From IMG/VR virus record IMGVR_UViG_3300008108_000039, positions 103,480 through 167,479 of that record: 64,000 nt of DNA; one strand, given 5' to 3'. Numbering within the stretch: position 1 is the first letter of the stretch; every line of letters begins with the position of its first letter. A program made the translations under genes and the position numbers. A model generated the notes under the pieces. That model did no database searches. It was not told the origin of the DNA and worked only from the letters and a program-made list of their open reading frames with translations. This DNA is from a virus. This document shows, in pieces, positions 1-64,000 of this stretch.

Positions 1-1567
1 CACCTGAAGATGAATATGATGCAGTAGCAGCTATAATAATACTTACTGAACCTGTTAAAGATCCAGTTACATTTAAAGGTGATGCTATTGATGATGTTAA
101 AAAGTTAAATGTCCAACCGTTACTAGCTCCTGATGCTGTAGTAAAGGTTATACTACCTGTAGCTCCTTGTTCTATTTGGTTTGAAGTTGCTCCTAATTGT
201 ACAGTTGCAGTTGGTGTTACTGTTGGGTTACCAGGGTTTGTTTTACTTAAAGCTCCTGTTAATGAAGCACTTCTAACAAGTATAGTTCCATCAGCAGGAT
301 TACTAGCTGTTACTTGTAAATTATATACAAAACTTCCAGAAGTTATTGTAGTATAATTTAATGTAGTTCCGGTTCCAGTTTGAGCTAATAAAACAGAACC
401 TGTAAATATTGAAGCTGAAATTAATGTATATCCATTATTAGACCATACAGCTGATGCTGTATAATCATCTAAAACTCTATTAAATCTATCTGTATTAAAA
501 GTAGAATTAAATGAAAATGAAGTTATTGAATGTGTTGCTGGGGTTCCAAAAATAAGTTTAAGTCTACCATCAACAAAAGTTACTGCTACTTCAGTAGAAT
601 AATCTAATACTTCTATTTGTGATAGAGTTTCTATACTAGAAGTTACATATTGTATATTCGATAAACCAGCATACGATGATGATAAAGCATAGGACGATGA
701 AATAGGATTTCCATTAGTCCATATACTACCACTTCTTACTAGTGATTGTCCTGTAGTTGGACTTGTTATTCTAACATCATGTAATTCATCAAGTTCATAA
801 CCGTTATCGATTCTAACATACATAGAACCATTAATTCCCTGAACTCTTAATACTTGACCTAATCTTACTCCATGTAATGGAGCTAATGGAGCTGAACCAG
901 TCATTGATCCGCTTGATGCTAAGAATAATAATTGTCCTGCTGTATAAAGAGATGTATCTATACCTAATAACTTACCTTCTGTCATTACATAACCAAAGGC
1001 TTGATCAGGTATATCTTGATTAGTTAATCCTAAAGTATTTGCTGAGTTAGCATCGTCAGTCCAATCCGCTAAAGCTATTAATGCATTATCACCTGTAGCT
1101 CCTGATATTCTAACAACTTTTCCTTTATCAATTTGTTGACCTGTAGTATTCTTAACGTATATAAGAACATCTTGGGTATTCATTGATCCCTCAGCAAATG
1201 ATGCTGATAAAGCATAGGATGAACTTATTGCATTTGAAACAGAACCACTAAAATATGATGCTGATAAAGCATTGATTGCCCAACTAGCAGTTCCGAATAA
1301 TGAACCTGTAAATCCTTGTGTTGCTGTAGCAGAACCTGTTATTATTAGGCTACCAGAAATAAAAGCCGAACCAGTAAAAGGAAATCCAGTTCCTGTTCCT
1401 CCACCACCGCTTCCTATTTCTACTATACTTTGGACTCCATTATCTTTTTTAAGGAATACCTTACCATCAAAAGTGTTTATGGCTAACTCACCAAGATCTA
1501 ACGATGAAGTTGTTGGAACTTTGCCAGGAACGGCACTGCGTTTAAGTTGTAGTTTATTTACAGCCAT
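1..1567 (-). CDS. Tail fibre / virion fibre protein, 5' part (runs off left edge)
   Basis: Not in the ORF track. ATG at 1567 gives MAVNKLQLKRSAVPGKVPTTSSLDLGELAINTFDGKVFLKK, a typical fibre N-terminal motif (LKRS..G..P...L..GELAIN..DG). An internal DNGYELDELHDVRITSP motif is present. The same frame is open at the window edge. Not every codon was checked. Confidence 0.8.
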   Translation of the reverse strand, partial: MAVNKLQLKRSAVPGKVPTTSSLDLGELAINTFDGKVFLKKDNGVQSIVEIGSGGGGTGTGFPFTGSAFISGSLIITGSATATQGFTGSLFGTASWAINALSASYFSGSVSNAISSSYALSASFAEGSMNTQDVLIYVKNTTGQQIDKGKVVRISGATGDNALIALADWTDDANSANTLGLTNQDIPDQAFGYVMTEGKLLGIDTSLYTAGQLLFLASSGSMTGSAPLAPLHGVRLGQVLRVQGINGSMYVRIDNGYELDELHDVRITSPTTGQSLVRSGSIWTNGNPISSSYALSSSYAGLSNIQYVTSSIETLSQIEVLDYSTEVAVTFVDGRLKLIFGTPATHSITSFSFNSTFNTDRFNRVLDDYTASAVWSNNGYTLISASIFTGSVLLAQTGTGTTLNYTTITSGSFVYNLQVTASNPADGTILVRSASLTGALSKTNPGNPTVTPTATVQLGATSNQIEQGATGSITFTTASGASNGWTFNFLTSSIASPLNVTGSLTGSVSIIIAATASYSSSG

Positions 1568-1637
1568 ATATATGGGTCCTTTTTAATAGTATATACTAGG
1601 TATAGTAGCTTATATAAGCCACGTATAAATATTGCTA

Positions 1638-1865
1638 TTAGTAAGAACCAGCATCAATAATGTCAACGTTTATTGAGCCACTTGTATTTAATGAAGCTGA
1701 TGCTACAGATGGAGCATTAACTATAAAGAATGAACCAGAAACATTTAATGCTGTTTTTGTTGGATTATCTTGTACTGCAGATAATGAGCCTGATACACTA
1801 AGTTCATTAGTGTTTGCATTATAACTAATATTACTAAGTATTTGTTTAAGTTTTAATCGTGCCAT
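1638..1865 (-). CDS. Small virion-associated hypothetical protein
   Basis: 75-aa ORF between the tail-completion and fibre genes. SGS-rich with a C-terminal IDAGSY motif of the kind seen in fibre-associated proteins. Confidence 0.6.
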   Translation of the reverse strand: MARLKLKQILSNISYNANTNELSVSGSLSAVQDNPTKTALNVSGSFFIVNAPSVASASLNTSGSINVDIIDAGSY

Positions 1866-1867
1866 TA

Positions 1868-2194
1868 TTATGCAAATTTTCCTATTGCTATTACTTCATC
1901 GTCTGCTTCTAGAGAAAAACCTATAGAATTTGTATCAAATGTTATAGATACTCCCCCCGAATAATTATTAAATGAAACAAAAGATGATGGAATATTTTGA
2001 CTGTTTATGAAAAATATAAAATTATTTATAGTAGTAGCTGGTAGTAAAGATGATGGTTGTAATATAGTAGCTCCAGTAAATATTGCTGTATTAGGAACAG
2101 TAATAATGTCTGCTTTAATAGATTTATTTGTATTAATATACAAAATATCTTGTGGAGATAGTGCTTGATTTATATTAATATATGCATTTGCCAT
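1868..2194 (-). CDS. Hypothetical virion protein; stand-alone paralog of the C-terminal domain of 2194..3447
   Basis: Shares NTNK.IKADIITVPN.A.FTGA, LPATTINNFIF.IN.Q and LEADDEVIAIGKF with the C-terminus of the upstream ORF. Confidence 0.8.
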   Translation of the reverse strand: MANAYININQALSPQDILYINTNKSIKADIITVPNTAIFTGATILQPSSLLPATTINNFIFFINSQNIPSSFVSFNNYSGGVSITFDTNSIGFSLEADDEVIAIGKFA

Positions 2195-3447
2195 TATTGA
2201 AATTTTCCTATTGCTATCACTTCATCATCTGCTTCTAAAGTATATCCTAATAAATTAGTATCAAATTGAACTCTAACACCAGAACCATCAGCTACGAACG
2301 AAGCTACAGATGAGGGTACATATTGTCCATTGATATAAAATATAAAATTATTAATTGTTGTAGCTGGTAACTGTGATGTAGCGGGTGGGTTTAATATTAA
2401 AGCTCCAGTAAATAATGCTTGATTAGGTACTGTGATAATATCAGCTTTAAGTGGTTTATTTGTATTTAAGTAGGTTAAATCACCAAGAGCCGCAGCATTA
2501 ATAGTTGTATTATAAACAACATTTCCATCACCAATAAATGAAGTGGAACCTACAGTATTATTAGCAGGCATTTGAGCAGCAGGATTAACATTATTAAGAT
2601 TTTCAACAGTTTCTAAACCAAATACAACCTGAGCTTTGGAATAATACATATTAGAGGCAGCTGCTCTTTTATTAATAGTATCTGGTATTAGGTATCCATT
2701 TAATGTTAGAGTGAAGTTTGTTCTTGCTGCCATATCTTCACCTTGTTGCATTATAGTTGTAATAGCAAAGTTATCTATTCTAACTCTAAAATTCCATCGT
2801 GAATAATCTCCCCAATATGAATCAGAAGCATATTCAATAGCTTCAATTAATTTATTGTTTTGTTCTACAAAGTTTGTAAATAAAACACAATCATAAGTTA
2901 CGGTTACATAATCAGGTACTACAGAAACATAGTATTGTTTTGAAGGTATTCTATTAGTTAAAACAGAAAAATTATCATAAAAGTTTTTAGCATTATATTT
3001 AGTTTCAAATACTTGAAATAAATGACTTTTATTACCATCTAATTTATTACCTAAATTTCTATCTTTTTCAACATTAGTACGATAATACATGATAAGAGGA
3101 GCCATTATCTTTCCAGCAGCATCACGATAATATCCATCGTTTTGAACAGCTTTCCATCTTTCAGAACTACCATATAATATAGGTACAGGAACACGAGTAT
3201 TATTTTGTATTACTGTAGGTTTAATAACATTACTAAAATAATAGTGTATTGCTTGATCTATATCTGTTAAACTAACAGCCATGTCTTTTACATCATCATT
3301 TTTATGTGATATATCTAAAGCCCTATTTCTAGAAAATACATTTTCCCCATCACCATCTGGTTTGCCCATATTACTTAAATATGGGTCAACAGATGCTTGT
3401 GATATTTCAGCAGCTGTACGTGGTCTTGGTTTTATAGGGCGTGGCAT
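2194..3447 (-). CDS. Tail completion / sheath terminator protein (T4 gp15-like) with an extra C-terminal domain
   Basis: VPVPILYGSSERW and VPDYVTVTYDCVLFTNFVEQNNKLIEAI resemble gp15 motifs. Lies after gp13/gp14-like genes. Confidence 0.7.
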   Translation of the reverse strand: MPRPIKPRPRTAAEISQASVDPYLSNMGKPDGDGENVFSRNRALDISHKNDDVKDMAVSLTDIDQAIHYYFSNVIKPTVIQNNTRVPVPILYGSSERWKAVQNDGYYRDAAGKIMAPLIMYYRTNVEKDRNLGNKLDGNKSHLFQVFETKYNAKNFYDNFSVLTNRIPSKQYYVSVVPDYVTVTYDCVLFTNFVEQNNKLIEAIEYASDSYWGDYSRWNFRVRIDNFAITTIMQQGEDMAARTNFTLTLNGYLIPDTINKRAAASNMYYSKAQVVFGLETVENLNNVNPAAQMPANNTVGSTSFIGDGNVVYNTTINAAALGDLTYLNTNKPLKADIITVPNQALFTGALILNPPATSQLPATTINNFIFYINGQYVPSSVASFVADGSGVRVQFDTNLLGYTLEADDEVIAIGKFQ

Positions 3448-3830
3448 TATATTCTACCTTGTTTTTGTAATGCTAATAATTTATCTAAAGCATTCATAGC
3501 TTTAAATAATTGATTATATAATTTATTAATTTCTTTAGCTGTATTTTTTATATCAGGATTAGAAGAAAACATAAATACATCAAATTCTCTTTTATTTTGA
3601 ATTACATCTCTTTTAATTTGATCAATTTTAGGTAAACTAATTACTTGAGACGTTGAAGTTTCAGGACGACTAGGATCTGGAGGTAAATTAACTAATATTG
3701 ATCCTTTTTTTAATAAGTCTTCATATTCTTCTGGTGTTAAATCAGCTATAGTAATTTCTTTACCTGGTTCTCTATCAGCGTATATCTTTTTTGGTTTCTC
3801 TAACTCTAATAAATCTATTAATTTTATCAT
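3447..3830 (-). CDS. Hypothetical protein with MIKLIDLL.E leader (putative internal head protein)
   Basis: 127-aa ORF, translationally coupled, carrying the shared leader motif. Confidence 0.7.
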   Translation of the reverse strand: MIKLIDLLELEKPKKIYADREPGKEITIADLTPEEYEDLLKKGSILVNLPPDPSRPETSTSQVISLPKIDQIKRDVIQNKREFDVFMFSSNPDIKNTAKEINKLYNQLFKAMNALDKLLALQKQGRI

Positions 3831-3832
3831 AA

Positions 3833-4402
3833 TTATAATCTTTCTAAGTTTATACCTAAGGTTTCAACACGAGCATAGTGTGCTGTAACAATAATTGAAA
3901 TTGATAAACCAAAATTATCATTATCAGATGAAAATGAGTATTCTGGTTGTTTACCTACAAAAAGTTGATTTTCTACAACACTATCAACTTCATAATAGTC
4001 ATTATTCCACACAATAACATCTCCTACTTCTGGTACTATATTATATGATGTTGATATAGTAGAAGTATACCCTCCAGCTACATATCTTATATTTGTATAG
4101 TTAATAGGATCTTCATCATATCCTGCTAAATCATCTTTTAAAAATCTACAAGTTATATCTTGATTAACATCAGGACCAAAATTATCTGTAGTCCACTCAG
4201 GTGGTGTTCTTTCTATTAAGCAATTTATTAATACAGGATCATTAAATATTTTAGTACCATTAGCTTCACCATATAAATTATGTTCAGATCTTTCTAAATT
4301 TATTTTATAATATCCTACTTGTTGTTGAATAATGTTGTTTACCAATTCACGATTGATATGTCTAATTAATGAGGCATCACGAGCGGTTCCAAATAAACTC
4401 AT
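3833..4402 (-). CDS. Neck / head-closure protein (T4 gp14-like)
   Basis: NLYGE, PEVGDVIVWNNDYYEVDSV motifs. Lies between the gp13-like and gp15-like genes. Confidence 0.7.
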   Translation of the reverse strand: MSLFGTARDASLIRHINRELVNNIIQQQVGYYKINLERSEHNLYGEANGTKIFNDPVLINCLIERTPPEWTTDNFGPDVNQDITCRFLKDDLAGYDEDPINYTNIRYVAGGYTSTISTSYNIVPEVGDVIVWNNDYYEVDSVVENQLFVGKQPEYSFSSDNDNFGLSISIIVTAHYARVETLGINLERL

Positions 4403-4406
4403 ATTA

Positions 4407-4745
4407 TTAGTATTGTCCTACTTTTTCAATAGTGTTAAAGCGCGGAATAAACTGTAATAAACCTTGTATTTTATTAGCTGATAAAGCATCCATTTTAATT
4501 GAGTCAATAGCAGCTTTAGGTTCTTTTAAAGCAAGATACTTTATTTTAAGTAAAGCATATTGGTGTTTATCAGTACTTTTACTTCTAAGAAAATCATTTT
4601 GTTCAACAGTAACTACTACTACGTCCTTTAATCCTCTAATTTCATTATAAATAAATACTTGGTTAACATTTTTTGAAGTTTTAATTAATACTTCAATTTT
4701 ATATAATACAAGAGCTTCTGTTAATATGTCTATTAATTTAATCAT
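4407..4745 (-). CDS. Hypothetical protein with MIKLIDIL.E leader
   Basis: 112-aa ORF carrying the shared leader motif. Confidence 0.7.
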   Translation of the reverse strand: MIKLIDILTEALVLYKIEVLIKTSKNVNQVFIYNEIRGLKDVVVVTVEQNDFLRSKSTDKHQYALLKIKYLALKEPKAAIDSIKMDALSANKIQGLLQFIPRFNTIEKVGQY

Positions 4746-5900
4746 TTAGAAAATATAAATTGGGAGAGGTATATTATTTAGTTGTTTTTGAATATATTCT
4801 GTTTCACTAGCTTGATTTTCAAGTTGTGTTTTACGAGATGTTACATCTAAAGTTGCACGTAATTGTGTTAAAAGATCTTCTTTTTCTTTTCTAGCATCAG
4901 TTAATAAATCCTGTTGATTTAATGTTACCTCAGCTCCAGGAATAGGTACTGTACCATATTTTCCTCTAACATATGCTAAAGTTTCTTTTATTAAAGCTAA
5001 AGCATATTGACGAATCCACTGTTTACCAATTGAATTAATTTGTAGATAAACTGGATTTTGGTATGGTACATTTGATACATTAGTAACTAAATTAGTTCTA
5101 CTATCTACTACAGGATTATTTCTTTCATCTACTAATATATAATGAAACCATAATTTATCATTGTATCCTGGAGTAACTGTTGTAGGTATAGGAAATAATC
5201 TTAATTTATTATTTACTAAATCAAATGAAAATGCTGATTTTCTAATTTGATCATTAAATTCAATAGCTTGAATTTTCATTACATCAAAGAAAATAGGCAT
5301 TAATAAAAAGTTAATACCAGGTGAAAATTGTCCAAACCCAAAGGTTTCAAGTAGTGATTGAATACCAGTACCTGTACCTGCATATGGATCAAAATAACGA
5401 ACAATTGCAGGAGGAGATTCAAAAAATACTTTTTTTACTTCAATAGATCCAGTTATACCTGAAGCCGATACAGCTGCTTGTAAATCATAATCTTGTACTC
5501 CTGATATTAAGGTACATGAACCAGTATATATATTAATTTTTCCACCAGTTCCCGCTTCAGTAGCATATGTTTCTGAGATTCGAATTATGCTACCCATATT
5601 AGGTGTTACAACAGCATTATTTAATGAATTTCCTGTTGTAGTACCTTCTAAATTAAGATAATTTTCGCGAACTTTCCATTGGTATACTTCATTACCATAA
5701 GTAGTAACTGCTTCTTCAAAAGCAGCATAAAATGATCCTGATTGTAATTCAACTTCTACTAAGGGGTATCCTAGACGACTTGCACACCATTGTGCTACTT
5801 TATCTGCAGATCCTGAAAATTCAGTATCTGTATCATAAAATCCAAATGGTGTTTGGCCAGGATTAAATGCTGATGTTCCATTCCAAATTGCTACGTTCAT
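4746..5900 (-). CDS. Neck / head-tail adaptor protein (T4 gp13-like)
   Basis: RLGYPLVEVEL and WIRQYALALIKETLAYVRGKYGTVPIPGAEVTLN match gp13-type motifs. Confidence 0.85.
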   Translation of the reverse strand: MNVAIWNGTSAFNPGQTPFGFYDTDTEFSGSADKVAQWCASRLGYPLVEVELQSGSFYAAFEEAVTTYGNEVYQWKVRENYLNLEGTTTGNSLNNAVVTPNMGSIIRISETYATEAGTGGKINIYTGSCTLISGVQDYDLQAAVSASGITGSIEVKKVFFESPPAIVRYFDPYAGTGTGIQSLLETFGFGQFSPGINFLLMPIFFDVMKIQAIEFNDQIRKSAFSFDLVNNKLRLFPIPTTVTPGYNDKLWFHYILVDERNNPVVDSRTNLVTNVSNVPYQNPVYLQINSIGKQWIRQYALALIKETLAYVRGKYGTVPIPGAEVTLNQQDLLTDARKEKEDLLTQLRATLDVTSRKTQLENQASETEYIQKQLNNIPLPIYIF

Positions 5901-5921
5901 TATTAAGTAGTATTTATCACG

Positions 5922-5930
5922 TATAAATAT
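5922..5930 (-). promoter_or_regulatory. Late-type promoter motif ATATTTATA (representative of about 19 intergenic copies)
   Basis: (T)ATAAATAT on the + strand at about 1624, 5922, 6616, 9630, 12792, 14712, 16315, 17986, 23582, 29050, 31646, 34941, 47099, 53378, 56531, 59388, 60926, 61755 and 62270, each upstream of a minus-strand start. Confidence 0.75.
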
Positions 5931-5932
5931 AA

Positions 5933-6601
5933 CTACTTTCCGTATTCGTATTCAAGTATTTTACCAACTAAATCGGATCTGTGGTTTTCTTTAAGCTTAA
6001 CCCACTTAATTTCTTCGATTTTTTTAGATAATTCGATAACATAATTTAAGCCGTTTATTTCGCCCGTTTTGGAGTTGATATCGGTCTGTTCATTATCACC
6101 GTTAATAACAATTTTACCACTTTTTCCTAAACGAGTTAATATAGCTAACATTTCTCCTTTAGTAAGGTTTTGTGCTTCTTCTACTATTAGAATATCATCA
6201 ATTGTTTTACCACGAATAAATTGTACTGGTAGTGCTTTTATTTTACCTTCTTCTATTAAATTAGGTACTTCATTCTTATTGGTGCAACATTTATTAAGAT
6301 TTTCAATAAGAGCTTCCATATAAGGATCAAATTTTTCATTTAATGCTCCTGGAAGATATCCTAATGATTTACCCACTTCAATTGCTGCTCGTGTATTGTA
6401 AATACAATTTATTTGTTTTTTCTTTAAAAAATCTAGTGCAGCTTGAGCACATACTAATGATTTACCTGATCCTGCTCTACCTGTTATAACTACAATTTGG
6501 TTTTCTATTATTAATCGTTTTGCTTCTTTTTGTTCTTCATTTAATTGAATAGAACTAATAGCTTTAATATCATTTTTTCTTTCCCGGTTAGGTTCTTTCA
6601 T
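5933..6601 (-). CDS. phoH: PhoH-like ATPase
   Basis: GRAGSGKS Walker A, LGYLPG, FIRGKT, EEAQN, LTRLG, GDNEQTD, NHRS. Confidence 0.95.
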   Translation of the reverse strand: MKEPNRERKNDIKAISSIQLNEEQKEAKRLIIENQIVVITGRAGSGKSLVCAQAALDFLKKKQINCIYNTRAAIEVGKSLGYLPGALNEKFDPYMEALIENLNKCCTNKNEVPNLIEEGKIKALPVQFIRGKTIDDILIVEEAQNLTKGEMLAILTRLGKSGKIVINGDNEQTDINSKTGEINGLNYVIELSKKIEEIKWVKLKENHRSDLVGKILEYEYGK

Positions 6602-6624
6602 ATAACATTATTTGATATAAATAT

Positions 6625-6657
6625 AAAAAAGAAGACCCGAACATTAAGTTCGGGTCT
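6625..6657 (-). terminator. Rho-independent terminator after the major capsid gene
   Basis: 10-bp stem AGACCCGAAC/GTTCGGGTCT with a U-tract on the minus strand. Confidence 0.85.
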
Positions 6658-6694
6658 CTTATTTATAGCCTTACGGGGCTAAGTTATATTAGGA

Positions 6695-8326
6695 TTAGAC
6701 AGTATCTAAACCGTGTACATACACCTTAGCGTAGTAGTCAGGACGAATCATTCTCTTAGCGTAACGAGTCATCAAACCTTTACGTGGAGTGAAGGTATTT
6801 GGATCGTAAAGCAATGGAGTCATGATTAATGGTACATAAGGAGCAAATACAGCACCACACTCTAAGAACTGATTACCTTTGTAACCCATTAAGATTACGT
6901 TCTCAGTCATGTATGGGTTTTTATAAACCTTGTAGCGGCTGTTTAAGCTACCTACTTTCTGAATACCAAAGTTAAACTCTGATTTTTCACCATCACCATC
7001 AGAAGCAAATCCAGGGATTGATTCAATGATAGTAGCAATTGTCGGAGAGATACACATAAAGTTTGCACCACCTCTTAAAGTTAATTGGTGAATTCTGTTA
7101 GATACTTTTTGTAGTTTAGTACCTAAAGTTTGATACCAACCACCTTGTGTATTAAAGAATGCAGAAGCAGCTGATACAAATGAAGTACCATTCCATACAA
7201 TGTTGTTATTAGCACTCCAGTAATCAACAGTGAAGGCGTTTTGAATCAACATATCTAATAACTCAAGATCAATTTCCATAGAAATATATTGAGATAAGAT
7301 ACCAGTTAATTCAGCTTCAGCATCTACACTATGATAAGCGTTAAGATCCTGAGCAAATTCTGGAGTCCATTGTGCTTTTAACTTACGAGTTCTAGCAACA
7401 ATAGGCTCAGATTTTAACGATACGTTAATTTCAGGAATATTGATAGGTTGAGCTTGAGAAATCTGACCAGCAGTAGCAGATCCGAATGCATCTTCGAAAT
7501 CACCACGAGCAGCAGGAGTAGTAGCTTTGTTATATTGTAATACACCAGAACCACTAGCTTGGTTCATACTAACAAGATCAGCAGTAATGAATACTAATGC
7601 GTTGTTAGAACCACTAAGTCTAGTAAACTGTTGTAACAAGTTAACAGTGTTAATGCTACCAACACCACCAGAACCTGAAACAAAGTTAAATGCTCTAATA
7701 CCTAAAGTATCAAAAGAGCTAGAAACTAAATCATAAGCAGATCCAGAAATAACAATTTTTCTTAAGCTACCAGTAGCATAAGTGGTATCAAAGAAAACAT
7801 CAGCACCAGTTACAGAAGCAGTAGTAAATAATACTGATTGAGTAGCGATGTTCAATGAGTAACCAAATTTACCAGCACCATATAAAGAACCAGTAGGGTT
7901 AGTTACGTTAGTAGTAGGATCAGCACTGTAAAGAGATTGGTTTAAACCTAAAGGCTGTACGTTTGTACCATATTTGAAATCCAAATAGAATACAAGACCA
8001 GAAGGTAAGTTCATAGGTTGAACGCTAACGAACTCTTTTGCAGCGATATCACCAAATACACGGCGAACTAAAGGTAAAGCAACACCAGCCCAGTTTTCTG
8101 AGTTGTAACCACCACCAAGTTGTGAGTTGGTACCACCAGTTTGGCTAGCTTCTGTAACTAATTGTTTAGCTTGGTTTTCAAGCAAGGTAGCCATGACATT
8201 CTTGTCATTTTCACCTTTTAATCCTTCTAACAAACCAGATTTGGTCCATTTAGAGGATAATTTTTTAGCGTCATCCATTACAACTTTGTATTGGTTTGAG
8301 CTTTCTAATAATTGTTGAATGTTCAT
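6695..8326 (-). CDS. gp23: Major capsid protein (T4 gp23-like)
   Basis: LLENQ, LPLVRRVF, VSVQPMNLPSGLVF, TRKLKAQWTPEFAQDLNAYH, FAPYVPL, FTPRKGLMTRYA. Confidence 0.97.
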   Translation of the reverse strand: MNIQQLLESSNQYKVVMDDAKKLSSKWTKSGLLEGLKGENDKNVMATLLENQAKQLVTEASQTGGTNSQLGGGYNSENWAGVALPLVRRVFGDIAAKEFVSVQPMNLPSGLVFYLDFKYGTNVQPLGLNQSLYSADPTTNVTNPTGSLYGAGKFGYSLNIATQSVLFTTASVTGADVFFDTTYATGSLRKIVISGSAYDLVSSSFDTLGIRAFNFVSGSGGVGSINTVNLLQQFTRLSGSNNALVFITADLVSMNQASGSGVLQYNKATTPAARGDFEDAFGSATAGQISQAQPINIPEINVSLKSEPIVARTRKLKAQWTPEFAQDLNAYHSVDAEAELTGILSQYISMEIDLELLDMLIQNAFTVDYWSANNNIVWNGTSFVSAASAFFNTQGGWYQTLGTKLQKVSNRIHQLTLRGGANFMCISPTIATIIESIPGFASDGDGEKSEFNFGIQKVGSLNSRYKVYKNPYMTENVILMGYKGNQFLECGAVFAPYVPLIMTPLLYDPNTFTPRKGLMTRYAKRMIRPDYYAKVYVHGLDTV

Positions 8327-8356
8327 CTTAAATTGAATTAAGGGGTTTAAAATTTT

Positions 8357-9514
8357 TTATTTAATAATGTTTGCAAGTTTTTGCATACGAGTAATAACAT
8401 CATTTGATTCAACTATTGTTGCCTTAGGAGCAACACCAGCAGCTTTAGAAGCAAATCCTAATGATTCTTTAATTTGAGTTTTCTTAGCACCAAAATTAGA
8501 TTTTTCAATAGATTCAAATAATTCTTTAGCTTGAGCCGGAGTAGTTGCTTTATCAAACGAAGCAATTACTTTTAATTTTTGTGATTCATTTAAATTTTTA
8601 GCTTTGAAGATTTTGTTAACATAAAGCAACTTAGCATTTAATAAGTTTACTTCATTTAACTCATTACGAAGAGCATTGATAGTATCGATTGCTTCTTTCA
8701 TTTCGTCTTTTTCTTCTTTTTCTTTTTTGTCTTTTTTCTTAGCTTCGTACATATCATCTTTATCATCGTCGTCAGCTTCGTCTAAAGCATCTAATTCAGC
8801 TAATAATTCTTCTAAATCAACTTCTTCTTCATCACTTACACCTACTTCTTCACCAGCATCTCCCATATCTACACTCATTTCTTCTTCACCACCGCCCATT
8901 TCTAGTTCATCACCAGGAACTCCTAGTTCATCACCAGCATTAGCATCTAGTTCAGCAGAAATAACATCTTTGATAAGGTCTTTTAACTGATCAACTGTAA
9001 GGTCAGTAATTTTTTCATCTTCAGCTTCAACTTCTTCCTCGTCATCAGATTCTTCATCTTCTTCAGATTCTTCATCTTCATCTTCGGATTCGTCTTTAGC
9101 TTCTTTTACTTCTTTTTTTTCTTCGTCTTCATCTTTTTTCTTTTTAGCTTCGTCTAATGAATCTTCTTCATCTAATTCAGCTAAAATAGCAGATAAATCG
9201 AAATCTTCTTCAAGATCTTCATCGCCTTCTCTTTTCATCATACCATTTACATCACCTTCTCCTGGATTTCCTTGTTCAACACTACCAAATCCTGTGTTTT
9301 GTTGTTCATCAGATGTATCGTAAGGTTGCATATAATCAATCTCTTCGATATCATCTTCTTCTAATTCCATTTCTTGCAATTTTGCAGAAATCATGGATTG
9401 TAGTTTTGGTGATAAGGCTTCTTCAAGAGCAGCTTTGGCATTTGCAAGAGCAGCTTCGCGTACTTGTTTAGCATCAGCGATGGCTTCTTTGAACAAATCT
9501 TTGTTTGTACTCAT
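8357..9514 (-). CDS. Prohead scaffolding/core protein (gp22-like)
   Basis: Highly acidic coiled-coil protein between protease and capsid genes. C-terminal RMQKLANIIK. Confidence 0.8.
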   Translation of the reverse strand: MSTNKDLFKEAIADAKQVREAALANAKAALEEALSPKLQSMISAKLQEMELEEDDIEEIDYMQPYDTSDEQQNTGFGSVEQGNPGEGDVNGMMKREGDEDLEEDFDLSAILAELDEEDSLDEAKKKKDEDEEKKEVKEAKDESEDEDEESEEDEESDDEEEVEAEDEKITDLTVDQLKDLIKDVISAELDANAGDELGVPGDELEMGGGEEEMSVDMGDAGEEVGVSDEEEVDLEELLAELDALDEADDDDKDDMYEAKKKDKKEKEEKDEMKEAIDTINALRNELNEVNLLNAKLLYVNKIFKAKNLNESQKLKVIASFDKATTPAQAKELFESIEKSNFGAKKTQIKESLGFASKAAGVAPKATIVESNDVITRMQKLANIIK

Positions 9515-9665
9515 TTTGTTTTTCTCCTTAAATTTTTTGTGGAAGTAAGCTTATTAGATCAAGCTTAATAGTGGGTTTATAAATACCAAGCTACCATAAA
9601 TGTAAGTGGGTAGCTATTATAGGATATCCATAAATATATGCAAAAATTAAAAACCGCAAAAAACA

Positions 9666-10280
9666 TTAACATAGAGGACATACCCCTGTACTTGTGCAAA
9701 TAATTTCTGTAATTAAACTATTAACTTTACTATAATCTTTGACAGTTTGTATTTGTTTTCCCTCAGCTAATTTCATATATGCTTGAGGTGTTGAAGGAAC
9801 ACTAACAAGATCCCAACAAAGTAATTCAAAATCGTCTTGTACTTCAACAGTTTCGCCTAATTGTTTAACACTTCCCATACCACGTGATGAAATACCAAGA
9901 GGAATGTTAGACATTACTAATGCTTTAGCTATGTTACCTGATGGTGTAGGTAATAGTTGTAGTTTACCCATTAGATCATTACCCTTCCACCATACTTCTG
10001 TTACAATATGTGAAGCATTAGATAAATTTACAACAGATGATTCAGGGTGATCAAGTTCTCCTAAAGCAGTACGTGTTTTAACAGGACCCTCTACATATTT
10101 TTTAACTTCTCTTTCAAGAATTTCACGAGGATACACACGACCATTACCATTCTTTTGTTCTGCTTCTTGTAATTTACCAACAAGGGTAACAAGAGATTTA
10201 CCTTCACCTAGTTGCTTATTTTCAGCAATAGTAAATTTAGCACTATAAAATGGGGTATGATCTATTAATAAGGATTTCAT
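9666..10280 (-). CDS. gp21: Prohead maturation protease (T4 gp21-like)
   Basis: NGNGRVYP, ALGELDHP, GISSRGMGS, WDLVSVPST. Start placed at MKSLL (10280), just after the upstream stop. Confidence 0.95.
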   Translation of the reverse strand: MKSLLIDHTPFYSAKFTIAENKQLGEGKSLVTLVGKLQEAEQKNGNGRVYPREILEREVKKYVEGPVKTRTALGELDHPESSVVNLSNASHIVTEVWWKGNDLMGKLQLLPTPSGNIAKALVMSNIPLGISSRGMGSVKQLGETVEVQDDFELLCWDLVSVPSTPQAYMKLAEGKQIQTVKDYSKVNSLITEIICTSTGVCPLC

Positions 10281-10281
10281 A

Positions 10282-11232
10282 TTATTTATTTTCAGCATCT
10301 ATATTATCACGTCCATCATAATATTCATTTATTGCTTCATGAACCATTTCTTCAAGTTGTTTTTTAAATTTTTCAAATGAAGCACCTAAATTAACACCAG
10401 GACGAAATTCTTTTGGTTTTTCAACTTTTTTATCATCTTTTTTATCAGAAGATGGTTGAGGATTTGTTTCTTCTTTATTTTCCTTTATTTTCTTTTTTTC
10501 AACTTTAACTTTTTTCATTCCTCTAGCCTTATCAACAGCATTTTTTTCAGTATAAAATTTCATTTGGTGATCTTCAGGTTTTGAAGAATCCATTGTTTGC
10601 ATTTCATTTCCTGGTGTACCTGTTAATTTATAAATTGTATAATAAAATGAATCTTTTTTAAGATTTTTCATTACTATTTTAACAATTTCATCATATGATT
10701 TTTCAGGATGGCATTCATGTTCAATAGTAATACCATCTACTAATTCGTTAAAATTAACATTGGCTTTTTCATCAAATTGACCGTATTCTGTTTTTCCGTT
10801 AATATTTACAGATTTATTTATTGATTCACTAATTCCACCTTCAAAATCATCAAATTTAGTATATTTACCACTTTCTTCTTCTTCACCTTTTTTAATCATA
10901 TTATTAAATTCATCATCATTTTCAGGAAATATTTCAGAAGCAATAGCAATAGCTTCAGCTTGAGATAATCCCATTTCATCTTCTAAAGCAGCAACCGCAC
11001 TAATATAGTCCCCCATTTGTTTAGCTAATTCTTCAGCAGTAGCACGCATTGCTTCTTCAGGCCCCATTGACTCAACTAAAATTCCTTTGTTTTTAAGAAT
11101 TTTTATAGAATCATCAAATGATGTTACATTAGTAACATATTGAGGAAAAGTCATGCGAATATTTCTCATAAAATTCGCTTGGGATATTTTACCTTCTTTT
11201 AAATCGCGGTATTGGTTTGCTATACTTTTCAT
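10282..11232 (-). CDS. Hypothetical acidic protein, putative prohead core component
   Basis: 316-aa ORF in the portal-protease interval. Contains GITIEHEC/NLKKDSFYY and a C-terminal LEEMVHEAINE motif. Confidence 0.65.
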   Translation of the reverse strand: MKSIANQYRDLKEGKISQANFMRNIRMTFPQYVTNVTSFDDSIKILKNKGILVESMGPEEAMRATAEELAKQMGDYISAVAALEDEMGLSQAEAIAIASEIFPENDDEFNNMIKKGEEEESGKYTKFDDFEGGISESINKSVNINGKTEYGQFDEKANVNFNELVDGITIEHECHPEKSYDEIVKIVMKNLKKDSFYYTIYKLTGTPGNEMQTMDSSKPEDHQMKFYTEKNAVDKARGMKKVKVEKKKIKENKEETNPQPSSDKKDDKKVEKPKEFRPGVNLGASFEKFKKQLEEMVHEAINEYYDGRDNIDAENK

Positions 11233-11238
11233 GTTATT

Positions 11239-11367
11239 TTATTTTCCTTGTCCTCTATAATTTTTTTCAGTTCGGTCGTGTTTATTATAAGATTTTTGTG
11301 CTTTTCCTCTTTTACGTTTACCAAAAGATATTTTTTGGCTACTTCCTGCAGATTTAGATTTTGCCAT
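11239..11367 (-). CDS. Small basic protein (42 aa) ending in YRGQGK
   Basis: Not in the ORF track. Reads MAKSKSAGSSQKISFGKRKRGKAQKSYNKHDRTEKNYRGQGK; the ATG overlaps the upstream TAA. A YRGQG ending is recognisable from small proteins of T4-like phages. Confidence 0.75.
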   Translation of the reverse strand: MAKSKSAGSSQKISFGKRKRGKAQKSYNKHDRTEKNYRGQGK

Positions 11368-11909
11368 TATTGTTTAAGATTATTTACTTTATTATTTAAA
11401 TGATTTACCATCTCTGCTATTTGAGTAACTGCTTTTTCTGTTCTTCCCCAATATTTTACACCATCTCCTTCACTTAATTCTTGCTTCATGCGTTGGGTAT
11501 AATCAACAATACGATCAATTTCATTTAATTTACGCTTTACTTCACGCATTGCTTTATGAAGTTGTTCAGCTTTAGTTCTGTATTTAACTTCATTTTTAAA
11601 TTGTTTATATGTTGCTTCGTTTAGCAATTCTTGCTTAATAATATCTTGAATATTCATATGTTCTTTATATAGTTTGTAAGTTGGTTTTTTACCAAAAAAT
11701 GATTTATAGTCGTATACTTTAGAATCACTTGGCATCCCTTTAGGTACTCTTTTCATTCCTTCACCTTCAGAAGCTTTTGTAGCAGCGTTTGTTTTTTGTC
11801 CTTTTTTAGAGAACGCGTATGGAGTAGAATAACCAGGCACATTGGCTGTTGTAGATTCTTCATCTAACAATTCGCGAACAATTTGCTTTATATATTCTTT
11901 AATGTTCAC
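11367..11909 (-). CDS. Hypothetical putative internal head protein
   Basis: GTG start. Two leader-like motifs (IKEYIKQIVRELLDE, IQDIIKQELLNE) and a coiled-coil C-terminus. Confidence 0.7.
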   Translation of the reverse strand: MNIKEYIKQIVRELLDEESTTANVPGYSTPYAFSKKGQKTNAATKASEGEGMKRVPKGMPSDSKVYDYKSFFGKKPTYKLYKEHMNIQDIIKQELLNEATYKQFKNEVKYRTKAEQLHKAMREVKRKLNEIDRIVDYTQRMKQELSEGDGVKYWGRTEKAVTQIAEMVNHLNNKVNNLKQ

Positions 11910-12767
11910 CTATTTTACTGCTTTTAACTCATTAATTAATTGGTGAAACTGTAAAAGAGAAACAATATTCTCATCTTTTACATTTTGATTTTTATCTAAA
12001 GGTTGCAATAATGTAACTACCTCAGCTAATTTAATTTGAGTAGTTTTATCTGTTACAGTTTGAGCTAAATTATTTAAAGTTTTTTTAATTAAATTAAATT
12101 GCTCATTAACAAATTCTTTTAGTTTAGTAGTATTAGACACATTATTAATATATTCTTTCAATATTAATTTTTGAACATTAGATAAAACAGTATATTTTTC
12201 ATTAAATTTTTCTAACATTATTTTATAAGCTAAAATGCGGGTACCAGTGTCCATTTTACTATATTCTTCTAATACACGATCTTTAACACCTTCAACATTA
12301 ACTTCTTTACGAGTAATATGTTCTAGTAATGTTATCTTATTATCTATAATTTGAGAAGGTTCAATAAATTCTAATGATCCATGTGCTTCAATTAAATTAG
12401 ATACAGCAGCATATTGTGAATAGTTATTAATTTTTGCTTTAAAGAATACCTCAATATCGTAACTATTGCGAATTTCTTTAATCAAATTATATTTTTCTTT
12501 GCGTAAAGCCGTTTTATTTAAACGTGAAGATATTTCAAGTATTGATGTAATTAATAATTCTGCTTTACCTTCAGTTAATGCCTTGCTGGTTATAACAGCT
12601 TGGTATAATTTATGTTCTTTTGCTAGTTCAGTTTTATTAAAATATTTTTTAACAATGTTAATTGCTGCAGAATCTTTACCAGATACTGTATCAGATGCAA
12701 TCTGTCTAACTAAAAGTTCAAATAAAATACCAGTGTTTTTGTACTTTGAATGTTTTATTTTATTCAT
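11910..12767 (-). CDS. Hypothetical head-assembly-region protein
   Basis: 285-aa helical ORF directly after the portal, with a late-type motif upstream. Confidence 0.7.
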   Translation of the reverse strand: MNKIKHSKYKNTGILFELLVRQIASDTVSGKDSAAINIVKKYFNKTELAKEHKLYQAVITSKALTEGKAELLITSILEISSRLNKTALRKEKYNLIKEIRNSYDIEVFFKAKINNYSQYAAVSNLIEAHGSLEFIEPSQIIDNKITLLEHITRKEVNVEGVKDRVLEEYSKMDTGTRILAYKIMLEKFNEKYTVLSNVQKLILKEYINNVSNTTKLKEFVNEQFNLIKKTLNNLAQTVTDKTTQIKLAEVVTLLQPLDKNQNVKDENIVSLLQFHQLINELKAVK

Positions 12768-12808
12768 AATGTGTAGTAGTATGGCACTATCTATAAATAT
12801 GTTATTAT

Positions 12809-14692
12809 CTATAGTCCTTTAATATTATTTTCATTAAGTAGTGATGGTTCTTGATCAGGTCCAAATACAATTTCTTTTCTCATTTCTTTAGGTATAGAAC
12901 CTAATGAATTTTTTATTTTATAAGATTCAGCTATTGCTATTGGTGACCCACCTTTTGGTGTTCCTTCACCAGTTTCATTAGGAGTGGATAAAGTATTATT
13001 ACCAATTCTACCAGTTCTATCTTTACCTAATGGATCTTCTTGTGTATTAATAATAGATGCTTTTTCTTGAGGACGACCAATTGGACGTTTTTCATCATAT
13101 CCACCAGGTACTTCTCCATTTTGTCCCATTCTACCTTTACCATATAATGATGCTAAATCGTGTGGTGTACCATATGATTTACCTGTTCTAGCAGGATCAT
13201 TACCCTCATTTTCAATTTGACCTAATCTAAAGGCACGCATTTTATCTTGAATTACTAAATCACGGTATTCATCGTATTGATCTTCACTAAATTGGAATAC
13301 ATTATCATATATCCAATCTGATGGGAGTAAATTTGTATCTTGAATATTTTTTGCTAAATCAACCTTTTCTTTCCATAATGCTACTTTTTCTTGTTCAAAT
13401 ATAATTGAAGAATTAGTTAATTGTAATTCAAAATTAGTTAAAGAAGCACCATCATATCCTTGAACATATAAATGCACTAAAGCAATTTTATATAATTCAG
13501 ATAACATAATGCGTTGAATGCGTTCAACGGTACGAGCAAAGCGAATATCTTCAGCAGCTAATGTAGCTTTACCTTCAAGATCTTTTTCAAATCCAAAAAA
13601 TGCTTTAGGTACTTTTAATGCTGCTAACATTTCATCACGTAAAAAGTTAACATCATCTATAGCTTGATATTCTAATCCTTTTAATGTATCAATTTTAGTT
13701 GTACTATCATTACCACGAGTAGGTAAATAATAATCCTCCATCATATTCATTAGGTTATACTTTAAATTGTATTCACCTGTTTGATTATCTACATAAGGAG
13801 TTTTTTTCATTTTTTGCATTAACTTCTGCATATACCCATCAACTTCATTAGCGGGTATATTACCTACATTAACTGTAAATACACGTTTTTCTGGGGCGCG
13901 TACAATACGATGCAATAACATTGCATCTTTCATTAGTACATATTGTTTATATGTTTTACGAGCAGGTTCAATATATGATCTACCATAAGGTAAATAATTA
14001 GCATCTGTTATTAATCTAAAGTGAGCTATTTCATAATTTTCAAATGTAATTCTACCTTCTCTATCTGCTAAACGTGTACTTACACCACCAGATGCTATTA
14101 CTGATGGGTTAATTTTAAATGTTACTGAAGAAGGGTTATTAGGATCTTGACCTTCTTCACGTACCATATCATAAACGGATAATGGTGTTACACTATATAC
14201 TCCAAATTTTTCTGCAATTTCTAAATGTAAATAAAAATCTCCATATTTACACATATTGCGAGTCCAAACCCAAAGATTAAATTCAATATTTAAAATATCA
14301 TAAAATAAATTGTATAATATTCGTTGTATATTTTCATCTGAACTTTTAATTTGTAATACTTCTCCTACTTCATTTTTTAAAGTAGATTCATCTGCTATAA
14401 TATCTAAAGTAGAAGCAATAATTGACTCAGTATCCATAGCTTCATAATCAGTATATAACTGAAGACGAAGTGTTTGATAATTCATTGTAGGATTATATGG
14501 CATATTAGCGCCATAACGATGTAATTTAGTAAATCTATCAATTAAAGCATTTGTTTTAACATTGCCATAAGATTGAATGTTGTCTACATCTACAGTTTTT
14601 AATTGTTTACCTCCAACATTTCTTATAATAACATCTGTGTTAAATAAGCGAGATAATCTATCAAATAAACCGCTATTATTTTGTTCGGCCAT
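12809..14692 (-). CDS. gp20: Portal protein (T4 gp20-like)
   Basis: DYEAMD, YGRSYIE, HRIVRAPEKRVF, MMEDYYLP, ALKVP, EDIRFARTVERIQ. Confidence 0.97.
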   Translation of the reverse strand: MAEQNNSGLFDRLSRLFNTDVIIRNVGGKQLKTVDVDNIQSYGNVKTNALIDRFTKLHRYGANMPYNPTMNYQTLRLQLYTDYEAMDTESIIASTLDIIADESTLKNEVGEVLQIKSSDENIQRILYNLFYDILNIEFNLWVWTRNMCKYGDFYLHLEIAEKFGVYSVTPLSVYDMVREEGQDPNNPSSVTFKINPSVIASGGVSTRLADREGRITFENYEIAHFRLITDANYLPYGRSYIEPARKTYKQYVLMKDAMLLHRIVRAPEKRVFTVNVGNIPANEVDGYMQKLMQKMKKTPYVDNQTGEYNLKYNLMNMMEDYYLPTRGNDSTTKIDTLKGLEYQAIDDVNFLRDEMLAALKVPKAFFGFEKDLEGKATLAAEDIRFARTVERIQRIMLSELYKIALVHLYVQGYDGASLTNFELQLTNSSIIFEQEKVALWKEKVDLAKNIQDTNLLPSDWIYDNVFQFSEDQYDEYRDLVIQDKMRAFRLGQIENEGNDPARTGKSYGTPHDLASLYGKGRMGQNGEVPGGYDEKRPIGRPQEKASIINTQEDPLGKDRTGRIGNNTLSTPNETGEGTPKGGSPIAIAESYKIKNSLGSIPKEMRKEIVFGPDQEPSLLNENNIKGL

Positions 14693-14724
14693 TTTTATAT
14701 TTTATTATGATTATAAATATTTAT

Positions 14725-16311
14725 TTATCCTATTACCCATGTTAAATCTTCAATGTTGCCATTTCCTAAATCCATTTTATAAGGATTGTTAAAATTTGTA
14801 GGACCCGGCATTATTACTGCTGAAGTTTTAGTTATATTATTTATATTTTGACGAGTCATATTCATTCCTTGTTCATAAAATTTCATTGCTGTATCACGAG
14901 TAAATAATCCTATTCCTAATGACATTACTAAATCATCGTTATATCCATTTTGTGCTTGTGGTTTACCATTCATCCAAATAAATACTCTTAATTCTTCTAA
15001 TAATCGTTTTGAGTGAAAAATAAATTGTCTGTCTCTAATATACGCTTCTGTTTTGGAGACAACAAGAGGTCTTGTTTTAGCGGACATAGTAAAGCCAGGA
15101 ACTGTTTGCTCAGAATCCATTTTAGCCATCCATTTATCTATATGCATTTCTCCATAGACACGAGGTGAATAATATAAATTAGGATATTGTTTTTCTATAA
15201 TAGTGTTTATAACATCCCATCCTACACTTGCATTTTCAACTACAAGTAAAGCATTATTATATTCAGTAGCAACAGATACCAACATATTTCCATAAGTACG
15301 AGTATCAACTTGTGATTTATATTCAGCAACTTGTTCACACGTTGTTGCATCAATAATATGAAACGCTGAATAGTCCGAACCATCACCGCGAGCCACGTCA
15401 GCGCAAACCAAATACTGCTTATTATAATCAGGATACTGCCAAATCCAAAAATCGCCACCCATAAAACGACGTTCAATAGGATCTTGTATAAATGTTTGTT
15501 CATAAAAAGATAATGTGTCTGATTCAATAACAGAATTTCCAGAACCTAAAAAGTCACAGTCATACTCTTGAGCAAATTCTCGAGGAGACATGTTTGATCT
15601 TTCTGTTTTTTCCCATTCTTCATCTCTATCAGGATGTAAATTCCAAGGCAATCTAATTGCTTTAAAACCTTTACCTTCACCAGTTCCTGATTCAGCAGAT
15701 GTATACATTTTATGAAACCAATTACCAATTCCATTAGGAGAAGATAATGCAATAATTCCTCCCCCTGTTGCAATTGTAGGTTTAATACTTGTATAAATTT
15801 TATCAATTCCTTCAATAAAAGCAGCCTCATCTACTAATAGTAAAGATACAGCATAGGATCTACCTGCATCTGATGCTGCTGATGTTGCAATTATTTGAGA
15901 ATTATTAGCTAACTTTAAAGATAATTTATTATCTGATAATGGTTTTTCTTTACCTTTTAACCAAGAAGGTAAATTATTGTACATAAATTGTACTTTATCT
16001 ACCATCCCTTTAGCTGTTTCTTGTTTTGTTGCAATACAAAGTATAGTTTTATCTTTATTAAACAACATTGTCCATAAAGAAAATCCTGCAACTAAAGTAG
16101 ATATACCTAATTGGCGTGATTTATTAATAATAGAAAAACGATTATTTCTAAAATCATTTAATACTTCTTCCTGGAATGGGTATAAATGGAATAATATTCT
16201 TCCTTTTTGAGGGTGTGAAATGTAGCAATATTTGCGAAAGAAATGAACAGGATCCATGGCGCATTTGATATATTCCTGTTTGATTATTTCTTTAATATTA
16301 GTTTGTGTCAT
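14725..16311 (-). CDS. gp17: Terminase large subunit (T4 gp17-like)
   Basis: LYPFQ, KSRQLGIST Walker A, VDEAAF Walker B, SSPNG, QEYDCDF, DVARG and DDLVM nuclease motifs. Confidence 0.97.
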   Translation of the reverse strand: MTQTNIKEIIKQEYIKCAMDPVHFFRKYCYISHPQKGRILFHLYPFQEEVLNDFRNNRFSIINKSRQLGISTLVAGFSLWTMLFNKDKTILCIATKQETAKGMVDKVQFMYNNLPSWLKGKEKPLSDNKLSLKLANNSQIIATSAASDAGRSYAVSLLLVDEAAFIEGIDKIYTSIKPTIATGGGIIALSSPNGIGNWFHKMYTSAESGTGEGKGFKAIRLPWNLHPDRDEEWEKTERSNMSPREFAQEYDCDFLGSGNSVIESDTLSFYEQTFIQDPIERRFMGGDFWIWQYPDYNKQYLVCADVARGDGSDYSAFHIIDATTCEQVAEYKSQVDTRTYGNMLVSVATEYNNALLVVENASVGWDVINTIIEKQYPNLYYSPRVYGEMHIDKWMAKMDSEQTVPGFTMSAKTRPLVVSKTEAYIRDRQFIFHSKRLLEELRVFIWMNGKPQAQNGYNDDLVMSLGIGLFTRDTAMKFYEQGMNMTRQNINNITKTSAVIMPGPTNFNNPYKMDLGNGNIEDLTWVIG

Positions 16312-16325
16312 ATATATAAATATAC

Positions 16326-16355
16326 AAAAAAAGGTCTAACCTTGCGGTTAGACCT
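16326..16355 (-). terminator. Rho-independent terminator
   Basis: 10-bp stem AGGTCTAACC/GGTTAGACCT, 4-nt loop, U7 tract on the minus strand. Confidence 0.85.
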
Positions 16356-16376
16356 AATTTTCACGGGTGTGTTGGA

Positions 16377-16991
16377 TTATTTTAATTTAAGCTTCCAATA
16401 AGATGAAACACCATATACTACATTTCCATTATTGTTTAATCCTATAGTAGCACCAAATATTTGATCTTTTTTAGTTTTATATAATAAACCTGAATTTAGT
16501 TGGTTTATATTAGTTCTAGTAGCTTCTAATCCTCCACCTATATAGAGTTGACTAACAGGTTTATAAGGAATAGTTATAGTTTCTTTTATAACAGGATATT
16601 TAATATTTACTTCTGTAGATCTTCCTACAATAAGATTTTTCTGTACACTATCAGTTATTTTTACATACCCATTTGTATCAATTCGTAATGAATCTTTATG
16701 GATATTAATTGCAAGTAGTTGATTTACAACTTCTTGATATTGTTTAACTAATTTTCCATAGTTTGTATCTGGTGTATAATGATTTATAATAGTAGTGTCA
16801 TGTGAACCTATAGTAATAGTTTTAATTACTTGAGGTTTACTAATTATTAAAGAATCTTTAGTAACCCAAATTGTATCTCTCTTTACAGTAGGTAAAGAAG
16901 GAGTTGATTTTTCACAACCTCTTTGTAATAAGATAACTACTAAAAGAACTAAAACAACAAAACTTAAAAAATTATTTTTTATAAATTGCAT
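16377..16991 (-). CDS. Membrane-anchored protein, candidate spanin
   Basis: N-terminal hydrophobic helix followed by Cys (LLQRGC), an extended middle region, and C-terminal amphipathic beta strands ending YGVSSYWKLKLK. Confidence 0.5.
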   Translation of the reverse strand: MQFIKNNFLSFVVLVLLVVILLQRGCEKSTPSLPTVKRDTIWVTKDSLIISKPQVIKTITIGSHDTTIINHYTPDTNYGKLVKQYQEVVNQLLAINIHKDSLRIDTNGYVKITDSVQKNLIVGRSTEVNIKYPVIKETITIPYKPVSQLYIGGGLEATRTNINQLNSGLLYKTKKDQIFGATIGLNNNGNVVYGVSSYWKLKLK

Positions 16992-16996
16992 ATATT

Positions 16997-17986
16997 TTAT
17001 TTTATAATACCGGCATAGTATTGTAATTTATTTAATGTCCATTCATCTAAAGGTTCTTCTGTTTCTTCTTCAGGAGCAGCAGTTGGTGGTTCTGGTATTT
17101 CAACACCTGCTAATTTTTTAACATAATCACTACTAGCAACCAAGCTATTAATACGTTGTTCTAATGATGTTCTTAAAGCACGTAAACGCTGTAATTCTTC
17201 AGACGGTTTGTCTTTAATGTCACCTGCAGTGGCTTTTGATCTTTTTAATTTTAAAATATTAGATTTAGTAGCATTTAAACGGCGTTCTAATTCTCTATAT
17301 TGTGTAGCTGCTTTATAATCTTCATTAGATGCCTTTGAAGAAATAGGTTCTACTTTTTCAAGTTCATCTTCACCAGGTTCAACAAGATCCTCAGAACCAT
17401 CAGCATTTGGTTCACCATCAAAATACATTGCTAATGGATTTTCTGTACTACCCATAAACATATCTTCAGGTTCAGTAGCCTGACTAGGTGCTTCTTCACC
17501 AGGTTCTGGTATAGCTTCTACTTCACCACCTGCTCCTAATCTTACTACTACTCCAGCATCTAATAATCCATTTATAACAGCATTAGCTATTTGTGGGCGA
17601 ACAAAATTAAATTGTGTTTGAATATCCTTTTTCTCAGCCCCAGGATTTTCACGAATATAATTAATAATATCAGCTAATGATACTCCACTAATACGTTTAT
17701 TAGTATAAGGTTCAGTATTAATATTATTATCAGTTAGTCTATATCCTTTAGCTGTGCGAGCCATTTCTTCAATTTCTCCTTCAGCAACTTCTGCTCTACC
17801 AGAAGATATATCGTTTTTCTTAGATTGAAGTGCTTTTATTCTAGCATCTATTGCTTTTTTTTCAGCATCTTCAGCTGCTTTTTCAATAGAAGATTCTGAT
17901 TCTAATAATACTTCTTTTATAGCTTCGCGTATAATTTTACGTAATTCTTTACTTTTCATTTTATTGTCATTCAAATTGTTCATCAT
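16997..17986 (-). CDS. Hypothetical acidic protein, putative internal head protein
   Basis: Leader MKSKELRKIIREAIKEVLLE (probably the true start, about 17959), a possible winged-helix segment, and a C-terminal KLQYYAGIIK. Confidence 0.7.
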   Translation of the reverse strand: MMNNLNDNKMKSKELRKIIREAIKEVLLESESSIEKAAEDAEKKAIDARIKALQSKKNDISSGRAEVAEGEIEEMARTAKGYRLTDNNINTEPYTNKRISGVSLADIINYIRENPGAEKKDIQTQFNFVRPQIANAVINGLLDAGVVVRLGAGGEVEAIPEPGEEAPSQATEPEDMFMGSTENPLAMYFDGEPNADGSEDLVEPGEDELEKVEPISSKASNEDYKAATQYRELERRLNATKSNILKLKRSKATAGDIKDKPSEELQRLRALRTSLEQRINSLVASSDYVKKLAGVEIPEPPTAAPEEETEEPLDEWTLNKLQYYAGIIK

Positions 17987-17993
17987 ATAAATA

Positions 17994-18512
17994 TTAAATA
18001 TTTTGTAAAATTATAGCAATACGTTCATCAGTTGTACCTTCTACTTGAATTAATTTTTTAGGTTTATATTCTTTTAAAGCTTCTTGTATAGTCCAATCAA
18101 TCTTCATACGATAATTTAAATCAGTTTCACGAACTCCATTATCTTCCATATCAACCCCATTAGGAGATACATAAATTACTACATCATAATAATCACGAAG
18201 ATGCATAGCTGCCTCAACAAATGCACGTTTTTCCCATTCTCCTATTGACTTAGATGATAGTGTAAATGAACATACATCCCAAATAGTTCGATCTGTAATA
18301 ATATTAGGTTGTAATAATTCAGTAGCACGTTCTGCTAAAAATATAAATTGACCTGGTAATGTCGAATCAGTATTCAATGAAATACCTAGATTACTTAGGT
18401 ATTTACTTCGTTCAGTTTGTACGCTATGATCTTTAAATTGGTCTAATTCACCTAGTGCTTTAGCTAATGTAGTTTTACCTACACTCATAGTTCCTGTCAA
18501 TCCTATTTTCAT
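17994..18512 (-). CDS. P-loop kinase/ATPase (AAA_28 / NadR-like)
   Basis: MKIGLTGTMSVGKTTL, ITDRT.WD, EDNGVR. Confidence 0.8.
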   Translation of the reverse strand: MKIGLTGTMSVGKTTLAKALGELDQFKDHSVQTERSKYLSNLGISLNTDSTLPGQFIFLAERATELLQPNIITDRTIWDVCSFTLSSKSIGEWEKRAFVEAAMHLRDYYDVVIYVSPNGVDMEDNGVRETDLNYRMKIDWTIQEALKEYKPKKLIQVEGTTDERIAIILQNI

Positions 18513-18718
18513 TTCTTATTTCTATTGTTTATTTTCTTCATTTGACGTGCTATTTTCTTTTCTTGTTTTGCATCTTTAGCACGTTGTTTAATACGCTTTT
18601 CAGCTCCCGCTTTATATTTAATATCAACATTAATAGGACCTCTAATAAATTTATCTAAATCAAATGTCCAAGTTTCTGTTGTATCTTCATCTTCATATAT
18701 ACGAGTAAATTTTGCCAT
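18509..18718 (-). CDS. Hypothetical protein
   Basis: 69-aa ORF preceded by a class-II promoter motif and overlapping the next start (ATGA). Confidence 0.6.
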   Translation of the reverse strand: MAKFTRIYEDEDTTETWTFDLDKFIRGPINVDIKYKAGAEKRIKQRAKDAKQEKKIARQMKKINNRNKK

Positions 18719-18745
18719 AAAGTAAATGTATGAACTTTATTTTGA

Positions 18746-19003
18746 CTATACTCTGGCTCCTGCTGCCTTTCCTGCTGCAGTTTTGTAAAAGGGTACTCCG
18801 TTACCATCTTTTTTAAGATCTTCCCATTGTTCTTTAGTATATTTTATACCAAACAAATAATATTCAGCAGCTCGTTTATTACCTTGAGGAATAAGGGCTG
18901 CTGAATCCCAGTTATGGAATTTATTTTTCCCGTCTACATTAATGTAGTGTGCTATTGTTCCGTCTGCTAATTTAATTTTTCTTGTTCCCATTTGTATTTC
19001 CAT
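18746..19003 (-). CDS. Hypothetical protein
   Basis: 85-aa ORF with an HNWDSAAL...EYYLFGIKY motif. Confidence 0.65.
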   Translation of the reverse strand: MEIQMGTRKIKLADGTIAHYINVDGKNKFHNWDSAALIPQGNKRAAEYYLFGIKYTKEQWEDLKKDGNGVPFYKTAAGKAAGARV

Positions 19004-19046
19004 TTAAATTTTTTATATGTTTTTTGTCTGCTATTACAACATCTAA

Positions 19047-20351
19047 TTATATTTTCTTTAAAATACTTTCAGCTACATATATGGCTTGAGCACCGCTAAC
19101 TGTTATTCCCCTTGCTGACAATGCATCACCTACAAAGTGTACATTTGGATAAGTTGTTAATGATAAATCTTGATAGTTAACTAGTGGTTCTGGTGATAGA
19201 TATTTTACCTCAGGAATATACATTCCCCAATCATCACCAAATTCAAATACTTTATTCATTTGGTCGATGAAATCAATAATATATTGTGCATATTCACCAA
19301 ATGCTTCTTTAAAAATATCTAATGTATCTATTTGATAAGCTTCAACATTTATTCCTTCAGAAGTTTTACTTACTCCTCTACGTCTTTTAGGAGAATAATA
19401 TATTCCTCTACCTTCTATTGTGTTGAATTTTTGTACTACATCTCTACTCCATTCAAATGGATTATCAATACCTTTAATTTCCATTAGGATACCAAAGTTA
19501 GTCATATCGTTTCTAAATTCTTCACCTTTTTTCGCATGGCCATTGTACGTAATATCCCCATAAGTTTCCTCCACGGCCACGTAAGCGGCATTGTTATTAG
19601 TACAAAAACTACGTAAAGAAACATTATCGAATTTTTGATAGAGTTTAAAATCATAACTAACATCAATTAATTTTTGAAAATATTTTTGTGGTGCTTCAAA
19701 TCGAACACCAATTTGTACTGATTTAGGTTCATTAGGTAATTTATAGTCATCTGCTAGTTTTTGAGCGAAATCAATACCTGATTTACCTACTGCGAATATT
19801 AGGGTATCATATGATATACCATTAATGCTGTATTTTTCGTCTTCTGTATGTACAATATTATTATCAAATAATATGTTTATTACTTCCGTTTCCCATAAAA
19901 ATTTAACACCTTTATCAACTAAATAATCATACCAACGTTTTCCTATTTCATGTAAATAATCTGTACCAATATGGTATACTGGGAATAAACGTAGTCCAAA
20001 GTGAGGTTTGATGAAGTCTGGTTCTGCTTGTGGGTTTGAATACATTATCTTAGATGGATCAGGGTGAAAGCGTTTCCACATTTCAATAGATTGATCCATT
20101 AGATCATATGCCTTTTCTTCACCACAATACTTTGATAATTGACCACCAATTGATGTATGGTATGTAAGTTTGCCATCTGAGAAGCCTCCAGCTCCTGCAA
20201 ATCCGGTCATTACTTCTTCTGGTTTGCGAACATAAGGATCATTACCTTTATCTATAATGGTAATTAACTCACCAGGATAGCCATTGTCTACTAATTTGGT
20301 TGCAGCATTTATACCTGCAACTCCTGCTCCTACAATTACAATTTTTTTCAT
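19047..20351 (-). CDS. FAD-dependent oxidoreductase (COG2509-like)
   Basis: IVIVGAGVAG Rossmann motif, GFAGAGGFSDGKL, HIGTD, IGVRFE, RSFC, NGH, FVGD. Start moved to MKKIVIVG because the longer ORF crosses a hairpin. Confidence 0.85.
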   Translation of the reverse strand: MKKIVIVGAGVAGINAATKLVDNGYPGELITIIDKGNDPYVRKPEEVMTGFAGAGGFSDGKLTYHTSIGGQLSKYCGEEKAYDLMDQSIEMWKRFHPDPSKIMYSNPQAEPDFIKPHFGLRLFPVYHIGTDYLHEIGKRWYDYLVDKGVKFLWETEVINILFDNNIVHTEDEKYSINGISYDTLIFAVGKSGIDFAQKLADDYKLPNEPKSVQIGVRFEAPQKYFQKLIDVSYDFKLYQKFDNVSLRSFCTNNNAAYVAVEETYGDITYNGHAKKGEEFRNDMTNFGILMEIKGIDNPFEWSRDVVQKFNTIEGRGIYYSPKRRRGVSKTSEGINVEAYQIDTLDIFKEAFGEYAQYIIDFIDQMNKVFEFGDDWGMYIPEVKYLSPEPLVNYQDLSLTTYPNVHFVGDALSARGITVSGAQAIYVAESILKKI

Positions 20352-20395
20352 ATTATATAAAAATAATTTAATTTTTTTGATTTTCCAAATATAAG

Positions 20396-20420
20396 GTGGC
20401 CCACCTTTTGGGTGGGCCAC
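20396..20420. terminator. GC-rich intergenic hairpin, probable terminator
   Basis: Perfect 10-bp stem GTGGCCCACC/GGTGGGCCAC; the U-tract is weak. Confidence 0.6.
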
Positions 20421-20480
20421 TACTCCAATTTATTTTTTAGGCGAACAGGCAATGAATCTGTTCTATATGTTTATTTCATA

Positions 20481-21074
20481 TTAATCTCCAGTATATTTTG
20501 CTCCACTTGGAACATCATATCCACCACCAGGACCAAAACGACTTTGCCATGCTTGTTTATCAATTTCTTTTTCTTTTGGAGTTCTTTTATCTGCAGGAAA
20601 TTCTTTTGTAGGTTCTAATTTAATTGTATTTCCATCAATTAATATATCTGCAATTGGATCTTTTAAATCTAAATAATCAATTGTAGTATTTTCGTCTTTT
20701 AAAGTAATAGTACCAGACATTGTATTAATTTTCTGAATAGGTTTACCTTGTACAGTTACTGTTTGTCCTGCTTTTAAAGCAGCATCTACTTTTCTCATTA
20801 CTTGAGTATCATTTATTTCGTTTATAACTGATTTAGTTGAAATACCAGCTAATTGTTGCATTCTTTTAATTTCATCCATTGTTTGTTGATTTTTAATAAT
20901 ACTGTCGTATTGATTCATTGTTAATGTTTTTCCAGTTTTACTTAACTCTAAAATATTTTCAGCTACTGTATGTAAATCCATATCAGTTTTTGCATCTTCA
21001 CGAGCATATTCTAGTAAACGAATAAATAAAGGTACGTCTACTGTAATTTTATCTGTAGGGTTAAATTGTATCAT
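20481..21074 (-). CDS. Hypothetical putative internal head protein
   Basis: N-terminal DVPLFIRLLEYAREDAKTDMDLH domain and an internal RMQQLAGI motif. Confidence 0.7.
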   Translation of the reverse strand: MIQFNPTDKITVDVPLFIRLLEYAREDAKTDMDLHTVAENILELSKTGKTLTMNQYDSIIKNQQTMDEIKRMQQLAGISTKSVINEINDTQVMRKVDAALKAGQTVTVQGKPIQKINTMSGTITLKDENTTIDYLDLKDPIADILIDGNTIKLEPTKEFPADKRTPKEKEIDKQAWQSRFGPGGGYDVPSGAKYTGD

Positions 21075-21556
21075 TGGTTGTTTTCAATAAATATCCACTT
21101 AGGTGTATTTCCTAATTTTTTCCAATTTAATCCTTTAATAGCAATTTTATCTTTTACATAAAAATTACGATATGCTTTAATAGTATCACCCATTTTATAT
21201 TCATCAGGCATACATTGTGGTGGAGGTATAAATTCTTTATTGGGAAGATTGGGTTCATTGTCACGAAGCCATGTAAGAACTTCTTGAGTTTTATGAGGTT
21301 TACCATAACGTTTAGTAAATTCTTTACAAATTTCTAAACCATGTTGTACAAGCCAGCGGTAATGTTGTATAGATTCACGTACCCATTTAGTAGATGGGTG
21401 ATTAACGTGAGCACGCTTATAAGGTGCTTGTGAACCTGATTCCCAATGTGCTGTTGAGCACATTTGAGCGGATTCAATTTGCATTTTACGAATATGATCG
21501 TCTGCTAGTTGTTGGGCGGCTGATATTGGGTCAGCGCAAATATAAAATATATTCAT
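21071..21556 (-). CDS. Pyrimidine-dimer DNA glycosylase (DenV-related family)
   Basis: MNIF, DHIRKMQIESAQM, HVNHPSTKW, EFTKRYGKPH, PQCMPDEY, AYRNFY. Confidence 0.85.
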   Translation of the reverse strand: MNIFYICADPISAAQQLADDHIRKMQIESAQMCSTAHWESGSQAPYKRAHVNHPSTKWVRESIQHYRWLVQHGLEICKEFTKRYGKPHKTQEVLTWLRDNEPNLPNKEFIPPPQCMPDEYKMGDTIKAYRNFYVKDKIAIKGLNWKKLGNTPKWIFIENNQ

Positions 21557-21560
21557 ACAA

Positions 21561-21584
21561 TAAATGTATGAAGATTACTTTGCC
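21561..21584 (-). promoter_or_regulatory. Class-II promoter motif G(T/G)CAAA-N10-TACATTTA (representative copy)
   Basis: Related copies at about 18723, 33401, 42609, 62468, 62805, 63184 and 63561, all upstream of non-structural genes. Confidence 0.65.
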
Positions 21585-21594
21585 TTTTTAAATA

Positions 21595-22233
21595 TTATAA
21601 CACATTATACTCATTATTACCAATTTTTAAATTAGTAATTGTATTTAAATTTACTATTCTATAAGCACGTTTTGGGATATCAAATACAGGAATTAATCCT
21701 TTAGCAGCCGCATCATAAGGTAATTCACCACCTTTAAGATATGCTTTAACACCTAAACGAGCATTCATTACACGTGTTGTACCATCTTTTTTAATAAAAG
21801 TTACTGTAAAAAATTTACCTTTGGTATCTCTAATTAATTGCTCTGCTTGTTCTTTATTAATAGAACCAGGAGGAGTTTCAGGAGTTGGTGCTTCTTCTGG
21901 AGTTGGTTCATCTGATGTTTCTTGAGGGACTTCTTCATCTTGTTCATTAACAATTCCTGCTAATTTTTGTAAACGTTTAGCCTCAGGAACTAATTGTTCA
22001 AAGTCATCATTTATATCTAAATAAAAGGTATCTTTAACACCTTTAGAATTGGATAAATGTAATTCAACATCATTTCCAAAAGGAAGTATATCATCAACAC
22101 TAACTTTTTCACCTTCTTTAAAATTACCTATATCCCCAGATAATGTAAATGTTTCTCCTACTGTAAGAGAAGTAGCTTTTACTTCATTTAGATATTGTTT
22201 TATTTTTTGAATTCCATTAAAAATTTTTTTCAT
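21595..22233 (-). CDS. Multi-part protein with C-terminal SH3/WYL-like beta-barrel domain
   Basis: GKFFTVTFIKKDGTTRVMN...VFDIPKRAYR at the C-terminus; internal RLQKLAGIVNE motif followed by an acidic linker. Confidence 0.65.
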   Translation of the reverse strand: MKKIFNGIQKIKQYLNEVKATSLTVGETFTLSGDIGNFKEGEKVSVDDILPFGNDVELHLSNSKGVKDTFYLDINDDFEQLVPEAKRLQKLAGIVNEQDEEVPQETSDEPTPEEAPTPETPPGSINKEQAEQLIRDTKGKFFTVTFIKKDGTTRVMNARLGVKAYLKGGELPYDAAAKGLIPVFDIPKRAYRIVNLNTITNLKIGNNEYNVL

Positions 22234-22242
22234 ACATTTATG

Positions 22243-22785
22243 TTATATTTGTGGAACTTCTTCTTCAGGAGATGGAACTTCAGGGGATGGTATTTCAGGA
22301 GCTGCTGTTTCAGGTGATGGTGGTTCGGAAGCTGATGATATATCTGCTGCTAATTCTGCGTTTTTAGTAGGAGATGATGCTCCTTTTGATGATTGTTGAA
22401 TTTCTTCTTTAGGAGCATAATTTAATTCTAATAAATTAACTATAGCTTGAGAAGCCCTTTCAGATTCTCCTACATTGTCAGGATGATATTTTTTACCAGC
22501 TATTTTAGCTGTGTAATTACCACTACCAGCATAATAAATTGTAAAATCTTGACCATTAATAAGATCAATTTTAAATGTAGTTGGTTTTGGTGCTATAACA
22601 CTAACACTTGATATATAACGACCAAATGAAGGAGACATTAATTCTTCTATAGTTTTTTTCAATCCGGGAAAACGATATATTAGATACATTGCTTTAGTAG
22701 CTTTCTTTTCTTTAGCTTCTTGTTCAGCTAAAGCTTTACGAACTGCTACTTTAATGTATTTTTCTAATAATAATTTTTTATTCAT
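22243..22785 (-). CDS. Hypothetical putative internal head protein
   Basis: Leader [16 protein letters not shown]; Pro/Glu-rich tail ([13 protein letters not shown]). Confidence 0.7.
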
Positions 22786-23062
22786 TTTTTTTCAATTCAG
22801 ATACTAAAGTCTCAATAAATGGTTTAAAAAGACGAGTGCCATAATCTTTTTTAAGAATATTAGCTACGGCAATAGCAAAATCTTCATATGATGTATCTTC
22901 AGCAATATCTATTGATACTTCTTCTTTTAAATTTTTAGCTATTGCTTTGCGACGTGCAGAAAGATATTTATCTGTTTTGTTAGTTTTTCCATCATTATTA
23001 ATATCAGCATCTTCTTGACCTACTGAATCAAGTTTTTCTAATATGTCAACAAGTTTAATCAT
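22778..23062 (-). CDS. Hypothetical protein with MIKLVDILE leader and DINNDG motif
   Basis: [25 protein letters not shown], an EF-hand-like loop motif recognisable from T4-like phage proteins. Confidence 0.7.
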
Positions 23063-23067
23063 TGCTA

Positions 23068-23556
23068 TTATTTTTTAACTGCTGGTTTCTTTTTGCTGTC
23101 TTCAGCTTTCGGTGTAATTTCCTCTTTGTCTTCAGCTTTAGGTTCGTCTTTTTTAGTAGGAGCTTTTTTACCGTCTTTTTTAGTAGGAGCTTTTTTATCT
23201 TTCTTAGCTTTTTCGATAAGACCCATCATTTCTTTGATCTTTTCAGTTTCAGAAGCTACTTTACCTTCTACTTCAGAGATTTGACCATCAAGCATTTCAG
23301 CTAATTTACTATGAGCAGTTTTAATTTTTTCTAATTCGTTTACGAATTTTTGCATATGAGCATATTCGGCTACAAATCCTGACTGTTCGCCACCTTCAGT
23401 AATTTGATATTGACCTAAAGATTCTCTCATACTTTTTAAACTTTTTAATTCTTTTTTAAGGTGTACTAACTTTCCACCACTTTTAGGTAATCCACCTTTT
23501 TCCATTGCTTCTGCAAGTACTTGGCGAATAACTTTACGCACTTCTGTAATATTCAT
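23068..23556 (-). CDS. Hypothetical coiled-coil protein with Lys-rich tail
   Basis: Leader [11 protein letters not shown]; KKAPTKKD repeated twice in the tail. Confidence 0.7.
23145..23197. repeat. 27-nt tandem duplication within CDS
   Basis: CGTCTTTTTTAGTAGGAGCTTTTTTA occurs twice with a 27-nt period. Confidence 0.85.
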
Positions 23557-23595
23557 AATTTGGGTTTTAATTGTTTATGTATATAAATATGTTAA

Positions 23596-24624
23596 TTAGT
23601 TTAAATCTTCAAGACCTGTATCGTCTTTAGTTAAGTCTCTAGCAATGTCGCGCATTGTATCATTTGCCCATTTTCTTTGTAAGGGCATTAACTTATTATT
23701 AATGGCATTTTCAACAAATGGAAAAAATTCATCATCAGATAATTTGTATATTTCTGTAAAAAATAAATCACGTACGCGAGCGTCATCTATATTACTATCA
23801 GCATATATTTTAGTTAAAGCATCAAATATAAATTTACCATATTGTAAATCACGTGGTTCATTCGATACTTTATCTACAGCTCCTATAATAGATTTATTCT
23901 GTTCTCTATCACGACCAAATCCTTGTGTACCCATAATTTCATACAATCCTTTAATAATTTCATGTACTAACATAGGAAAACATAACGCACGAGCTTTAAT
24001 TACAAATTGTTCTTCTTGTTCATCATATTCCATTTCACTTTCTCCACCTTGTATTTTTTGTCCTTGTGCTAATAATGCTAACAACATAGCAATAGCATCT
24101 TCATTATCATATATACCAAAAGCTAATTTTAATACTTCATTGTATTTACTTACTAATTCAGGATTAATTTGATCTAAGTATTCTTTAAACATTAAAAACC
24201 AAAATGAACCTCTAACAGAAGCACCTTGAGTAATACCATTAATAATACGGCGTTTTGCTTTTAGTTTTTCAGGATTACCTTCACCAAAATTAGGGGATGC
24301 AGGATCTTCCTGAGGTGGAGGTTGTTGTAGTTTAAATTCTCCTTGAGATGTAACTATTTTAGCATCAATTTTAATATTAGCATAGTCTATAATAGGAAAA
24401 GCATCAGTTACCATCTGTGCTGCTACCATTTCAAGTTCATCACGATATCCATCTTCGGCAGTCATTATTTCATCTAATACTTCTTGAGTACGTGTCATTA
24501 CCTGTATTAAATCTTTATTTCCAAGTAATTGACGTAAAGAATCACCTGACTTTCCTTTTAGGGAAGCCATAGTTTCAGGTGAAAATATATCTTCGTATTC
24601 TACTTCTAATAAACGTTTTGACAT
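23596..24624 (-). CDS. Hypothetical protein
   Basis: 342-aa ORF with KRRIINGITQG and FPMLVHEIIKGLYE (HE..K, zincin-like but lacking the second His). Confidence 0.75.
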   Translation of the reverse strand: MSKRLLEVEYEDIFSPETMASLKGKSGDSLRQLLGNKDLIQVMTRTQEVLDEIMTAEDGYRDELEMVAAQMVTDAFPIIDYANIKIDAKIVTSQGEFKLQQPPPQEDPASPNFGEGNPEKLKAKRRIINGITQGASVRGSFWFLMFKEYLDQINPELVSKYNEVLKLAFGIYDNEDAIAMLLALLAQGQKIQGGESEMEYDEQEEQFVIKARALCFPMLVHEIIKGLYEIMGTQGFGRDREQNKSIIGAVDKVSNEPRDLQYGKFIFDALTKIYADSNIDDARVRDLFFTEIYKLSDDEFFPFVENAINNKLMPLQRKWANDTMRDIARDLTKDDTGLEDLN

Positions 24625-24872
24625 TATTTATTTTTAGATTGATATCTATTTGCAATTTTATTAACTACTTGCTCTGCTTGTCCTTCAGCTTTAGGAGAAG
24701 GATTAGCACCCGGTTTAGGTTCAAAAGGACGACGAGGTTTTGGCTTACCTGTATCGGGTTTACCTGGGGCAACTGTAGGATTAGTTTTAGGTTTTGAAGG
24801 AGCCGGTTGGTTTTCAGCTAATGCTTTTTCTATCATTTCACGAATAATATCTTTTAGTTCATTTGTTTTCAT
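24624..24872 (-). CDS. Small Pro/Lys-rich protein with leader motif
   Basis: MKTNELKDIIREMIEKALAE followed by a P/K-rich tract. The start is probably the second Met. Confidence 0.65.
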   Translation of the reverse strand: MKTNELKDIIREMIEKALAENQPAPSKPKTNPTVAPGKPDTGKPKPRRPFEPKPGANPSPKAEGQAEQVVNKIANRYQSKNK

Positions 24873-27480
24873 TTTGTTTCTTTTTTTCATTTATATGTTT
24901 ACGAAGTAATTGTCTAAATTCACTTAGATGATGAGGATTACGATCAAAATATTCATTCACAATATATTGATGAAGTTCTGCCAAAAGATTTCTTTGTCTT
25001 AAAGCATTTAATAATTCAGATGGTGAACCTAATCCAATAGCATTATCTGGTGTAACAATATAATGTGAATTTCCTGGTTGTAATACTACTGAAGCTATAA
25101 GAGGACCATCATTTAAACGAATAATATAAATAGCATTATTTCCATTTTCAAATACTCTTCTAACACTACCATTAGCTCCTAATAAATTTTGACGACGAGA
25201 TGCACCTCTATTATTTGTTACTGGTACTTCTTCAAAAGAAGTTGGAAATCTTCTAAGTACTCTTTGACCAAGAGCATTAAATCCAGGAGTTAAATTATAA
25301 GCTTGTGCTATTTGTCCTAATGAAGTTCCTCCTTCTATTGGAGCAGCTTGTGGACGAGGAGCATTTGGTTGACCTGCTGGTCTACCTCTTCCCGCTCTAA
25401 CTGCAGCATTAGCTTGAGCTGCTGCTTGACCAGGAACTTGTCTTGGTCCTAATAATTGTGCTGCTAGTGATGAAGGTACATTTGCTTTAACTAATTTACC
25501 TGATTGATCTGATATTTTATAGCTACTACTTGGATTATTAACATTAATAAGTAAAGCAGTATCTCCATTCATAGCAGGTTTATATGGACCATCAGTTATT
25601 GGAGGATTATTAGCTATAAAGGCTCTTTTAGATTCAATAGTCATTGGAGATCTTTCATTACCTAATAATGTTAATAAATCATTATTGTTATAAGCTTGGT
25701 TTGTGGCTCTTAGATAAATAAAATAAGATTTCCAATCATTTTCACTTAGACTTTGAGAGTGTCTATTAGCTTTTCTCCAATCACCATCACTACCATAACT
25801 CCTAGATAATCTTTGTTGACGAGGATTTACTGTAGCTGGCATAAGTATAAAAGGAGATACTGGATCTGTTGTAGTTAATATAACATCACCATCAATTATT
25901 CTTTTACTATAAGGAATAGCCTTAATAACATTTATTAAAGCATCTTTATCTATTGTTTTAGGAATAACACCATAATATTTATTAAATAAATTTAATGCAT
26001 TTTGTTGGAATCCTTCATTATCTTTCTGTCCAGCAAACACTGCTTGTACATCTTCATTATCAAATGATACTTGTTTAAGTTTACCATCTTCTATTTTATA
26101 TGAAGTAAATGAATTAGAATCTAATATAATATTATCTTTTACAATAACAGCTGAATCAGGATCTGTTTTTGCTTTATCTATTACTTTATCTACTATTTCT
26201 TTATCTATAACTTCATCCTGTGTTAATTTAATTAAAATTTTTAAAGGAATTTTATCTAGTTCTGAGTAGTCAAGTAAATATTTAGATGTACGTTTATTTA
26301 ATTTAATATTAGGATATTCATCATCTTCAGTATACAATCCTACTTTTATATCATCTTCTAATGTTAATAAAACAATAGCTTTATTATCTTTAGTTACATA
26401 CAATCTTTGATATTGATTAAGATTTATTTTATTAGTCTTTACAAGATATTTTTTAAGATCAAAAGTTGAATCTCCATCAAGTATATTTAAATTAAAATTA
26501 CTTCTTATTAAAGAAGCAATAGATAATTGATCTTGTTTAGAAAATTTATCTATATATTTTATTAATGTTTCTATATCAATAATACCTTCTGTTGTTGCTA
26601 TCATATTAGCAATTTGAGGGTATTGGGGTAAATATTTTAAAATAAAAACATCGTTACTTATATCACTAAACAATCTATCTAATCCTGATCTAACAATTAG
26701 GTATTGTTTTTTAGTATTGAATGGCTCTTTCATCCATTGTTTAATACTAATAGGATTATTTTTAAATAATTCACTTTCTTTTTCTTTTTTAGAAAAAGGA
26801 ATATATTTTAAAATATTTTTTACATTAGGAATATCTTTTAACCAAGGAACTCTACTATTTAATTCTTCCCAACCAAATGGACCTTCCATTCCTGGGCTAT
26901 TATTTCTATTGGTAAATTTATATGTTCCATTATCTAATACTTGTAAAGCAACAAAACTTAATTTATTACTATCAGATAAATTGTTATTTTTAGCTAAATA
27001 AAATGTTGGATAATTATATGAAGCACCATATCTATATTTACCCCAATAACTCCCTCCAGGAGTTGTAATACACCATTTAGTTCCACCTGGTGTTTTTTGA
27101 GAGGCTCCATAAGTAATGCAATTACCTTGTTTAGCACCATTCCAAATAGTAATACCATTATCGTTGTATACTACATCTGGTGTTTGATCTTCATCCTCAT
27201 CATTACTTGATACTTCAGTTCCAGGTGAAGATGTTACTATTTTAATTAGTTTAGATAAAGAATATTTACGTAAATCTTTATCAGTTACTTTAGGTGAATC
27301 TTTTAATTTATCAAAACGTTCAATATATTTTTTAAGTTGTTCATCACTAACTTGAATATTTAAATCCTCAGCTTCTTCTTTAAATTTATTTAATAGATAT
27401 TTAATCTCACCTTCTGAGTATTCATTCAATGGAAAGAGATTATGTACAACGTGTAATATAAATTTATCTATTGGTTTCAT
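24859..27480 (-). CDS. Large hypothetical protein with GTKWCI (PcfJ-like) motif and AT-hook-like GRGRP
   Basis: 873-aa ORF with CITYG...GTKWCIT...YW..Y and RAGRGRPAG. Confidence 0.7.
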   Translation of the reverse strand: MKPIDKFILHVVHNLFPLNEYSEGEIKYLLNKFKEEAEDLNIQVSDEQLKKYIERFDKLKDSPKVTDKDLRKYSLSKLIKIVTSSPGTEVSSNDEDEDQTPDVVYNDNGITIWNGAKQGNCITYGASQKTPGGTKWCITTPGGSYWGKYRYGASYNYPTFYLAKNNNLSDSNKLSFVALQVLDNGTYKFTNRNNSPGMEGPFGWEELNSRVPWLKDIPNVKNILKYIPFSKKEKESELFKNNPISIKQWMKEPFNTKKQYLIVRSGLDRLFSDISNDVFILKYLPQYPQIANMIATTEGIIDIETLIKYIDKFSKQDQLSIASLIRSNFNLNILDGDSTFDLKKYLVKTNKINLNQYQRLYVTKDNKAIVLLTLEDDIKVGLYTEDDEYPNIKLNKRTSKYLLDYSELDKIPLKILIKLTQDEVIDKEIVDKVIDKAKTDPDSAVIVKDNIILDSNSFTSYKIEDGKLKQVSFDNEDVQAVFAGQKDNEGFQQNALNLFNKYYGVIPKTIDKDALINVIKAIPYSKRIIDGDVILTTTDPVSPFILMPATVNPRQQRLSRSYGSDGDWRKANRHSQSLSENDWKSYFIYLRATNQAYNNNDLLTLLGNERSPMTIESKRAFIANNPPITDGPYKPAMNGDTALLINVNNPSSSYKISDQSGKLVKANVPSSLAAQLLGPRQVPGQAAAQANAAVRAGRGRPAGQPNAPRPQAAPIEGGTSLGQIAQAYNLTPGFNALGQRVLRRFPTSFEEVPVTNNRGASRRQNLLGANGSVRRVFENGNNAIYIIRLNDGPLIASVVLQPGNSHYIVTPDNAIGLGSPSELLNALRQRNLLAELHQYIVNEYFDRNPHHLSEFRQLLRKHINEKKKQNENK

Positions 27481-27525
27481 TCTATATGTTAAAATATAAT
27501 AATTGGTTTTTTCCGTTAATTTTGA

Positions 27526-28098
27526 TTATTTATAAATAAATTTATAACCTTTAGTTGATTTTTGACGATTAGTTAATACATTACTTATATCTCCTTGTTT
27601 TATATTTAATTGTTTTGCTGCTATAGATACTGAATCGTATATAATATTATTATTAACACACAAAATTGGTTTTCTTGTTTTTATTAAGGGTTTTCCTATT
27701 CTAATATTACTAAGATGTTTTTTAGTTTTATCTGAATACTTTGTTCCAAAGTTATGTTTATTTCCTTTTAACCTAATTTTTATTTTTTGTTTATTATTTT
27801 CAGTATGTTTAAACCCGTATGTACCTTCTCCTCCATCAGTCATATTTACTAGCGTTCCTTCATTTAAATCAGCTCTACCATATAATTTAATAAATTCAAT
27901 TTCCTTACTACACGCTTCTTCCCAAGTTAAATTATCTAATAATATTTCAACTTCATATAAAACTTGATATGCTATATCTTTCCATCTAAAACTTCTACCT
28001 CTTTTTTTATATGCTCTTTTATAAGTATTATCAGATCCTATACCAATATAAAAAGGTTCGTTTTTATCTAATCTAATATGTCTATATAGGTAGGCCAT
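27526..28098 (-). CDS. Free-standing GIY-YIG homing endonuclease with NUMOD3/NUMOD1-type tail
   Basis: YLYRH...PFYIGIG, E..FI..YGR, LVNMTDGGEG, HTENNKQKI, YDSVSIAAKQL...GYKFIY. Confidence 0.85.
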   Translation of the reverse strand: MAYLYRHIRLDKNEPFYIGIGSDNTYKRAYKKRGRSFRWKDIAYQVLYEVEILLDNLTWEEACSKEIEFIKLYGRADLNEGTLVNMTDGGEGTYGFKHTENNKQKIKIRLKGNKHNFGTKYSDKTKKHLSNIRIGKPLIKTRKPILCVNNNIIYDSVSIAAKQLNIKQGDISNVLTNRQKSTKGYKFIYK

Positions 28099-28110
28099 AA
28101 TTTATAATAT

Positions 28111-28488
28111 TTACCATTTTCTACAAGACCAATATCTAGCAGATGTGCGTGGGCCTGGATTATCACAATTATGTCTTGCTCTAAATGCTTTACGTCTTAT
28201 TGGGTTATTCTTTTTGATATTCATTCCTTTAGCACCAAAATTAACCTTTACAACTTTACCTGTTTTAGGATTTTTAACATATACCTTAAATTTCTTACTA
28301 TCACCTCGCATTGGTTTACCTAAAGGTACTGTACGTCCTTGATATTTAGCTTCTAACATACAGTCACAATCAGCTTCGTTTAATTCTTGCTGATATACTT
28401 CCATGAACTCAATAAATTCTCTTATATCTTGTTCATTTTCGACGTCATATTCTTCAATTTCTTCAAGTAATTCTAATAGCTTTATCAT
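28111..28488 (-). CDS. Hypothetical protein: MIKLLELL leader plus basic FRARH...YWSC domain
   Basis: Acidic N-terminal part, then KKFKVYVKNP...VNFG...RRKAFRARHNC...ARYWSCRKW. Confidence 0.75.
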   Translation of the reverse strand: MIKLLELLEEIEEYDVENEQDIREFIEFMEVYQQELNEADCDCMLEAKYQGRTVPLGKPMRGDSKKFKVYVKNPKTGKVVKVNFGAKGMNIKKNNPIRRKAFRARHNCDNPGPRTSARYWSCRKW

Positions 28489-28494
28489 AATATA

Positions 28495-28731
28495 TCATTT
28501 TTCATGCCACCAATCACAACAATATTCATCAGCCGGTGCCTGTATTTTAGCATCTCCATTTTTCCATTGTAACCAATACTTATTATTACACATATTACCT
28601 TTTACTTCGTGATATTCACAATTAGCACACATTGATCCACCTTTAGTTACACGCATTCCTGGTTTATGGTTTGAAGGATATTCTACTTTTCCTTCAGAAA
28701 TAAGATCTAATAATTCTGATAATCTAATCAT
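28495..28731 (-). CDS. Small Cys-rich protein, HiPIP-like cysteine pattern
   Basis: CANCEY-x7-C...YCCDWW; MIRLSELL leader. Confidence 0.55.
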   Translation of the reverse strand: MIRLSELLDLISEGKVEYPSNHKPGMRVTKGGSMCANCEYHEVKGNMCNNKYWLQWKNGDAKIQAPADEYCCDWWHEK

Positions 28732-29018
28732 AAATTACTACGTTTACCTTCGGTTAAATATTTTAATTCAGTTCTTAATGATGCTACTTCAGCTACTAGT
28801 TCTAATATTTGAGAACGCATTTCATCTTTTTCTCTTGCTGATTCTACAAGTAATGCTTCTAGTTTAGCTATACGATCTTTACAATCATGACGAATAAAAT
28901 CTTCATCACGTTCACGATGCATTGCTCTTTTTTCATAAAAACGCCAAGCTGCTGAACCTCCTAAAAATGTAATTGCTGTAATTATTACAGTGTAGATGTT
29001 TGATACTTCTGTGCTCAT
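28728..29018 (-). CDS. Single-TM coiled-coil protein, holin candidate
   Basis: N-terminal TM (VIITAITFLGGSAAW) followed by a coiled coil. Confidence 0.5.
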   Translation of the reverse strand: MSTEVSNIYTVIITAITFLGGSAAWRFYEKRAMHRERDEDFIRHDCKDRIAKLEALLVESAREKDEMRSQILELVAEVASLRTELKYLTEGKRSNL

Positions 29019-29056
29019 TGATTTACTTATATATGTATAGTTATTGCCAATAAATA

Positions 29057-29650
29057 TTAGGTATTTAATGTATCTTTTATTTCTTTAATGTATTTTTGCA
29101 AGTCTTCAATTATTTTTGTTTTATCAATAACACCCCCACGCCACTCTTCAATATCACCAGATTCAGTAACAATAGATTCTTTGGAATCTTCTAACATTAA
29201 TTCTAATAAAATATCTTCTAATTCTTTAATGTAAGTTTTTATACCATTAATATTCATGTTACGTTGATATTCTTCAAATTTTCCGTCACGTTTTAATTTA
29301 GTTTCCATTTTAATAACACAATCAAAACACATACTATGTATAGGCCACATTTTTTTATTAGTAATGTGATTTTTCATAGAATTGTTGCATTTAGGGCAAA
29401 CTATCGGTAAAATTAGTAATTTCTTAATAGAATCAAAACGAGTTACAGTTTGTTTAATACCATTTTTAATAGTCCATTTTTTTCCATCTTCTTCCCAAAT
29501 TTCACCTTCTTTACGCTCTATATATGATTTAGTATATCCTAATTGAGTTACAGTTTTGTCACCAAATTTTTTAGTAATAAGATTACGCATACGTTGTACA
29601 TCACGTTGCTTAAAATCTTTTTGTAACATAGATTCACTAGTATTTTTCAT
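29057..29650 (-). CDS. Hypothetical Zn-binding protein
   Basis: CPKC...HSMCFDC; GEIWEEDGKKWTIKNGIK. Confidence 0.7.
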   Translation of the reverse strand: MKNTSESMLQKDFKQRDVQRMRNLITKKFGDKTVTQLGYTKSYIERKEGEIWEEDGKKWTIKNGIKQTVTRFDSIKKLLILPIVCPKCNNSMKNHITNKKMWPIHSMCFDCVIKMETKLKRDGKFEEYQRNMNINGIKTYIKELEDILLELMLEDSKESIVTESGDIEEWRGGVIDKTKIIEDLQKYIKEIKDTLNT

Positions 29651-30114
29651 AACTTCAGTTTTTTAAGTTCTTTTATTGTATTGTTGGTAGATGTATGTAA
29701 TATTCCTATACCTCCCCGTTTATTCCATTCATTAATAGTTTGTTCCATATCATCTATTAATATTTTATCCGGAGCTGAGAATATTTGTTTTTCTTTTCTA
29801 GAATATAATAATAGTTTTTTATATTGATTTGGTATATGCATTTTACACCAGGCTTCTTTTCCAATCCTAGATGAGGGATTTAAGGAAGGTGCGGATAATA
29901 TATAAGGTTTATATGGTTTGATATAATCCCATAATTGTTTTCCATCAGGCATCCATTCTAAATTAGCCCACCATTGAGCTCCAGCTTTATTAATAGGTTC
30001 CCAAAAACTAGGTTTGCCATTAAATGATTTACTGGGAATAGTATCTGTTAATTCTGCATAACCTTTTTCAAAATCAACCAAAACCCCATCCATATCACAA
30101 TAAATTGTGTACAT
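29647..30114 (-). CDS. HAD-family 5'(3')-deoxyribonucleotidase
   Basis: YCDMDGVLVDF, ILSAP, GKEAW, ILIDD, EW..RGGIGI. Confidence 0.88.
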   Translation of the reverse strand: MYTIYCDMDGVLVDFEKGYAELTDTIPSKSFNGKPSFWEPINKAGAQWWANLEWMPDGKQLWDYIKPYKPYILSAPSLNPSSRIGKEAWCKMHIPNQYKKLLLYSRKEKQIFSAPDKILIDDMEQTINEWNKRGGIGILHTSTNNTIKELKKLKL

Positions 30115-30122
30115 AACTTGTT

Positions 30123-31592
30123 TTATTTTTTAGTATGTAAATAATCATTTTCTATTTCTTCAAATTCGTCTTCATATTCTTTTATAATCATAATGTCAAC
30201 TGGTATAGGATTAACTATATTAAATGTTTCTTCTTCAAGTTGATTGCTAAGTTTATTCATAAATTTAGGAGTAAAAAACAATTCAGCATCTTCAGCTTTT
30301 GCTCTCATTACTACAGGTATTCCTTTTTTTCTTTCAGCTGTACTCATAGCAAAGGTAGCAGCATTATAGTAATTTGTACTCCAAGATGATACTTTTCTAC
30401 GAGAAGAATATTCTTGATTGGGTATAATAATATTTTGTCCTATTATATCTATATTAGGTTCTTTTGATAATCTTTCTAATGCATCTTTATTAATAACAGT
30501 TCCTCTATAAATGTAACCACTAACTTTTGGATCTCCTATTTCAGGATATTGTTTTTTTATTGTTTTAAATATTGGGATATAGTTATCTAAATTTATATTA
30601 GAATAAGTAGATTCTTCAGAATCAGCATATTGTTTAAGAAAATTAAATAATGATTTTTCAGCAGTAGTATCAGATTCTACTTCATTGTCATACCATCCTA
30701 TTTTAACTCCGGAATCTTTATCCCCAAATAAATAATTTCCAAATTTTTTAGCTTCGTATATACTGTTATTTATTTTACCAAAATTTCTTAATAAGACACC
30801 AGCCATTGCATTTGCTTCATCCTCAATAGGGGAACCTGTTTCTCCACTTTTAGAATCAAGTCTACCATCTTCTTCTTGTTTACGATGAACTAATTCATGA
30901 GCTAATGTTCTTAAAATATCAGCCATGTTTCTATTTTTAACATAAACCCATATTTTATTACTATTTGGATCAAAGTAACCAAAACTACATTTTTCTTTAG
31001 CTTTATCATTATTGTATGATAATGTTAAACTGCTAGGAAGTTTTTTTAATTCTAAATTTTTTATACTATATTTAATGAATTCACCAATAGTTCCTGTTTG
31101 TTCTTCATTAAGACGTTGTATTTTTGATTGTAAATTTTCTTTTAAAAAAATATGATTAGATTCTGATATACCTAACGTCCCTATTAATACTGTAGGTTTT
31201 ATTTCTAATGCTCTATAAATCATCAATTGTGTATTACTAGCAACCAAATAATATTTACCTTCACCGTATTCTAAAACCATTGGCAAAGGTAGTTGTTCTT
31301 CATTTTTAATAGCATTAAATATAGGTTTCCAATTTTTTACTAATTTATCAATTTGTTTTAAACTTTTAATTTTATATGAATTTGTATTTTCTAATTTAGA
31401 CCAAATATTATCAGATAATAAAACTTCATTTCCTGTTTCAAAAGCATACTGTAAATCATCAACTTTCACATTAAATATTTCAGATGTATGATTTAATTCA
31501 CTTAATTTGCTTTGTATTAAACTTTGATATCTACTTGGGGAAGGGTCTTGTTCTTCTAATATTATATTGGCTATATATTGTCCTAAATTCAT
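30123..31592 (-). CDS. Multidomain protein: ParB-like + HExxH zincin + ADP-ribosyltransferase-like
   Basis: LPLPMV...YYLVASNTQ (ParB/Srx-like); LRTLAHELVH...EDEANA (zincin); IYRG...SSWSTN...EEE (R-S-E ART pattern). Confidence 0.65.
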   Translation of the reverse strand: MNLGQYIANIILEEQDPSPSRYQSLIQSKLSELNHTSEIFNVKVDDLQYAFETGNEVLLSDNIWSKLENTNSYKIKSLKQIDKLVKNWKPIFNAIKNEEQLPLPMVLEYGEGKYYLVASNTQLMIYRALEIKPTVLIGTLGISESNHIFLKENLQSKIQRLNEEQTGTIGEFIKYSIKNLELKKLPSSLTLSYNNDKAKEKCSFGYFDPNSNKIWVYVKNRNMADILRTLAHELVHRKQEEDGRLDSKSGETGSPIEDEANAMAGVLLRNFGKINNSIYEAKKFGNYLFGDKDSGVKIGWYDNEVESDTTAEKSLFNFLKQYADSEESTYSNINLDNYIPIFKTIKKQYPEIGDPKVSGYIYRGTVINKDALERLSKEPNIDIIGQNIIIPNQEYSSRRKVSSWSTNYYNAATFAMSTAERKKGIPVVMRAKAEDAELFFTPKFMNKLSNQLEEETFNIVNPIPVDIMIIKEYEDEFEEIENDYLHTKK

Positions 31593-31617
31593 AATAATTA
31601 ATTATACATAAATGTAA

Positions 31618-31648
31618 ATAGGTGACTTAGATAAACTAAATCACCTAT
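31618..31648 (-). terminator. Imperfect intergenic hairpin, possible terminator
   Basis: ATAGGTGA...TCACCTAT arms downstream of the exonuclease gene. Confidence 0.45.
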
Positions 31649-31672
31649 AAATATATATATTTCTAATGCTAT

Positions 31673-32458
31673 TTATACGTTAATTTTAATACTTGTTGGT
31701 AGTAATTCAGTAGCTGGTTTAAAGTCTGGGTTTTCTAGTTTATATATTTCGTATATATTTTTGAACATATTAAAATTAGTAGCAATATTATCTATGGCTT
31801 TTAATTGCCATCCTTTACCTTGTATGTTATCTCCTTTTCCTTCACCACGAGTAGCAGCTTTTAACCACAATATTCCTGTTCTTTCAATAAGATTATCATG
31901 AGTTTCATTCCAAGCTATAGCATAAGCTGCTAACTGCAAATCATGACTAGTATGAAGTGAATTTGATGTTTTAATATCTATTAACCATAATTGGTTATTT
32001 ATTTTTACTATTAAGTCTGCGGTTCCTGCGAATTTATGAGCATCGGAAAATAAATGATATTCTGTTGTTACTAATTCTGGCTTATGTGTATTCCAAAACT
32101 CAGCAAATTTTAAAATCATTTTCCAAACATCTAAACTATATTGAGCTTCACCATATTCATTAATCCATGGGATTTCATTACCATTTAAAAATGATTCTAT
32201 AGCGTTGTGTACTTGAGTACCTTCAGCAGCAGCTTTAGAAGCAATAACATCACTATTATGTCCTACATCTTTAAGCCAATTATGAAAAAACTGGTTTTTA
32301 GGAAAATAATTTAAAATTGATGTTACGGAAGGATAATATTCACCATTACGCCTATAAAATCGTGAGTCTAAAACATTAATTTGTTTATCTCCTTCAGAAT
32401 ATTCAACAATACGTTTTATTCTAGGATCTTTTATAATATTTGCATTTTTATCAATCAT
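31673..32458 (-). CDS. PD-(D/E)XK exonuclease (Cas4/lambda-exo-like)
   Basis: YPSVTSIL, EGTQVH, FAGTADL, IDIKTS, LQLAAYA. Confidence 0.9.
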   Translation of the reverse strand: MIDKNANIIKDPRIKRIVEYSEGDKQINVLDSRFYRRNGEYYPSVTSILNYFPKNQFFHNWLKDVGHNSDVIASKAAAEGTQVHNAIESFLNGNEIPWINEYGEAQYSLDVWKMILKFAEFWNTHKPELVTTEYHLFSDAHKFAGTADLIVKINNQLWLIDIKTSNSLHTSHDLQLAAYAIAWNETHDNLIERTGILWLKAATRGEGKGDNIQGKGWQLKAIDNIATNFNMFKNIYEIYKLENPDFKPATELLPTSIKINV

Positions 32459-33396
32459 ATTAATTGTAATTTTTTTTCAAGCAAACTTTGTAATGTTAAA
32501 GGTTTAGTTTGCCCAATAGTGTTTAAAAATACTTCAAAACCAATCTCATTAGCATCTTTACCTTCTAATTCTACCATGTAAACTTCTTTACCAAATGACA
32601 TAAGTTTTTCAGCATGCTTTAGAGCATCTTTTTTAGCATCATTGTCTAATGCAATATATATTCTATCTACAGAAGATTTAACTAATTTTTCCATTAGTTT
32701 ATCATGTAATACTTTTCCTAATAAAGGAATACAATTGCGTTTAATTGTTATAGCATCAAACATACCTTCACAAAGTATAATAGGTGCATCCCAATTTATA
32801 TATAATTCAAAACCTATAATGTCTTTAGAAGACACAGGTGGATTTTTATATTTTCTTAAAGAAGGTTCTTTATAATCTCTAGCTGTAAAATAATTTAATA
32901 TTCCATTAGCATCATAAGATGGAATTATTATTCTACCTTCATATTTTCCATCTTTACAAAATCCTATGTTATATTTTATAATATCGTCTTTAGTAATATT
33001 TCTTTTTTTTAAAAATTTTAAAGCATGTTTAGATTCAATTTGTGCTATTTTATCTTCAACTGGTTTTGATAGGGGTATAAATTCTTGAGGAAGTGTTAGT
33101 GAGGTATAGGGTATATGTTCTTCTTTATTTGCGGGTTGGATTAATAAATCCAAATCTTTAAATTTATCAGGAGAAGTATTAATTCTTTTAAATAATGAAC
33201 GTATAGTTTTACCTTTAGCATTGCATATCCAACAATGCCAAAAATTTTCACGTTTTGATGTAGTTTGTAAAGATACTTCTAGTTTATTTTTGTGGTGTAA
33301 ACAAAAAGGACATTTGAAAGCATAATTACCTTTACTTGTAGCTTGACTTTTACCTAAAACAGATTCTACTAATACTAGTAGGGCAGTATTTTCCAT
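32455..33396 (-). CDS. DNA primase (Zn finger + TOPRIM)
   Basis: CPFC...HCWIC, RIIIP, KYKNP, CEGMFDA, LDNDA, KDANE. Confidence 0.92.
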   Translation of the reverse strand: MENTALLVLVESVLGKSQATSKGNYAFKCPFCLHHKNKLEVSLQTTSKRENFWHCWICNAKGKTIRSLFKRINTSPDKFKDLDLLIQPANKEEHIPYTSLTLPQEFIPLSKPVEDKIAQIESKHALKFLKKRNITKDDIIKYNIGFCKDGKYEGRIIIPSYDANGILNYFTARDYKEPSLRKYKNPPVSSKDIIGFELYINWDAPIILCEGMFDAITIKRNCIPLLGKVLHDKLMEKLVKSSVDRIYIALDNDAKKDALKHAEKLMSFGKEVYMVELEGKDANEIGFEVFLNTIGQTKPLTLQSLLEKKLQLI

Positions 33397-33413
33397 AGGG
33401 GAAATATAAGATC

Positions 33414-33854
33414 TTATTTTGACTCTAACAAATCCTTAGTAAAAAATTTACCTAATATGTTATCATTATAAGATCTATCTTTACTAAATAGCACTTCTTC
33501 TTTGCATTGATAATGCATTTCATAATAAGTTAGTGCTTTTTTAGTTTTACATTGCATTAAAATCCAACATTCAAAATTATTTCCACCATATTCTTTAATA
33601 TCAGCAAGTAGTTGTTTATTTGACCCCCAATAAATCTTCCAATCACTTTCAGTACGAATTACTTCATGTGTTGGTTTACGACCAGGTCCTGTTTGCTCAG
33701 CAAGTTGTTTTTTAGTAAGTTTATGTTTTTTGTTATTCCAATAAACTTTTTTACCAATATAAAATTTTCCAGTTATGTTATTGGTAATTTTATAAACAAA
33801 ACCATGATATTTTTCAGGCTCAATTGGTGCCCAACTTTTCCATTTAAGTGTCAT
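33414..33854 (-). CDS. GIY-YIG endonuclease
   Basis: GFVYKITNNITGKFYIGKK, ESDWKIYWGS, YNDNI. Confidence 0.85.
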   Translation of the reverse strand: MTLKWKSWAPIEPEKYHGFVYKITNNITGKFYIGKKVYWNNKKHKLTKKQLAEQTGPGRKPTHEVIRTESDWKIYWGSNKQLLADIKEYGGNNFECWILMQCKTKKALTYYEMHYQCKEEVLFSKDRSYNDNILGKFFTKDLLESK

Positions 33855-34164
33855 ATTTTATAACGAATGTCATGTCTGTGTTAGGAGATATTAATATAGG
33901 TTTACCAAATTTAGCTACAGCTAATAATTCATTGTCATCATTATATAGGCCTATAGCTGTAGTATATGGATTAAATTCAGAGCCAGATGGTAAAGATCCA
34001 GTAGCAAAATATTTTAAAGATCCACTAGCATAACTACCTTCTACTAAAGTTGGATTATATGATAAATTATAATCACTTTCTCTAACTAAGCAACGTACTT
34101 CGTTTTCGTAAACGATATGTTCGTTTTTAAAAGTTAAAGCAAAAGATCCTGTATGTGTTGGCAT
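33844..34164 (-). CDS. Baseplate-type structural protein, C-terminal module
   Basis: IGLYNDDNELLAVAKFGKP matches VGMYNDNNELLAVAKLSKP at the C-terminus of 45418..46398. Confidence 0.75.
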   Translation of the reverse strand: MPTHTGSFALTFKNEHIVYENEVRCLVRESDYNLSYNPTLVEGSYASGSLKYFATGSLPSGSEFNPYTTAIGLYNDDNELLAVAKFGKPILISPNTDMTFVIKYDT

Positions 34165-34173
34165 TTTATTTAA

Positions 34174-34926
34174 TTAACATTGTGTACTAGCTTGTGATCC
34201 TACTTCACCAGTATTTGTATCTAAATTATAAGTAATAAAATATACATCATCACGAACAAATGAATATCCTTGAATCACACTCATAAGATTAATACTAGAA
34301 TATAATATCATTCCTGGTTGTAAACCTGAGCTTAGGTATAAACTATAATCTGTTGAATTAAGATATGCAAAACTATAACCAGCAATACATATAGAATTGG
34401 CATCATTATTTAATTGAACATAAATAAAGTTACCAGGAGCTGTTGATGGTGATGGTGTAATTGATGGTGTTCTTGATGGAGTAACAGTAATTGAAGGTGT
34501 TGGTGTCGGGGTAACATTCAATGATAATGATGGAGTTACTGATGGTGTTCTAGTAGGAGTTGGTGTAGGAGTTCTACTAACAGTTCTAGAAGGAGTAATA
34601 CTTGGAGTAACAGTAACAGATACTGTTCTAGAAGGTGTTATAGAAGGTGTTACAGTTATAGAAGGAGTTCTAGTTGGAGTTGGTGTTGGGCTTGGTGAAA
34701 CTGCAACTACTGTTAAGGTTTGTTGATTCCCACAAGCTTCATTATCATTTACTACAATAAAAACAGTGTCACTATTATCAGGTACAGAATAAAATCTACC
34801 TGCTTGTAATTGAGCAAATGTTAAACCACTCTCTAACCTATTAGCAAGAGATACAGAACTTGTATAAACACTATAAGGTCCATTAGCAGTACCAGAAGAT
34901 AAATATAAATAAACAGATTGTGGCAA
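34174..34926 (-). CDS. Mucin-like Thr/Pro/Ser-repeat protein (putative virion glycoprotein)
   Basis: TTG start. Central [11 protein letters not shown]-type repeats flanked by small Cys-containing domains. Late-type motif directly upstream. Confidence 0.75.
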
Positions 34927-34948
34927 GTTATATTATTTTATATAAATA

Positions 34949-36643
34949 TTAATTTTCACGTCTTTCTTCAGGTTTATACCATACTATTCGATTGTGATTG
35001 ATAGGAGATGCTAATAATATTGCAGGTTTTAAATTACCTTTACGAGTTTCTTGAAACATATAGCTCATCCATGTTTGTTCATAAGGATGTGCCCATTTAG
35101 TATCAAGAAACATTTTTTTATTACCTTCTTTACTTACAATCATAGGCCAATTAGCATAATATATTTCACCTGTAATGTAACTTAATTCATCTAATACTTC
35201 AATTTTATTAAATTGAGTACGAGGAGCATTAGGATCTAAACCATTTATTGGTAATTTTGAATAATAAGGCCATATTTCTTCCCTAATATTTTGAGGAACA
35301 TTATACCAAGATACTTGAATATTGTTATCCATGTATACTTCTGTATATGACAATTTAAGAAAATCAAATTTTTCCTTAAGCATTATTTTATGGATTTTAT
35401 CATATAAATTAGGGATATATTGTCTAAATCCATTTCTACAGAATTTACCTTCCATAGATAAATCATGCAAACACATATCATCCTCTAAAAACACATAATA
35501 ATCGCTATCTGACTCAGCAAAATGTTCTGCTACAATTTGACGTCCACCACATATACCGCCGTTTTTACCGGTTATTATGTGCTCGAATCCATATTTATCT
35601 GCTATTATTTTATTATCAATTCGCGCTTGTTCATCTGTAGAGTTATCAATTAATATTTTGCGAGTTTTATCTAACCATTTAGGATGTTTTTCATAACTAG
35701 ATAATATTGTTTGTAATTGTTGAGGAAAATTAAATGTTAAAATGTATAATGATGTTTTAATATTATCTAAAGATAAACTAGGTTGAGCATATTGTATTCG
35801 TTTTTCGGGTATAGGCTCTAACTGAACTTTTTCTTCATCTAATGCTTGAATAAATTTAATTATTAATCCATTTTCATCAAGAGCAAAACGTCTATATTTT
35901 TCAGGTTGTAAATAAGACATTATAAGAAATATACTTTCTTCAGTTCCCATTAATCCTTCTGATAGTGATCTATCTACTAAAGAATAATAAAGTCCATTAG
36001 CTTCATGTATAGCTTCTTTAGTTCCACCAAATAATCCACCTCTACAAACCCATTTTGCAGTATCATTACAGTATTTATTTATTTCTTTAAATTTAAAACC
36101 ATGAATTTCATCTGTAGATTCATATGGGTATGATAAAAATAAAAATGGATTTAAATAAGAAGTAATTTTATCTAATACTTTTTGTTCTACAAAATATTTC
36201 TCATAAACTGTATTTGTAATACCTGCATCTAACCAGATAAAGTAATTAGTATTAAATGGATTCCAAATAGTAGAATCATGTAACATAAACATTTTAGACA
36301 TTACAATTGGATTATACCATTCATTAGATGCTTGAGGACTATTAGGTAACCATCCTCCAGGACCTGTCAAATTAAGCCATTCAGGATTAGTTCTTATTTG
36401 TTGAGTTTTATCCCAAAAAGGAGAATACAATCTTTTTACATCATCTAATTCATATATTTTTACAAAAGTATTTTCTTTTGAACGTTTAGTCCAAACTAAA
36501 TGTTCATATTCTTTAGGAATAAAGATAATTAAATTAGCATCTATATCTAAAAAATGATTAAAATGATGAATATAATGATCAAAAGATCGTCCTGGTCTAC
36601 TTATATTCCACAATCCTGTTACTATGGTTAAATCTTTATTCAT
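34949..36643 (-). CDS. HtrL/YibB-like glycosyltransferase fused to a GT-A (GT2-like) domain
   Basis: TIVTGLW, SKMFML, NPFNTNYFIWLDAG, GGLFGG, GTEE; second domain with YILTFN, IDNS, NGGICGGR, FLEDD. Confidence 0.8.
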   Translation of the reverse strand: MNKDLTIVTGLWNISRPGRSFDHYIHHFNHFLDIDANLIIFIPKEYEHLVWTKRSKENTFVKIYELDDVKRLYSPFWDKTQQIRTNPEWLNLTGPGGWLPNSPQASNEWYNPIVMSKMFMLHDSTIWNPFNTNYFIWLDAGITNTVYEKYFVEQKVLDKITSYLNPFLFLSYPYESTDEIHGFKFKEINKYCNDTAKWVCRGGLFGGTKEAIHEANGLYYSLVDRSLSEGLMGTEESIFLIMSYLQPEKYRRFALDENGLIIKFIQALDEEKVQLEPIPEKRIQYAQPSLSLDNIKTSLYILTFNFPQQLQTILSSYEKHPKWLDKTRKILIDNSTDEQARIDNKIIADKYGFEHIITGKNGGICGGRQIVAEHFAESDSDYYVFLEDDMCLHDLSMEGKFCRNGFRQYIPNLYDKIHKIMLKEKFDFLKLSYTEVYMDNNIQVSWYNVPQNIREEIWPYYSKLPINGLDPNAPRTQFNKIEVLDELSYITGEIYYANWPMIVSKEGNKKMFLDTKWAHPYEQTWMSYMFQETRKGNLKPAILLASPINHNRIVWYKPEERREN

Positions 36644-37450
36644 TTATTTTAAATAACCCTTTTGTACAAAATACATATAATTTTCATCTATTTTATTATG
36701 TCTAAATAAATTACAACCTTCCAATCCTTCATGAGAAGTATGTCTTAATACAGGAAAAGTTTCAACTCCACCTCTTTGAGTCCATTCTTCATGTGTTATT
36801 AAAGGTGTATCATGTTCATAAAAAGTAACTAAACGTGATATTCCTTGTTTAGACATATAAGCAGACACTACAATATCATCGGACCATGATTTATCAACAA
36901 AATCAGTAAAAAAATCATCTTCAAACCATTTACGTCTATAAGATATTGTTTTATAGTGTTGTAAATGATTAACATATACATTTTTAAAAACAGATACTAC
37001 ATAATAATTTCTAACATCATCAAACACTGTTGGATCTTCTGCTCTAACTCCGTCATACCCAACAGCTGTATTTGGGAATCTATATTGATTTTTTACTTGT
37101 TCATCTACCATTTTAGGATGGTAAACCAAATCATCATCGCAAACAATAATAATAGCTTCAGGGTCATCAACACGTTTAATAGTATGAGCTAATTTAGTAA
37201 TTGAACCTAAATCTTCTAATCCTTCAAATATTTTAAATTTAGGATTATTAACAGATAATTCTCTTAACCATCCAGGAATAATATATTCTTCCCCAGTTTG
37301 TTTATAAACACCAGGCACATTAAAGTGAATTTCATATTCGCCTTCATAATCCTGATTAATAAGTGAACTAATGTTACTTTTAATTCCAGAATCATAGTCT
37401 TGAGTTATTCTACTTGGAATTGTTGTTAATGTTACAATTACTTTATCCAT
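36644..37450 (-). CDS. GT-A fold glycosyltransferase
   Basis: VIVTLTTIPSR, DLGSITKL, IIVCDDDLVY, SDDIVVS. Confidence 0.8.
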   Translation of the reverse strand: MDKVIVTLTTIPSRITQDYDSGIKSNISSLINQDYEGEYEIHFNVPGVYKQTGEEYIIPGWLRELSVNNPKFKIFEGLEDLGSITKLAHTIKRVDDPEAIIIVCDDDLVYHPKMVDEQVKNQYRFPNTAVGYDGVRAEDPTVFDDVRNYYVVSVFKNVYVNHLQHYKTISYRRKWFEDDFFTDFVDKSWSDDIVVSAYMSKQGISRLVTFYEHDTPLITHEEWTQRGGVETFPVLRHTSHEGLEGCNLFRHNKIDENYMYFVQKGYLK

Positions 37451-38291
37451 TTTTTTCTATATATATTATATCGTGATTTTGTAATAATTGATAAATAAAA
37501 TCTTCTGCTCTTCCATATGAATCTCCGCTTTTTTGTCTAAATTCCCAAAAACCTGAATTAGGATAAGGTAAACTATATTTAATTGGGAATGAATATGCAG
37601 GACGACCATATTCATTTACTGGTCTCCAGTCTGTTTCTTGGTCCCATGTTACACATCTAAAATCAATTTGGTGTTTTTTACAATAATACCCCATAAGAGT
37701 ATCATCATTGTCACTAGATAATAATAATTCTCTATTAAAATCTTCTTTAAAATATTTCCTTTTATAACTAGCTGAATGCCAATGACCAGGTACGGTTAAT
37801 TGAAGATCATATTTGACAGGAAAATAAAAATGAGTTGTTCTTAATACATATTTTTTAATGTTATCTTCTTCCCATTCTCTTTTTTCAACAGGAGTATCAC
37901 CTCTAAAAACAATAACTGAATTAGGGTATTGTTTTAATTTTTTTAAATGGTATTCTAACATATCTTCATGATATACATGATCATCATCACATATAATTAA
38001 TATATCTTCAGGATCTTGTGATATATCTAGAACACCAGTAATTTTAACTATAGGACCAAAATCTTCATCTACTCTATGTATAATTAGTTTAGAATTTTGC
38101 AAAGCAAATTGCTTTAAGTTATCATTTATAATATATTCTTCATCATTATTATTTTTATAATAATAAGGAATACTTAATACTACTTTATAATCTTTATCAG
38201 TATTTTGATTTAAAAGTGATGTTAAATTTTGTTCAAAAGATTCCCACAAATTTATTCTTATAGGAACTGTTGTTAATGAAATATATATCAT
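37443..38291 (-). CDS. GT-A fold glycosyltransferase, paralog of 36644..37450
   Basis: ISLTTVPIR, DFGPIVKI, IICDDDHVY, NDDTLMG. Confidence 0.8.
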   Translation of the reverse strand: MIYISLTTVPIRINLWESFEQNLTSLLNQNTDKDYKVVLSIPYYYKNNNDEEYIINDNLKQFALQNSKLIIHRVDEDFGPIVKITGVLDISQDPEDILIICDDDHVYHEDMLEYHLKKLKQYPNSVIVFRGDTPVEKREWEEDNIKKYVLRTTHFYFPVKYDLQLTVPGHWHSASYKRKYFKEDFNRELLLSSDNDDTLMGYYCKKHQIDFRCVTWDQETDWRPVNEYGRPAYSFPIKYSLPYPNSGFWEFRQKSGDSYGRAEDFIYQLLQNHDIIYIEKNG

Positions 38292-38292
38292 A

Positions 38293-39090
38293 TTATAATG
38301 TTTTTAAAAAACTTAAATTACATTCTAATGTAGAAGTGTTGTTAGGATAATCTAAATCTTTTATAGGATAATCTTGATTGTCTGGTGTTAATTCTGTAAT
38401 ATATTTTCTATTTACAAATGAAAATTCAGCTACTCTTGGAACTGTATGCCCTTCATATATAAATTCACCTCCCCAATTATTGCCATGAACATGTGTTAAA
38501 ATAAAGTGTTTATTAAGTTTTTCCATCATTGTTACAAATCTTTCTTGGTTTTGTGGTTGTTCTAACCAATGTACTTCAACTACAATTCCACAAACAAATG
38601 TTGCTAAATCATCAATATCAGCATGAATAAAATAATCATATTCTGCCCCTTCTGTATCAATTTTTAAAAATATATCACCTTCAATTTTAAATTCATTATA
38701 ATGTTCTCTAACGTCTTTAACACTTAAAGTATCAGATAAATTTTTAACAGTTTCAGAAATTACTTCTAATGCTTTTCTAAGCTTTTTTATTTTAGTTATA
38801 CTTTTATCTTCATTTAAATCACTAAGTGCTTTAGCTAAAATATTTTTTCTTATATCTAATTCTTGAAGTAAACTTAATTCTTTATCATTATTTGGTTTAT
38901 TTGAGCCTAACCCTTCAGGATAAAAATATTGTTCACCTTGACCATAACTTTTATCACCACCATAACCATAAGTAAATAACGTAGTACATTGTTTAAGTAC
39001 TATTTCTGATGCAACATAACCACCATCGCTTTTATTACCTAAGCGAATTTTTGGGGAATTAATTTTGTAAGGTTTAAAATATTTTAACAT
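38293..39090 (-). CDS. FkbM-type SAM methyltransferase (probable glycan O-methyltransferase)
   Basis: RLGNKSDGGYV, LKIDTEGAEY, VVEVH, HVHGNNWG, EFSFVNR, YPIKDLD.P. Confidence 0.8.
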   Translation of the reverse strand: MLKYFKPYKINSPKIRLGNKSDGGYVASEIVLKQCTTLFTYGYGGDKSYGQGEQYFYPEGLGSNKPNNDKELSLLQELDIRKNILAKALSDLNEDKSITKIKKLRKALEVISETVKNLSDTLSVKDVREHYNEFKIEGDIFLKIDTEGAEYDYFIHADIDDLATFVCGIVVEVHWLEQPQNQERFVTMMEKLNKHFILTHVHGNNWGGEFIYEGHTVPRVAEFSFVNRKYITELTPDNQDYPIKDLDYPNNTSTLECNLSFLKTL

Positions 39091-39100
39091 AATTATTAAT

Positions 39101-40087
39101 TTAATAAGGAAATTCTATAAAATGGTCTTCGTAGTATTTTTTTAATTTGTCATAATTTTTATTTATGAAATCTTGTTTTCCTATCATTGATGGCTCCATA
39201 TTCATACCCCAATTCCAAAATCTATCTTCAGGATATGAGTTTATTTCAAAAGATTTAGTTCTAGAAAAACCAAATTCCTCAGTCCATGGAAAACATTTTA
39301 CATCTAATAAATTAAAAATTATTGATAATATTTGTTCAGATTGTAAATTCCACATGCTGTGTGTTCCTAAGAAAAAATATTCTTCTTTTTTAAGAACTAA
39401 AATATCATAAATAATATTGTTTAATAACTCAAAAAAAGGTTTAATCATTTCTTTATCAGGAAATCTAAGTGTTCTAAAATTACCATCAGTTACTGTAAAA
39501 TAATTAATTATTTCTTTATCTGTTAATTTATATTCATTATTAATATAAGTAGCACATGTTTTTAAAAATTTGCAATTTGTTTCATCATATGAACCTCCAG
39601 CAGGTGTTGAAATTATTTTATTTTCTAAAGACTCTGTAAAATTGGGATACGGATGTGAAGTTATAGGTTTATAAAAATAATTTTCTAATTTTTGATAATA
39701 TTCATCATTTATTACAGGTAAAACATCACAATCCATAAAAATAAATCCTAAATAATTTGTTACATTTTCCCATAAAAATACAAATCGTCTTAATAAAGTA
39801 GGAATTTTTACATTATTTTTTATAAAATATTCAGCATATTCTGCTTCATTATCAATTAATGGAGGTATTTTTTCTAACTCAATAGACCAAGGATAATTTT
39901 TTCGTAATTCATCCAAATTTTTAATAATTAAATTAGGCATAAAAGATACAGACGAAAAATAATCAACATCATCTGTCATTATAAATACATCAAAATATCT
40001 ATATGAAGAACATGTTTTCAGATTATATAATAATCTAGCTTTATGTGTAGGTCCTAAAGCAAATTGAACTATTAGTATTTTATCCAT
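39101..40087 (-). CDS. Putative glycosyltransferase (DxD motif)
   Basis: FIMTDD and FIFMDCDV motifs; located inside the GT cluster. Confidence 0.55.
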   Translation of the reverse strand: MDKILIVQFALGPTHKARLLYNLKTCSSYRYFDVFIMTDDVDYFSSVSFMPNLIIKNLDELRKNYPWSIELEKIPPLIDNEAEYAEYFIKNNVKIPTLLRRFVFLWENVTNYLGFIFMDCDVLPVINDEYYQKLENYFYKPITSHPYPNFTESLENKIISTPAGGSYDETNCKFLKTCATYINNEYKLTDKEIINYFTVTDGNFRTLRFPDKEMIKPFFELLNNIIYDILVLKKEEYFFLGTHSMWNLQSEQILSIIFNLLDVKCFPWTEEFGFSRTKSFEINSYPEDRFWNWGMNMEPSMIGKQDFINKNYDKLKKYYEDHFIEFPY

Positions 40088-41356
40088 TTAATCTATTTTA
40101 TGTTCTACTCGTTCACACCAACCTTTATTATCACTGTAAGCCCAATATACTACTCTAGATGGTTTTTTATTTACTAGAAAAAACTCTTCATAATGGATAT
40201 TTTGTCCTTTATTAAAATTATCTAGTTCTGTTCCTTTAATTATTTTAGTACTAATAGAGTTACCTATTTCATCATCAAATGCTATTAATACAAATGAATA
40301 ATCATTACTAGTAAATTGTGCTTTATTAACATTAACTAAATAATAAAAAGATTCCATAAAGGATTGTTCCCACAATTCATCATTTTCAATAACTGGGTTG
40401 GGAGGGTAATTATTATCTAGTGTGTATTTTTGTACTGCTTTTTTCTTAAAGTTAAAACCAGCATATTTTTCATAATCACGCAATGTTCTTACAGTCCCTA
40501 AATCATATCCTGTTAAATCAATATTTGGGTCTTCTTCAGTACGTAATAAACATCTAATCTTTTTACGGGCATATTCTTGTTTATTAAACCAATCTACACC
40601 TAATTTAGAATCATCATCCCATTTAAGTCTTCCTGCTCTTTCTTCTCTCATAGTAGAATGCCAAATAACTATTTTATGAGGATGAAAGAAATCATATCCG
40701 TGAGTATATGAACGAACAGTTAAATTTATTTCTTCACCACTAAAATAAATATCAGGATCGTGTTTTATTTCACGAGCCCATTCGCTTCTAGCGAAATCAA
40801 AATGACCACATAAAAATCTGGACATAGGAGGTTCAGTCATTTCTTCATATCCATGTAATAATCCTGGTCTAATAAATATAGTACCATGAGGATAAAAACA
40901 AGCAAATTGTGATTGCCAGGGTTCCATTGATCTGCCTGCAGGATCATTAAATGGATCATATAAAGGTGAATAGCCTGCTATAATAGGTTTATAACCTTTT
41001 TGTTCAAGATCATTATGCATTTGGATTAAAGTTTCATCCCAATCTTGAGCAAATCGATGATGAGAATCTAATTGACAAACATAATCTTCGTCTGTTAGTA
41101 ATTGTTCATTAATTATAGCTCTAGCCCAAGGTAATCCTTTAGCTTCTTTATAATCACATTCAAATATTTTAAATCGTTTATCAGATTTAAATTCTGTAAG
41201 ATCGTCAAAACCATCTTCAGGGTGGAATTGTCTACAAATTCCAAAATGAATGCGTTTAGGATATTTTGCTTTATCTAAAGCATCCTTAATAGTAGGTATT
41301 AGTTCAGGATCTCTATAAGCTGGTAAATGTAATAATATAGTTGGTTTTTTACTCAT
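40088..41356 (-). CDS. GT60-family polypeptide/hydroxyproline GlcNAc-transferase-like protein
   Basis: AYRDPEL, AKGLPWAR, QLDSHHRFAQDWD, FSGEEI...RSYTHGYDFFHP, LGTVRTLRDYEKYAG. Confidence 0.85.
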   Translation of the reverse strand: MSKKPTILLHLPAYRDPELIPTIKDALDKAKYPKRIHFGICRQFHPEDGFDDLTEFKSDKRFKIFECDYKEAKGLPWARAIINEQLLTDEDYVCQLDSHHRFAQDWDETLIQMHNDLEQKGYKPIIAGYSPLYDPFNDPAGRSMEPWQSQFACFYPHGTIFIRPGLLHGYEEMTEPPMSRFLCGHFDFARSEWAREIKHDPDIYFSGEEINLTVRSYTHGYDFFHPHKIVIWHSTMREERAGRLKWDDDSKLGVDWFNKQEYARKKIRCLLRTEEDPNIDLTGYDLGTVRTLRDYEKYAGFNFKKKAVQKYTLDNNYPPNPVIENDELWEQSFMESFYYLVNVNKAQFTSNDYSFVLIAFDDEIGNSISTKIIKGTELDNFNKGQNIHYEEFFLVNKKPSRVVYWAYSDNKGWCERVEHKID

Positions 41357-42605
41357 AATTTATTTTTTGTTCTATAACATCACACCAACCTTTTAATTTA
41401 CTATGTGGCCATACTCTCCAACTATAAGGTTGTTTATTATCTTCATATTCTCTCCAAATATGAATAAAATTGTCTTTAGGATCTATTGTTAGTATATTTT
41501 TTAATTCATGTTCATCACAATCTTGTCTATAAAGATCATTTCCATTTTCATCTAACAAAGCTACTACAAATAAATCATAATCATTTTCAGGTAAAGATCC
41601 TTTATAAACATCAATACAAACTTTTATTTTATTGCATAAACCTGATTCATAATCTCCTTGTGTTGGTGGATGTTTATGTTCTAAAGTATACTTATGTATT
41701 TGTCTAGTTTTAAATTTTAAACCAGCATATTTCTCATAATGTTCTAATGTTCTTTGAGTTCCAAACCAATATTTTCCAAATTCTTTTGCAATACACCCTC
41801 CACACCCTTCATTCATACCAAATAAAGCTCTAAAACGAGCATATGATCTTTTATCATGCTCACCAAAATTAGAATTATCATCCCAATGTTTCTTTTTACC
41901 TTCTCTAGTATATTCATGCCAAGCATAAACTTTATGAGGATGAAATAAATCATATCCCCAGGTATAAGCACGAACGGCTAGTGATGTTTCTTCACCATGG
42001 AAATAAAAATTAGGATCATATGGAACTTCTTTAACAAATTTACCTAAGGTAAATATAAAATGAGCTGATATAAAGCGAGCAAATACAGGTTCTATCATAT
42101 CTTTCCATCCATCTAATCCTTGTGGCCTTAAAAATACAGCTCCTTCAGGTAAAAATCTATCTATATTTAACATCCAACATTCATTAATACGATCATTAGG
42201 ATCTTTATCTGGAAAGTATGATGGTAAATACGTTGATAATAGAGGTTTATAGTATCCAACACATCTTAAATAATTTAAAATATCAATTAATTCAGTATCC
42301 CAATTTTTAATAAAGCGATGATGTGAATCTAATTGAAAATAATAATCTTCGTCTTGGTAATATTCTTGAATTTTAGCTCTAGCCCAACATACACCTTGAG
42401 CTTCATTATAGGGTATATCTATAATTTTAAATCTAGGATCATCTTTATATTGTTCTAAAGTATCCCATTCGTCTTCTACAGAATGTTGCCAAGCAATGCA
42501 TATTGTTAGTCTATCAGGATTAGCAGCATTAGATAATAAATTATCTAGTGTAGATAATAATTCAGGATCTCTATAAGCAGCTATTGAAACAAAGATTTTA
42601 GACAT
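41349..42605 (-). CDS. GT60-family polypeptide/hydroxyproline GlcNAc-transferase-like protein (paralog)
   Basis: IFVSIAAYRDPEL, GVCWAR, QLDSHHRF..WD, VPYDP.FYFHGEE, RAYTWGYDLFHP, WHEY, GTQRTLEHYEKYAG. Confidence 0.88.
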   Translation of the reverse strand: MSKIFVSIAAYRDPELLSTLDNLLSNAANPDRLTICIAWQHSVEDEWDTLEQYKDDPRFKIIDIPYNEAQGVCWARAKIQEYYQDEDYYFQLDSHHRFIKNWDTELIDILNYLRCVGYYKPLLSTYLPSYFPDKDPNDRINECWMLNIDRFLPEGAVFLRPQGLDGWKDMIEPVFARFISAHFIFTLGKFVKEVPYDPNFYFHGEETSLAVRAYTWGYDLFHPHKVYAWHEYTREGKKKHWDDNSNFGEHDKRSYARFRALFGMNEGCGGCIAKEFGKYWFGTQRTLEHYEKYAGLKFKTRQIHKYTLEHKHPPTQGDYESGLCNKIKVCIDVYKGSLPENDYDLFVVALLDENGNDLYRQDCDEHELKNILTIDPKDNFIHIWREYEDNKQPYSWRVWPHSKLKGWCDVIEQKINYE

Positions 42606-42648
42606 AACTATAATATATAACTTTTATTTTGAATTTCCAACTTGTAAA

Positions 42649-45414
42649 TTAAAAGCAAGCAAATATATCATTATTATTAACATATACTGTTATATTAATA
42701 TCAGTACTTGTTGAAACAGTTATATTATACCCACAATATGTAGGATCATTAGAAGGACAACCTCCCCCTGTTTGAGCATTAAAATATACAGGAGTTCCTA
42801 CACCATCTATTACTCGAACATAAAAATTATTTCCATTAGTTACATCAACGCTACCCATTGTATTACATGTTGTTTGATCTATAGTTGGTGTAAAACTAGT
42901 ATAATTTACATTATCATTTGACCATTGAACAGTGCATATAGTATTTGTTTGAGAATCACCATATTTAGCATTTACATTTATTGAAGATTGTGCTGGAACG
43001 GGTGATGTACTAGGTGTTGGTGTTAAGGATGGTGTTGGTGTTAAGGAGGGTGTTAATGATGGAGTAGGTGTAGGTGATGGACAAACACTACAAGCTGAAA
43101 TTACTGTAGCAACATTACCACTAACAGTAGCTGTTACAAAGTTTCCAGCAAATGAAATATACACTGTTTGACCATTAAAGGCACTAAGACAACTTGCTGT
43201 GAATGTAGTACAGCTACAGAAATTAGAAGAATTACCTTGTAAATTACATGATGTAGCTCCAATTCCAGAACATGCACTATTAGAATCAGTTGAAATTAAT
43301 GCATTAAATAAGAATGGTGATGTTGATGGAGTTGGCGTTATGCTCGGAGTAGGAGTAATACTTGGAGTTGGCGTTATACTTGGAGTTGGCGTTATAGAAG
43401 GAGTTCTAGTAATACTTGGAGTAGGTGTTATACTAGGTGTTGGTGTAATACTTGGAGTAGGAGTAATACTTGGAGTTGGAGTTATTGATGGCGTTGGGGT
43501 TACAGAAGGAGTTCTAGTAATACTTGGAGTAGGAGTAATTGATGGAGTTGGTGTAATACTTGGTGTTGGTGTTATGCTTGGGGTAGGTGTTATACTTGGA
43601 GTAAGACTTATACTTGGGGTTGGTGTTATTGATGGAGTTAATGATGGAGTAGGTGTTATACTAGGTGTTGATGTAATACTTGGTGTTGGTGTAATACTTG
43701 GAGTAGGAGTAATTGATGGAGTTGGTGTAATACTTGGAGTAGGAGTAATTGATGGAGTTGGTGTTAATGATGGAGTTCTAGTAATACTTGGAGTAGGAGT
43801 TATACTTGGAGTAATACTGATAGATGGAGTTATACTAATACTTGGAGTAATACTGATAGATGGAGTTATACTAATACTAGGTGTTAGTGATGGAGTTGGT
43901 GTTATACTTGGAGTAGGTGTAATACTAATACTAGGTGTTACTGATGGAGTAATCGTTATTGACGGAGTAGGAGTTACACTAGGTGTTAAAGTTATACTTG
44001 GTGTTATTGACGGAGTAGGAGTTATTGATGGTGTTGGTGTTACAGAAGGTGTTATTGTAATTGATGGTGTTATACTAGGAGTTCTAGAAGGAGTAATTGA
44101 AATAGATGGTGTTACAGAAGGTGTTATACTAATACTTGGAGTAATACTAATAGAAGGTGTTATACTAATAGATGGAGTTGGAGTAATAGAAGGTGTTACA
44201 GATGGTGTTATACTAGGAGTTCTAGAAGGAGTAATTGAAATAGATGGTGTTATACTTGGAGTAACTGAAGGAGTTACTGTTGGTGTGGTAGTTGGAGTTG
44301 CCGTTGGTGTAATAGATGGAGTTGGCGTTATAGAAGGTGTTACAGTAATACTTGGTGTTATAGTAACACTAGGAGTAATTGTTATAGAAGGAGTAGGAGT
44401 TATACTTGGAGTACGAGTTGGAGTTACAGAAGGTGTTGGTGTTATACTTGGAGTTACAGTAACACTAGGAGTACGACTAGGTGTAATTGAAGGGGAAGGA
44501 GCTATTAAAGCATAGCTAATTCCAAAATCACAGTCAGGGCAAGTTAAATCAACTGTTATTAATCCTAAATTACTTGTAAGTAAACAACCACTACCTAACT
44601 GAGAATTAATAGTATGATATATTTGATATCTTGTATTAGATTTAAAAGAATTCAATGTTACTGTTCCATTACCATTATTAGTAAATAATGATACTTGATC
44701 TGCACTTCCTGATAACACAACTGAGTTAGGTAATAAAGTAGCATTACTTCTAGCTATATCATTTGTTATTACACTAAAAGTTTTATTAACATTATTTGAA
44801 GGAAAAGTAGCATATACAGCTCTTGCTAATGGAGGTAATGGAAATATATCTTGATAATCTTGATTAGTAATTACCATTAATCCTTGAGGGTAAAATACAT
44901 TTCCTATATGAGTTGTATTATAATCATAAAGATTTCCATTCCCATCATCAGTAATATAATAAGCAGATGAGGATAATATTATATTATAAGGTAATAATTT
45001 ATTACCATATATATCTTGTCTAACAGCTAATACACGAATACCAGCATTAGAAGCTGTTGGAAAATTATTTATAAATCGAGGATTTTCATCATAATTAAAA
45101 TATGATGCAGAAGCTGGTTGTTGAGAAGCAGAAACGTAGAAAACTGTATTTGCAATAGAAGAAGTATTAATAATAGAACCACTAAAAGCATGATAAAACA
45201 TATGATTCATTTGATCATAAATCAAACGTTCATATTGACCCTCTGTTACTGGGTCGCTTGTAGTATTAAAACTTCCTGTAAGGTTAGTACCTTTATAGAT
45301 TATTAGGCTTTGATCATTTTGTGGATAGCAATTATAGGATAAATTCCATTGCCTATTAGCAGCATAAGCTACATGCGTAACATCTGATTTGCTTAGTTTT
45401 CTGAATGAAGACAT
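42649..45414 (-). CDS. Baseplate-type N-terminal module fused to a long mucin-like (TPSI/TPTPS)n region and Cys-rich tip domains
   Basis: N-terminal ITDDGNGNL...[14 protein letters not shown], about 390 aa of T/P/S/I repeats, and two Cys-containing C-terminal domains. Confidence 0.85.
43315..44500. repeat. Coding tandem repeat array, 18-nt period (6-aa units such as [18 protein letters not shown])
   Basis: Degenerate repeats such as GGAGTAATACTTGGAGTT, with higher-order exact duplications around 43800-43880. Confidence 0.95.
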
Positions 45415-45417
45415 GCA

Positions 45418-46398
45418 TTAATAATCTAATTTGATTCTTATTAGGGCTTCTTTTGTAAAATCTTTTACTAAAGGTTTACTTAATTTTGCTACAGCTAATA
45501 ATTCATTATTATCATTATACATACCTACTGTGGTAATGTAGGTTTGTGGATTATTAATTAATGTAGTGTAAACTAAATTACCATTAGAATCTATAATAGA
45601 AGGATTTGTTGTATAATTAAATTCACCATTCTTTATACGAGTAAAGAAATAACGTGAAGACACAGTTTCAGAAGATCTTAGTTGAAATAAAGATCCTGTA
45701 GTAATAGAATTAAATAAATTTAAATGGTTAAATACCGCAGTTGAAACAGATCCTGTATTAGGTAATGTCATAAAAGTTGCTAATCCACCATTTACAGCAG
45801 CATTTAATACTATAATATTAAGATCTGGGAAGAATAATCCATAATAAATTGAAGGTGAAGTTAATGGATTCCAGTGATTACCATTACTACCACTAATAAT
45901 ATTAAAATATCTATTTTCTCCTATATAGCGAGATAAACTTGTAGTACCACTATCATCAGTTAATTGTAAACTACCACTTAATCTTAGATTAAGAGATCCA
46001 GGTTGAATAGATTCTTTGTAACGAGCTCTTGAAATATTAATTACATATATAGAAGGAGATGTTGTAAGACCTCCATCAAAACTAAAGTTTTGAGTTTCAG
46101 TTCCATAAACTAAAGTTCTATATTGACCATATACTACACGAGAAGGAGTATATCCAACTACAGAAGAATTAATAGGAGCTGAACCAGACCCACTAACGTG
46201 TCCATATTGAATACTAAACTGCAATGAACATGAAGTACAAGTGTTTACATTTGCATTGTAAACATCTAAATAATATTCAGTATATCCACTTTGAGTAAAA
46301 AATGAAGTTAAACCATAATTATCTCCACTCCATAAACCTCGTACTACAGTTTCTGAACTAATTACTGAATCATCTATTGCGTATCTTGAAAATGACAT
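45418..46398 (-). CDS. Baseplate-region structural protein
   Basis: INISRARYKESIQPG, LTDDS, EFNYTTNPS, YITTVGMYNDNNELLAVAK. Confidence 0.75.
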   Translation of the reverse strand: MSFSRYAIDDSVISSETVVRGLWSGDNYGLTSFFTQSGYTEYYLDVYNANVNTCTSCSLQFSIQYGHVSGSGSAPINSSVVGYTPSRVVYGQYRTLVYGTETQNFSFDGGLTTSPSIYVINISRARYKESIQPGSLNLRLSGSLQLTDDSGTTSLSRYIGENRYFNIISGSNGNHWNPLTSPSIYYGLFFPDLNIIVLNAAVNGGLATFMTLPNTGSVSTAVFNHLNLFNSITTGSLFQLRSSETVSSRYFFTRIKNGEFNYTTNPSIIDSNGNLVYTTLINNPQTYITTVGMYNDNNELLAVAKLSKPLVKDFTKEALIRIKLDY

Positions 46399-46411
46399 TT
46401 TTTATATTATT

Positions 46412-47077
46412 TTAGAATGTTGCTACTTTTTGAATATTTAAAGGAATAGTAACTCTTGCACCACTATCTCTACCAATTACTGTAATAGTAGTTGTTAATG
46501 TAGATAAACTAGACCCAAATAAAGTATTAATTGTTGTACCAGTTAATGTAAATGAAGTACCTAACTGAGAGAAAGATAGAACAGTACCTGATGTAGTATT
46601 AGCAATTGAAGAAGCAGGAGTTGTTGCTGTAATTCCGGTACCTGTAAATGATGATAATAAGCGAATATCTGCTATTGTAGCTATATACCCATTAGTTTCA
46701 AATGTTGAAACAGCTCCTAAATAATTAAGAGTTTGAGGAGTAATTGTTAAAGAAGCACCTTGTTTAAGAGCAATACTACTATATCCAATATTAATAACTG
46801 GTAATTTAGAAGTTCCGCGAGGTAAAGTTACTAATTTATAACGCATCATTTGCGTATCTTCAGGGAAAGCTTCTATAACAGGCATATTTTCAATAGCCTC
46901 ACCATAAAACGCCGACCCTGATGGATGGTTTGGGTTATATAAAGTATAATCAACTTCATCATCTGCTAAAGCAAATTGCGTAATTTGAAATGAACCATCA
47001 TTACGAGCTAATAATTCACGCCCTTTTGTGGTTAATATTGCATCTACAGTAACTGTTGTAGGATTTAAAATTGCCAT
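46412..47077 (-). CDS. Baseplate-region structural protein
   Basis: DAILTTKGRELLA...ITQFALADDEVDY, resembling tail-collar-type N-termini. Late-type motif upstream. Confidence 0.7.
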   Translation of the reverse strand: MAILNPTTVTVDAILTTKGRELLARNDGSFQITQFALADDEVDYTLYNPNHPSGSAFYGEAIENMPVIEAFPEDTQMMRYKLVTLPRGTSKLPVINIGYSSIALKQGASLTITPQTLNYLGAVSTFETNGYIATIADIRLLSSFTGTGITATTPASSIANTTSGTVLSFSQLGTSFTLTGTTINTLFGSSLSTLTTTITVIGRDSGARVTIPLNIQKVATF

Positions 47078-47116
47078 AAGTTTTTATATTGTATATACTA
47101 TAAATATATTAAATTA

Positions 47117-50100
47117 TTAAGTTTGTAATAGTTTTTGTTTAACTTCTTTGGTTATAACATCTATATTATCTAAAACATCTGGTGATATATTTGATGGTAT
47201 TACAAAACCATATGATGTTTCTCCATCACGTTTAGGAAAAACTAATATCATATTTGTTTCATCTTTTAATTTAGTTAATAATATAAATCTTGATATTGTT
47301 GTTGTACTATAAGTAGGTATTGCTAATAAACCAGGTAAATTAGGTGATACTTGTAAATTTAATTTACTATCTACTGTGCTTACTCCTGATATAGTACACT
47401 CAAAATATTGAGTATTGTTAACATAATAAACTATTAGCTGATCTCCAACCTTAGGTGAAAAAGTGTAATCTACATTTCCATAAGTTGCATATAATGAATT
47501 TGAACCAGTATTTGGTAAAAATAAATAATCTTTTAAATTTGATAAACTTCTATTTAAAATAAAAGTATTGTTATTTGTAGAACCAGATACAAACGGTTCT
47601 AAGGAAGATGTAGCAAAAGGTATATTACCTGTTTGATTTGCTGATTGTCTATTTCTTAATCCATCATATATTGTACCATCTCCTGTAGGTAAAAGTGAAG
47701 CTGTATAGTTAACAGTTGTTGTTGATTCTTGAAATAATTGAAATGAAACTAAACTACCTGATAATAAATTAGTTTCAGGAGTAGAAACAGTAAATCTTAC
47801 AGTTGAATTTAAAACAGGTGAAGGGTAAGTGTACATGTTAGTAGTTAACAATATTGTTGGTACAGCTGTTTTAATTCTTTCATTACATATACTATTTATA
47901 ATAGTTGTAGAAGAACCTACATTTAAATCTGAAGATCCAGGTAATATTGTTTTGACTCCTGCCGGGGGAGTATAAGCATATATATAATTAATTTGATAAT
48001 TTCCTAAATCAATATACCTTTCACTAGAACCATCACATCCAGCATAATAAGTTACAGCTAAAGATGTAGCCACAGCAAATACTAAAGACCCAGCCGAAAT
48101 AGTAGCTACGAGCGAATTTGATGAATTATATACTTGTATAGATGTTGGTGTAGTAAAAGTAAATAAATCATTTACAGATGAATAAGGAGGTCCTGGTGTG
48201 CGAGCATCATCGAGAGAACCATTATTATAATATAAAGTTGAATTTACTTGGGTACTTGTATTAGTTGATGAAATAGTTTTAGTGTCTGATGCTAATACAT
48301 TTATAGTACCACCTGGAGTAGTTGAGCTAACTATTCTAAATTTATAAATACTACTATTATTTGATTCAGGATAAGAAAAATTTATACCAAAATCAGCATC
48401 AAAGTAATAATTACCTGTTTGAGAAACACTATAAGTAGGAAATTGTTTTGTAACATTACTACCATTAGTATAAAAAGCATTCCCATTATTATAATTGGTA
48501 TCAGGTACATCAAATAATTGATAAATATTACCACTAGGATGAGTAGCAGGAGCATTAGATTGAGTAAGCATCTGATATCTAGCAAACGAAGTTCCTGAAC
48601 CCGTTATAAATCCATTTGTATTATTTACTCTAAATAAAGAAGAAGCTACATTATCTGAATATTGGAAAAACAATTTATGGTCTTCTGAGCTGCTAAAATA
48701 TAGTATAGGAGCATAATTATACCCACTATTAAATATAAATTTAGACCCATCTGTTGTTTTTTGATTTGAATATTGTTGATTATCAAATTGTGATATAACA
48801 GTATTAAATCCAGCTTTAAATGTATTCTGAACTTCTTCCCAATGTTTATTTCTTTGATTTAGTTCTGTTAAACTACCAAATTCATCTACTAAATATTTTA
48901 ATATAACATTATTTCTTAAAGGAACTTTTAAAAATGAACTTGATACTATTTGAGTAAATAATCCTATTTTTCTTACATAATGATCAATAACAGCTGTTTT
49001 ACCAAATGATTGATCACCACCATATGTAGTAGATGCACTAGTATAATTATTATATGTAATACTATTTAATTTAGTTCCTTCATACCTAGGTCTAAAATAT
49101 GAAACTAATTCTAAATTTGAATCTTGTAATGAAGCTGATGTATAGATACTTATAGATCCACTTCCAATTCCTGCTACAAAACTCCCTGAAAATTCTATAT
49201 TTCTTCTAGTTGATGATAATCTATTATTAGAAACATTATTAATAATTACATTAAATCCAGATCGTGAAAAATTATTTAAATCTATACGTTGGTTTATAGG
49301 GTGTTGATTATTATATAAATTAAAATCTCCTAAATATGGATTTTCATTACTAGGAATAAAATATGTATTATATAAATTTAAATTACTTCCACTTATTTCA
49401 CCATTATAAAATGCTCTTTTATCTCCAGGTAAATTCCTAAATAATAAATCGTATTGAGCATTGATTTGAGAGGCACTAATTGAACTTTGATATACAGTTT
49501 GTACTGAAGTAGTATTAGGACGAGCATAAGATATTTTATTTCTTTCAAGTACAGGTGAATTTATTGTAACTCCTGTAGATAAATTAGCTCTAGCTGGAAT
49601 GTAATCTTTCAACATTTTGAATAATGAGTTGTCAAAATATTGAATTAACCTAGTAAATCCATTATAGTCTAATAATGAACCAGTAAACCCTCTAAATGAA
49701 CCCGTACCTTGTCTAAAATATATATCTTTTTGAGTAATTAAATCATCATAAGAACCACTATATAATTGTCTAGGATCACCTATGTAATTATCTAAAACCC
49801 AATTAGGATTATTAGCCGATATAGAACGTGAAACATAAGTATCAATTTGAGATTGAGGTGAAAAAGATATATCTACATAATGTTCATCTTTATTTCTAAA
49901 TTTAGATGATTCTGAAGTAGGAGATTGGATACTTATATAAGGTGATAGTACACTACCTGTTATAATAGTATTTGCAATTCTAACTTTATTATTGTTAAAT
50001 CCAGTTAATAATTCTGTTTTAGTAGCACCTCCAAATTCTTTTACTTCTATTATACTAGCACTAACAAAAGCACTACCTGTAGGAGTATAAAATGAAGAGG

Positions 50101-51919
50101 TAACAGATCCTGATATTATGTTATAATAATCTTTATTAGGAATACCAAAAATAGATGTAAATGTATTTAAACCACTAACAGTTCCTTTTTGTTTTAATAA
50201 TAAAGGTAAATTATGATAAATACGTTTGTAAGATTCAATTAATAAATCTTTACGAGGAATGTTATTTAAAAAACTACTTGTAGCACTAAAATTATTTAAT
50301 GAACCACTATATGAACCACTCCCAGCATTAGTTCCTAATAAATAATTATTTAAGTCTTGATTACTAAAACTATTATAGACATCTATTCCTAAAGATTTTA
50401 ATACATCATATACTAAATCTTTAGATACACCTATATTTAAATTATTATTTGCTAAATTATTGTCAGTAACTGCTTTTAAATAAATCCATATATTATCAAA
50501 ATACTGACCCATCATATTGACAAAAGTCAAATAATTTTGATTATTATCATCATCCTTAACAAAAGAAGGAATAATATATTCTAAATTATTAAAATTATTT
50601 AAATCATAATTTATGGAGCGACTTAAAGCAGCATTAGACCAACTTATAGCTTGGTTAGAAGCTGTTGAAAATAAAGAATAAGGCTTATTTGATCCTATTT
50701 TAGGCCATGGTGTAATACCATATTCATATGATGAAGATATAGAACCTGATTCAAAATATAAAAATGATTCAAAACTATCAAAATTAATAATAATTTCATT
50801 TAAACTAGAAGAAGCAGTATTAATTTCAGATTTAAGACTTCCTATACTAGATGAAAAAGGACTATACTGAATAATTAAATTGTTATAATTTTCAATTTGT
50901 TTTACTTTAGTATAAAAATTACTTATACGACTTTTAGCAGAACTAAAAAATATAAATTTAGTAAAATCAGTATAATCTACATTAATATTTATACTTTGAG
51001 TTGCATTTAGACTTAATAATTGTCTGTAGGATGAACTTTGAGCTGCTTGTAATCCTAATAATAAATTATTGTAATTTTGATATGAGGTAGGTATAGTTCC
51101 TTGTTCTAAAATTTCTATATCAAAATTAGGACCTCTTAATGTTGGTGGGGGAGAAGGAATAACTAGTTTATCTAAATTAATATCAAATACATAAGGATTA
51201 ACCTTTTCTTCTACCACCCATAACGAAGTTTTTTCGTTTATACTTAATGGTAAAGGTTCATATAATTTAAATAATATTTCATAACCAGGATCTACAACAT
51301 TTAAAGCAATATTTACTGCTATTGCTTGTATATTATTACTAAAATTTAAAATATAATCTGTAAAATAAATAGAACCTGTAGATTCATTAATTAGATTAGT
51401 AACACTTTTTTCTATTTCCCCATTTGTTAATGTTGTAGAACCAACTCTTAATTCAGTTCTATCTGCTGAAATTTCTTTAATAAATAAATCTCTACTAGAT
51501 GGATTAGAAATTTTATTAGTAAAAAAGTTATATTGAACTCTAAATTCCCCAGATGAATAACCTATTTTTTGTAGATCCATAACTGGATCTATTTCTACTA
51601 TAGGTAATGTAGATAAAGATGAAGTAAATACTGATACAGTTCCTATAGGTAAATCAGCTATTGAGCCGTAGATATTAGGAGATGTTTGAGTTGATGGTAT
51701 AAGGCCTTGATCAGAAGGTAATTTAAAATTACGATAGTTATAATCTAAATTTAATAAATTTCCACCAGCGTCGTATATATAATATTCAATATAATCATTA
51801 GATTTTCCAAAACTTTCTTGAATGTTTTGAGAAGAAATTAACCTAATATCATCATTAGAATAGCGAGATACTACAGTACTATTTAAAATATTACCTATTA
51901 TTTTAATATTATCTGCCAT
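47117..51919 (-). CDS. Large baseplate wedge protein (gp7/gpI-like domain)
   Basis: 1600 aa. IPSFV.DD...FVNMMGQYFD and IYHNLPLLLKQKGT...FGIP are P2 gpI-like wedge motifs. S/T/N-rich. Confidence 0.7.
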   Translation of the reverse strand: MADNIKIIGNILNSTVVSRYSNDDIRLISSQNIQESFGKSNDYIEYYIYDAGGNLLNLDYNYRNFKLPSDQGLIPSTQTSPNIYGSIADLPIGTVSVFTSSLSTLPIVEIDPVMDLQKIGYSSGEFRVQYNFFTNKISNPSSRDLFIKEISADRTELRVGSTTLTNGEIEKSVTNLINESTGSIYFTDYILNFSNNIQAIAVNIALNVVDPGYEILFKLYEPLPLSINEKTSLWVVEEKVNPYVFDINLDKLVIPSPPPTLRGPNFDIEILEQGTIPTSYQNYNNLLLGLQAAQSSSYRQLLSLNATQSININVDYTDFTKFIFFSSAKSRISNFYTKVKQIENYNNLIIQYSPFSSSIGSLKSEINTASSSLNEIIINFDSFESFLYFESGSISSSYEYGITPWPKIGSNKPYSLFSTASNQAISWSNAALSRSINYDLNNFNNLEYIIPSFVKDDDNNQNYLTFVNMMGQYFDNIWIYLKAVTDNNLANNNLNIGVSKDLVYDVLKSLGIDVYNSFSNQDLNNYLLGTNAGSGSYSGSLNNFSATSSFLNNIPRKDLLIESYKRIYHNLPLLLKQKGTVSGLNTFTSIFGIPNKDYYNIISGSVTSSFYTPTGSAFVSASIIEVKEFGGATKTELLTGFNNNKVRIANTIITGSVLSPYISIQSPTSESSKFRNKDEHYVDISFSPQSQIDTYVSRSISANNPNWVLDNYIGDPRQLYSGSYDDLITQKDIYFRQGTGSFRGFTGSLLDYNGFTRLIQYFDNSLFKMLKDYIPARANLSTGVTINSPVLERNKISYARPNTTSVQTVYQSSISASQINAQYDLLFRNLPGDKRAFYNGEISGSNLNLYNTYFIPSNENPYLGDFNLYNNQHPINQRIDLNNFSRSGFNVIINNVSNNRLSSTRRNIEFSGSFVAGIGSGSISIYTSASLQDSNLELVSYFRPRYEGTKLNSITYNNYTSASTTYGGDQSFGKTAVIDHYVRKIGLFTQIVSSSFLKVPLRNNVILKYLVDEFGSLTELNQRNKHWEEVQNTFKAGFNTVISQFDNQQYSNQKTTDGSKFIFNSGYNYAPILYFSSSEDHKLFFQYSDNVASSLFRVNNTNGFITGSGTSFARYQMLTQSNAPATHPSGNIYQLFDVPDTNYNNGNAFYTNGSNVTKQFPTYSVSQTGNYYFDADFGINFSYPESNNSSIYKFRIVSSTTPGGTINVLASDTKTISSTNTSTQVNSTLYYNNGSLDDARTPGPPYSSVNDLFTFTTPTSIQVYNSSNSLVATISAGSLVFAVATSLAVTYYAGCDGSSERYIDLGNYQINYIYAYTPPAGVKTILPGSSDLNVGSSTTIINSICNERIKTAVPTILLTTNMYTYPSPVLNSTVRFTVSTPETNLLSGSLVSFQLFQESTTTVNYTASLLPTGDGTIYDGLRNRQSANQTGNIPFATSSLEPFVSGSTNNNTFILNRSLSNLKDYLFLPNTGSNSLYATYGNVDYTFSPKVGDQLIVYYVNNTQYFECTISGVSTVDSKLNLQVSPNLPGLLAIPTYSTTTISRFILLTKLKDETNMILVFPKRDGETSYGFVIPSNISPDVLDNIDVITKEVKQKLLQT

Positions 51920-52257
51920 TATTTAATATTCAAATCTTTAATTGTTTTTTGAGTATCTAAAAGTTCTTGTCTTAAAGAAGTAATTTCATCTAATAATGCT
52001 TGTACATTAGTTGTGCTAATATCTACTCCTAAATAATCTGCTTCTCTTTGTAAAATATATTGATGTGAATTACTTTCTCCATCTTTAGGAATTTGATAAA
52101 ACAAATTTTCATATAATTGAAAGAAATCATCAACAGTAAATGTTGGGGTTTCTTCAAATGTTTGATTATTTAATAATTGATTAAAATTAGTATCAATTAC
52201 TTTTAAATAACTATCTTTTTTAAAAACAGTTTTTTGTATTGGAATCTGAGACGACAT
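51919..52257 (-). CDS. Hypothetical baseplate-region protein
   Basis: 112-aa coupled ORF with FFQLYENLFYQIP. Confidence 0.7.
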   Translation of the reverse strand: MSSQIPIQKTVFKKDSYLKVIDTNFNQLLNNQTFEETPTFTVDDFFQLYENLFYQIPKDGESNSHQYILQREADYLGVDISTTNVQALLDEITSLRQELLDTQKTIKDLNIK

Positions 52258-53360
52258 TACTTATTAACTTTAAAATAATAACTATTATCACTTATAATTG
52301 TTTCACCAGTTGATAATACAGTTTTAATTAAAAATTTATAATAACGATCTGGTTCTAATCCATTCATATATAAAGTAAAATAATTACCTACTGAATCACA
52401 ACTAATTTTAGTATAATTTGTATCATAATCTATAATAATTTCTTGGGTATCCAAATCTACTAATGACCAATATGAAGTAGGTGGTAAAATTTTATTTACT
52501 AAATATATGGAAGTAGTTTGAAATACCCTAGTAGGATATTTATCTCTTACATTTATTCTAAAACGTTGTACTGAATCTTGTTTAAATTCACCTTTATTTT
52601 CTCCCATAGTAGCTACAAATAAGTTATTATTTATGGCTTGTAAAGATCCAGGAGAATATGATGAATCATCCCATCTAATTTCTAAACATGGAGGGTAAAT
52701 TGTATGGGTATTATCTGAAAAATATTTTGTTTCAAATTTAGAAGCTGAAGTAAATTCTATAGATGATGAATGTTTTAAAATAATACCATAATTAGGTATA
52801 GAAGAACTATACCATGCATTTACAGTATTAGTTATATCCATTTCTATATCTTTAGAAGTAGAAAAACTAAAAGATTGTGTTGATTGATAATTTGAACCTG
52901 TATACCATAATCCACCTCCAACTGTACCATTAACTCTATAAGAGCCTGTAGTACCTGTTGGTAAGCTTCCAACAATAAACCATGTGCTACCACTTACTAA
53001 ATCTTTATATTGCCAACTAGCACCATTACTAGTAATGGGAGAATTAGCTAATCTACCCGTACCTTTATTCCAGTCAACAGCTATGGGGTGATTAAACAAG
53101 GTGTAATTTAGAGGTAAAGCAGTAGCATTAGCTAAATATGCTTTAAAATAAGCACTATAATTATTACCATTAACTTTACTAGTAATAGTATCAACAATCT
53201 CGTCTGTAGGAAATTTAATTAAAACACGGGATACTTCATCAGTTCCATTGATACTATAATATGTACTAACTTCTAGTATTTCGTCTAATCCCGTGTTAGT
53301 AGTGGGATAGAATGAATATAAAGTAGCACTTTTTTCAGGAAATATTTTATAAACAGCCAT
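52257..53360 (-). CDS. Virion structural protein (baseplate region)
   Basis: ATLYS...NTGLDEILE, RVLIKF, NYGIILK, FS.NTHTIYPP.L pattern, possibly DNRLRE-like. Confidence 0.65.
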   Translation of the reverse strand: MAVYKIFPEKSATLYSFYPTTNTGLDEILEVSTYYSINGTDEVSRVLIKFPTDEIVDTITSKVNGNNYSAYFKAYLANATALPLNYTLFNHPIAVDWNKGTGRLANSPITSNGASWQYKDLVSGSTWFIVGSLPTGTTGSYRVNGTVGGGLWYTGSNYQSTQSFSFSTSKDIEMDITNTVNAWYSSSIPNYGIILKHSSSIEFTSASKFETKYFSDNTHTIYPPCLEIRWDDSSYSPGSLQAINNNLFVATMGENKGEFKQDSVQRFRINVRDKYPTRVFQTTSIYLVNKILPPTSYWSLVDLDTQEIIIDYDTNYTKISCDSVGNYFTLYMNGLEPDRYYKFLIKTVLSTGETIISDNSYYFKVNK

Positions 53361-53394
53361 AATTTAATGTTATTACATATAAATATAATGTTTA

Positions 53395-53928
53395 TTAAAT
53401 ATTTACATAAGTTGTACCAGGTATAAAATCTTTTCTATTATGTTTATCTAATAACTGTTTCCAAGTATAACCAAAATCTTTTTGAAAATGTGGTGAATCT
53501 TTAAATTTCCAATTACCTCCCCATTCCCATCCATTAGACTTAAGAATATTTACTACTTCCATCCAATCAGCTTTACCATCTTTATCAAAATCTTTTACTT
53601 CATTCCAAGATGCTGATTCAAAAGTATTATTGTTATCATTATCTGCAAGTAATACTATATCCAAAGCTAATCCATAGTTATGTATGCTTTGTCCACCTTT
53701 AGCTTTAGTTACTATACCTAAACGTTTACCATTATTATCAAATAATTTTGTTCTACCTTGAGCAAATAAAGCGTCTTGTTCAGCAAAAGTTCTTAAAGTA
53801 TAAGCAAATCTACAAATTGCTCGACCTGTTAAAGCAGGCACAATTTGTGATCTATATATATGTTCTACTTCATTTTTTACTTTTGGATGTAACTGTTGAA
53901 TTCGATTTAATGTAATTTTATCTTCCAT
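53395..53928 (-). CDS. Endolysin, M15 L-Ala-D-Glu peptidase family
   Basis: LHP, RTFAEQDALFAQGRT, GGQSIHNYGLALD, WGGNW, DSPHFQ. Confidence 0.92.
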   Translation of the reverse strand: MEDKITLNRIQQLHPKVKNEVEHIYRSQIVPALTGRAICRFAYTLRTFAEQDALFAQGRTKLFDNNGKRLGIVTKAKGGQSIHNYGLALDIVLLADNDNNNTFESASWNEVKDFDKDGKADWMEVVNILKSNGWEWGGNWKFKDSPHFQKDFGYTWKQLLDKHNRKDFIPGTTYVNI

Positions 53929-53938
53929 AAATTAATTT

Positions 53939-55747
53939 TTAATAAATAACAACTCTACCTTGTATATCTGTGTTAGGATATCTAACTTCGAATATTGATG
54001 GGTCTAATGAAGGGTAAATATTACCATTTTTAGTAGCTCCCATTATATCATAACCATATTGAGAATAAATAACCCCAGTACTATCTTGTTTATTTACAAT
54101 TTCTACTTTTACTACTGATTGTACTCCTTTAACTTGTAAAAGTTTAGAATATATATCAGATATAATAATTGGTTGATTAATTTGCCAAGAATTAATATTA
54201 AAATGATCTTGTAAAACGGCTATACAACTTTGCAATACATCTTTATTATTGTATCCTGTTGAAGTAGTAATATCAAAATTAACTCCTATATTAATATAGA
54301 AAGCATCTCTAATATTAATAGCATCAGTAACCATTCTATATTCATTTAAATAAGTAGTTAAATTTTGTTTTAATGTAGTAGAAGCAGTAGTTAATTGTTT
54401 AGATGCATTATAAGCTAAAATATATAAATCTAAGGATAATGGATTATCAGATATTCCTCTTTCATTAAAGTCTTGAGTAATATAAGCTTTAGCTATACTT
54501 CCATAATTTGAAGGTAAAGATAAAGTTCTTACTATATAATCATTTTTAGTAACAGCACGTAATTGAGAAGAATAAGCATATAAAGCATTATTTCTAATTT
54601 CTTCAATTTCATCTCCTCCTCTACCACCTACAGCAGGAGTAGGATTATTTGATACCACACTATTAATAATAGTACTAGCCAAACCTCCAGAATAACCTGA
54701 TTTAAATGTAACTCCTGTTGTATCAATTACTGTTAAATCATTTACAGGTACATTTGAAGTAATACCTCCTCCTACTAAATATCTTACAGTTAATGTAGTA
54801 TTAGATGGAGCAATACCATATTCTTGAGTATAAAATATAGAGGCTTGATTAAAATTATCTCTTAATAAAGATATACCTGGTACTAAACCTAATTGAATAT
54901 TATCAGGATTAGGTAAAATAGTATTATCATTTCTAGTAGATACCCCAGCTCCAAATTCTAATTGCAATGTATCATCTGATAAAAATCTAGATACAAATCT
55001 ATATGGTACACGTTGAATTGTAAGTAAATAAGGTACCTGGTCTGTTACTGATGTTGGATTATTAATTTTATTAAATATACTAGATTGGGCAAGATAAGGT
55101 ACTTCGTACCATTTATTTCCTTGAGTATCCGTTATGTCTAGTACTTGTAATATATTATTATCACTTACAGTAGCGGTTGAAAATTTTTGTGGAGTATTAA
55201 ATGAAAATGTTGTTGATTTTATTTCGGCTGAGATAGCTTGTACTGATTTTTTAACTAAAAAATAGGTAGCATCAACATATGTGATAACAGCACTTCCAGT
55301 ATTACTAAAATCTATTTGTTCAGTTGTTATAAACTTAGTTCCTGTAGAAGTTGATGTAATAACTGTATTTTCAGGAACTAATAAGGCAAAAGATGTATCA
55401 GGAATTGTTATTCCACCAGCTACTTTATTAGGCATTAATTGGTAAATATCAACGGTTGTTGATGAAGCGTATGATACTTTAGGGCGATAACCTAAAACAT
55501 AAGATAAAGCATATAAATTTGCTTTTTCTTTAGCATATAATAAAAAGTTTTCTTGAACTTGAGTATCTAAATAAAATGACATTACATCACCAACATAAGA
55601 TGCCATTTCAATAAACATATTTCCAGGGTTAGCATCTGAAAAATCATTGTATGCTGTTGGAAAGTATGTTTTAGCATAATTTATAAGGTTTGCCTTAAAA
55701 TCACTAAAATTTTTATTTAAATACGATATATTTTTTTCTTCGTTCAT
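53939..55747 (-). CDS. gp6: Baseplate wedge protein (T4 gp6 / gpJ-like)
   Basis: YNDFS, YVGDVMSFYLD, LGYRPK, GGRGGDEIEEIR, QLRAVTKNDY. Confidence 0.9.
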   Translation of the reverse strand: MNEEKNISYLNKNFSDFKANLINYAKTYFPTAYNDFSDANPGNMFIEMASYVGDVMSFYLDTQVQENFLLYAKEKANLYALSYVLGYRPKVSYASSTTVDIYQLMPNKVAGGITIPDTSFALLVPENTVITSTSTGTKFITTEQIDFSNTGSAVITYVDATYFLVKKSVQAISAEIKSTTFSFNTPQKFSTATVSDNNILQVLDITDTQGNKWYEVPYLAQSSIFNKINNPTSVTDQVPYLLTIQRVPYRFVSRFLSDDTLQLEFGAGVSTRNDNTILPNPDNIQLGLVPGISLLRDNFNQASIFYTQEYGIAPSNTTLTVRYLVGGGITSNVPVNDLTVIDTTGVTFKSGYSGGLASTIINSVVSNNPTPAVGGRGGDEIEEIRNNALYAYSSQLRAVTKNDYIVRTLSLPSNYGSIAKAYITQDFNERGISDNPLSLDLYILAYNASKQLTTASTTLKQNLTTYLNEYRMVTDAINIRDAFYINIGVNFDITTSTGYNNKDVLQSCIAVLQDHFNINSWQINQPIIISDIYSKLLQVKGVQSVVKVEIVNKQDSTGVIYSQYGYDIMGATKNGNIYPSLDPSIFEVRYPNTDIQGRVVIY

Positions 55748-55749
55748 TA

Positions 55750-56160
55750 TTAATTAAATTGAACTGTAATTTGATCAGATGCTCCAGATATATTTAATCT
55801 GTAGCTTATTGTTATATTTAATGTATTATAATCAGGATTGGAATTAATATCAATATCAGTTAATGTTACTTCAGGTATAAAAGTATTTACAGCGTTTATT
55901 ATTTTAAATCTTATTATTTCATTATTATCTTCATTTATTCCTTCAAATAATGAACGCCTTAAATCAGCCCCAAATTCCGGGTTCATTACTCTTTCACCCT
56001 TATCAGTTAATAATAAATTAATTAAATTTGACCTAATTTGATCTTTAGTACTATAAGTTCTATTAAAAGCACTAGGAGAACTAAAAGGTAGTGATATTCC
56101 AATTGCAATATTTTTTTGTAAATCTAATGGATTTACGCGTATTGTTTGTTGAATTGGCAT
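55750..56160 (-). CDS. gp25: Baseplate wedge / sheath initiator (T4 gp25-like)
   Basis: NLINLLLTDKGERVMNPEFGADL. Confidence 0.92.
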   Translation of the reverse strand: MPIQQTIRVNPLDLQKNIAIGISLPFSSPSAFNRTYSTKDQIRSNLINLLLTDKGERVMNPEFGADLRRSLFEGINEDNNEIIRFKIINAVNTFIPEVTLTDIDINSNPDYNTLNITISYRLNISGASDQITVQFN

Positions 56161-56161
56161 A

Positions 56162-56527
56162 TTAATCTAAATTTCTTAACCCTTGTCTGTCCATTGGTGT
56201 CATATTATTAGCAGCATCTTCTATAAAAGCTAAATATGGATTTACTTTTTCACCAGTAGATTCATCAACGGCATCTATTACTTTTAAACTATTAGTTGCT
56301 GAAGGTTGTGAAAATCCAAAAACTTCACCCATTTGAGTAGCTAATTGATTACGTACATTCGATACAGTCGATGGTACATTAGCACTAGTAAAATTTAAAG
56401 TTTTATTTTCACGTAATGCTTTTTTTTCCTGTCTAGCCATATGTTCTTCAAGAATATAAGGCAATTCTTCATGAATGGCATCAACTACGGCTTCTTTAAT
56501 TAATTTTTTAAATGTTTTAGTGTTCAT
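56162..56527 (-). CDS. Hypothetical protein with leader motif
   Basis: MNTKTFKKLIKEAVVDAIHEE; late-type motif directly upstream. Confidence 0.7.
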   Translation of the reverse strand: MNTKTFKKLIKEAVVDAIHEELPYILEEHMARQEKKALRENKTLNFTSANVPSTVSNVRNQLATQMGEVFGFSQPSATNSLKVIDAVDESTGEKVNPYLAFIEDAANNMTPMDRQGLRNLD

Positions 56528-56539
56528 AATTATAAATAT

Positions 56540-57811
56540 TTATCCTTGTAAATTTTTTTGATCTATTATTAATTTTAGTTCATTTACTAATACTTGAGGA
56601 TCTTGAGTAAATGAATAATCACTCCTAAGTGTTTCTACACCATAACGATCAATAGCTACAGCATAGTGTCGTTTATTACCTTCAACGATAAATTGTGTAT
56701 TTTGTTCTTCTTTAATATTAAATTTAAAACCTTTATAATCTTCAAATTTAGTTGAAGATCTAATTGAATTTAGTAATGATGTTAATTGATTATTATTTAA
56801 CATATTTGTAGTTTTACCATCAATTAATCCATTAACATTATTTATTTCTAATTTAAGACTTTCTAAGTCAAATATAGCTGATTGTAAAAGAGGAGATACT
56901 ACTGCTAAAACTGAACTTAATCCAACTATTATTCTTTCAGCTCTTACTAAAATATTTTGTAGTTTAAGTATAAAGTTAACAGGTATACCAATACCAGGAG
57001 GAACAGAAGTTGGTATAGGAATTGATAAAATTGCTCTAACTATTGCACTAAATATGTTAATATATAATTGATATTTAGTAACTTGCTCAGATATTTTTAA
57101 TAAATTTTGTTCAACTTCGTTTATAGCTTTTAATGTATTATCTCTAAGTATTATAGCTTGTTGTATTTTTTCTTCAGTATCAGCTTTATCTATAACTTCA
57201 TTTGTTTGATCTACTAAATTTTGTAATCGTTCATTTTGAGATATAGCTTTAATTAAAATTTCTGTTAGCGCTAAAGTTAAAATAGGTACTAAGTCTTTTT
57301 TAGCAAAATTCTTTAATGATTCTAATCTTTTTTTTCTTGCTTCGTCTTTTTCCTTTTTACTTCTTTTTTTTCTTTGTTGAAGTTTATCTTTTAATTTTTT
57401 TAATTTATCTTTAGATTTAGCATAAGGATCACTTACTATAGTAAGTAAACGTTTATCTAAATCATTTTGTTCTTCTTGAAGAAGCTTTTTATTAACCTCA
57501 TAATTTTTATTTTCTAAAGTTATAGCAATATTATATTCTTCTTCAGTTAATAACGGTGGTTTAGATTTATATTTTTTTTCTAAATCTAAAAGTTTTTGAG
57601 TATGATTAATTTCTAAATTAATCTTTTTTTGGATTGTTTGTTCTATTTCATTTTTTAATCTATCTACAATACTTAAAGATCCTTGCTTAATTTTTTGTAT
57701 AGCATTATTTTTTAATTGATCTCCAAAAGCCGTAGGAGGTTGTATTGTAGCTATAGTACTATTTATTTCAGAAGGAATTAAACTAGATATGTTAGTTGTA
57801 TTGTTAGACAT
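56540..57811 (-). CDS. Hypothetical coiled-coil protein with hydrophobic hairpin
   Basis: 423 aa; ILSIPIPTSVPPGIGIP lies between hydrophobic helices. Confidence 0.7.
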   Translation of the reverse strand: MSNNTTNISSLIPSEINSTIATIQPPTAFGDQLKNNAIQKIKQGSLSIVDRLKNEIEQTIQKKINLEINHTQKLLDLEKKYKSKPPLLTEEEYNIAITLENKNYEVNKKLLQEEQNDLDKRLLTIVSDPYAKSKDKLKKLKDKLQQRKKRSKKEKDEARKKRLESLKNFAKKDLVPILTLALTEILIKAISQNERLQNLVDQTNEVIDKADTEEKIQQAIILRDNTLKAINEVEQNLLKISEQVTKYQLYINIFSAIVRAILSIPIPTSVPPGIGIPVNFILKLQNILVRAERIIVGLSSVLAVVSPLLQSAIFDLESLKLEINNVNGLIDGKTTNMLNNNQLTSLLNSIRSSTKFEDYKGFKFNIKEEQNTQFIVEGNKRHYAVAIDRYGVETLRSDYSFTQDPQVLVNELKLIIDQKNLQG

Positions 57812-58986
57812 TACACAGTTGTGTTTTGTTTAGATAAAATTTTTAATAACTTTTTTTCATCCATTTCATTAACTAAAAATTCATTTAATTTAGTAGCAGC
57901 AGCATTAATTTGTATTAAATTAGATCCCGCTGGAGTAGATACTGCTGATGATAATTTTGAACAAAATATAGATAATTGATTTTGTAATTTAGATAAAAAG
58001 TCTACTAACTGAATTCCTAATACTAAAGGTTCATCTGGTAGACTATCATTTTTTGTACCTAAACAAATAAATTTAGAATTAATATGTACTCTTTCTTTAG
58101 CATTTAAGTTAATAACATTATTAGTATTTAATTCAATATTAGTTGTAGCAAATAATAATACATCATCTTTTTTAGAATTTATTACTATTCTATCAGAGTT
58201 TAATATTAATTGGGGGCCATAATATTTTTCTGGTGATGTTGGATTTGTAATAGGATTTAATATTCCTTTTCTATCAGTAATAAGAGGAATACTCTGTGTT
58301 GAGGTAAAATAAATAGAAGAAAATTCTTGATTTATTTTTTCAATATGAATAGGACTATTTTTATCTATATTATGTCCATTAGTTATTATTATAATAGGAT
58401 CACCATCTTCTCCAGGCCCACTACTCCACTCATTTAAATTAGCTTTATCTTTTACTGTACTACCAAAACGAATTGTATTACCTTTTCTACCCTGTATTAT
58501 TTTATCTCCTTCAAAACATAATAAATTTCTTATATCTTCATTAGATTTAAAAGTTTTAAAAGAATAACTATCACCAGCGGGCTGAGCATTTTGTTGAGAA
58601 TTATTCCATATATTTATAGTGTTTGTATAATAAGTTTGAATTGCATTAGATACTTCTTGTGATGCCGCTGAAGGGGATTCTTGCAAAGCTACTAATTCAC
58701 CTACTAAAGGATAAGAAATATCAGAACTAAAAGGTTTAGCTATTTTACAAGTATCTAAAAAAGAATCACTATAATCTCCTACTATATTTTTAGCTCCATC
58801 ATAATCAAGATAAAAAATAGTTCCAACAGCACTAAATCCACCTACTTTTTCAAATTGCTTTTTTGTAGGTGTATTTTCAGTAGTAACAACACCGTATACC
58901 CTACCTACTTGTGTTTTAGAAGTAGAGTTAAATATAGGTCTGTTACTTGATAAAAGTATCCCACTTAAATTTTGCCTTATTATCAT
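57811..58986 (-). CDS. Baseplate hub/spike protein (gp5-like)
   Basis: YPLVGE.V OB-fold-like start, EGD.IIQGR.GN.IRFGS, beta-repeat NSDRIVINSKKD, EPLVLG. Confidence 0.65.
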   Translation of the reverse strand: MIIRQNLSGILLSSNRPIFNSTSKTQVGRVYGVVTTENTPTKKQFEKVGGFSAVGTIFYLDYDGAKNIVGDYSDSFLDTCKIAKPFSSDISYPLVGELVALQESPSAASQEVSNAIQTYYTNTINIWNNSQQNAQPAGDSYSFKTFKSNEDIRNLLCFEGDKIIQGRKGNTIRFGSTVKDKANLNEWSSGPGEDGDPIIIITNGHNIDKNSPIHIEKINQEFSSIYFTSTQSIPLITDRKGILNPITNPTSPEKYYGPQLILNSDRIVINSKKDDVLLFATTNIELNTNNVINLNAKERVHINSKFICLGTKNDSLPDEPLVLGIQLVDFLSKLQNQLSIFCSKLSSAVSTPAGSNLIQINAAATKLNEFLVNEMDEKKLLKILSKQNTTV

Positions 58987-59372
58987 TATTTATATTCTAT
59001 TTGTGGCGTAGGAGTTTGTTCTAATAATTTTTGTCCTTGTTCTTGTATAGCTTTTTGTTCTTCTAACAACGATTCAATTTCACTCATATCAAATAAATCA
59101 CTATTATTGTTTACATTAGAACTAGCAGCACGTTGCGCAATAGCGGCCATTTTTATTAATTGTTCATTGTTTTTTACATTAACATCAATTAAATCTTTAA
59201 CAGTAGGCATTAACATTACGGCAGATCCTGCATTAGACGTGGCAATTGGTGTCATAGAATCTATAAGTCCACCAATTTGCTTATCAATATCCTTATTATT
59301 TTTATGTATTTTCTTAAATAAATCCGCTAAGGACATACCTTCAAATACTTCTATGCTATTAAAATTAGTCAT
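58986..59372 (-). CDS. Hypothetical protein
   Basis: 128-aa coupled helical ORF with a late-type motif upstream. Confidence 0.7.
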   Translation of the reverse strand: MTNFNSIEVFEGMSLADLFKKIHKNNKDIDKQIGGLIDSMTPIATSNAGSAVMLMPTVKDLIDVNVKNNEQLIKMAAIAQRAASSNVNNNSDLFDMSEIESLLEEQKAIQEQGQKLLEQTPTPQIEYK

Positions 59373-59401
59373 AAATTAGGTTTATCAATAAATATGAATA
59401 A

Positions 59402-60367
59402 TTATATTTTTATACAACCATGTTTATAATATTCATTATATAGTTTAGTACGTAACGTATCTAATTTTTTTATAGTTTTGGTAATCTGAGGAGTGGATAC
59501 ATCAGTCATTTCTCTAATATAGATATATAATGCTTTTTTATTAAATACTTCTAATGTTTCACGTTTACGAAACAATTCAATAATAGCATCTGCTGTCTTA
59601 GCATCTTGAATTTTTGGAAAGAGACTATGTATATTTTTATCTATATAATTAATATATTGATTTATGAATACATTGGGAGAATGCAATTCATCTATAGCAT
59701 CCATAGACTCATATAAATGAGATTTATCTTCATCTAATTCATCAATATCAGCTTTTTCTTGTAATTTAGCATAATTATTTTTATTATAATTAATTAAATA
59801 ACGCTTAGCAATAGTGCCAAAATAAGAATATGCTTTAGGAGGTGTTAATTTAGATATTTTATCCCAACACTCAGGACTTACATTTATACAATTAATAGTA
59901 ATAAAATTATCTATTTGTTCCTGAGTAATAGTAACAGCATTATTAGTATATTCTATAAAAGAATCTTTTACATAATGCTCTTTAAATTCTTTAACTATTA
60001 TTCTATACAATCTATCATTAACACTTTTACTATGGTTAAATAAATGCAACTTTTCAAGAAGAAAAGTAATTACTTCATGCTTTAATTCTTCAATTGTATC
60101 AGTATCAGTATAATAAAATTTAAATGTATGAATAATATTCTCAGCTAACTTATAGAAAGAATATTTTATTCGTTCATTATAAATAATGTTACGTTTAGCC
60201 TGATCAAAGCAGGATAGATACTCAATAATAGCATCTTCAGTGTCTTGGGTAAAGTAAACTTGGGGTTCTTTGGGTTTACGTTTGCGGGGTTTACCTCTTT
60301 TAGTTAGAGATAAAATTTCATCGTCGGCAAATAATTCCGAATCGAAGTCTTCATCATAGTACGTCAT
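59402..60367 (-). CDS. Phage sigma factor (gp55-like late sigma) with insertion
   Basis: YFT...E.AI, FYKLAENII, KLHLF...KAYSYFGTIAKRYLI resemble sigma region 2 (F.P.K..AFSYFT). Confidence 0.65.
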   Translation of the reverse strand: MTYYDEDFDSELFADDEILSLTKRGKPRKRKPKEPQVYFTQDTEDAIIEYLSCFDQAKRNIIYNERIKYSFYKLAENIIHTFKFYYTDTDTIEELKHEVITFLLEKLHLFNHSKSVNDRLYRIIVKEFKEHYVKDSFIEYTNNAVTITQEQIDNFITINCINVSPECWDKISKLTPPKAYSYFGTIAKRYLINYNKNNYAKLQEKADIDELDEDKSHLYESMDAIDELHSPNVFINQYINYIDKNIHSLFPKIQDAKTADAIIELFRKRETLEVFNKKALYIYIREMTDVSTPQITKTIKKLDTLRTKLYNEYYKHGCIKI

Positions 60368-60427
60368 TTATTATTCTATTTTTAATAGATATAATATGAA
60401 AGAAAAATAACGTAACCAAACTAGTTT

Positions 60428-60700
60428 TTAAGAATTGTTAAAATCGCTTATGATTTCTTGAATTTCTTTTAAATTTCGAAAGAAAGTACCAACTTCATCA
60501 TCAGCTTGAAATGCTCCTAAAGTATCTAATTCTCTTAATTTTGAATCAGAATTAGCAATAATAATACTTATTGCATCAATATATTCTTGTTGTTTAATAA
60601 CAGTTTTTTCTAAGACTTTATTACGTCTAAGAAGTAAAATAGCTCCAATAATAACTATTTCAATTACATGGATTAAAACAACCCAAAAGGCAATTATCAT
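60428..60700 (-). CDS. Single-TM membrane protein
   Basis: Hydrophobic N-terminus; GAFQADDEVGTFF. Confidence 0.7.
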   Translation of the reverse strand: MIIAFWVVLIHVIEIVIIGAILLLRRNKVLEKTVIKQQEYIDAISIIIANSDSKLRELDTLGAFQADDEVGTFFRNLKEIQEIISDFNNS

Positions 60701-60710
60701 AAATAATTAA

Positions 60711-60911
60711 TTATCTAGGTGCAAATTGATTTTCAAAATCATCAGGTTCAATAGTAATCATTTCACGTATAGCTTCAATAGATTCTTTTAATTGATCTAC
60801 AGACTCAAGAATTTTTTCTTGTCCCATATTCCTATTCACCTCAATATTGATTTTATTTACCAAAGCGTCAGTTTGTACTAATTTTTGTAATACGTTGTTT
60901 TTGTATCTCAT
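60711..60911 (-). CDS. Hypothetical protein
   Basis: 66-aa ORF with a late-type motif upstream. Confidence 0.6.
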   Translation of the reverse strand: MRYKNNVLQKLVQTDALVNKINIEVNRNMGQEKILESVDQLKESIEAIREMITIEPDDFENQFAPR

Positions 60912-61054
60912 AATATATGTTTATATATAAATATACGCTTCTTTTTAAACCATGCAACCTTTATTACCTTACTACCCTCTTTTCTTCTATCATTTATATT
61001 TTAATCAAATGTGGTTTGAAGTTACGAAAAGTTCCTTGCATTTCCAAAGAAGAA

Positions 61055-61074
61055 GGATGACTTTTTAGTCATCC
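61055..61074 (-). terminator. Probable terminator
   Basis: 8-bp stem GGATGACT/AGTCATCC followed by UUCUUCUUU on the minus strand. Confidence 0.7.
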
Positions 61075-61101
61075 CTACTTATATATTGTTTTATATTAAT
61101 A

Positions 61102-61746
61102 TTATTTTGCCAACTTAGCCAAAACATCTTTAGGTATTTTTCTAACAATATTTTGTAATCCATCATCACCTTCTTTCATTCCACCACCCATTAATGAACG
61201 AGCAGCATTTTTTAATTTTTTAGCAGCATCCACTAATTTATCTTTTGCTACTACTAATCCTGCACTAATTGCTACAGTTCCTACTGTAGCTAAAGTTATT
61301 ACTTGACCACCAAGATCAGCTATTTGTTGATCTGGATCTACTGATGTACTTTTTAAAAGATCAGCAATTGTAGGATAGTTATTCATTACCCACTGGCCAA
61401 CCTCATATTCAGCAGAACCTGCTTGCATAATTTCATCAAGAGTAATTGTTACCTTTTTTTCTTGATCAGCTTCATTTAAATATGAAGATAATTCTTGACG
61501 AATCATTTCTTTTAAATCTTTAGCAGATAATTTTTTATTACTGTTCATTTTAATGTTATTGATTTTTGGAGATTGTTTTAGTATTGTTTTTAATGCTTCT
61601 AATTGTTTAGGATTATCAATGGTTACTTCAAAATAACTTTCTAGTTTATTATCTACGATTTGATCTGTATCTAAAGCAACTCCTGCTTTTTCCATACGAT
61701 TTAAAAACGCAGCTTTATCCTCAAGATTGAATTTAAATGTGGCCAT
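61102..61746 (-). CDS. Hypothetical protein with internal leader motif and hydrophobic segment
   Basis: LSAKDLKEMIRQELSSYLNE; VITLATVGTVAISAGLVVA. Confidence 0.7.
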   Translation of the reverse strand: MATFKFNLEDKAAFLNRMEKAGVALDTDQIVDNKLESYFEVTIDNPKQLEALKTILKQSPKINNIKMNSNKKLSAKDLKEMIRQELSSYLNEADQEKKVTITLDEIMQAGSAEYEVGQWVMNNYPTIADLLKSTSVDPDQQIADLGGQVITLATVGTVAISAGLVVAKDKLVDAAKKLKNAARSLMGGGMKEGDDGLQNIVRKIPKDVLAKLAK

Positions 61747-61769
61747 TGTTTATAATAAATATGTATACT

Positions 61770-61943
61770 TTACTTAAATATGCGAGACATAAATAAACTA
61801 ATTATACAATAATGCATTATTCCAAACATAACTATACTAAAAAATAAGGAAGGTGGAAAAATTCTAATTAAATCAGCTTGTAAAAAGCCTAAAAAAATGT
61901 GAGATAAAATCCACAACAGAATTACTGAAAATTTAACTTTCAT
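61770..61943 (-). CDS. Small two-TM membrane protein (57 aa)
   Basis: Not in the ORF track. Reads MKVKFSVILLWILSHIFLGFLQADLIRIFPPSLFFSIVMFGIMHYCIISLFMSRIFK and overlaps the upstream gene's end. Confidence 0.55.
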   Translation of the reverse strand: MKVKFSVILLWILSHIFLGFLQADLIRIFPPSLFFSIVMFGIMHYCIISLFMSRIFK

Positions 61944-62196
61944 AATTTAAATCGCTTTTTTGTGAGTTTTTTGTAATTGTTTTATCGGTTATATTATCCA
62001 AAACTTTTGATTCTGGAATATATGGAATTTCGGATAATGGTTTTGCCTCAACAACTTTTCCATTCAAAATTGCTTGTTGGTATTCTTCAAGTGACAATCC
62101 AAATTCATCTGCTTGTATTTGTCTTTGTCTTTGAATATTTTGAGCAAATGCTTCTTTAGTCAACATTAATGAATCTTGTATATACTTTTTCGACAT
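61933..62196 (-). CDS. Hypothetical protein
   Basis: 87-aa ORF. Confidence 0.6.
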   Translation of the reverse strand: MSKKYIQDSLMLTKEAFAQNIQRQRQIQADEFGLSLEEYQQAILNGKVVEAKPLSEIPYIPESKVLDNITDKTITKNSQKSDLNYES

Positions 62197-62508
62197 AAAA
62201 AAGTTTGTTAAAAGGTAATTTTAGGGTTTTGCAAAGTTATTGCAAAATGGGTTAAATGGGTTTTGCATGTATAAATATATGAGTATATACAGTCGATGGT
62301 GAAAAGGTGTGTGTTTGTTGAGAATACGTCTCATTTTTGTCGTGCCACCGCCGCCCCATCGATGGACCTCAATTGATATGGGGACATTTCGCTATCAAAC
62401 CGCCATCGGATCGCTACCAACCCGATCTTGACAATTTTTTTATATCATATCATTTTTAATTGTGATATAAATGTACGTCATTTATTGTGACATTTATCAA
62501 ATAACTTA

Positions 62509-62781
62509 TTACCACATAGACACCTTAGTTATCCATTCAGCAACTTCATTTGTTGTAAGATGGCCTTTAACTATATCTCCATTTTCAAATGTATGATCTG
62601 AAGTACCCTTCCAAATTGCAATTTCAGCTGTTAATGATTCCCATTTAATACGACTTGCCGGCTCATTAAAATTACCCATATTTCTTTTTTCACAGTAATT
62701 ACCTGGTCCCCACTGAACACTAATTGTCCATCCGTTTTCGAATGTTAATTGGAATCCCTTATTCATTGTACTTGTAAACAT
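62509..62781 (-). CDS. Hypothetical early-region protein
   Basis: NKGFQLTFENGWTISVQWGPGNYC...AEIAIW. Start moved to MFTSTM because the longer ORF begins inside a hairpin. Confidence 0.75.
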   Translation of the reverse strand: MFTSTMNKGFQLTFENGWTISVQWGPGNYCEKRNMGNFNEPASRIKWESLTAEIAIWKGTSDHTFENGDIVKGHLTTNEVAEWITKVSMW

Positions 62782-62804
62782 ACTATTATTATTTAATTGT
62801 GATG

Positions 62805-62839
62805 TAAATGTAGGTGGTCTATTTTGACCACCCACATTA
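62805..62839 (-). promoter_or_regulatory. Hairpin-promoter cassette, copy 1
   Basis: Minus strand AATGTGGGTGGTC-AAAATA-GACCACCTACATTTA: 13-bp stem with one G-U pair, overlapping the class-II motif. Confidence 0.75.
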
Positions 62840-62846
62840 TATTATA

Positions 62847-63158
62847 TTATTCTATCTCATCTGTATTGTAACCCCATTCTTTCAATTTATCAACAATTGG
62901 GGATATTAATTCAAACACTCCATCGTAACCGGTAACATTAGGTCCCTCAAACTCAATTGATCCTTCTGCGTACCAGTCGTTCCCACCTGTTTTTTCATCG
63001 TATACCTCAAACCATCCCCATAACTGTCCATCCTCATAATTCACACATACTTCAACACTCAGTAGTACATTGTCTTCTTTCTCTATAATACAAAATGAAT
63101 TTTCGAGTACTAGATTTTGGGTGGTTTGGAACTTTTCTCTTTTAATTTCTCGTTTCAT
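62847..63158 (-). CDS. Hypothetical acidic early-region protein
   Basis: 103-aa ORF; GWFEVYD...WYAEG...YDGVFEL. Confidence 0.7.
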   Translation of the reverse strand: MKREIKREKFQTTQNLVLENSFCIIEKEDNVLLSVEVCVNYEDGQLWGWFEVYDEKTGGNDWYAEGSIEFEGPNVTGYDGVFELISPIVDKLKEWGYNTDEIE

Positions 63159-63183
63159 TGGTTTATGTTTTAATTGTGTAACA

Positions 63184-63218
63184 TAAATGTAGGCAGTCTG
63201 TTTTGACTGCCCACATTA
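63184..63218 (-). promoter_or_regulatory. Hairpin-promoter cassette, copy 2
   Basis: Minus strand AATGTGGGCAGTC-AAAACA-GACTGCCTACATTTA, with compensatory changes relative to copy 1. Confidence 0.75.
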
Positions 63219-63239
63219 CACATTAAATAATAAACCGGT

Positions 63240-63506
63240 TTACTGTTCGATCAGGTTAATTTGTCCTTCCCACATACCAAAATTCGATTTTTCTGCGAAT
63301 GTGTAGGTGGAGGGTTTGGTAGTAGTGTCTGTACGGGTAAGGATCCATAAATTAGCCTCCTTCCAAGTAACATTTACTACACGTTGTCCGGAAGGGAGGG
63401 TAATGTCTTGGGTTCCTCCCCATGCTCGGGCTCGAACGTTTTCAGTACAGCTGCTAAACATACCTAATGTAATTACAGCTAATAGAATGACGATCATTTT
63501 TTTCAT
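63240..63506 (-). CDS. Phage lipoprotein
   Basis: Signal peptide and lipobox MKKMIVILLAVITLGMFSS-C, then TENVRARAWGG...VTWK..NLW.LT. Confidence 0.8.
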   Translation of the reverse strand: MKKMIVILLAVITLGMFSSCTENVRARAWGGTQDITLPSGQRVVNVTWKEANLWILTRTDTTTKPSTYTFAEKSNFGMWEGQINLIEQ

Positions 63507-63560
63507 TTGCTTTATATTTGGTTAATAATTACTTAATTACCTTACATTTAATTTTATAAC

Positions 63561-63592
63561 TAAATATACAACATTTATTTTTACTTTTCAAA
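63561..63592 (-). promoter_or_regulatory. Bacteroidota-type promoter
   Basis: Minus strand TTTG-N20-TATATTTA, close to the Bacteroidota -33/-7 consensus TTTG-N19-21-TAnnTTTG. Confidence 0.6.
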
Positions 63593-63645
63593 CAAATAAT
63601 ATAATATATTTTCAAACTATTTCATTAATTATATTATTAACTTAC

Positions 63646-64000
63646 TTAAACATATTTCTCAACTATTTTATTCACTAATTCTTCAACATCAAAATCATTA
63701 CCTATACTACTTAATACTATTTCATTATATATATTATTATAATTACCATTATTATTAAAATTTACTCTTAATTTATCACCTTCTCTCCAAACATTACCAA
63801 TATTAAACTTATTTCTAACTTTCAAACATACTTCACTATACATTTTATTCAACTCACTACTTTTTTTATTCAACTCATTTATTTCTTTATTCAATTTTTC
63901 TAACCTTTTATAATCAACATCTTTTACTAACTTACTTTCAATCCTCTCAACCTTTTTTTCATTAATCTTACTTACAATAACACCACTTAAAACATTAATT
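63646..64000 (-). CDS. Hypothetical protein, 3' part (starts beyond right edge), encoded without cytosine
   Basis: The frame of ORF 63646..63894 stays open to the window edge (INVLSGVIVSKINEKKVERIESKLVKDVDYKRLEKLNKEINEL...). No Ala, Pro, Thr, His or Gln in 117 residues. Confidence 0.65.
   Translation of the reverse strand, partial: INVLSGVIVSKINEKKVERIESKLVKDVDYKRLEKLNKEINELNKKSSELNKMYSEVCLKVRNKFNIGNVWREGDKLRVNFNNNGNYNNIYNEIVLSSIGNDFDVEELVNKIVEKYV

Follow-up and report, generated by a model that had tools for sequence, protein, structure and literature searches.

In Dictyostelium, the cytoplasmic GT60 glycosyltransferase Gnt1 modifies a hydroxyproline of Skp1, and its relative Gnt2, like the OGNTs of Trypanosoma cruzi, places alpha-GlcNAc onto Thr residues of mucin-like repeats. 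The initiators of mucin-type O-glycans in animals and apicomplexans are the polypeptide GalNAc-transferases (ppGalNAc-transferases; CAZy GT27). Among phages, the mycobacteriophages Che8, Corndog, and Myrna employ their own glycosyltransferases to modify their own structural proteins within the cytoplasm of their actinobacterial hosts (Freeman et al. 2023, as described in PMC12363180 and PMC12619734). In these accounts, capsid and tail-tube subunits are modified at their C-termini, and the role shown for virion glycosylation is shielding from antibodies. Virions of XacN1, a cultured Xanthomonas jumbo phage, yield at least two Schiff-stained glycoprotein bands; the authors left both the glycosyltransferase family and the acceptor unnamed (PMC5852040). 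Our literature search found no published description of GT60 genes paired with genes for Pro/Thr/Ser-repeat (PTS) stalks, the arrangement we describe here.

We analyzed a 64,000-nt stretch (the window) of the 167,479-bp genome of an uncultured freshwater phage. Its minus strand carries, at 34949–42605, a cassette of seven genes encoding two GT60 (PF11397) paralogs, a GT-A-like protein, an FkbM methyltransferase, two paralogous GT2-like proteins, and an HtrL-GT2 fusion (Table 1). All seven genes share this orientation, with internal overlaps or gaps of 0–10 nt, and the cassette is separated from a PTS gene upstream by 43 nt and from a second one downstream by 22 nt. The tightly coupled seven-gene cassette and the Thr/Pro/Ser-repeat proteins directly on both its flanks, as described in an initial annotation of this DNA, are thus borne out by gene calls and spacing. 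That annotation also placed the unit inside the baseplate module; we find it next to the baseplate/fiber block, at the distal end and adjoining replication genes. The cassette is preceded by gp25 (55750–56160), a wedge gene (53939–55747), an M15 peptidase gene, five fiber-block genes (one encoding 1600 aa), and the larger PTS gene, and it is followed by the smaller PTS gene, a gene for a 106-aa protein, a homing endonuclease gene, and then primase and exonuclease genes. It is co-oriented with the baseplate and fiber genes and directly follows them, such that the glycosyltransferase genes adjoin the structural operon. A gene for a protein of approximately 320–335 aa directly upstream of the stalk gene is syntenic in seven relatives (L156–L162), and relatives also keep the 106-aa protein immediately ahead of the homing endonuclease and primase.

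Table 1. Features of the cassette and its flanks (positions within the window)
Feature	Position	Strand	Evidence or remark
326-aa fiber-block protein	45418–46398	-	C-terminal ~80 aa homologous to the 106-aa protein (E 1e-11)
Mucin-like fiber protein, 921 aa, candidate acceptor	42649–45414	-	Thr/Pro/Ser/Ile (TPSITP)-type repeat
GT60 paralog A, 418 aa	41349–42605	-	PF11397 (GlcNAc/GT60) E 9.5e-67, 226 bits; phrog_24687 2e-149
GT60 paralog B, 422 aa	40088–41356	-	PF11397 E 6.7e-48, 164 bits; phrog_24687 3e-106
Candidate GT-A (GT8/GT77-like) transferase, 328 aa	39101–40087	-	Atlas feature and structure neighbors with Glyco_transf_8/Nucleotid_trans (lead only)
FkbM-family methyltransferase	38293–39090	-	PF05050 E 1.4e-6; TIGR01444 below cut-off
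GT2-like GT-A glycosyltransferase, 282 aa	37443–38291	-	PF00535 E 1e-7, above cut-off
GT2-like paralog, 268 aa	36644–37450	-	PF00535 weak, below cut-off; 30% identity, E 8e-31 to 37443–38291
HtrL/WlaTC-like N-terminal domain with GT2-like C-terminal domain, 564 aa	34949–36643	-	HtrL_YibB 3e-11; C-terminal GT2 match weak
Small mucin-like protein, 250 aa, second candidate acceptor	34174–34926	-	PT/S stalk; TTG start
106-aa protein	33844–34164	-	Homologous to C-terminus of the 326-aa fiber-block protein

The initial annotation expected the genes beginning at 40088 and 41349 to encode GT60 enzymes, and both are clear members of PF11397 (cut-off, 21 bits), with best stretches that span profile positions ~97–351 of 352; in homologs, the profile matches separate stretches of ~2–45 and ~92–351. 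The motif LDSHHRF, of DxH type, is invariant in 14 sequences covering both paralog types, and purely by analogy it could be read as a metal site. Paralog A is present in every cassette seen. Paralog B is 39% identical to A and 76% identical to its own orthologs in relatives; it belongs to an old subfamily that is conserved separately. An AF2 model of paralog A (pLDDT 89, pTM 0.85) displays Rossmann-like alternating beta/alpha structure in its N-terminal half. When this model was searched against the PDB, the best 50 matches were all ppGalNAc-transferases (GalNAc-T1, T2, T4, T7, T10, T12, TgGalNAc-T3, and PGANT9), with E values down to 9e-12, TM scores of about 0.5, and 11%–14% identity; no match of the phage GT60 to any solved structure was found at the sequence level. 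The predicted fold is that of the mucin-initiating polypeptide GalNAc-transferases, of GT-A type, and we propose that paralog A is an initiating polypeptide O-glycosyltransferase.

GT27 enzymes therefore provide the closest solved folds among the best 50 PDB matches, and the DxH motif type is common to both families. Unlike GT27 enzymes, the phage protein lacks a membrane anchor, and our analysis did not identify a ricin-type lectin domain in it. With the protist GT60 enzymes it shares the sequence family PF11397 and the conserved DxH-containing core, and its candidate acceptors are Thr/Pro-rich repeats, as are the T. cruzi mucins and Dictyostelium PsA. It is predicted to be soluble and cytoplasmic, like Gnt1; unlike the protist enzymes, it is encoded by a virus, lacks a Golgi anchor, and is accompanied by an HtrL-GT2 fusion and a variable set of sugar modifiers. 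GlcNAc as the donor sugar is assumed by analogy with the protist enzymes. Prolyl hydroxylases of families PF13640 and PF13759 are absent from the genome, making Thr/Ser a more likely acceptor than hydroxyproline.

Across all phage relatives, the cassette retains a conserved core made up of the HtrL-GT2 fusion and GT60; homologs of the fusion occur in every phage GT60 locus at 38%–69% identity, those of Xanthomonas jumbo phages included. The middle genes vary among relatives and encode a carbamoyltransferase, a TylF-type methyltransferase, or a GT34-like protein, all sugar modifiers, and we propose sugar O-methylation for the FkbM enzyme found here. The FkbM-type methyltransferase, the two paralogous GT-A enzymes, and the HtrL-GT2 fusion named in the initial annotation were all recovered by our searches. 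Its DxD glycosyltransferase-like gene (39101–40087) gained a GT-A-fold lead from the Atlas and no Pfam match, and profile search found no family for it. None of the cassette enzymes and neither of the stalk proteins has a transmembrane segment or a signal peptide, in agreement with the earlier remark that the mucin-like proteins lack signal peptides, and any modification would therefore be cytoplasmic. Profile searches of the cassette also turned up neither a flippase nor a polymerase nor an initiating phosphoglycosyl transferase, which, together with the lack of membrane segments, indicates a soluble acceptor.

The larger stalk protein is encoded by the last gene of the baseplate/fiber block. 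A conserved N-terminal anchor (aa 1–295) leads into the stalk (about aa 297–700; DNA about 43315–44526), beyond which lie a domain containing Cys, a second but short PTS linker (DNA about 42997–43080), and a distal domain. Its repeat of about 400 aa is 75% T+P+S (T118, P104, S83, I67). Its serines use AGT as well as TCN codons, and similarity among the DNA repeats is only about 70%, so the composition of the stalk has been selected and is not a recent product of slippage. The anchor, which in the model ends in an Ig/cadherin-like beta-sandwich and has a poorly predicted N-terminus, defines a family with 145 relatives, the majority of which combine a PT stalk with a variable distal end. The smaller protein, whose start codon is confirmed by homologs, combines a conserved N-terminus of ~75 aa, a stalk of about 90 aa (DNA about 34432–34701), and a variable C-terminus; its homologs directly follow the cassette in four relatives (L014, L156, L158, and L155). 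A scan of the whole genome found no further genuine PTS-repeat open reading frames, and that the only two such proteins both adjoin the cassette is far from what chance would give. Both are candidate virion components, and the distal Cys-containing domains of the larger one presumably bind receptors.

The same layout recurs in several phage lineages, with GT60 proteins 50%–81% identical to that of the window. PT proteins lie on both sides of the cassette in L013/L014 (GT60 81% identical) and L155, and PT-rich giant proteins are encoded directly upstream of GT60 in L151, L152, and L154 (50%–54%). In relatives generally, the cassette lies beside fiber, sheath, or neck genes. In the reverse direction, 17 of 79 IMG/VR contigs with a TPSITP-repeat-coding tract carry PF11397, as do 14 of the 21 such contigs of at least 60 kb, counts that are uncorrected for kinship among phage contigs that are not phylogenetically independent. 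Most of the 62 contigs that show no GT60 are small fragments. Where both are present, the tract lies within 8 kb of GT60 in 11 of 17 contigs; in 10 of these, it precedes GT60 on the same strand. More distant homologs of GT60 (38%–41% identity) and of the HtrL fusion (38%) are found in XacN1 (ORF334, GT60; ORF333, carbamoyltransferase; ORF330, HtrL fusion), Xoo-sp13, and the Stenotrophomonas phages CM1 and RAS14, where they adjoin baseplate wedge genes and a gene for a giant protein. In contrast to the window, this group has one GT60 copy, a carbamoyltransferase gene where the window carries those for the methyltransferase and GT2 proteins, and a cassette on the strand opposite to the baseplate genes.

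We consider it probable that the cassette gives the phage a cytoplasmic, mucin-type O-glycosylation system of its own, which acts on the two flanking fiber proteins and has their proline-punctuated stalks, rich in Thr and Ser, as acceptors. XacN1, with both a homologous cassette and Schiff-stained virion glycoproteins, offers an experimental hint in this direction, and NDP-deoxysugar genes in the genome of the window give the phage a sugar supply of its own. From the genes, we infer the following scheme, including the acceptor, donor sugar and anomeric linkage, order of enzymes, and what the glycan does structurally. The cassette would be transcribed late in infection, together with the baseplate and fiber genes, and paralog A, perhaps with B, would use a UDP-sugar to place a first HexNAc-type sugar on Thr and Ser hydroxyls of the (TPSITP)n stalk. 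Extension of the glycan would fall to the HtrL-GT2 fusion, the GT-A-like protein, and the two GT2-like paralogs, and its methylation to the FkbM enzyme. The resulting dense sleeve could make the stalk, up to roughly 100 nm in length, stiffer and more extended, shield it from proteases, and present the variable distal domains with their Cys residues at a distance. Such a system would resemble that of the mycobacteriophages in having phage-encoded glycosyltransferases act on the phage's own structural proteins in the host cytoplasm; the acceptors there are capsid and tail-tube C-termini, and the candidates here are long mucin-like fiber stalks.

The cassette might instead glycosylate mainly other Ser/Thr-rich fiber or tail proteins, with the PT genes as mere neighbors in a hotspot of accessory genes. 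Cassettes with no PT protein nearby (L015, L018, and L009) have neighbors encoding Ser-rich ('TASSAISSSY') or Gly-Thr-Ser repeat fibers, which in L015 and L018 lie beside the cassette, the latter type collagen-like, and the 3313-aa protein neighboring the XacN1 cassette contains PT tracts of only about 20 aa. Furthermore, the syntenic relatives L157 and L161 possess PT stalks and lack a GT60 gene within 10 kb; the two PT genes of L157 lie next to each other, uninterrupted by a GT60 or HtrL cassette, suggesting that the cassette was inserted into a pre-existing pair. Against this, syntenic homologs of the anchor family carry the stalk along with the cassette in the window, L156, and L158, and stalk and cassette are lost together in L159 and L160. 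The GT60 fold, moreover, is the one used by enzymes whose substrates are mucin peptides rich in Pro, Thr, and Ser. In unrelated bacteria, too, PT tracts concentrate around GT60: of 80 bacterial GT60 loci from many phyla, 19 carry a strict (PT)4 tract, and in five whole genomes 49/49, 37/37, 13/13, 54/58, and 26/38 of all (PT)4 matches lie in the GT60 locus. Co-occurrence of GT60 and PTS-repeat genes, which the initial annotation had proposed as a check, is therefore recurrent in phages and independently so in bacteria, but it is not strict, and we regard other proteins as the main acceptor as unlikely.

Unglycosylated stalks serving as plain linkers, beside a cassette that builds or alters a non-protein glycan during infection (a host surface polysaccharide, lipid-linked sugar, or small molecule), seem to us improbable. 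Lipopolysaccharide and capsule loci typically contain members of the HtrL, GT2, and FkbM families, the phage carries its own NDP-deoxysugar genes and two more GT2 genes elsewhere, and PT linkers are common in viral contigs without GT60. However, membrane-anchored enzymes, priming transferases, flippases, and polymerases are all absent from the cassette, its genes share the orientation of the late structural genes and lie tightly packed with them, and both the coupling of GT60 to PT tracts across phyla and the polypeptide-transferase fold point to protein. Other viral glycosyltransferases have been described as hypermodifying DNA with glycans (Pyle et al. 2024, cited in PMC12619734); that the enzymes here do this to the phage's DNA we consider highly improbable. 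Phage glycosyltransferases frequently act on DNA, and the cassette borders replication genes here and lies near DNA polymerase and RNase H genes in Xoo-sp13 and XacN1. Yet the only thymidylate-synthase-family (PF00303) gene matches authentic ThyA at E 1e-65 (phrog_160, 'thymidylate synthase'), and no pyrimidine hydroxymethylase of the hmC/hmU pathway was found, which makes DNA glycosylation unlikely. The cassette also lies in a structural operon, beside tail fiber or sheath genes in relatives, and known GT60 acceptors are proteins, consistent with the match of the fold to peptide transferases.

Mucin-type glycosylation of the flanking stalks may have a wider counterpart. Tentatively, and with slightly less than even confidence, we suggest that GT60 with Pro-Thr tracts constitutes a widespread, undescribed form of cytoplasmic mucin-type O-glycosylation in prokaryotes and viruses, which may decorate the cytoplasm-assembled, Sec-independent appendages of contractile-injection machines (phage fibers, crAss-like muzzle proteins, and T6SS VgrG spikes), and that the phage and bacterial enzymes could be the evolutionary pool that gave rise to the mucin initiators of eukaryotes, those of GT60 and perhaps also those of GT27. 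In Ralstonia, a (PT)4 tract lies in a T6SS VgrG spike, which is likewise assembled in the cytoplasm.

The virus record is 167,479 bp long and ~99% complete, and the window covers its right-hand 64 kb. The phage, a myovirus of low GC content (~29%), shares 47% identity in its baseplate wedge protein with Flavobacterium phage immuto and 44% with Microcystis phage Mel-JY01. Transcription runs on the minus strand throughout the baseplate/fibre block and the seven-gene enzyme cassette. Gene order, from gp25 through the cassette to primase, places the cassette and its flanking Thr/Pro/Ser (PTS)-repeat stalk genes next to replication genes; the unit therefore closes the baseplate/fibre block rather than lying inside the baseplate module, where the initial annotation had put it. 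A PHROGs search assigned a function to none of the cassette's fibre-block neighbors, and a promoter and terminator scan returned site counts no higher than in shuffles, with no internal minus-strand terminator.

Coordinates of the features discussed (positions without a prefix refer to the window; G000, whole genome of the window's phage; G071, a second viral contig; L, loci from related phages or bacteria)
Feature	Position	Strand	Remark
gp25	55750-56160	-	first in block order
Wedge	53939-55747	-	follows gp25; M15 peptidase next
Genes of 367, 112, 1600, 221, 326 aa		-	in this order after M15 peptidase
326-aa protein	45418-46398	-	last before 921-aa stalk gene
921-aa stalk protein	42649-45414	-	follows 326-aa gene
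Seven enzyme genes	42605 down to 34949	-	between both stalk genes
GT60 paralog A	41349-42605	-	PF11397, E 9.5e-67
GT60 paralog B	40088-41356	-	PF11397, E 6.7e-48
Third enzyme gene	39101-40087	-	no family match
FkbM methyltransferase	38293-39090	-
GT2	37443-38291	-
GT2 paralog	36644-37450	-	30% identity to GT2, E 8e-31
HtrL fusion	34949-36643	-	HtrL/WlaTC-like joined to GT2-like domain
250-aa stalk protein	34174-34926	-	then 106-aa gene, homing endonuclease, primase, exonuclease
106-aa protein	33844-34164	-
Homing-endonuclease-like gene	33414-33854	-	146 aa; phrog_447/phrog_314
438-aa ORF	43199-44515	+	antisense reading of PTS repeat
Thymidylate synthase	G000:C1:4171-5274	-	368 aa
Second sugar cluster	G000:C1:31724-45121		~58-72 kb before window
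SDR	G000:C1:37474-38388		second sugar cluster
NDP-sugar 4,6-dehydratase	G000:C1:41457-42377		second sugar cluster
DegT/RfbH-like enzyme	G000:C1:42424-43578		second sugar cluster
PT-tailed VgrG	L221:10267-13131	-	Ralstonia sp. 25C chromosome 1
Muzzle/GT60 locus	L169:316-13876		Saprospiraceae MAG
P0124	L152:5634-10202	+	1522 aa
PF11397 matches	G071: 23862-25480 and 42344-44477		four matches in two places

Profile searches assigned both proposed GT60 paralogs to their family unambiguously, and both also match phrog_24687. For the third enzyme, Atlas neighbors offer a lead toward a GT8/GT77-like GT-A fold. All seven enzymes and both stalk proteins lack a signal peptide or hydrophobic segment (maximum 19-residue Kyte-Doolittle mean <1.5), in keeping with the cytoplasmic setting originally proposed. 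Because every protein is soluble and the cassette encodes no flippase, polymerase, or priming transferase, a soluble, cytoplasmic acceptor is expected.

Sequence searches with GT60 found no relative among solved structures. An AlphaFold2 model built from 14 homologs was confident (pLDDT 89, pTM 0.85), and its top 50 PDB matches were all polypeptide GalNAc-transferases (E down to 9e-12, TM ~0.5), the enzymes that initiate mucin-type O-glycans in animals and apicomplexans. An LDSHHRF motif, invariant in both paralog types, resembles the DxH metal motif of those transferases. The predicted fold and the motif thus lend independent support to a putative peptide acceptor.

The flanking repeat proteins were confirmed, and a scan of the whole genome (167,479 bp) found no other genuine PTS-repeat ORF. 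In the larger, ~400 residues of (TPSITP)-like repeat (T118, P104, S83, I67) precede a domain containing Cys; another short PTS linker then leads to a distal domain. The stalk of the smaller spans ~90 residues. Serine codons in the 921-aa stalk are mixed (AGT 41, TCN 39) and its DNA repeats are only ~70% alike; its composition is therefore kept by selection and is not recent slippage. Both proteins match phrog_15511 in stretches that fall within the repeats or overlap them. Residues 1–295 of the larger protein define an anchor family of 145 relatives (506–1612 aa) with variable distal parts, as expected of receptor-binding fibres. A model of this anchor domain reached moderate confidence; its cadherin/Ig matches are weak and do not establish a virion location for the protein. 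The 438-aa plus-strand ORF opposite the repeat is almost certainly not a gene, and the same holds for plus-strand ORFs opposite the gene at 8357-9514.

GT60 proteins are very numerous in metagenomes (>6,300 at E <1e-10), many on 160–187-kb contigs. Every phage locus examined that is not cut off just downstream of GT60 retains a core of one or two GT60 genes and the HtrL fusion; the middle genes vary and include carbamoyltransferase, TylF-type methyltransferase, GT34-like genes, and small unknowns. An initial search found no PTS ORFs in 11 related loci, a result that seemed to refute the idea before we turned to closer relatives and searched in reverse. In the closest lineage (L013/L014, GT60 81% identical) the entire arrangement recurs: a PT (Pro-Thr[-Ser] repeat) protein of at least 756 aa, two GT60, carbamoyltransferase, HtrL fusion, a 232-aa PT protein whose N-terminus is 69% identical to that of the window's 250-aa protein, a 101-aa gene, GIY-YIG, and primase. 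Locus L155 is arranged in the same way and includes a PT protein of 2641 aa. Even where GT60 is only 50–54% identical (L151, L152, L154), PT-rich proteins of 643, 1522, and 1174 aa lie directly upstream of it. One protein of this group, P0125, contains ~1,030 residues of TPSITP-type repeat, and BLASTP alignment of the distal part of the 921-aa protein with it was confined to repeats. Another, P0124, combines several PT linkers with C-terminal RCC1-like repeats, an unusual distal domain for a phage fibre. In L015 and L018 (GT60 72% and 67% identical), the upstream fibre proteins are Ser-rich ("TASSAISSSY") or Gly-Thr-Ser collagen-like, and sheath/neck genes lie downstream. On G071 (IMGVR_UViG_3300031857_000065), a 98-kb viral contig, one PF11397 match falls within an open frame of 933 aa that may encode a GT60 fusion protein.

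For the reverse test, we used a degenerate DNA pattern for [12 protein letters not shown], which matched at least 119 IMG/VR stretches. PF11397 was present in 17 of the 79 distinct contigs with such a tract (raw contig counts) and in 14 of the 21 that are ≥60 kb. Tract and GT60 lay ≤8 kb apart in 11 of these 17, with the tract upstream on the same strand in 10 of the 11 by contig coordinates. Tract-bearing contigs lacking PF11397 were mostly small fragments, and phages with no detectable GT60 also bear PT tracts.

We then compared stalk and cassette among phages of identical synteny (the window and L156–L162). The window, L156, and L158 have both; L159 and L160 have neither, their fibre gene being followed closely by a ~102–103-aa gene, with a 70-aa ORF between the two in L160. 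L157 and L161 carry a PT stalk with no GT60 within 10 kb; in L157 both PT genes are adjacent, with only a GT2 nearby. L162 has a short Thr run, and an unknown gene and a methyltransferase replace the cassette. Stalk–cassette coupling is thus strong but not obligatory, and the cassette resembles a module that entered between two PT genes already in place.

In bacteria, species genomes across many phyla contain GT60 relatives (167 stretches), and a strict (PT)4 pattern matched 19 of the 80 loci taken from these. In five genomes picked for many matches at the GT60 locus, with the rest of each genome as control, that locus held 49/49 of all (PT)4 matches in a Saprospiraceae MAG (12.8 Mb), 37/37 in Achromobacter, 13/13 in Paraherbaspirillum, 54/58 in Ralstonia, and 26/38 in Trinickia. 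The 54 Ralstonia matches lie in a single long (PT)n tract, which extends the C-terminus of a T6SS VgrG (Phage_GPD, Phage_base_V, gp5 C-terminal domain) encoded ~1 kb from the GT60 gene, with TssM and TssA alongside. In the Saprospiraceae MAG, crAss-like muzzle proteins (PF25731, PF25729) and a 673-aa PT protein flank GT60 and a 1087-aa Gly_transf_sug/Caps_synth protein; this locus could represent either a crAss-like prophage or a phage contig included by binning. The VgrG spike and the muzzle neighbors belong to machines that are also assembled in the cytoplasm. The co-occurrence of GT60 and PTS-repeat genes raised in the initial annotation therefore holds as coupling in phages and bacteria, though not strictly, given the stalked L157 and L161.

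We consider it likely that the cassette carries out cytoplasmic mucin-type O-glycosylation of the flanking stalk proteins. The earlier proposal, that it initiates, extends, and methyl-caps O-glycans on the phage's own mucin-like stalks, is partly borne out, as regards enzyme family and fold, the cytoplasmic setting, and co-occurrence; what we infer is that sugar is transferred, together with its donor, the order of the steps, and the structural role. An enzyme set that is all soluble is at odds with a role in host polysaccharide synthesis. Glycosylation of phage DNA by these transferases is unlikely, and we rejected it on the grounds that the genome's only thymidylate-synthase-family gene is an ordinary ThyA. 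Hydroxyproline, the Gnt1-mode acceptor, is less likely than Thr/Ser, as the genome encodes no 2OG oxygenase of the PF13640 or PF13759 families. Possibly, some other Ser/Thr-rich virion protein is the main acceptor. The phage's second sugar cluster, with its own NDP-deoxysugar genes (~31–45 kb of the genome) and two further GT2 genes, could supply a donor for the cassette.

The cassette is present in the cultured Xanthomonas jumbo phages XacN1 and Xoo-sp13 and the Stenotrophomonas phages CM1 and RAS14, so the idea is directly testable. Like the window, XacN1 has a homologous GT60 (ORF334, 39% identical) and an HtrL fusion; it also has a carbamoyltransferase, and its cassette adjoins genes for the baseplate wedge and for a protein of 3313 aa that has short PT linkers. 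XacN1 virions yield at least two Schiff-stained glycoprotein bands, which its authors suggested are made by phage transferases (PMC5852040). That phages glycosylate their own proteins is established in mycobacteriophages, for capsid and tail-tube proteins (Freeman 2023, as summarized in PMC12363180). The window's putative system would be a variant of such phage-encoded virion protein glycosylation; our full-text literature search found no paper tying GT60 to phages or PT stalks. To our knowledge, GT60 enzymes have so far been studied in protists only. If our reading is correct, tailed phages produce real mucin-like glycoproteins, which would explain the very common, unexplained PT/PTS "linkers" of phage fibre proteins and add a hidden layer of host-range determinants, glycans on receptor-binding fibres, with consequences in therapy for how stable phages are and how the immune system recognizes them. 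Protein O-glycosylation would also extend to T6SS spikes, and glyco-engineers would gain a mucin-type toolkit that is compact, soluble, and cytoplasmic and functions in bacteria.

Several smaller features of the genome emerged. The thymidylate synthase (~264–316 aa in solved homologs) aligns to those homologs in three separate stretches and therefore carries insertions. Relatives have a SegE-type GIY-YIG gene where the window has its homing-endonuclease-like gene, between fibre block and primase; this sharing of one spot by homing-type genes suggests that the junction is recombination-prone. The 106-aa protein reproduces, as a protein of its own, the last ~80 aa of the 326-aa fibre-block protein (E 1e-11); the two copies bracket the stalk genes, one on either side.

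Follow-up and report, generated by a model that had tools for sequence, protein, structure and literature searches.

A coding stretch without cytosine at the end of the window

The window analysed here is the last 64 kb (64,000 nt) of a single 167,479-nt IMG/VR record of a freshwater phage (IMGVR_UViG_3300008108_000039; G000:C1:103480-167479). It closes with a tract, 63522..64000, in which the coding strand (minus) has no C and the copied strand has no G. A recount placed the final plus-strand G at 63521 and found the 479 nt from 63522 to the window end free of G, as the sequence-only reading had reported. This run (genome 167001-167479) is the longest G-free run on the plus strand of the whole 167,479 nt, the runner-up measuring 93 nt. 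The same reading had called it extremely improbable, at ~1e-22 for 10% G, and the calculation bears this out: with the plus-strand G content of 13.3%, P = 2.7e-30 per place and P = 4e-25 over the genome.

Most of one gene, which we call family A, lies within the tract. On the minus strand at 63646..64000 it comprises the third base of codon 8, codons 9-125 and the stop codon, with its first 24 nt past the contig end. The open frame of 117 codons (63646..63999) runs off the contig and contains no Ala, Pro, Thr, His or Gln, again as read from the letters alone. For the C-free composition of the tract, stop codons are expected at 13.5% of codons and 117 open codons are improbable (P = 4e-8); the frame is a real gene. 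The complete family A protein, P0001, has 125 aa, and an AlphaFold2 model (pLDDT 80.6) predicts a long helical hairpin and a small beta/alpha domain. Foldseek found no match for the model in the PDB or BFVD and no usable match in the Atlas, and VIA-align returned generic coiled coils only (best Z 5.1). Pfam gave sub-threshold coiled-coil matches only and PHROGs none; blastn and tblastn against 50,697 phage records found no family A match in cultured phages.

The tract ends at 63507..63521 (minus strand), in the 5' leader of the next gene, where the first coding-strand C (plus-strand G at 63521) stands 15 nt before the ATG. This gene (63240..63506, minus strand) lies outside the C-free unit; it encodes an 88-aa protein with a lipoprotein-like signal peptide and has a normal composition, with 58 C in 267 nt. 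The promoter-like TTTG-N20-TATATTTA, of the Bacteroidota -33/-7 type, which the sequence-only reading had listed with the C-free frame, is present at 63561..63592 (minus strand), but it is located downstream of that frame and belongs to the next gene. Since the sequence up to 63521 is homologous to the promoter of the second C-free gene in relatives, the edge at 63521 is probably a recombination junction at which a C-containing gene replaced a C-free gene of another family, B. In the window phage the unit is cut down to one gene, and the terminator sits past the next, C-containing gene.

The remaining 222 ORFs of the record have 6.9-24% coding-strand C (median 12.6%); C depletion within this genome is all-or-none among ORFs. 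A C-free 120 nt before the start or after the stop is found for just 0.5% of its genes, and the C-free flanks of the family A gene are thus unusual too. The minus strand carries 219 of the 223 ORFs of 50 codons or more, so transcription is almost wholly one-directional. A 921-aa ORF at 42649-45414 (minus strand) has the genome's highest coding-strand C, 22.9%, with only 10.9% G, and it accounts for the GC skew of +0.42-0.67 at 43000-44500. Terminator-promoter cassettes with identical flanks lie between small early genes at 62805-62835 and 63184-63214; their stems covary (GGTGGTC/GACCACC versus GGCAGTC/GACTGCC) and they resemble the PeSL cassettes of T4-type coliphages.

The tract is internal and recurs in independent assemblies

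In four near-identical contigs (L001, L002, L004 and L005) the tract was followed to its complete length of 623 nt (L001 9533-10155), with small genes on the same strand to either side. L001 is 100% identical to the window record over 4,370 nt and then goes on for 9.6 kb upstream with 32 more small genes. The window end is therefore an assembly break, and the earlier suggestion that the tract marks a genome terminus or first-injected end did not hold; the upstream extension also excludes a terminal repeat at the tract. L001 matches the record only from L001 position 9677 on, its first 9.6 kb having no counterpart there. CheckV estimates the record to be 99% complete, but it lacks these at least 9.6 kb of small genes and is less complete than the estimate suggests.

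A protein search over 5.8 billion proteins returned 86 family A homologs at 48-100% identity. All 86 lack Ala, Pro, Thr, His and Gln, bar a single Thr in P0071, which comes from a 541-nt contig. At the DNA level we compared 25 loci, representing 13 distinct lineages with 71-98% nucleotide identity in the family A gene. Their tracts measure 473-1,397 nt, with a coding strand without C and every frame open. Thus the homologous tracts of relatives are likewise C-free, which makes the composition a conserved property rather than damage. Strand-specific deamination of a single-stranded end, another early suggestion, is contradicted by the zero C and intact frames kept across this divergence in assemblies of four sources.

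That the tract abuts the contig end, and that several further contigs also break beside it, would fit a strand-specific base conversion in sequencing or assembly, or a chimeric contig end. However, independent JGI, ENA, NCBI and Logan assemblies all contain C-free tracts. Within the same tract, 9 contigs of the JGI, ENA and NCBI assemblies encode the identical 125-aa protein P0001, those of Logan contain the tracts of relatives, and the 86 close homologs have diverged with frames intact and with the five C-requiring residues absent but for the one Thr. We found no G-to-A-converted duplicate of the tract elsewhere in the record. As judged from this conservation, the artefact option is refuted, and the probability that we leave to it is negligible. 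The breaks are an observation in their own right: many independent assemblies end in or beside the tract, no more than about 30 nt from where the gene starts (window 64000; L003 1-12; L006 1-31; L009, L036, L047-L049, L053 and L056), probably due to repeated, extremely A+T-rich promoter and leader sequences.

The C-free tract spans a predicted transcription unit

A promoter-like motif, conserved as TTTG and a -7 box of the TATATTTA type, precedes every tract gene and is often present in tandem. The longest tract, 1,397 nt on the 154-kb scaffold L007, has four genes of 59, 103, 126 and 61 aa, each with its own predicted promoter of the TGTGTATATTTA type. It starts directly past the preceding terminator and stays free of C up to the loop of the terminator hairpin that closes it. 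In L011, L022 and L023, the minimal units, 0-1 nt separate the last C from the -7 box. The G-rich 5' arm of the terminator forms the right edge across lineages, C returning in the loop or the 3' arm, and a G-C hairpin followed by a T-run closes the tract in L007, L010, L011, L017, L019, L023 and L028. L028, a contig of 47% GC with a TATAAT-type promoter, follows the same plan: its homolog has 43% G and not a single C in 540 nt, and C returns in the terminator's 3' arm. The exclusion of C thus covers the -7 box, leader, ORF and 3' hairpin up to the terminator loop, and since the tract spans promoter -7 box to terminator loop we take it to be a whole transcription unit. Within the -7 box, the absence of C as a DNA-level rule is not significant, as only 16% of this phage's boxes contain C. 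In L013 and L020, as in the window phage, the unit reads on into a C-containing gene with no terminator between.

The 3' hairpin lies at 63595..63638 (minus strand) and starts ~8 nt past the family A stop. It has an 11-bp stem of A-T pairs only and an invariant 20-nt loop, AATGAAATAGTTTGAAAATA (63607-63626), which begins ~20 nt past the stop; the flanking inverted repeat varies between lineages. The exact 20-mer occurs in 22 IMG/VR contigs, in 13 of them within C-free tracts (some with unrelated genes) and in 9 after unrelated genes of normal composition. Capsid-like genes and one high-GC contig are among these 9 contexts, and the stem, which is A-T only within C-free tracts, has G-C pairs in most of them. 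Over 16 contexts, pairing was found in 82% of stem cells versus 45% in shuffles (0 of 500 shuffles reached 82%) and 39-49% in slid controls, and 10 of 10 pairs had changed on both sides. The hairpin stands directly past stop codons in many unrelated phages and is also present in L010, L029, L037, L038, L039, L041, L044, L045, L046, L050 and L052. Its G-U pairs assign it to the sense strand, and its loop contains a mini-ORF, AUG-AAA-UAG. Of 11 exact 20-mer matches in prokaryote genomes, most are without such a stem and look like chance. Rfam gave no match to the hairpin, and a literature search did not find the loop sequence.

The absence of C is held more strictly than the protein sequence

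In the 13 lineages, the coding strand of the tracts has 0 C in 8,637 nt, against 13-18% C on the same strand outside the tracts. The alignment of the family A gene has 195 variable columns, which require at least 243 substitutions, and the number of substitutions to C is zero. In the adjacent downstream gene, compared at the same three loci, C is involved in 51% of the variable columns. A standard NG86 calculation gives a dN/dS of 0.83 for family A, which is inflated because C is forbidden; with synonymous sites counted on A, G and T only, dN/dS is ~0.6 (0.62). A dN/dS at this level, alongside zero substitutions to C, indicates that the absence of C is held more strictly than the amino-acid sequence. 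These comparisons show a natural early-type gene cassette in which, on the evidence of substitution patterns, selection keeps the copied strand free of G and hence the message free of C.

Several protein families share the C-free state, which has switched repeatedly

The C-free tracts encode at least 7 unrelated small protein families, with one to four genes per tract. Beside family A there are family B (55-61 aa), a 59-aa protein, family D (acidic, ~100 aa), an acidic 110-aa protein, a 149/114-aa paralog pair, a 176-aa protein and an acidic 134-aa protein. Ten homologs of family D, at 60-97% identity, are likewise without the five C-requiring residues. Pfam and PHROGs assigned none of the other C-free families, and these have no homologs within the window record. 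The genes that flank the tracts differ between loci, a modular shuffling among relatives. At L024 169-1174, C-free stretches of 597 and 408 nt, with one C between them, contain family A and the acidic 110-aa gene.

A profile search of 1.84 billion representatives placed family A in a larger family whose members share its length and architecture, 75 of them full-length. None of the five C-requiring residues occurs in 35 members, one to five occur in 8, and 8-31, a normal composition, occur in 32. On a weakly resolved tree the C-free state changes 13 times, of which at least 3 changes are forced by strongly supported branches alone; by this comparison the state has switched several times in evolution. 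C makes up 11% of a normal homolog and 0.8-2.4% of six nearly C-free lineages, which have 3-9 C each. Together with gp143 of the cultured Flavobacterium phage immuto (vB_FspM_immuto_2-6A), these six lineages have 39 residual C, of which 23 are at codon position 2, in Thr or Ala codons, 11 at position 1 and 5 at position 3. In the nearly C-free lineages 30 residual C follow a purine and 4 are in YC steps (5:0 in gp143), a bias that is confounded by the Thr (ACN) and Ala (GCN) codons. The distribution of residual C over the codons indicates a finite cost per C, traded against protein function.

At positions that hold Thr in normal members, the C-free ones favour Ser or Asn; for Gln they favour Glu, Asn, Lys or Arg, and for His they favour Tyr or Phe. 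Ala to Val and His to Tyr are enriched. Ile, the direct deamination product of Thr codons, is depleted (x0.6) where normal members have Thr; selected recoding therefore fits better than raw deamination.

Guanine-modification genes in phages with and without the cassette

Outside the window, the same record has a cluster at genome 61222-69455 (L068 1222-9455) with a dCTP-deaminase-like gene, a GIY-YIG endonuclease, FolE, QueC, a DpdA3-like transglycosylase and QueD. The DpdA3-like gene (genome 68213-69001, minus strand) encodes 263 aa at 33-36% identity over 99% of the length; the protein matches only the immuto 'DNA guanine transglycosylase' and CP220-group proteins, and the Pfam TGT model misses it. 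FolE, QueD and QueC are genes of the preQ0 pathway; QueE was not identified among the ORFs of the record that were scanned. In cultured phages with DpdA3, all G is replaced by a 7-deazaguanine (PMC10516641). The cluster thus predicts complete replacement of G by a 7-deazaguanine in the window phage.

The cultured phage immuto, in which G is fully modified, has in gp143 an acidic 118-aa early gene with just 5 C in 420 nt, each of them preceded by a purine. By eye, gp143 shares an FGSRG motif with a C-free family encoded in L038. No such tract occurs in a complete 309-kb phage that lacks que and dpdA genes. The cassette-bearing contigs G001, G005 and G006, which are only 27-52% complete, yielded no QueC. 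Five of the seven DpdA3-bearing genomes scanned (CP220 and the IMG/VR genomes G009, G011, G012 and G013; four of them 97-100% complete and one 84%) have neither a C-free nor a G-free tract, from which it follows that the cassette is optional and that modified G is no intrinsic obstacle to transcription.

Possible reasons for the exclusion of C

Very heavy transcription could have erased all C by transcription-coupled deamination of cytosine in the exposed non-template strand, and the tract boundaries, which are those of the transcription unit, the several tandem promoters and the enrichment of Ala to Val and His to Tyr are as this would predict. It would require that, in this unit alone, C-to-T changes outpace the reverse at least 1,000-fold, yet the early genes nearby, whose promoters are similar, have a normal C content; the replacement of Thr by Ser or Asn with depletion of Ile, and the nearly C-free lineages that regained or kept C at functional codons, also count against it, and we regard it as very unlikely. 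Evasion of Rho has slightly more to commend it. Naked RNA rich in C and poor in G is what Rho loads on, and an early message without C would thus never be terminated prematurely; Rho avoidance shapes coding-strand composition in bacteria with runaway transcription (PMC13323073), and residual C stands mostly after purines, YC steps being rare. Rho, however, requires many YC steps and a handful of C would be harmless to the message, yet 35 of the 75 representative proteins and every DNA tract examined are at exact zero. The synonymous purine-C codons AAC, GAC and GGC are excluded too, the purine-before-C bias carries the Thr/Ala codon confounding described above, and neighbouring early genes are not depleted in C. 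We consider Rho evasion unlikely. A message free of structure, in which the want of G-C pairs leaves the mRNA unfolded for efficient translation in Bacteroidota without Shine-Dalgarno sequences or for escape from dsRNA sensors, would agree with the restriction of the tract to A-U and G-U pairs and with its sole conserved hairpin, which uses A-U pairs only. The cost of a single C would be tiny and could not explain the loss of five amino acids or the exact zero in many lineages, and the G-rich L028 version (43% G) is not obviously unstructured, so we think this scarcely probable. The sequence-only reading had also proposed escape from palindromic restriction sites; such escape is true by logic, but it cannot account for the exclusion of every C on one strand.

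Another of its proposals was that a C-free transcript needs no CTP and escapes agents acting at C in new RNA. Candidates would be chain-terminating CTP analogues such as the ddhCTP of viperin, CTP shortage or a C-specific endoribonuclease, and the protection would be needed by no more than a few genes, for antidotes or for take-over. The anatomy and selection data fit this equally well, as the C-free region spans approximately transcription start to terminator and the cost per C would be additive and finite. Among phages of 25-47% GC the state comes and goes, as it would if it tracked host defences, and most of the DpdA3 genomes scanned are without a C-free cassette. ddhCTP is best documented against phage-type single-subunit polymerases. 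The early promoters here resemble host sigma-A sites, so ddhCTP may not affect these transcripts, and the units of the window phage, L013 and L020 continue into a C-containing gene without a terminator. We know of no C-specific RNase or CTP-depleting defence, and a search of the phage literature for CTP depletion found no match. That ddh-nucleotides are RNA chain terminators (bioRxiv 10.1101/2023.09.13.557418) counts for protection of the message, which we consider possible, though doubtful.

We narrowly favour over this, at a probability of about 0.35, the reading in which the cassette provides a copied strand free of modification. A copied strand without G would make the tract the one part of the genome with a template free of modified bases. 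Elsewhere a host factor would, in a hypothetical step, excise, nick or bind the modified guanines, and RNA polymerase could still read a few accessory, fast-evolving genes, probably counter-defence genes, from the G-free template. C is the only letter that an ORF can spare, because AUG and the stop codons require A, U and G. The unit anatomy from -7 box to terminator loop, found also in L028 at 47% GC, the absence of C despite extensive substitution, the all-or-none pattern among ORFs and the finite cost per base, with residual C mostly in Thr or Ala codons, are all consistent with a modification-free template. So are the FolE, QueD, QueC and DpdA3 homologs of the window phage, the low C content of gp143 in immuto and the lack of a tract in the 309-kb phage without que or dpdA. 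A G-free template and a C-free message are, however, the same sequence, and neither the anatomy nor the selection data separate the two. The cassette is missing from most of the DpdA3 genomes, its co-occurrence with modification genes may merely reflect a common phage or host clade, and the coding strand of the tract still holds G (11-19%; 43% in L028), so that the duplex still includes modified bases. We know of no defence against 7-deazaguanine DNA and of no host factor that acts on modified guanines as proposed. The same DpdA3 genomes without a tract speak against a simpler variant, in which the polymerase is hindered by modified G itself.

A more specific form of the modification-free template, which we offer as a speculation and think rather improbable, is that some aquatic bacteria use an enzyme such as a glycosylase to attack 7-deazaguanine phage DNA one base at a time, and that phages which replace all G answer with antidote genes on a G-free copied strand. 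A glycosylase-type attack of this sort, on glucosyl-hydroxymethylcytosine, has been reported for Brig1. If the base-by-base attack were true, it would add a new layer to the arms race over DNA modification and would explain why only cytosine, the one dispensable letter of an ORF, is ever excluded.

Comparison with known systems

A literature search for phage genes without cytosine returned nothing relevant, and we found no description, in the literature searched, of natural genes that exclude one nucleotide and five of twenty amino acids and are held so by selection across many lineages. Family A and its companions indicate that folded, evolving proteins made from a 15-letter alphabet exist in nature. 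Their composition points to an agent at work inside the infected cell, with either every C of a new message or every (modified) G of the copied strand as its site of action. The cassette genes are small, fast-evolving, often acidic and early, a counter-defence profile, and the cassette may mark new anti-defence proteins as well as a new host defence.

Messages cleared of an RNase site offer one parallel. MazF 'single protein production' uses ACA-less mRNAs, and the mqsR/mqsA genes are GCU-free; as in the phage tract, a coding sequence is cleared of the target of a nucleic-acid-acting agent while its product is still made. Those messages avoid one three-letter word and keep 20 amino acids, whereas the C-free tract drops a whole nucleotide from ORF, leader and trailer together with five amino acids. 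Avoidance of a single word, as for MazF, is not what we found, as every C-containing word is absent. The G-less and C-less cassettes of in vitro transcription assays, for which three NTPs suffice and which stop transcription at the first position of the fourth, resemble the tract in that its own first fourth-NTP position is the terminator loop. They are artificial and non-coding, whereas the phage tract is natural, protein-coding and maintained by selection.

In the T4-type phages RB49 and phi1, PeSL (promoter-early stem-loop) cassettes place small ORFans between a strong early promoter and a stem-loop terminator, occupy a hyperplastic region and are reshuffled among relatives (Arbiol et al. 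2010, PMC2839356). The C-free tract is like them in its closing stem-loop terminator (seven loci) and in its shuffled gene content and neighbours; no base exclusion is reported for PeSL, and the hosts and promoter consensus differ. The DpdA3 phages (PMC10516641) are linked to the present system by the FolE, QueD, QueC and DpdA3 homologs of the window phage and by the nearly C-free gene of immuto, but that paper describes no strand-specific avoidance of G, and none was found in most of the DpdA3 genomes that we scanned. The purine bias that avoids Rho (Dierksheide et al. 2026, PMC13323073) likewise shows coding-strand composition constrained by the fate of the nascent RNA. That bias is graded and genome-wide, whereas the exclusion of C described here is absolute and confined to one cassette.
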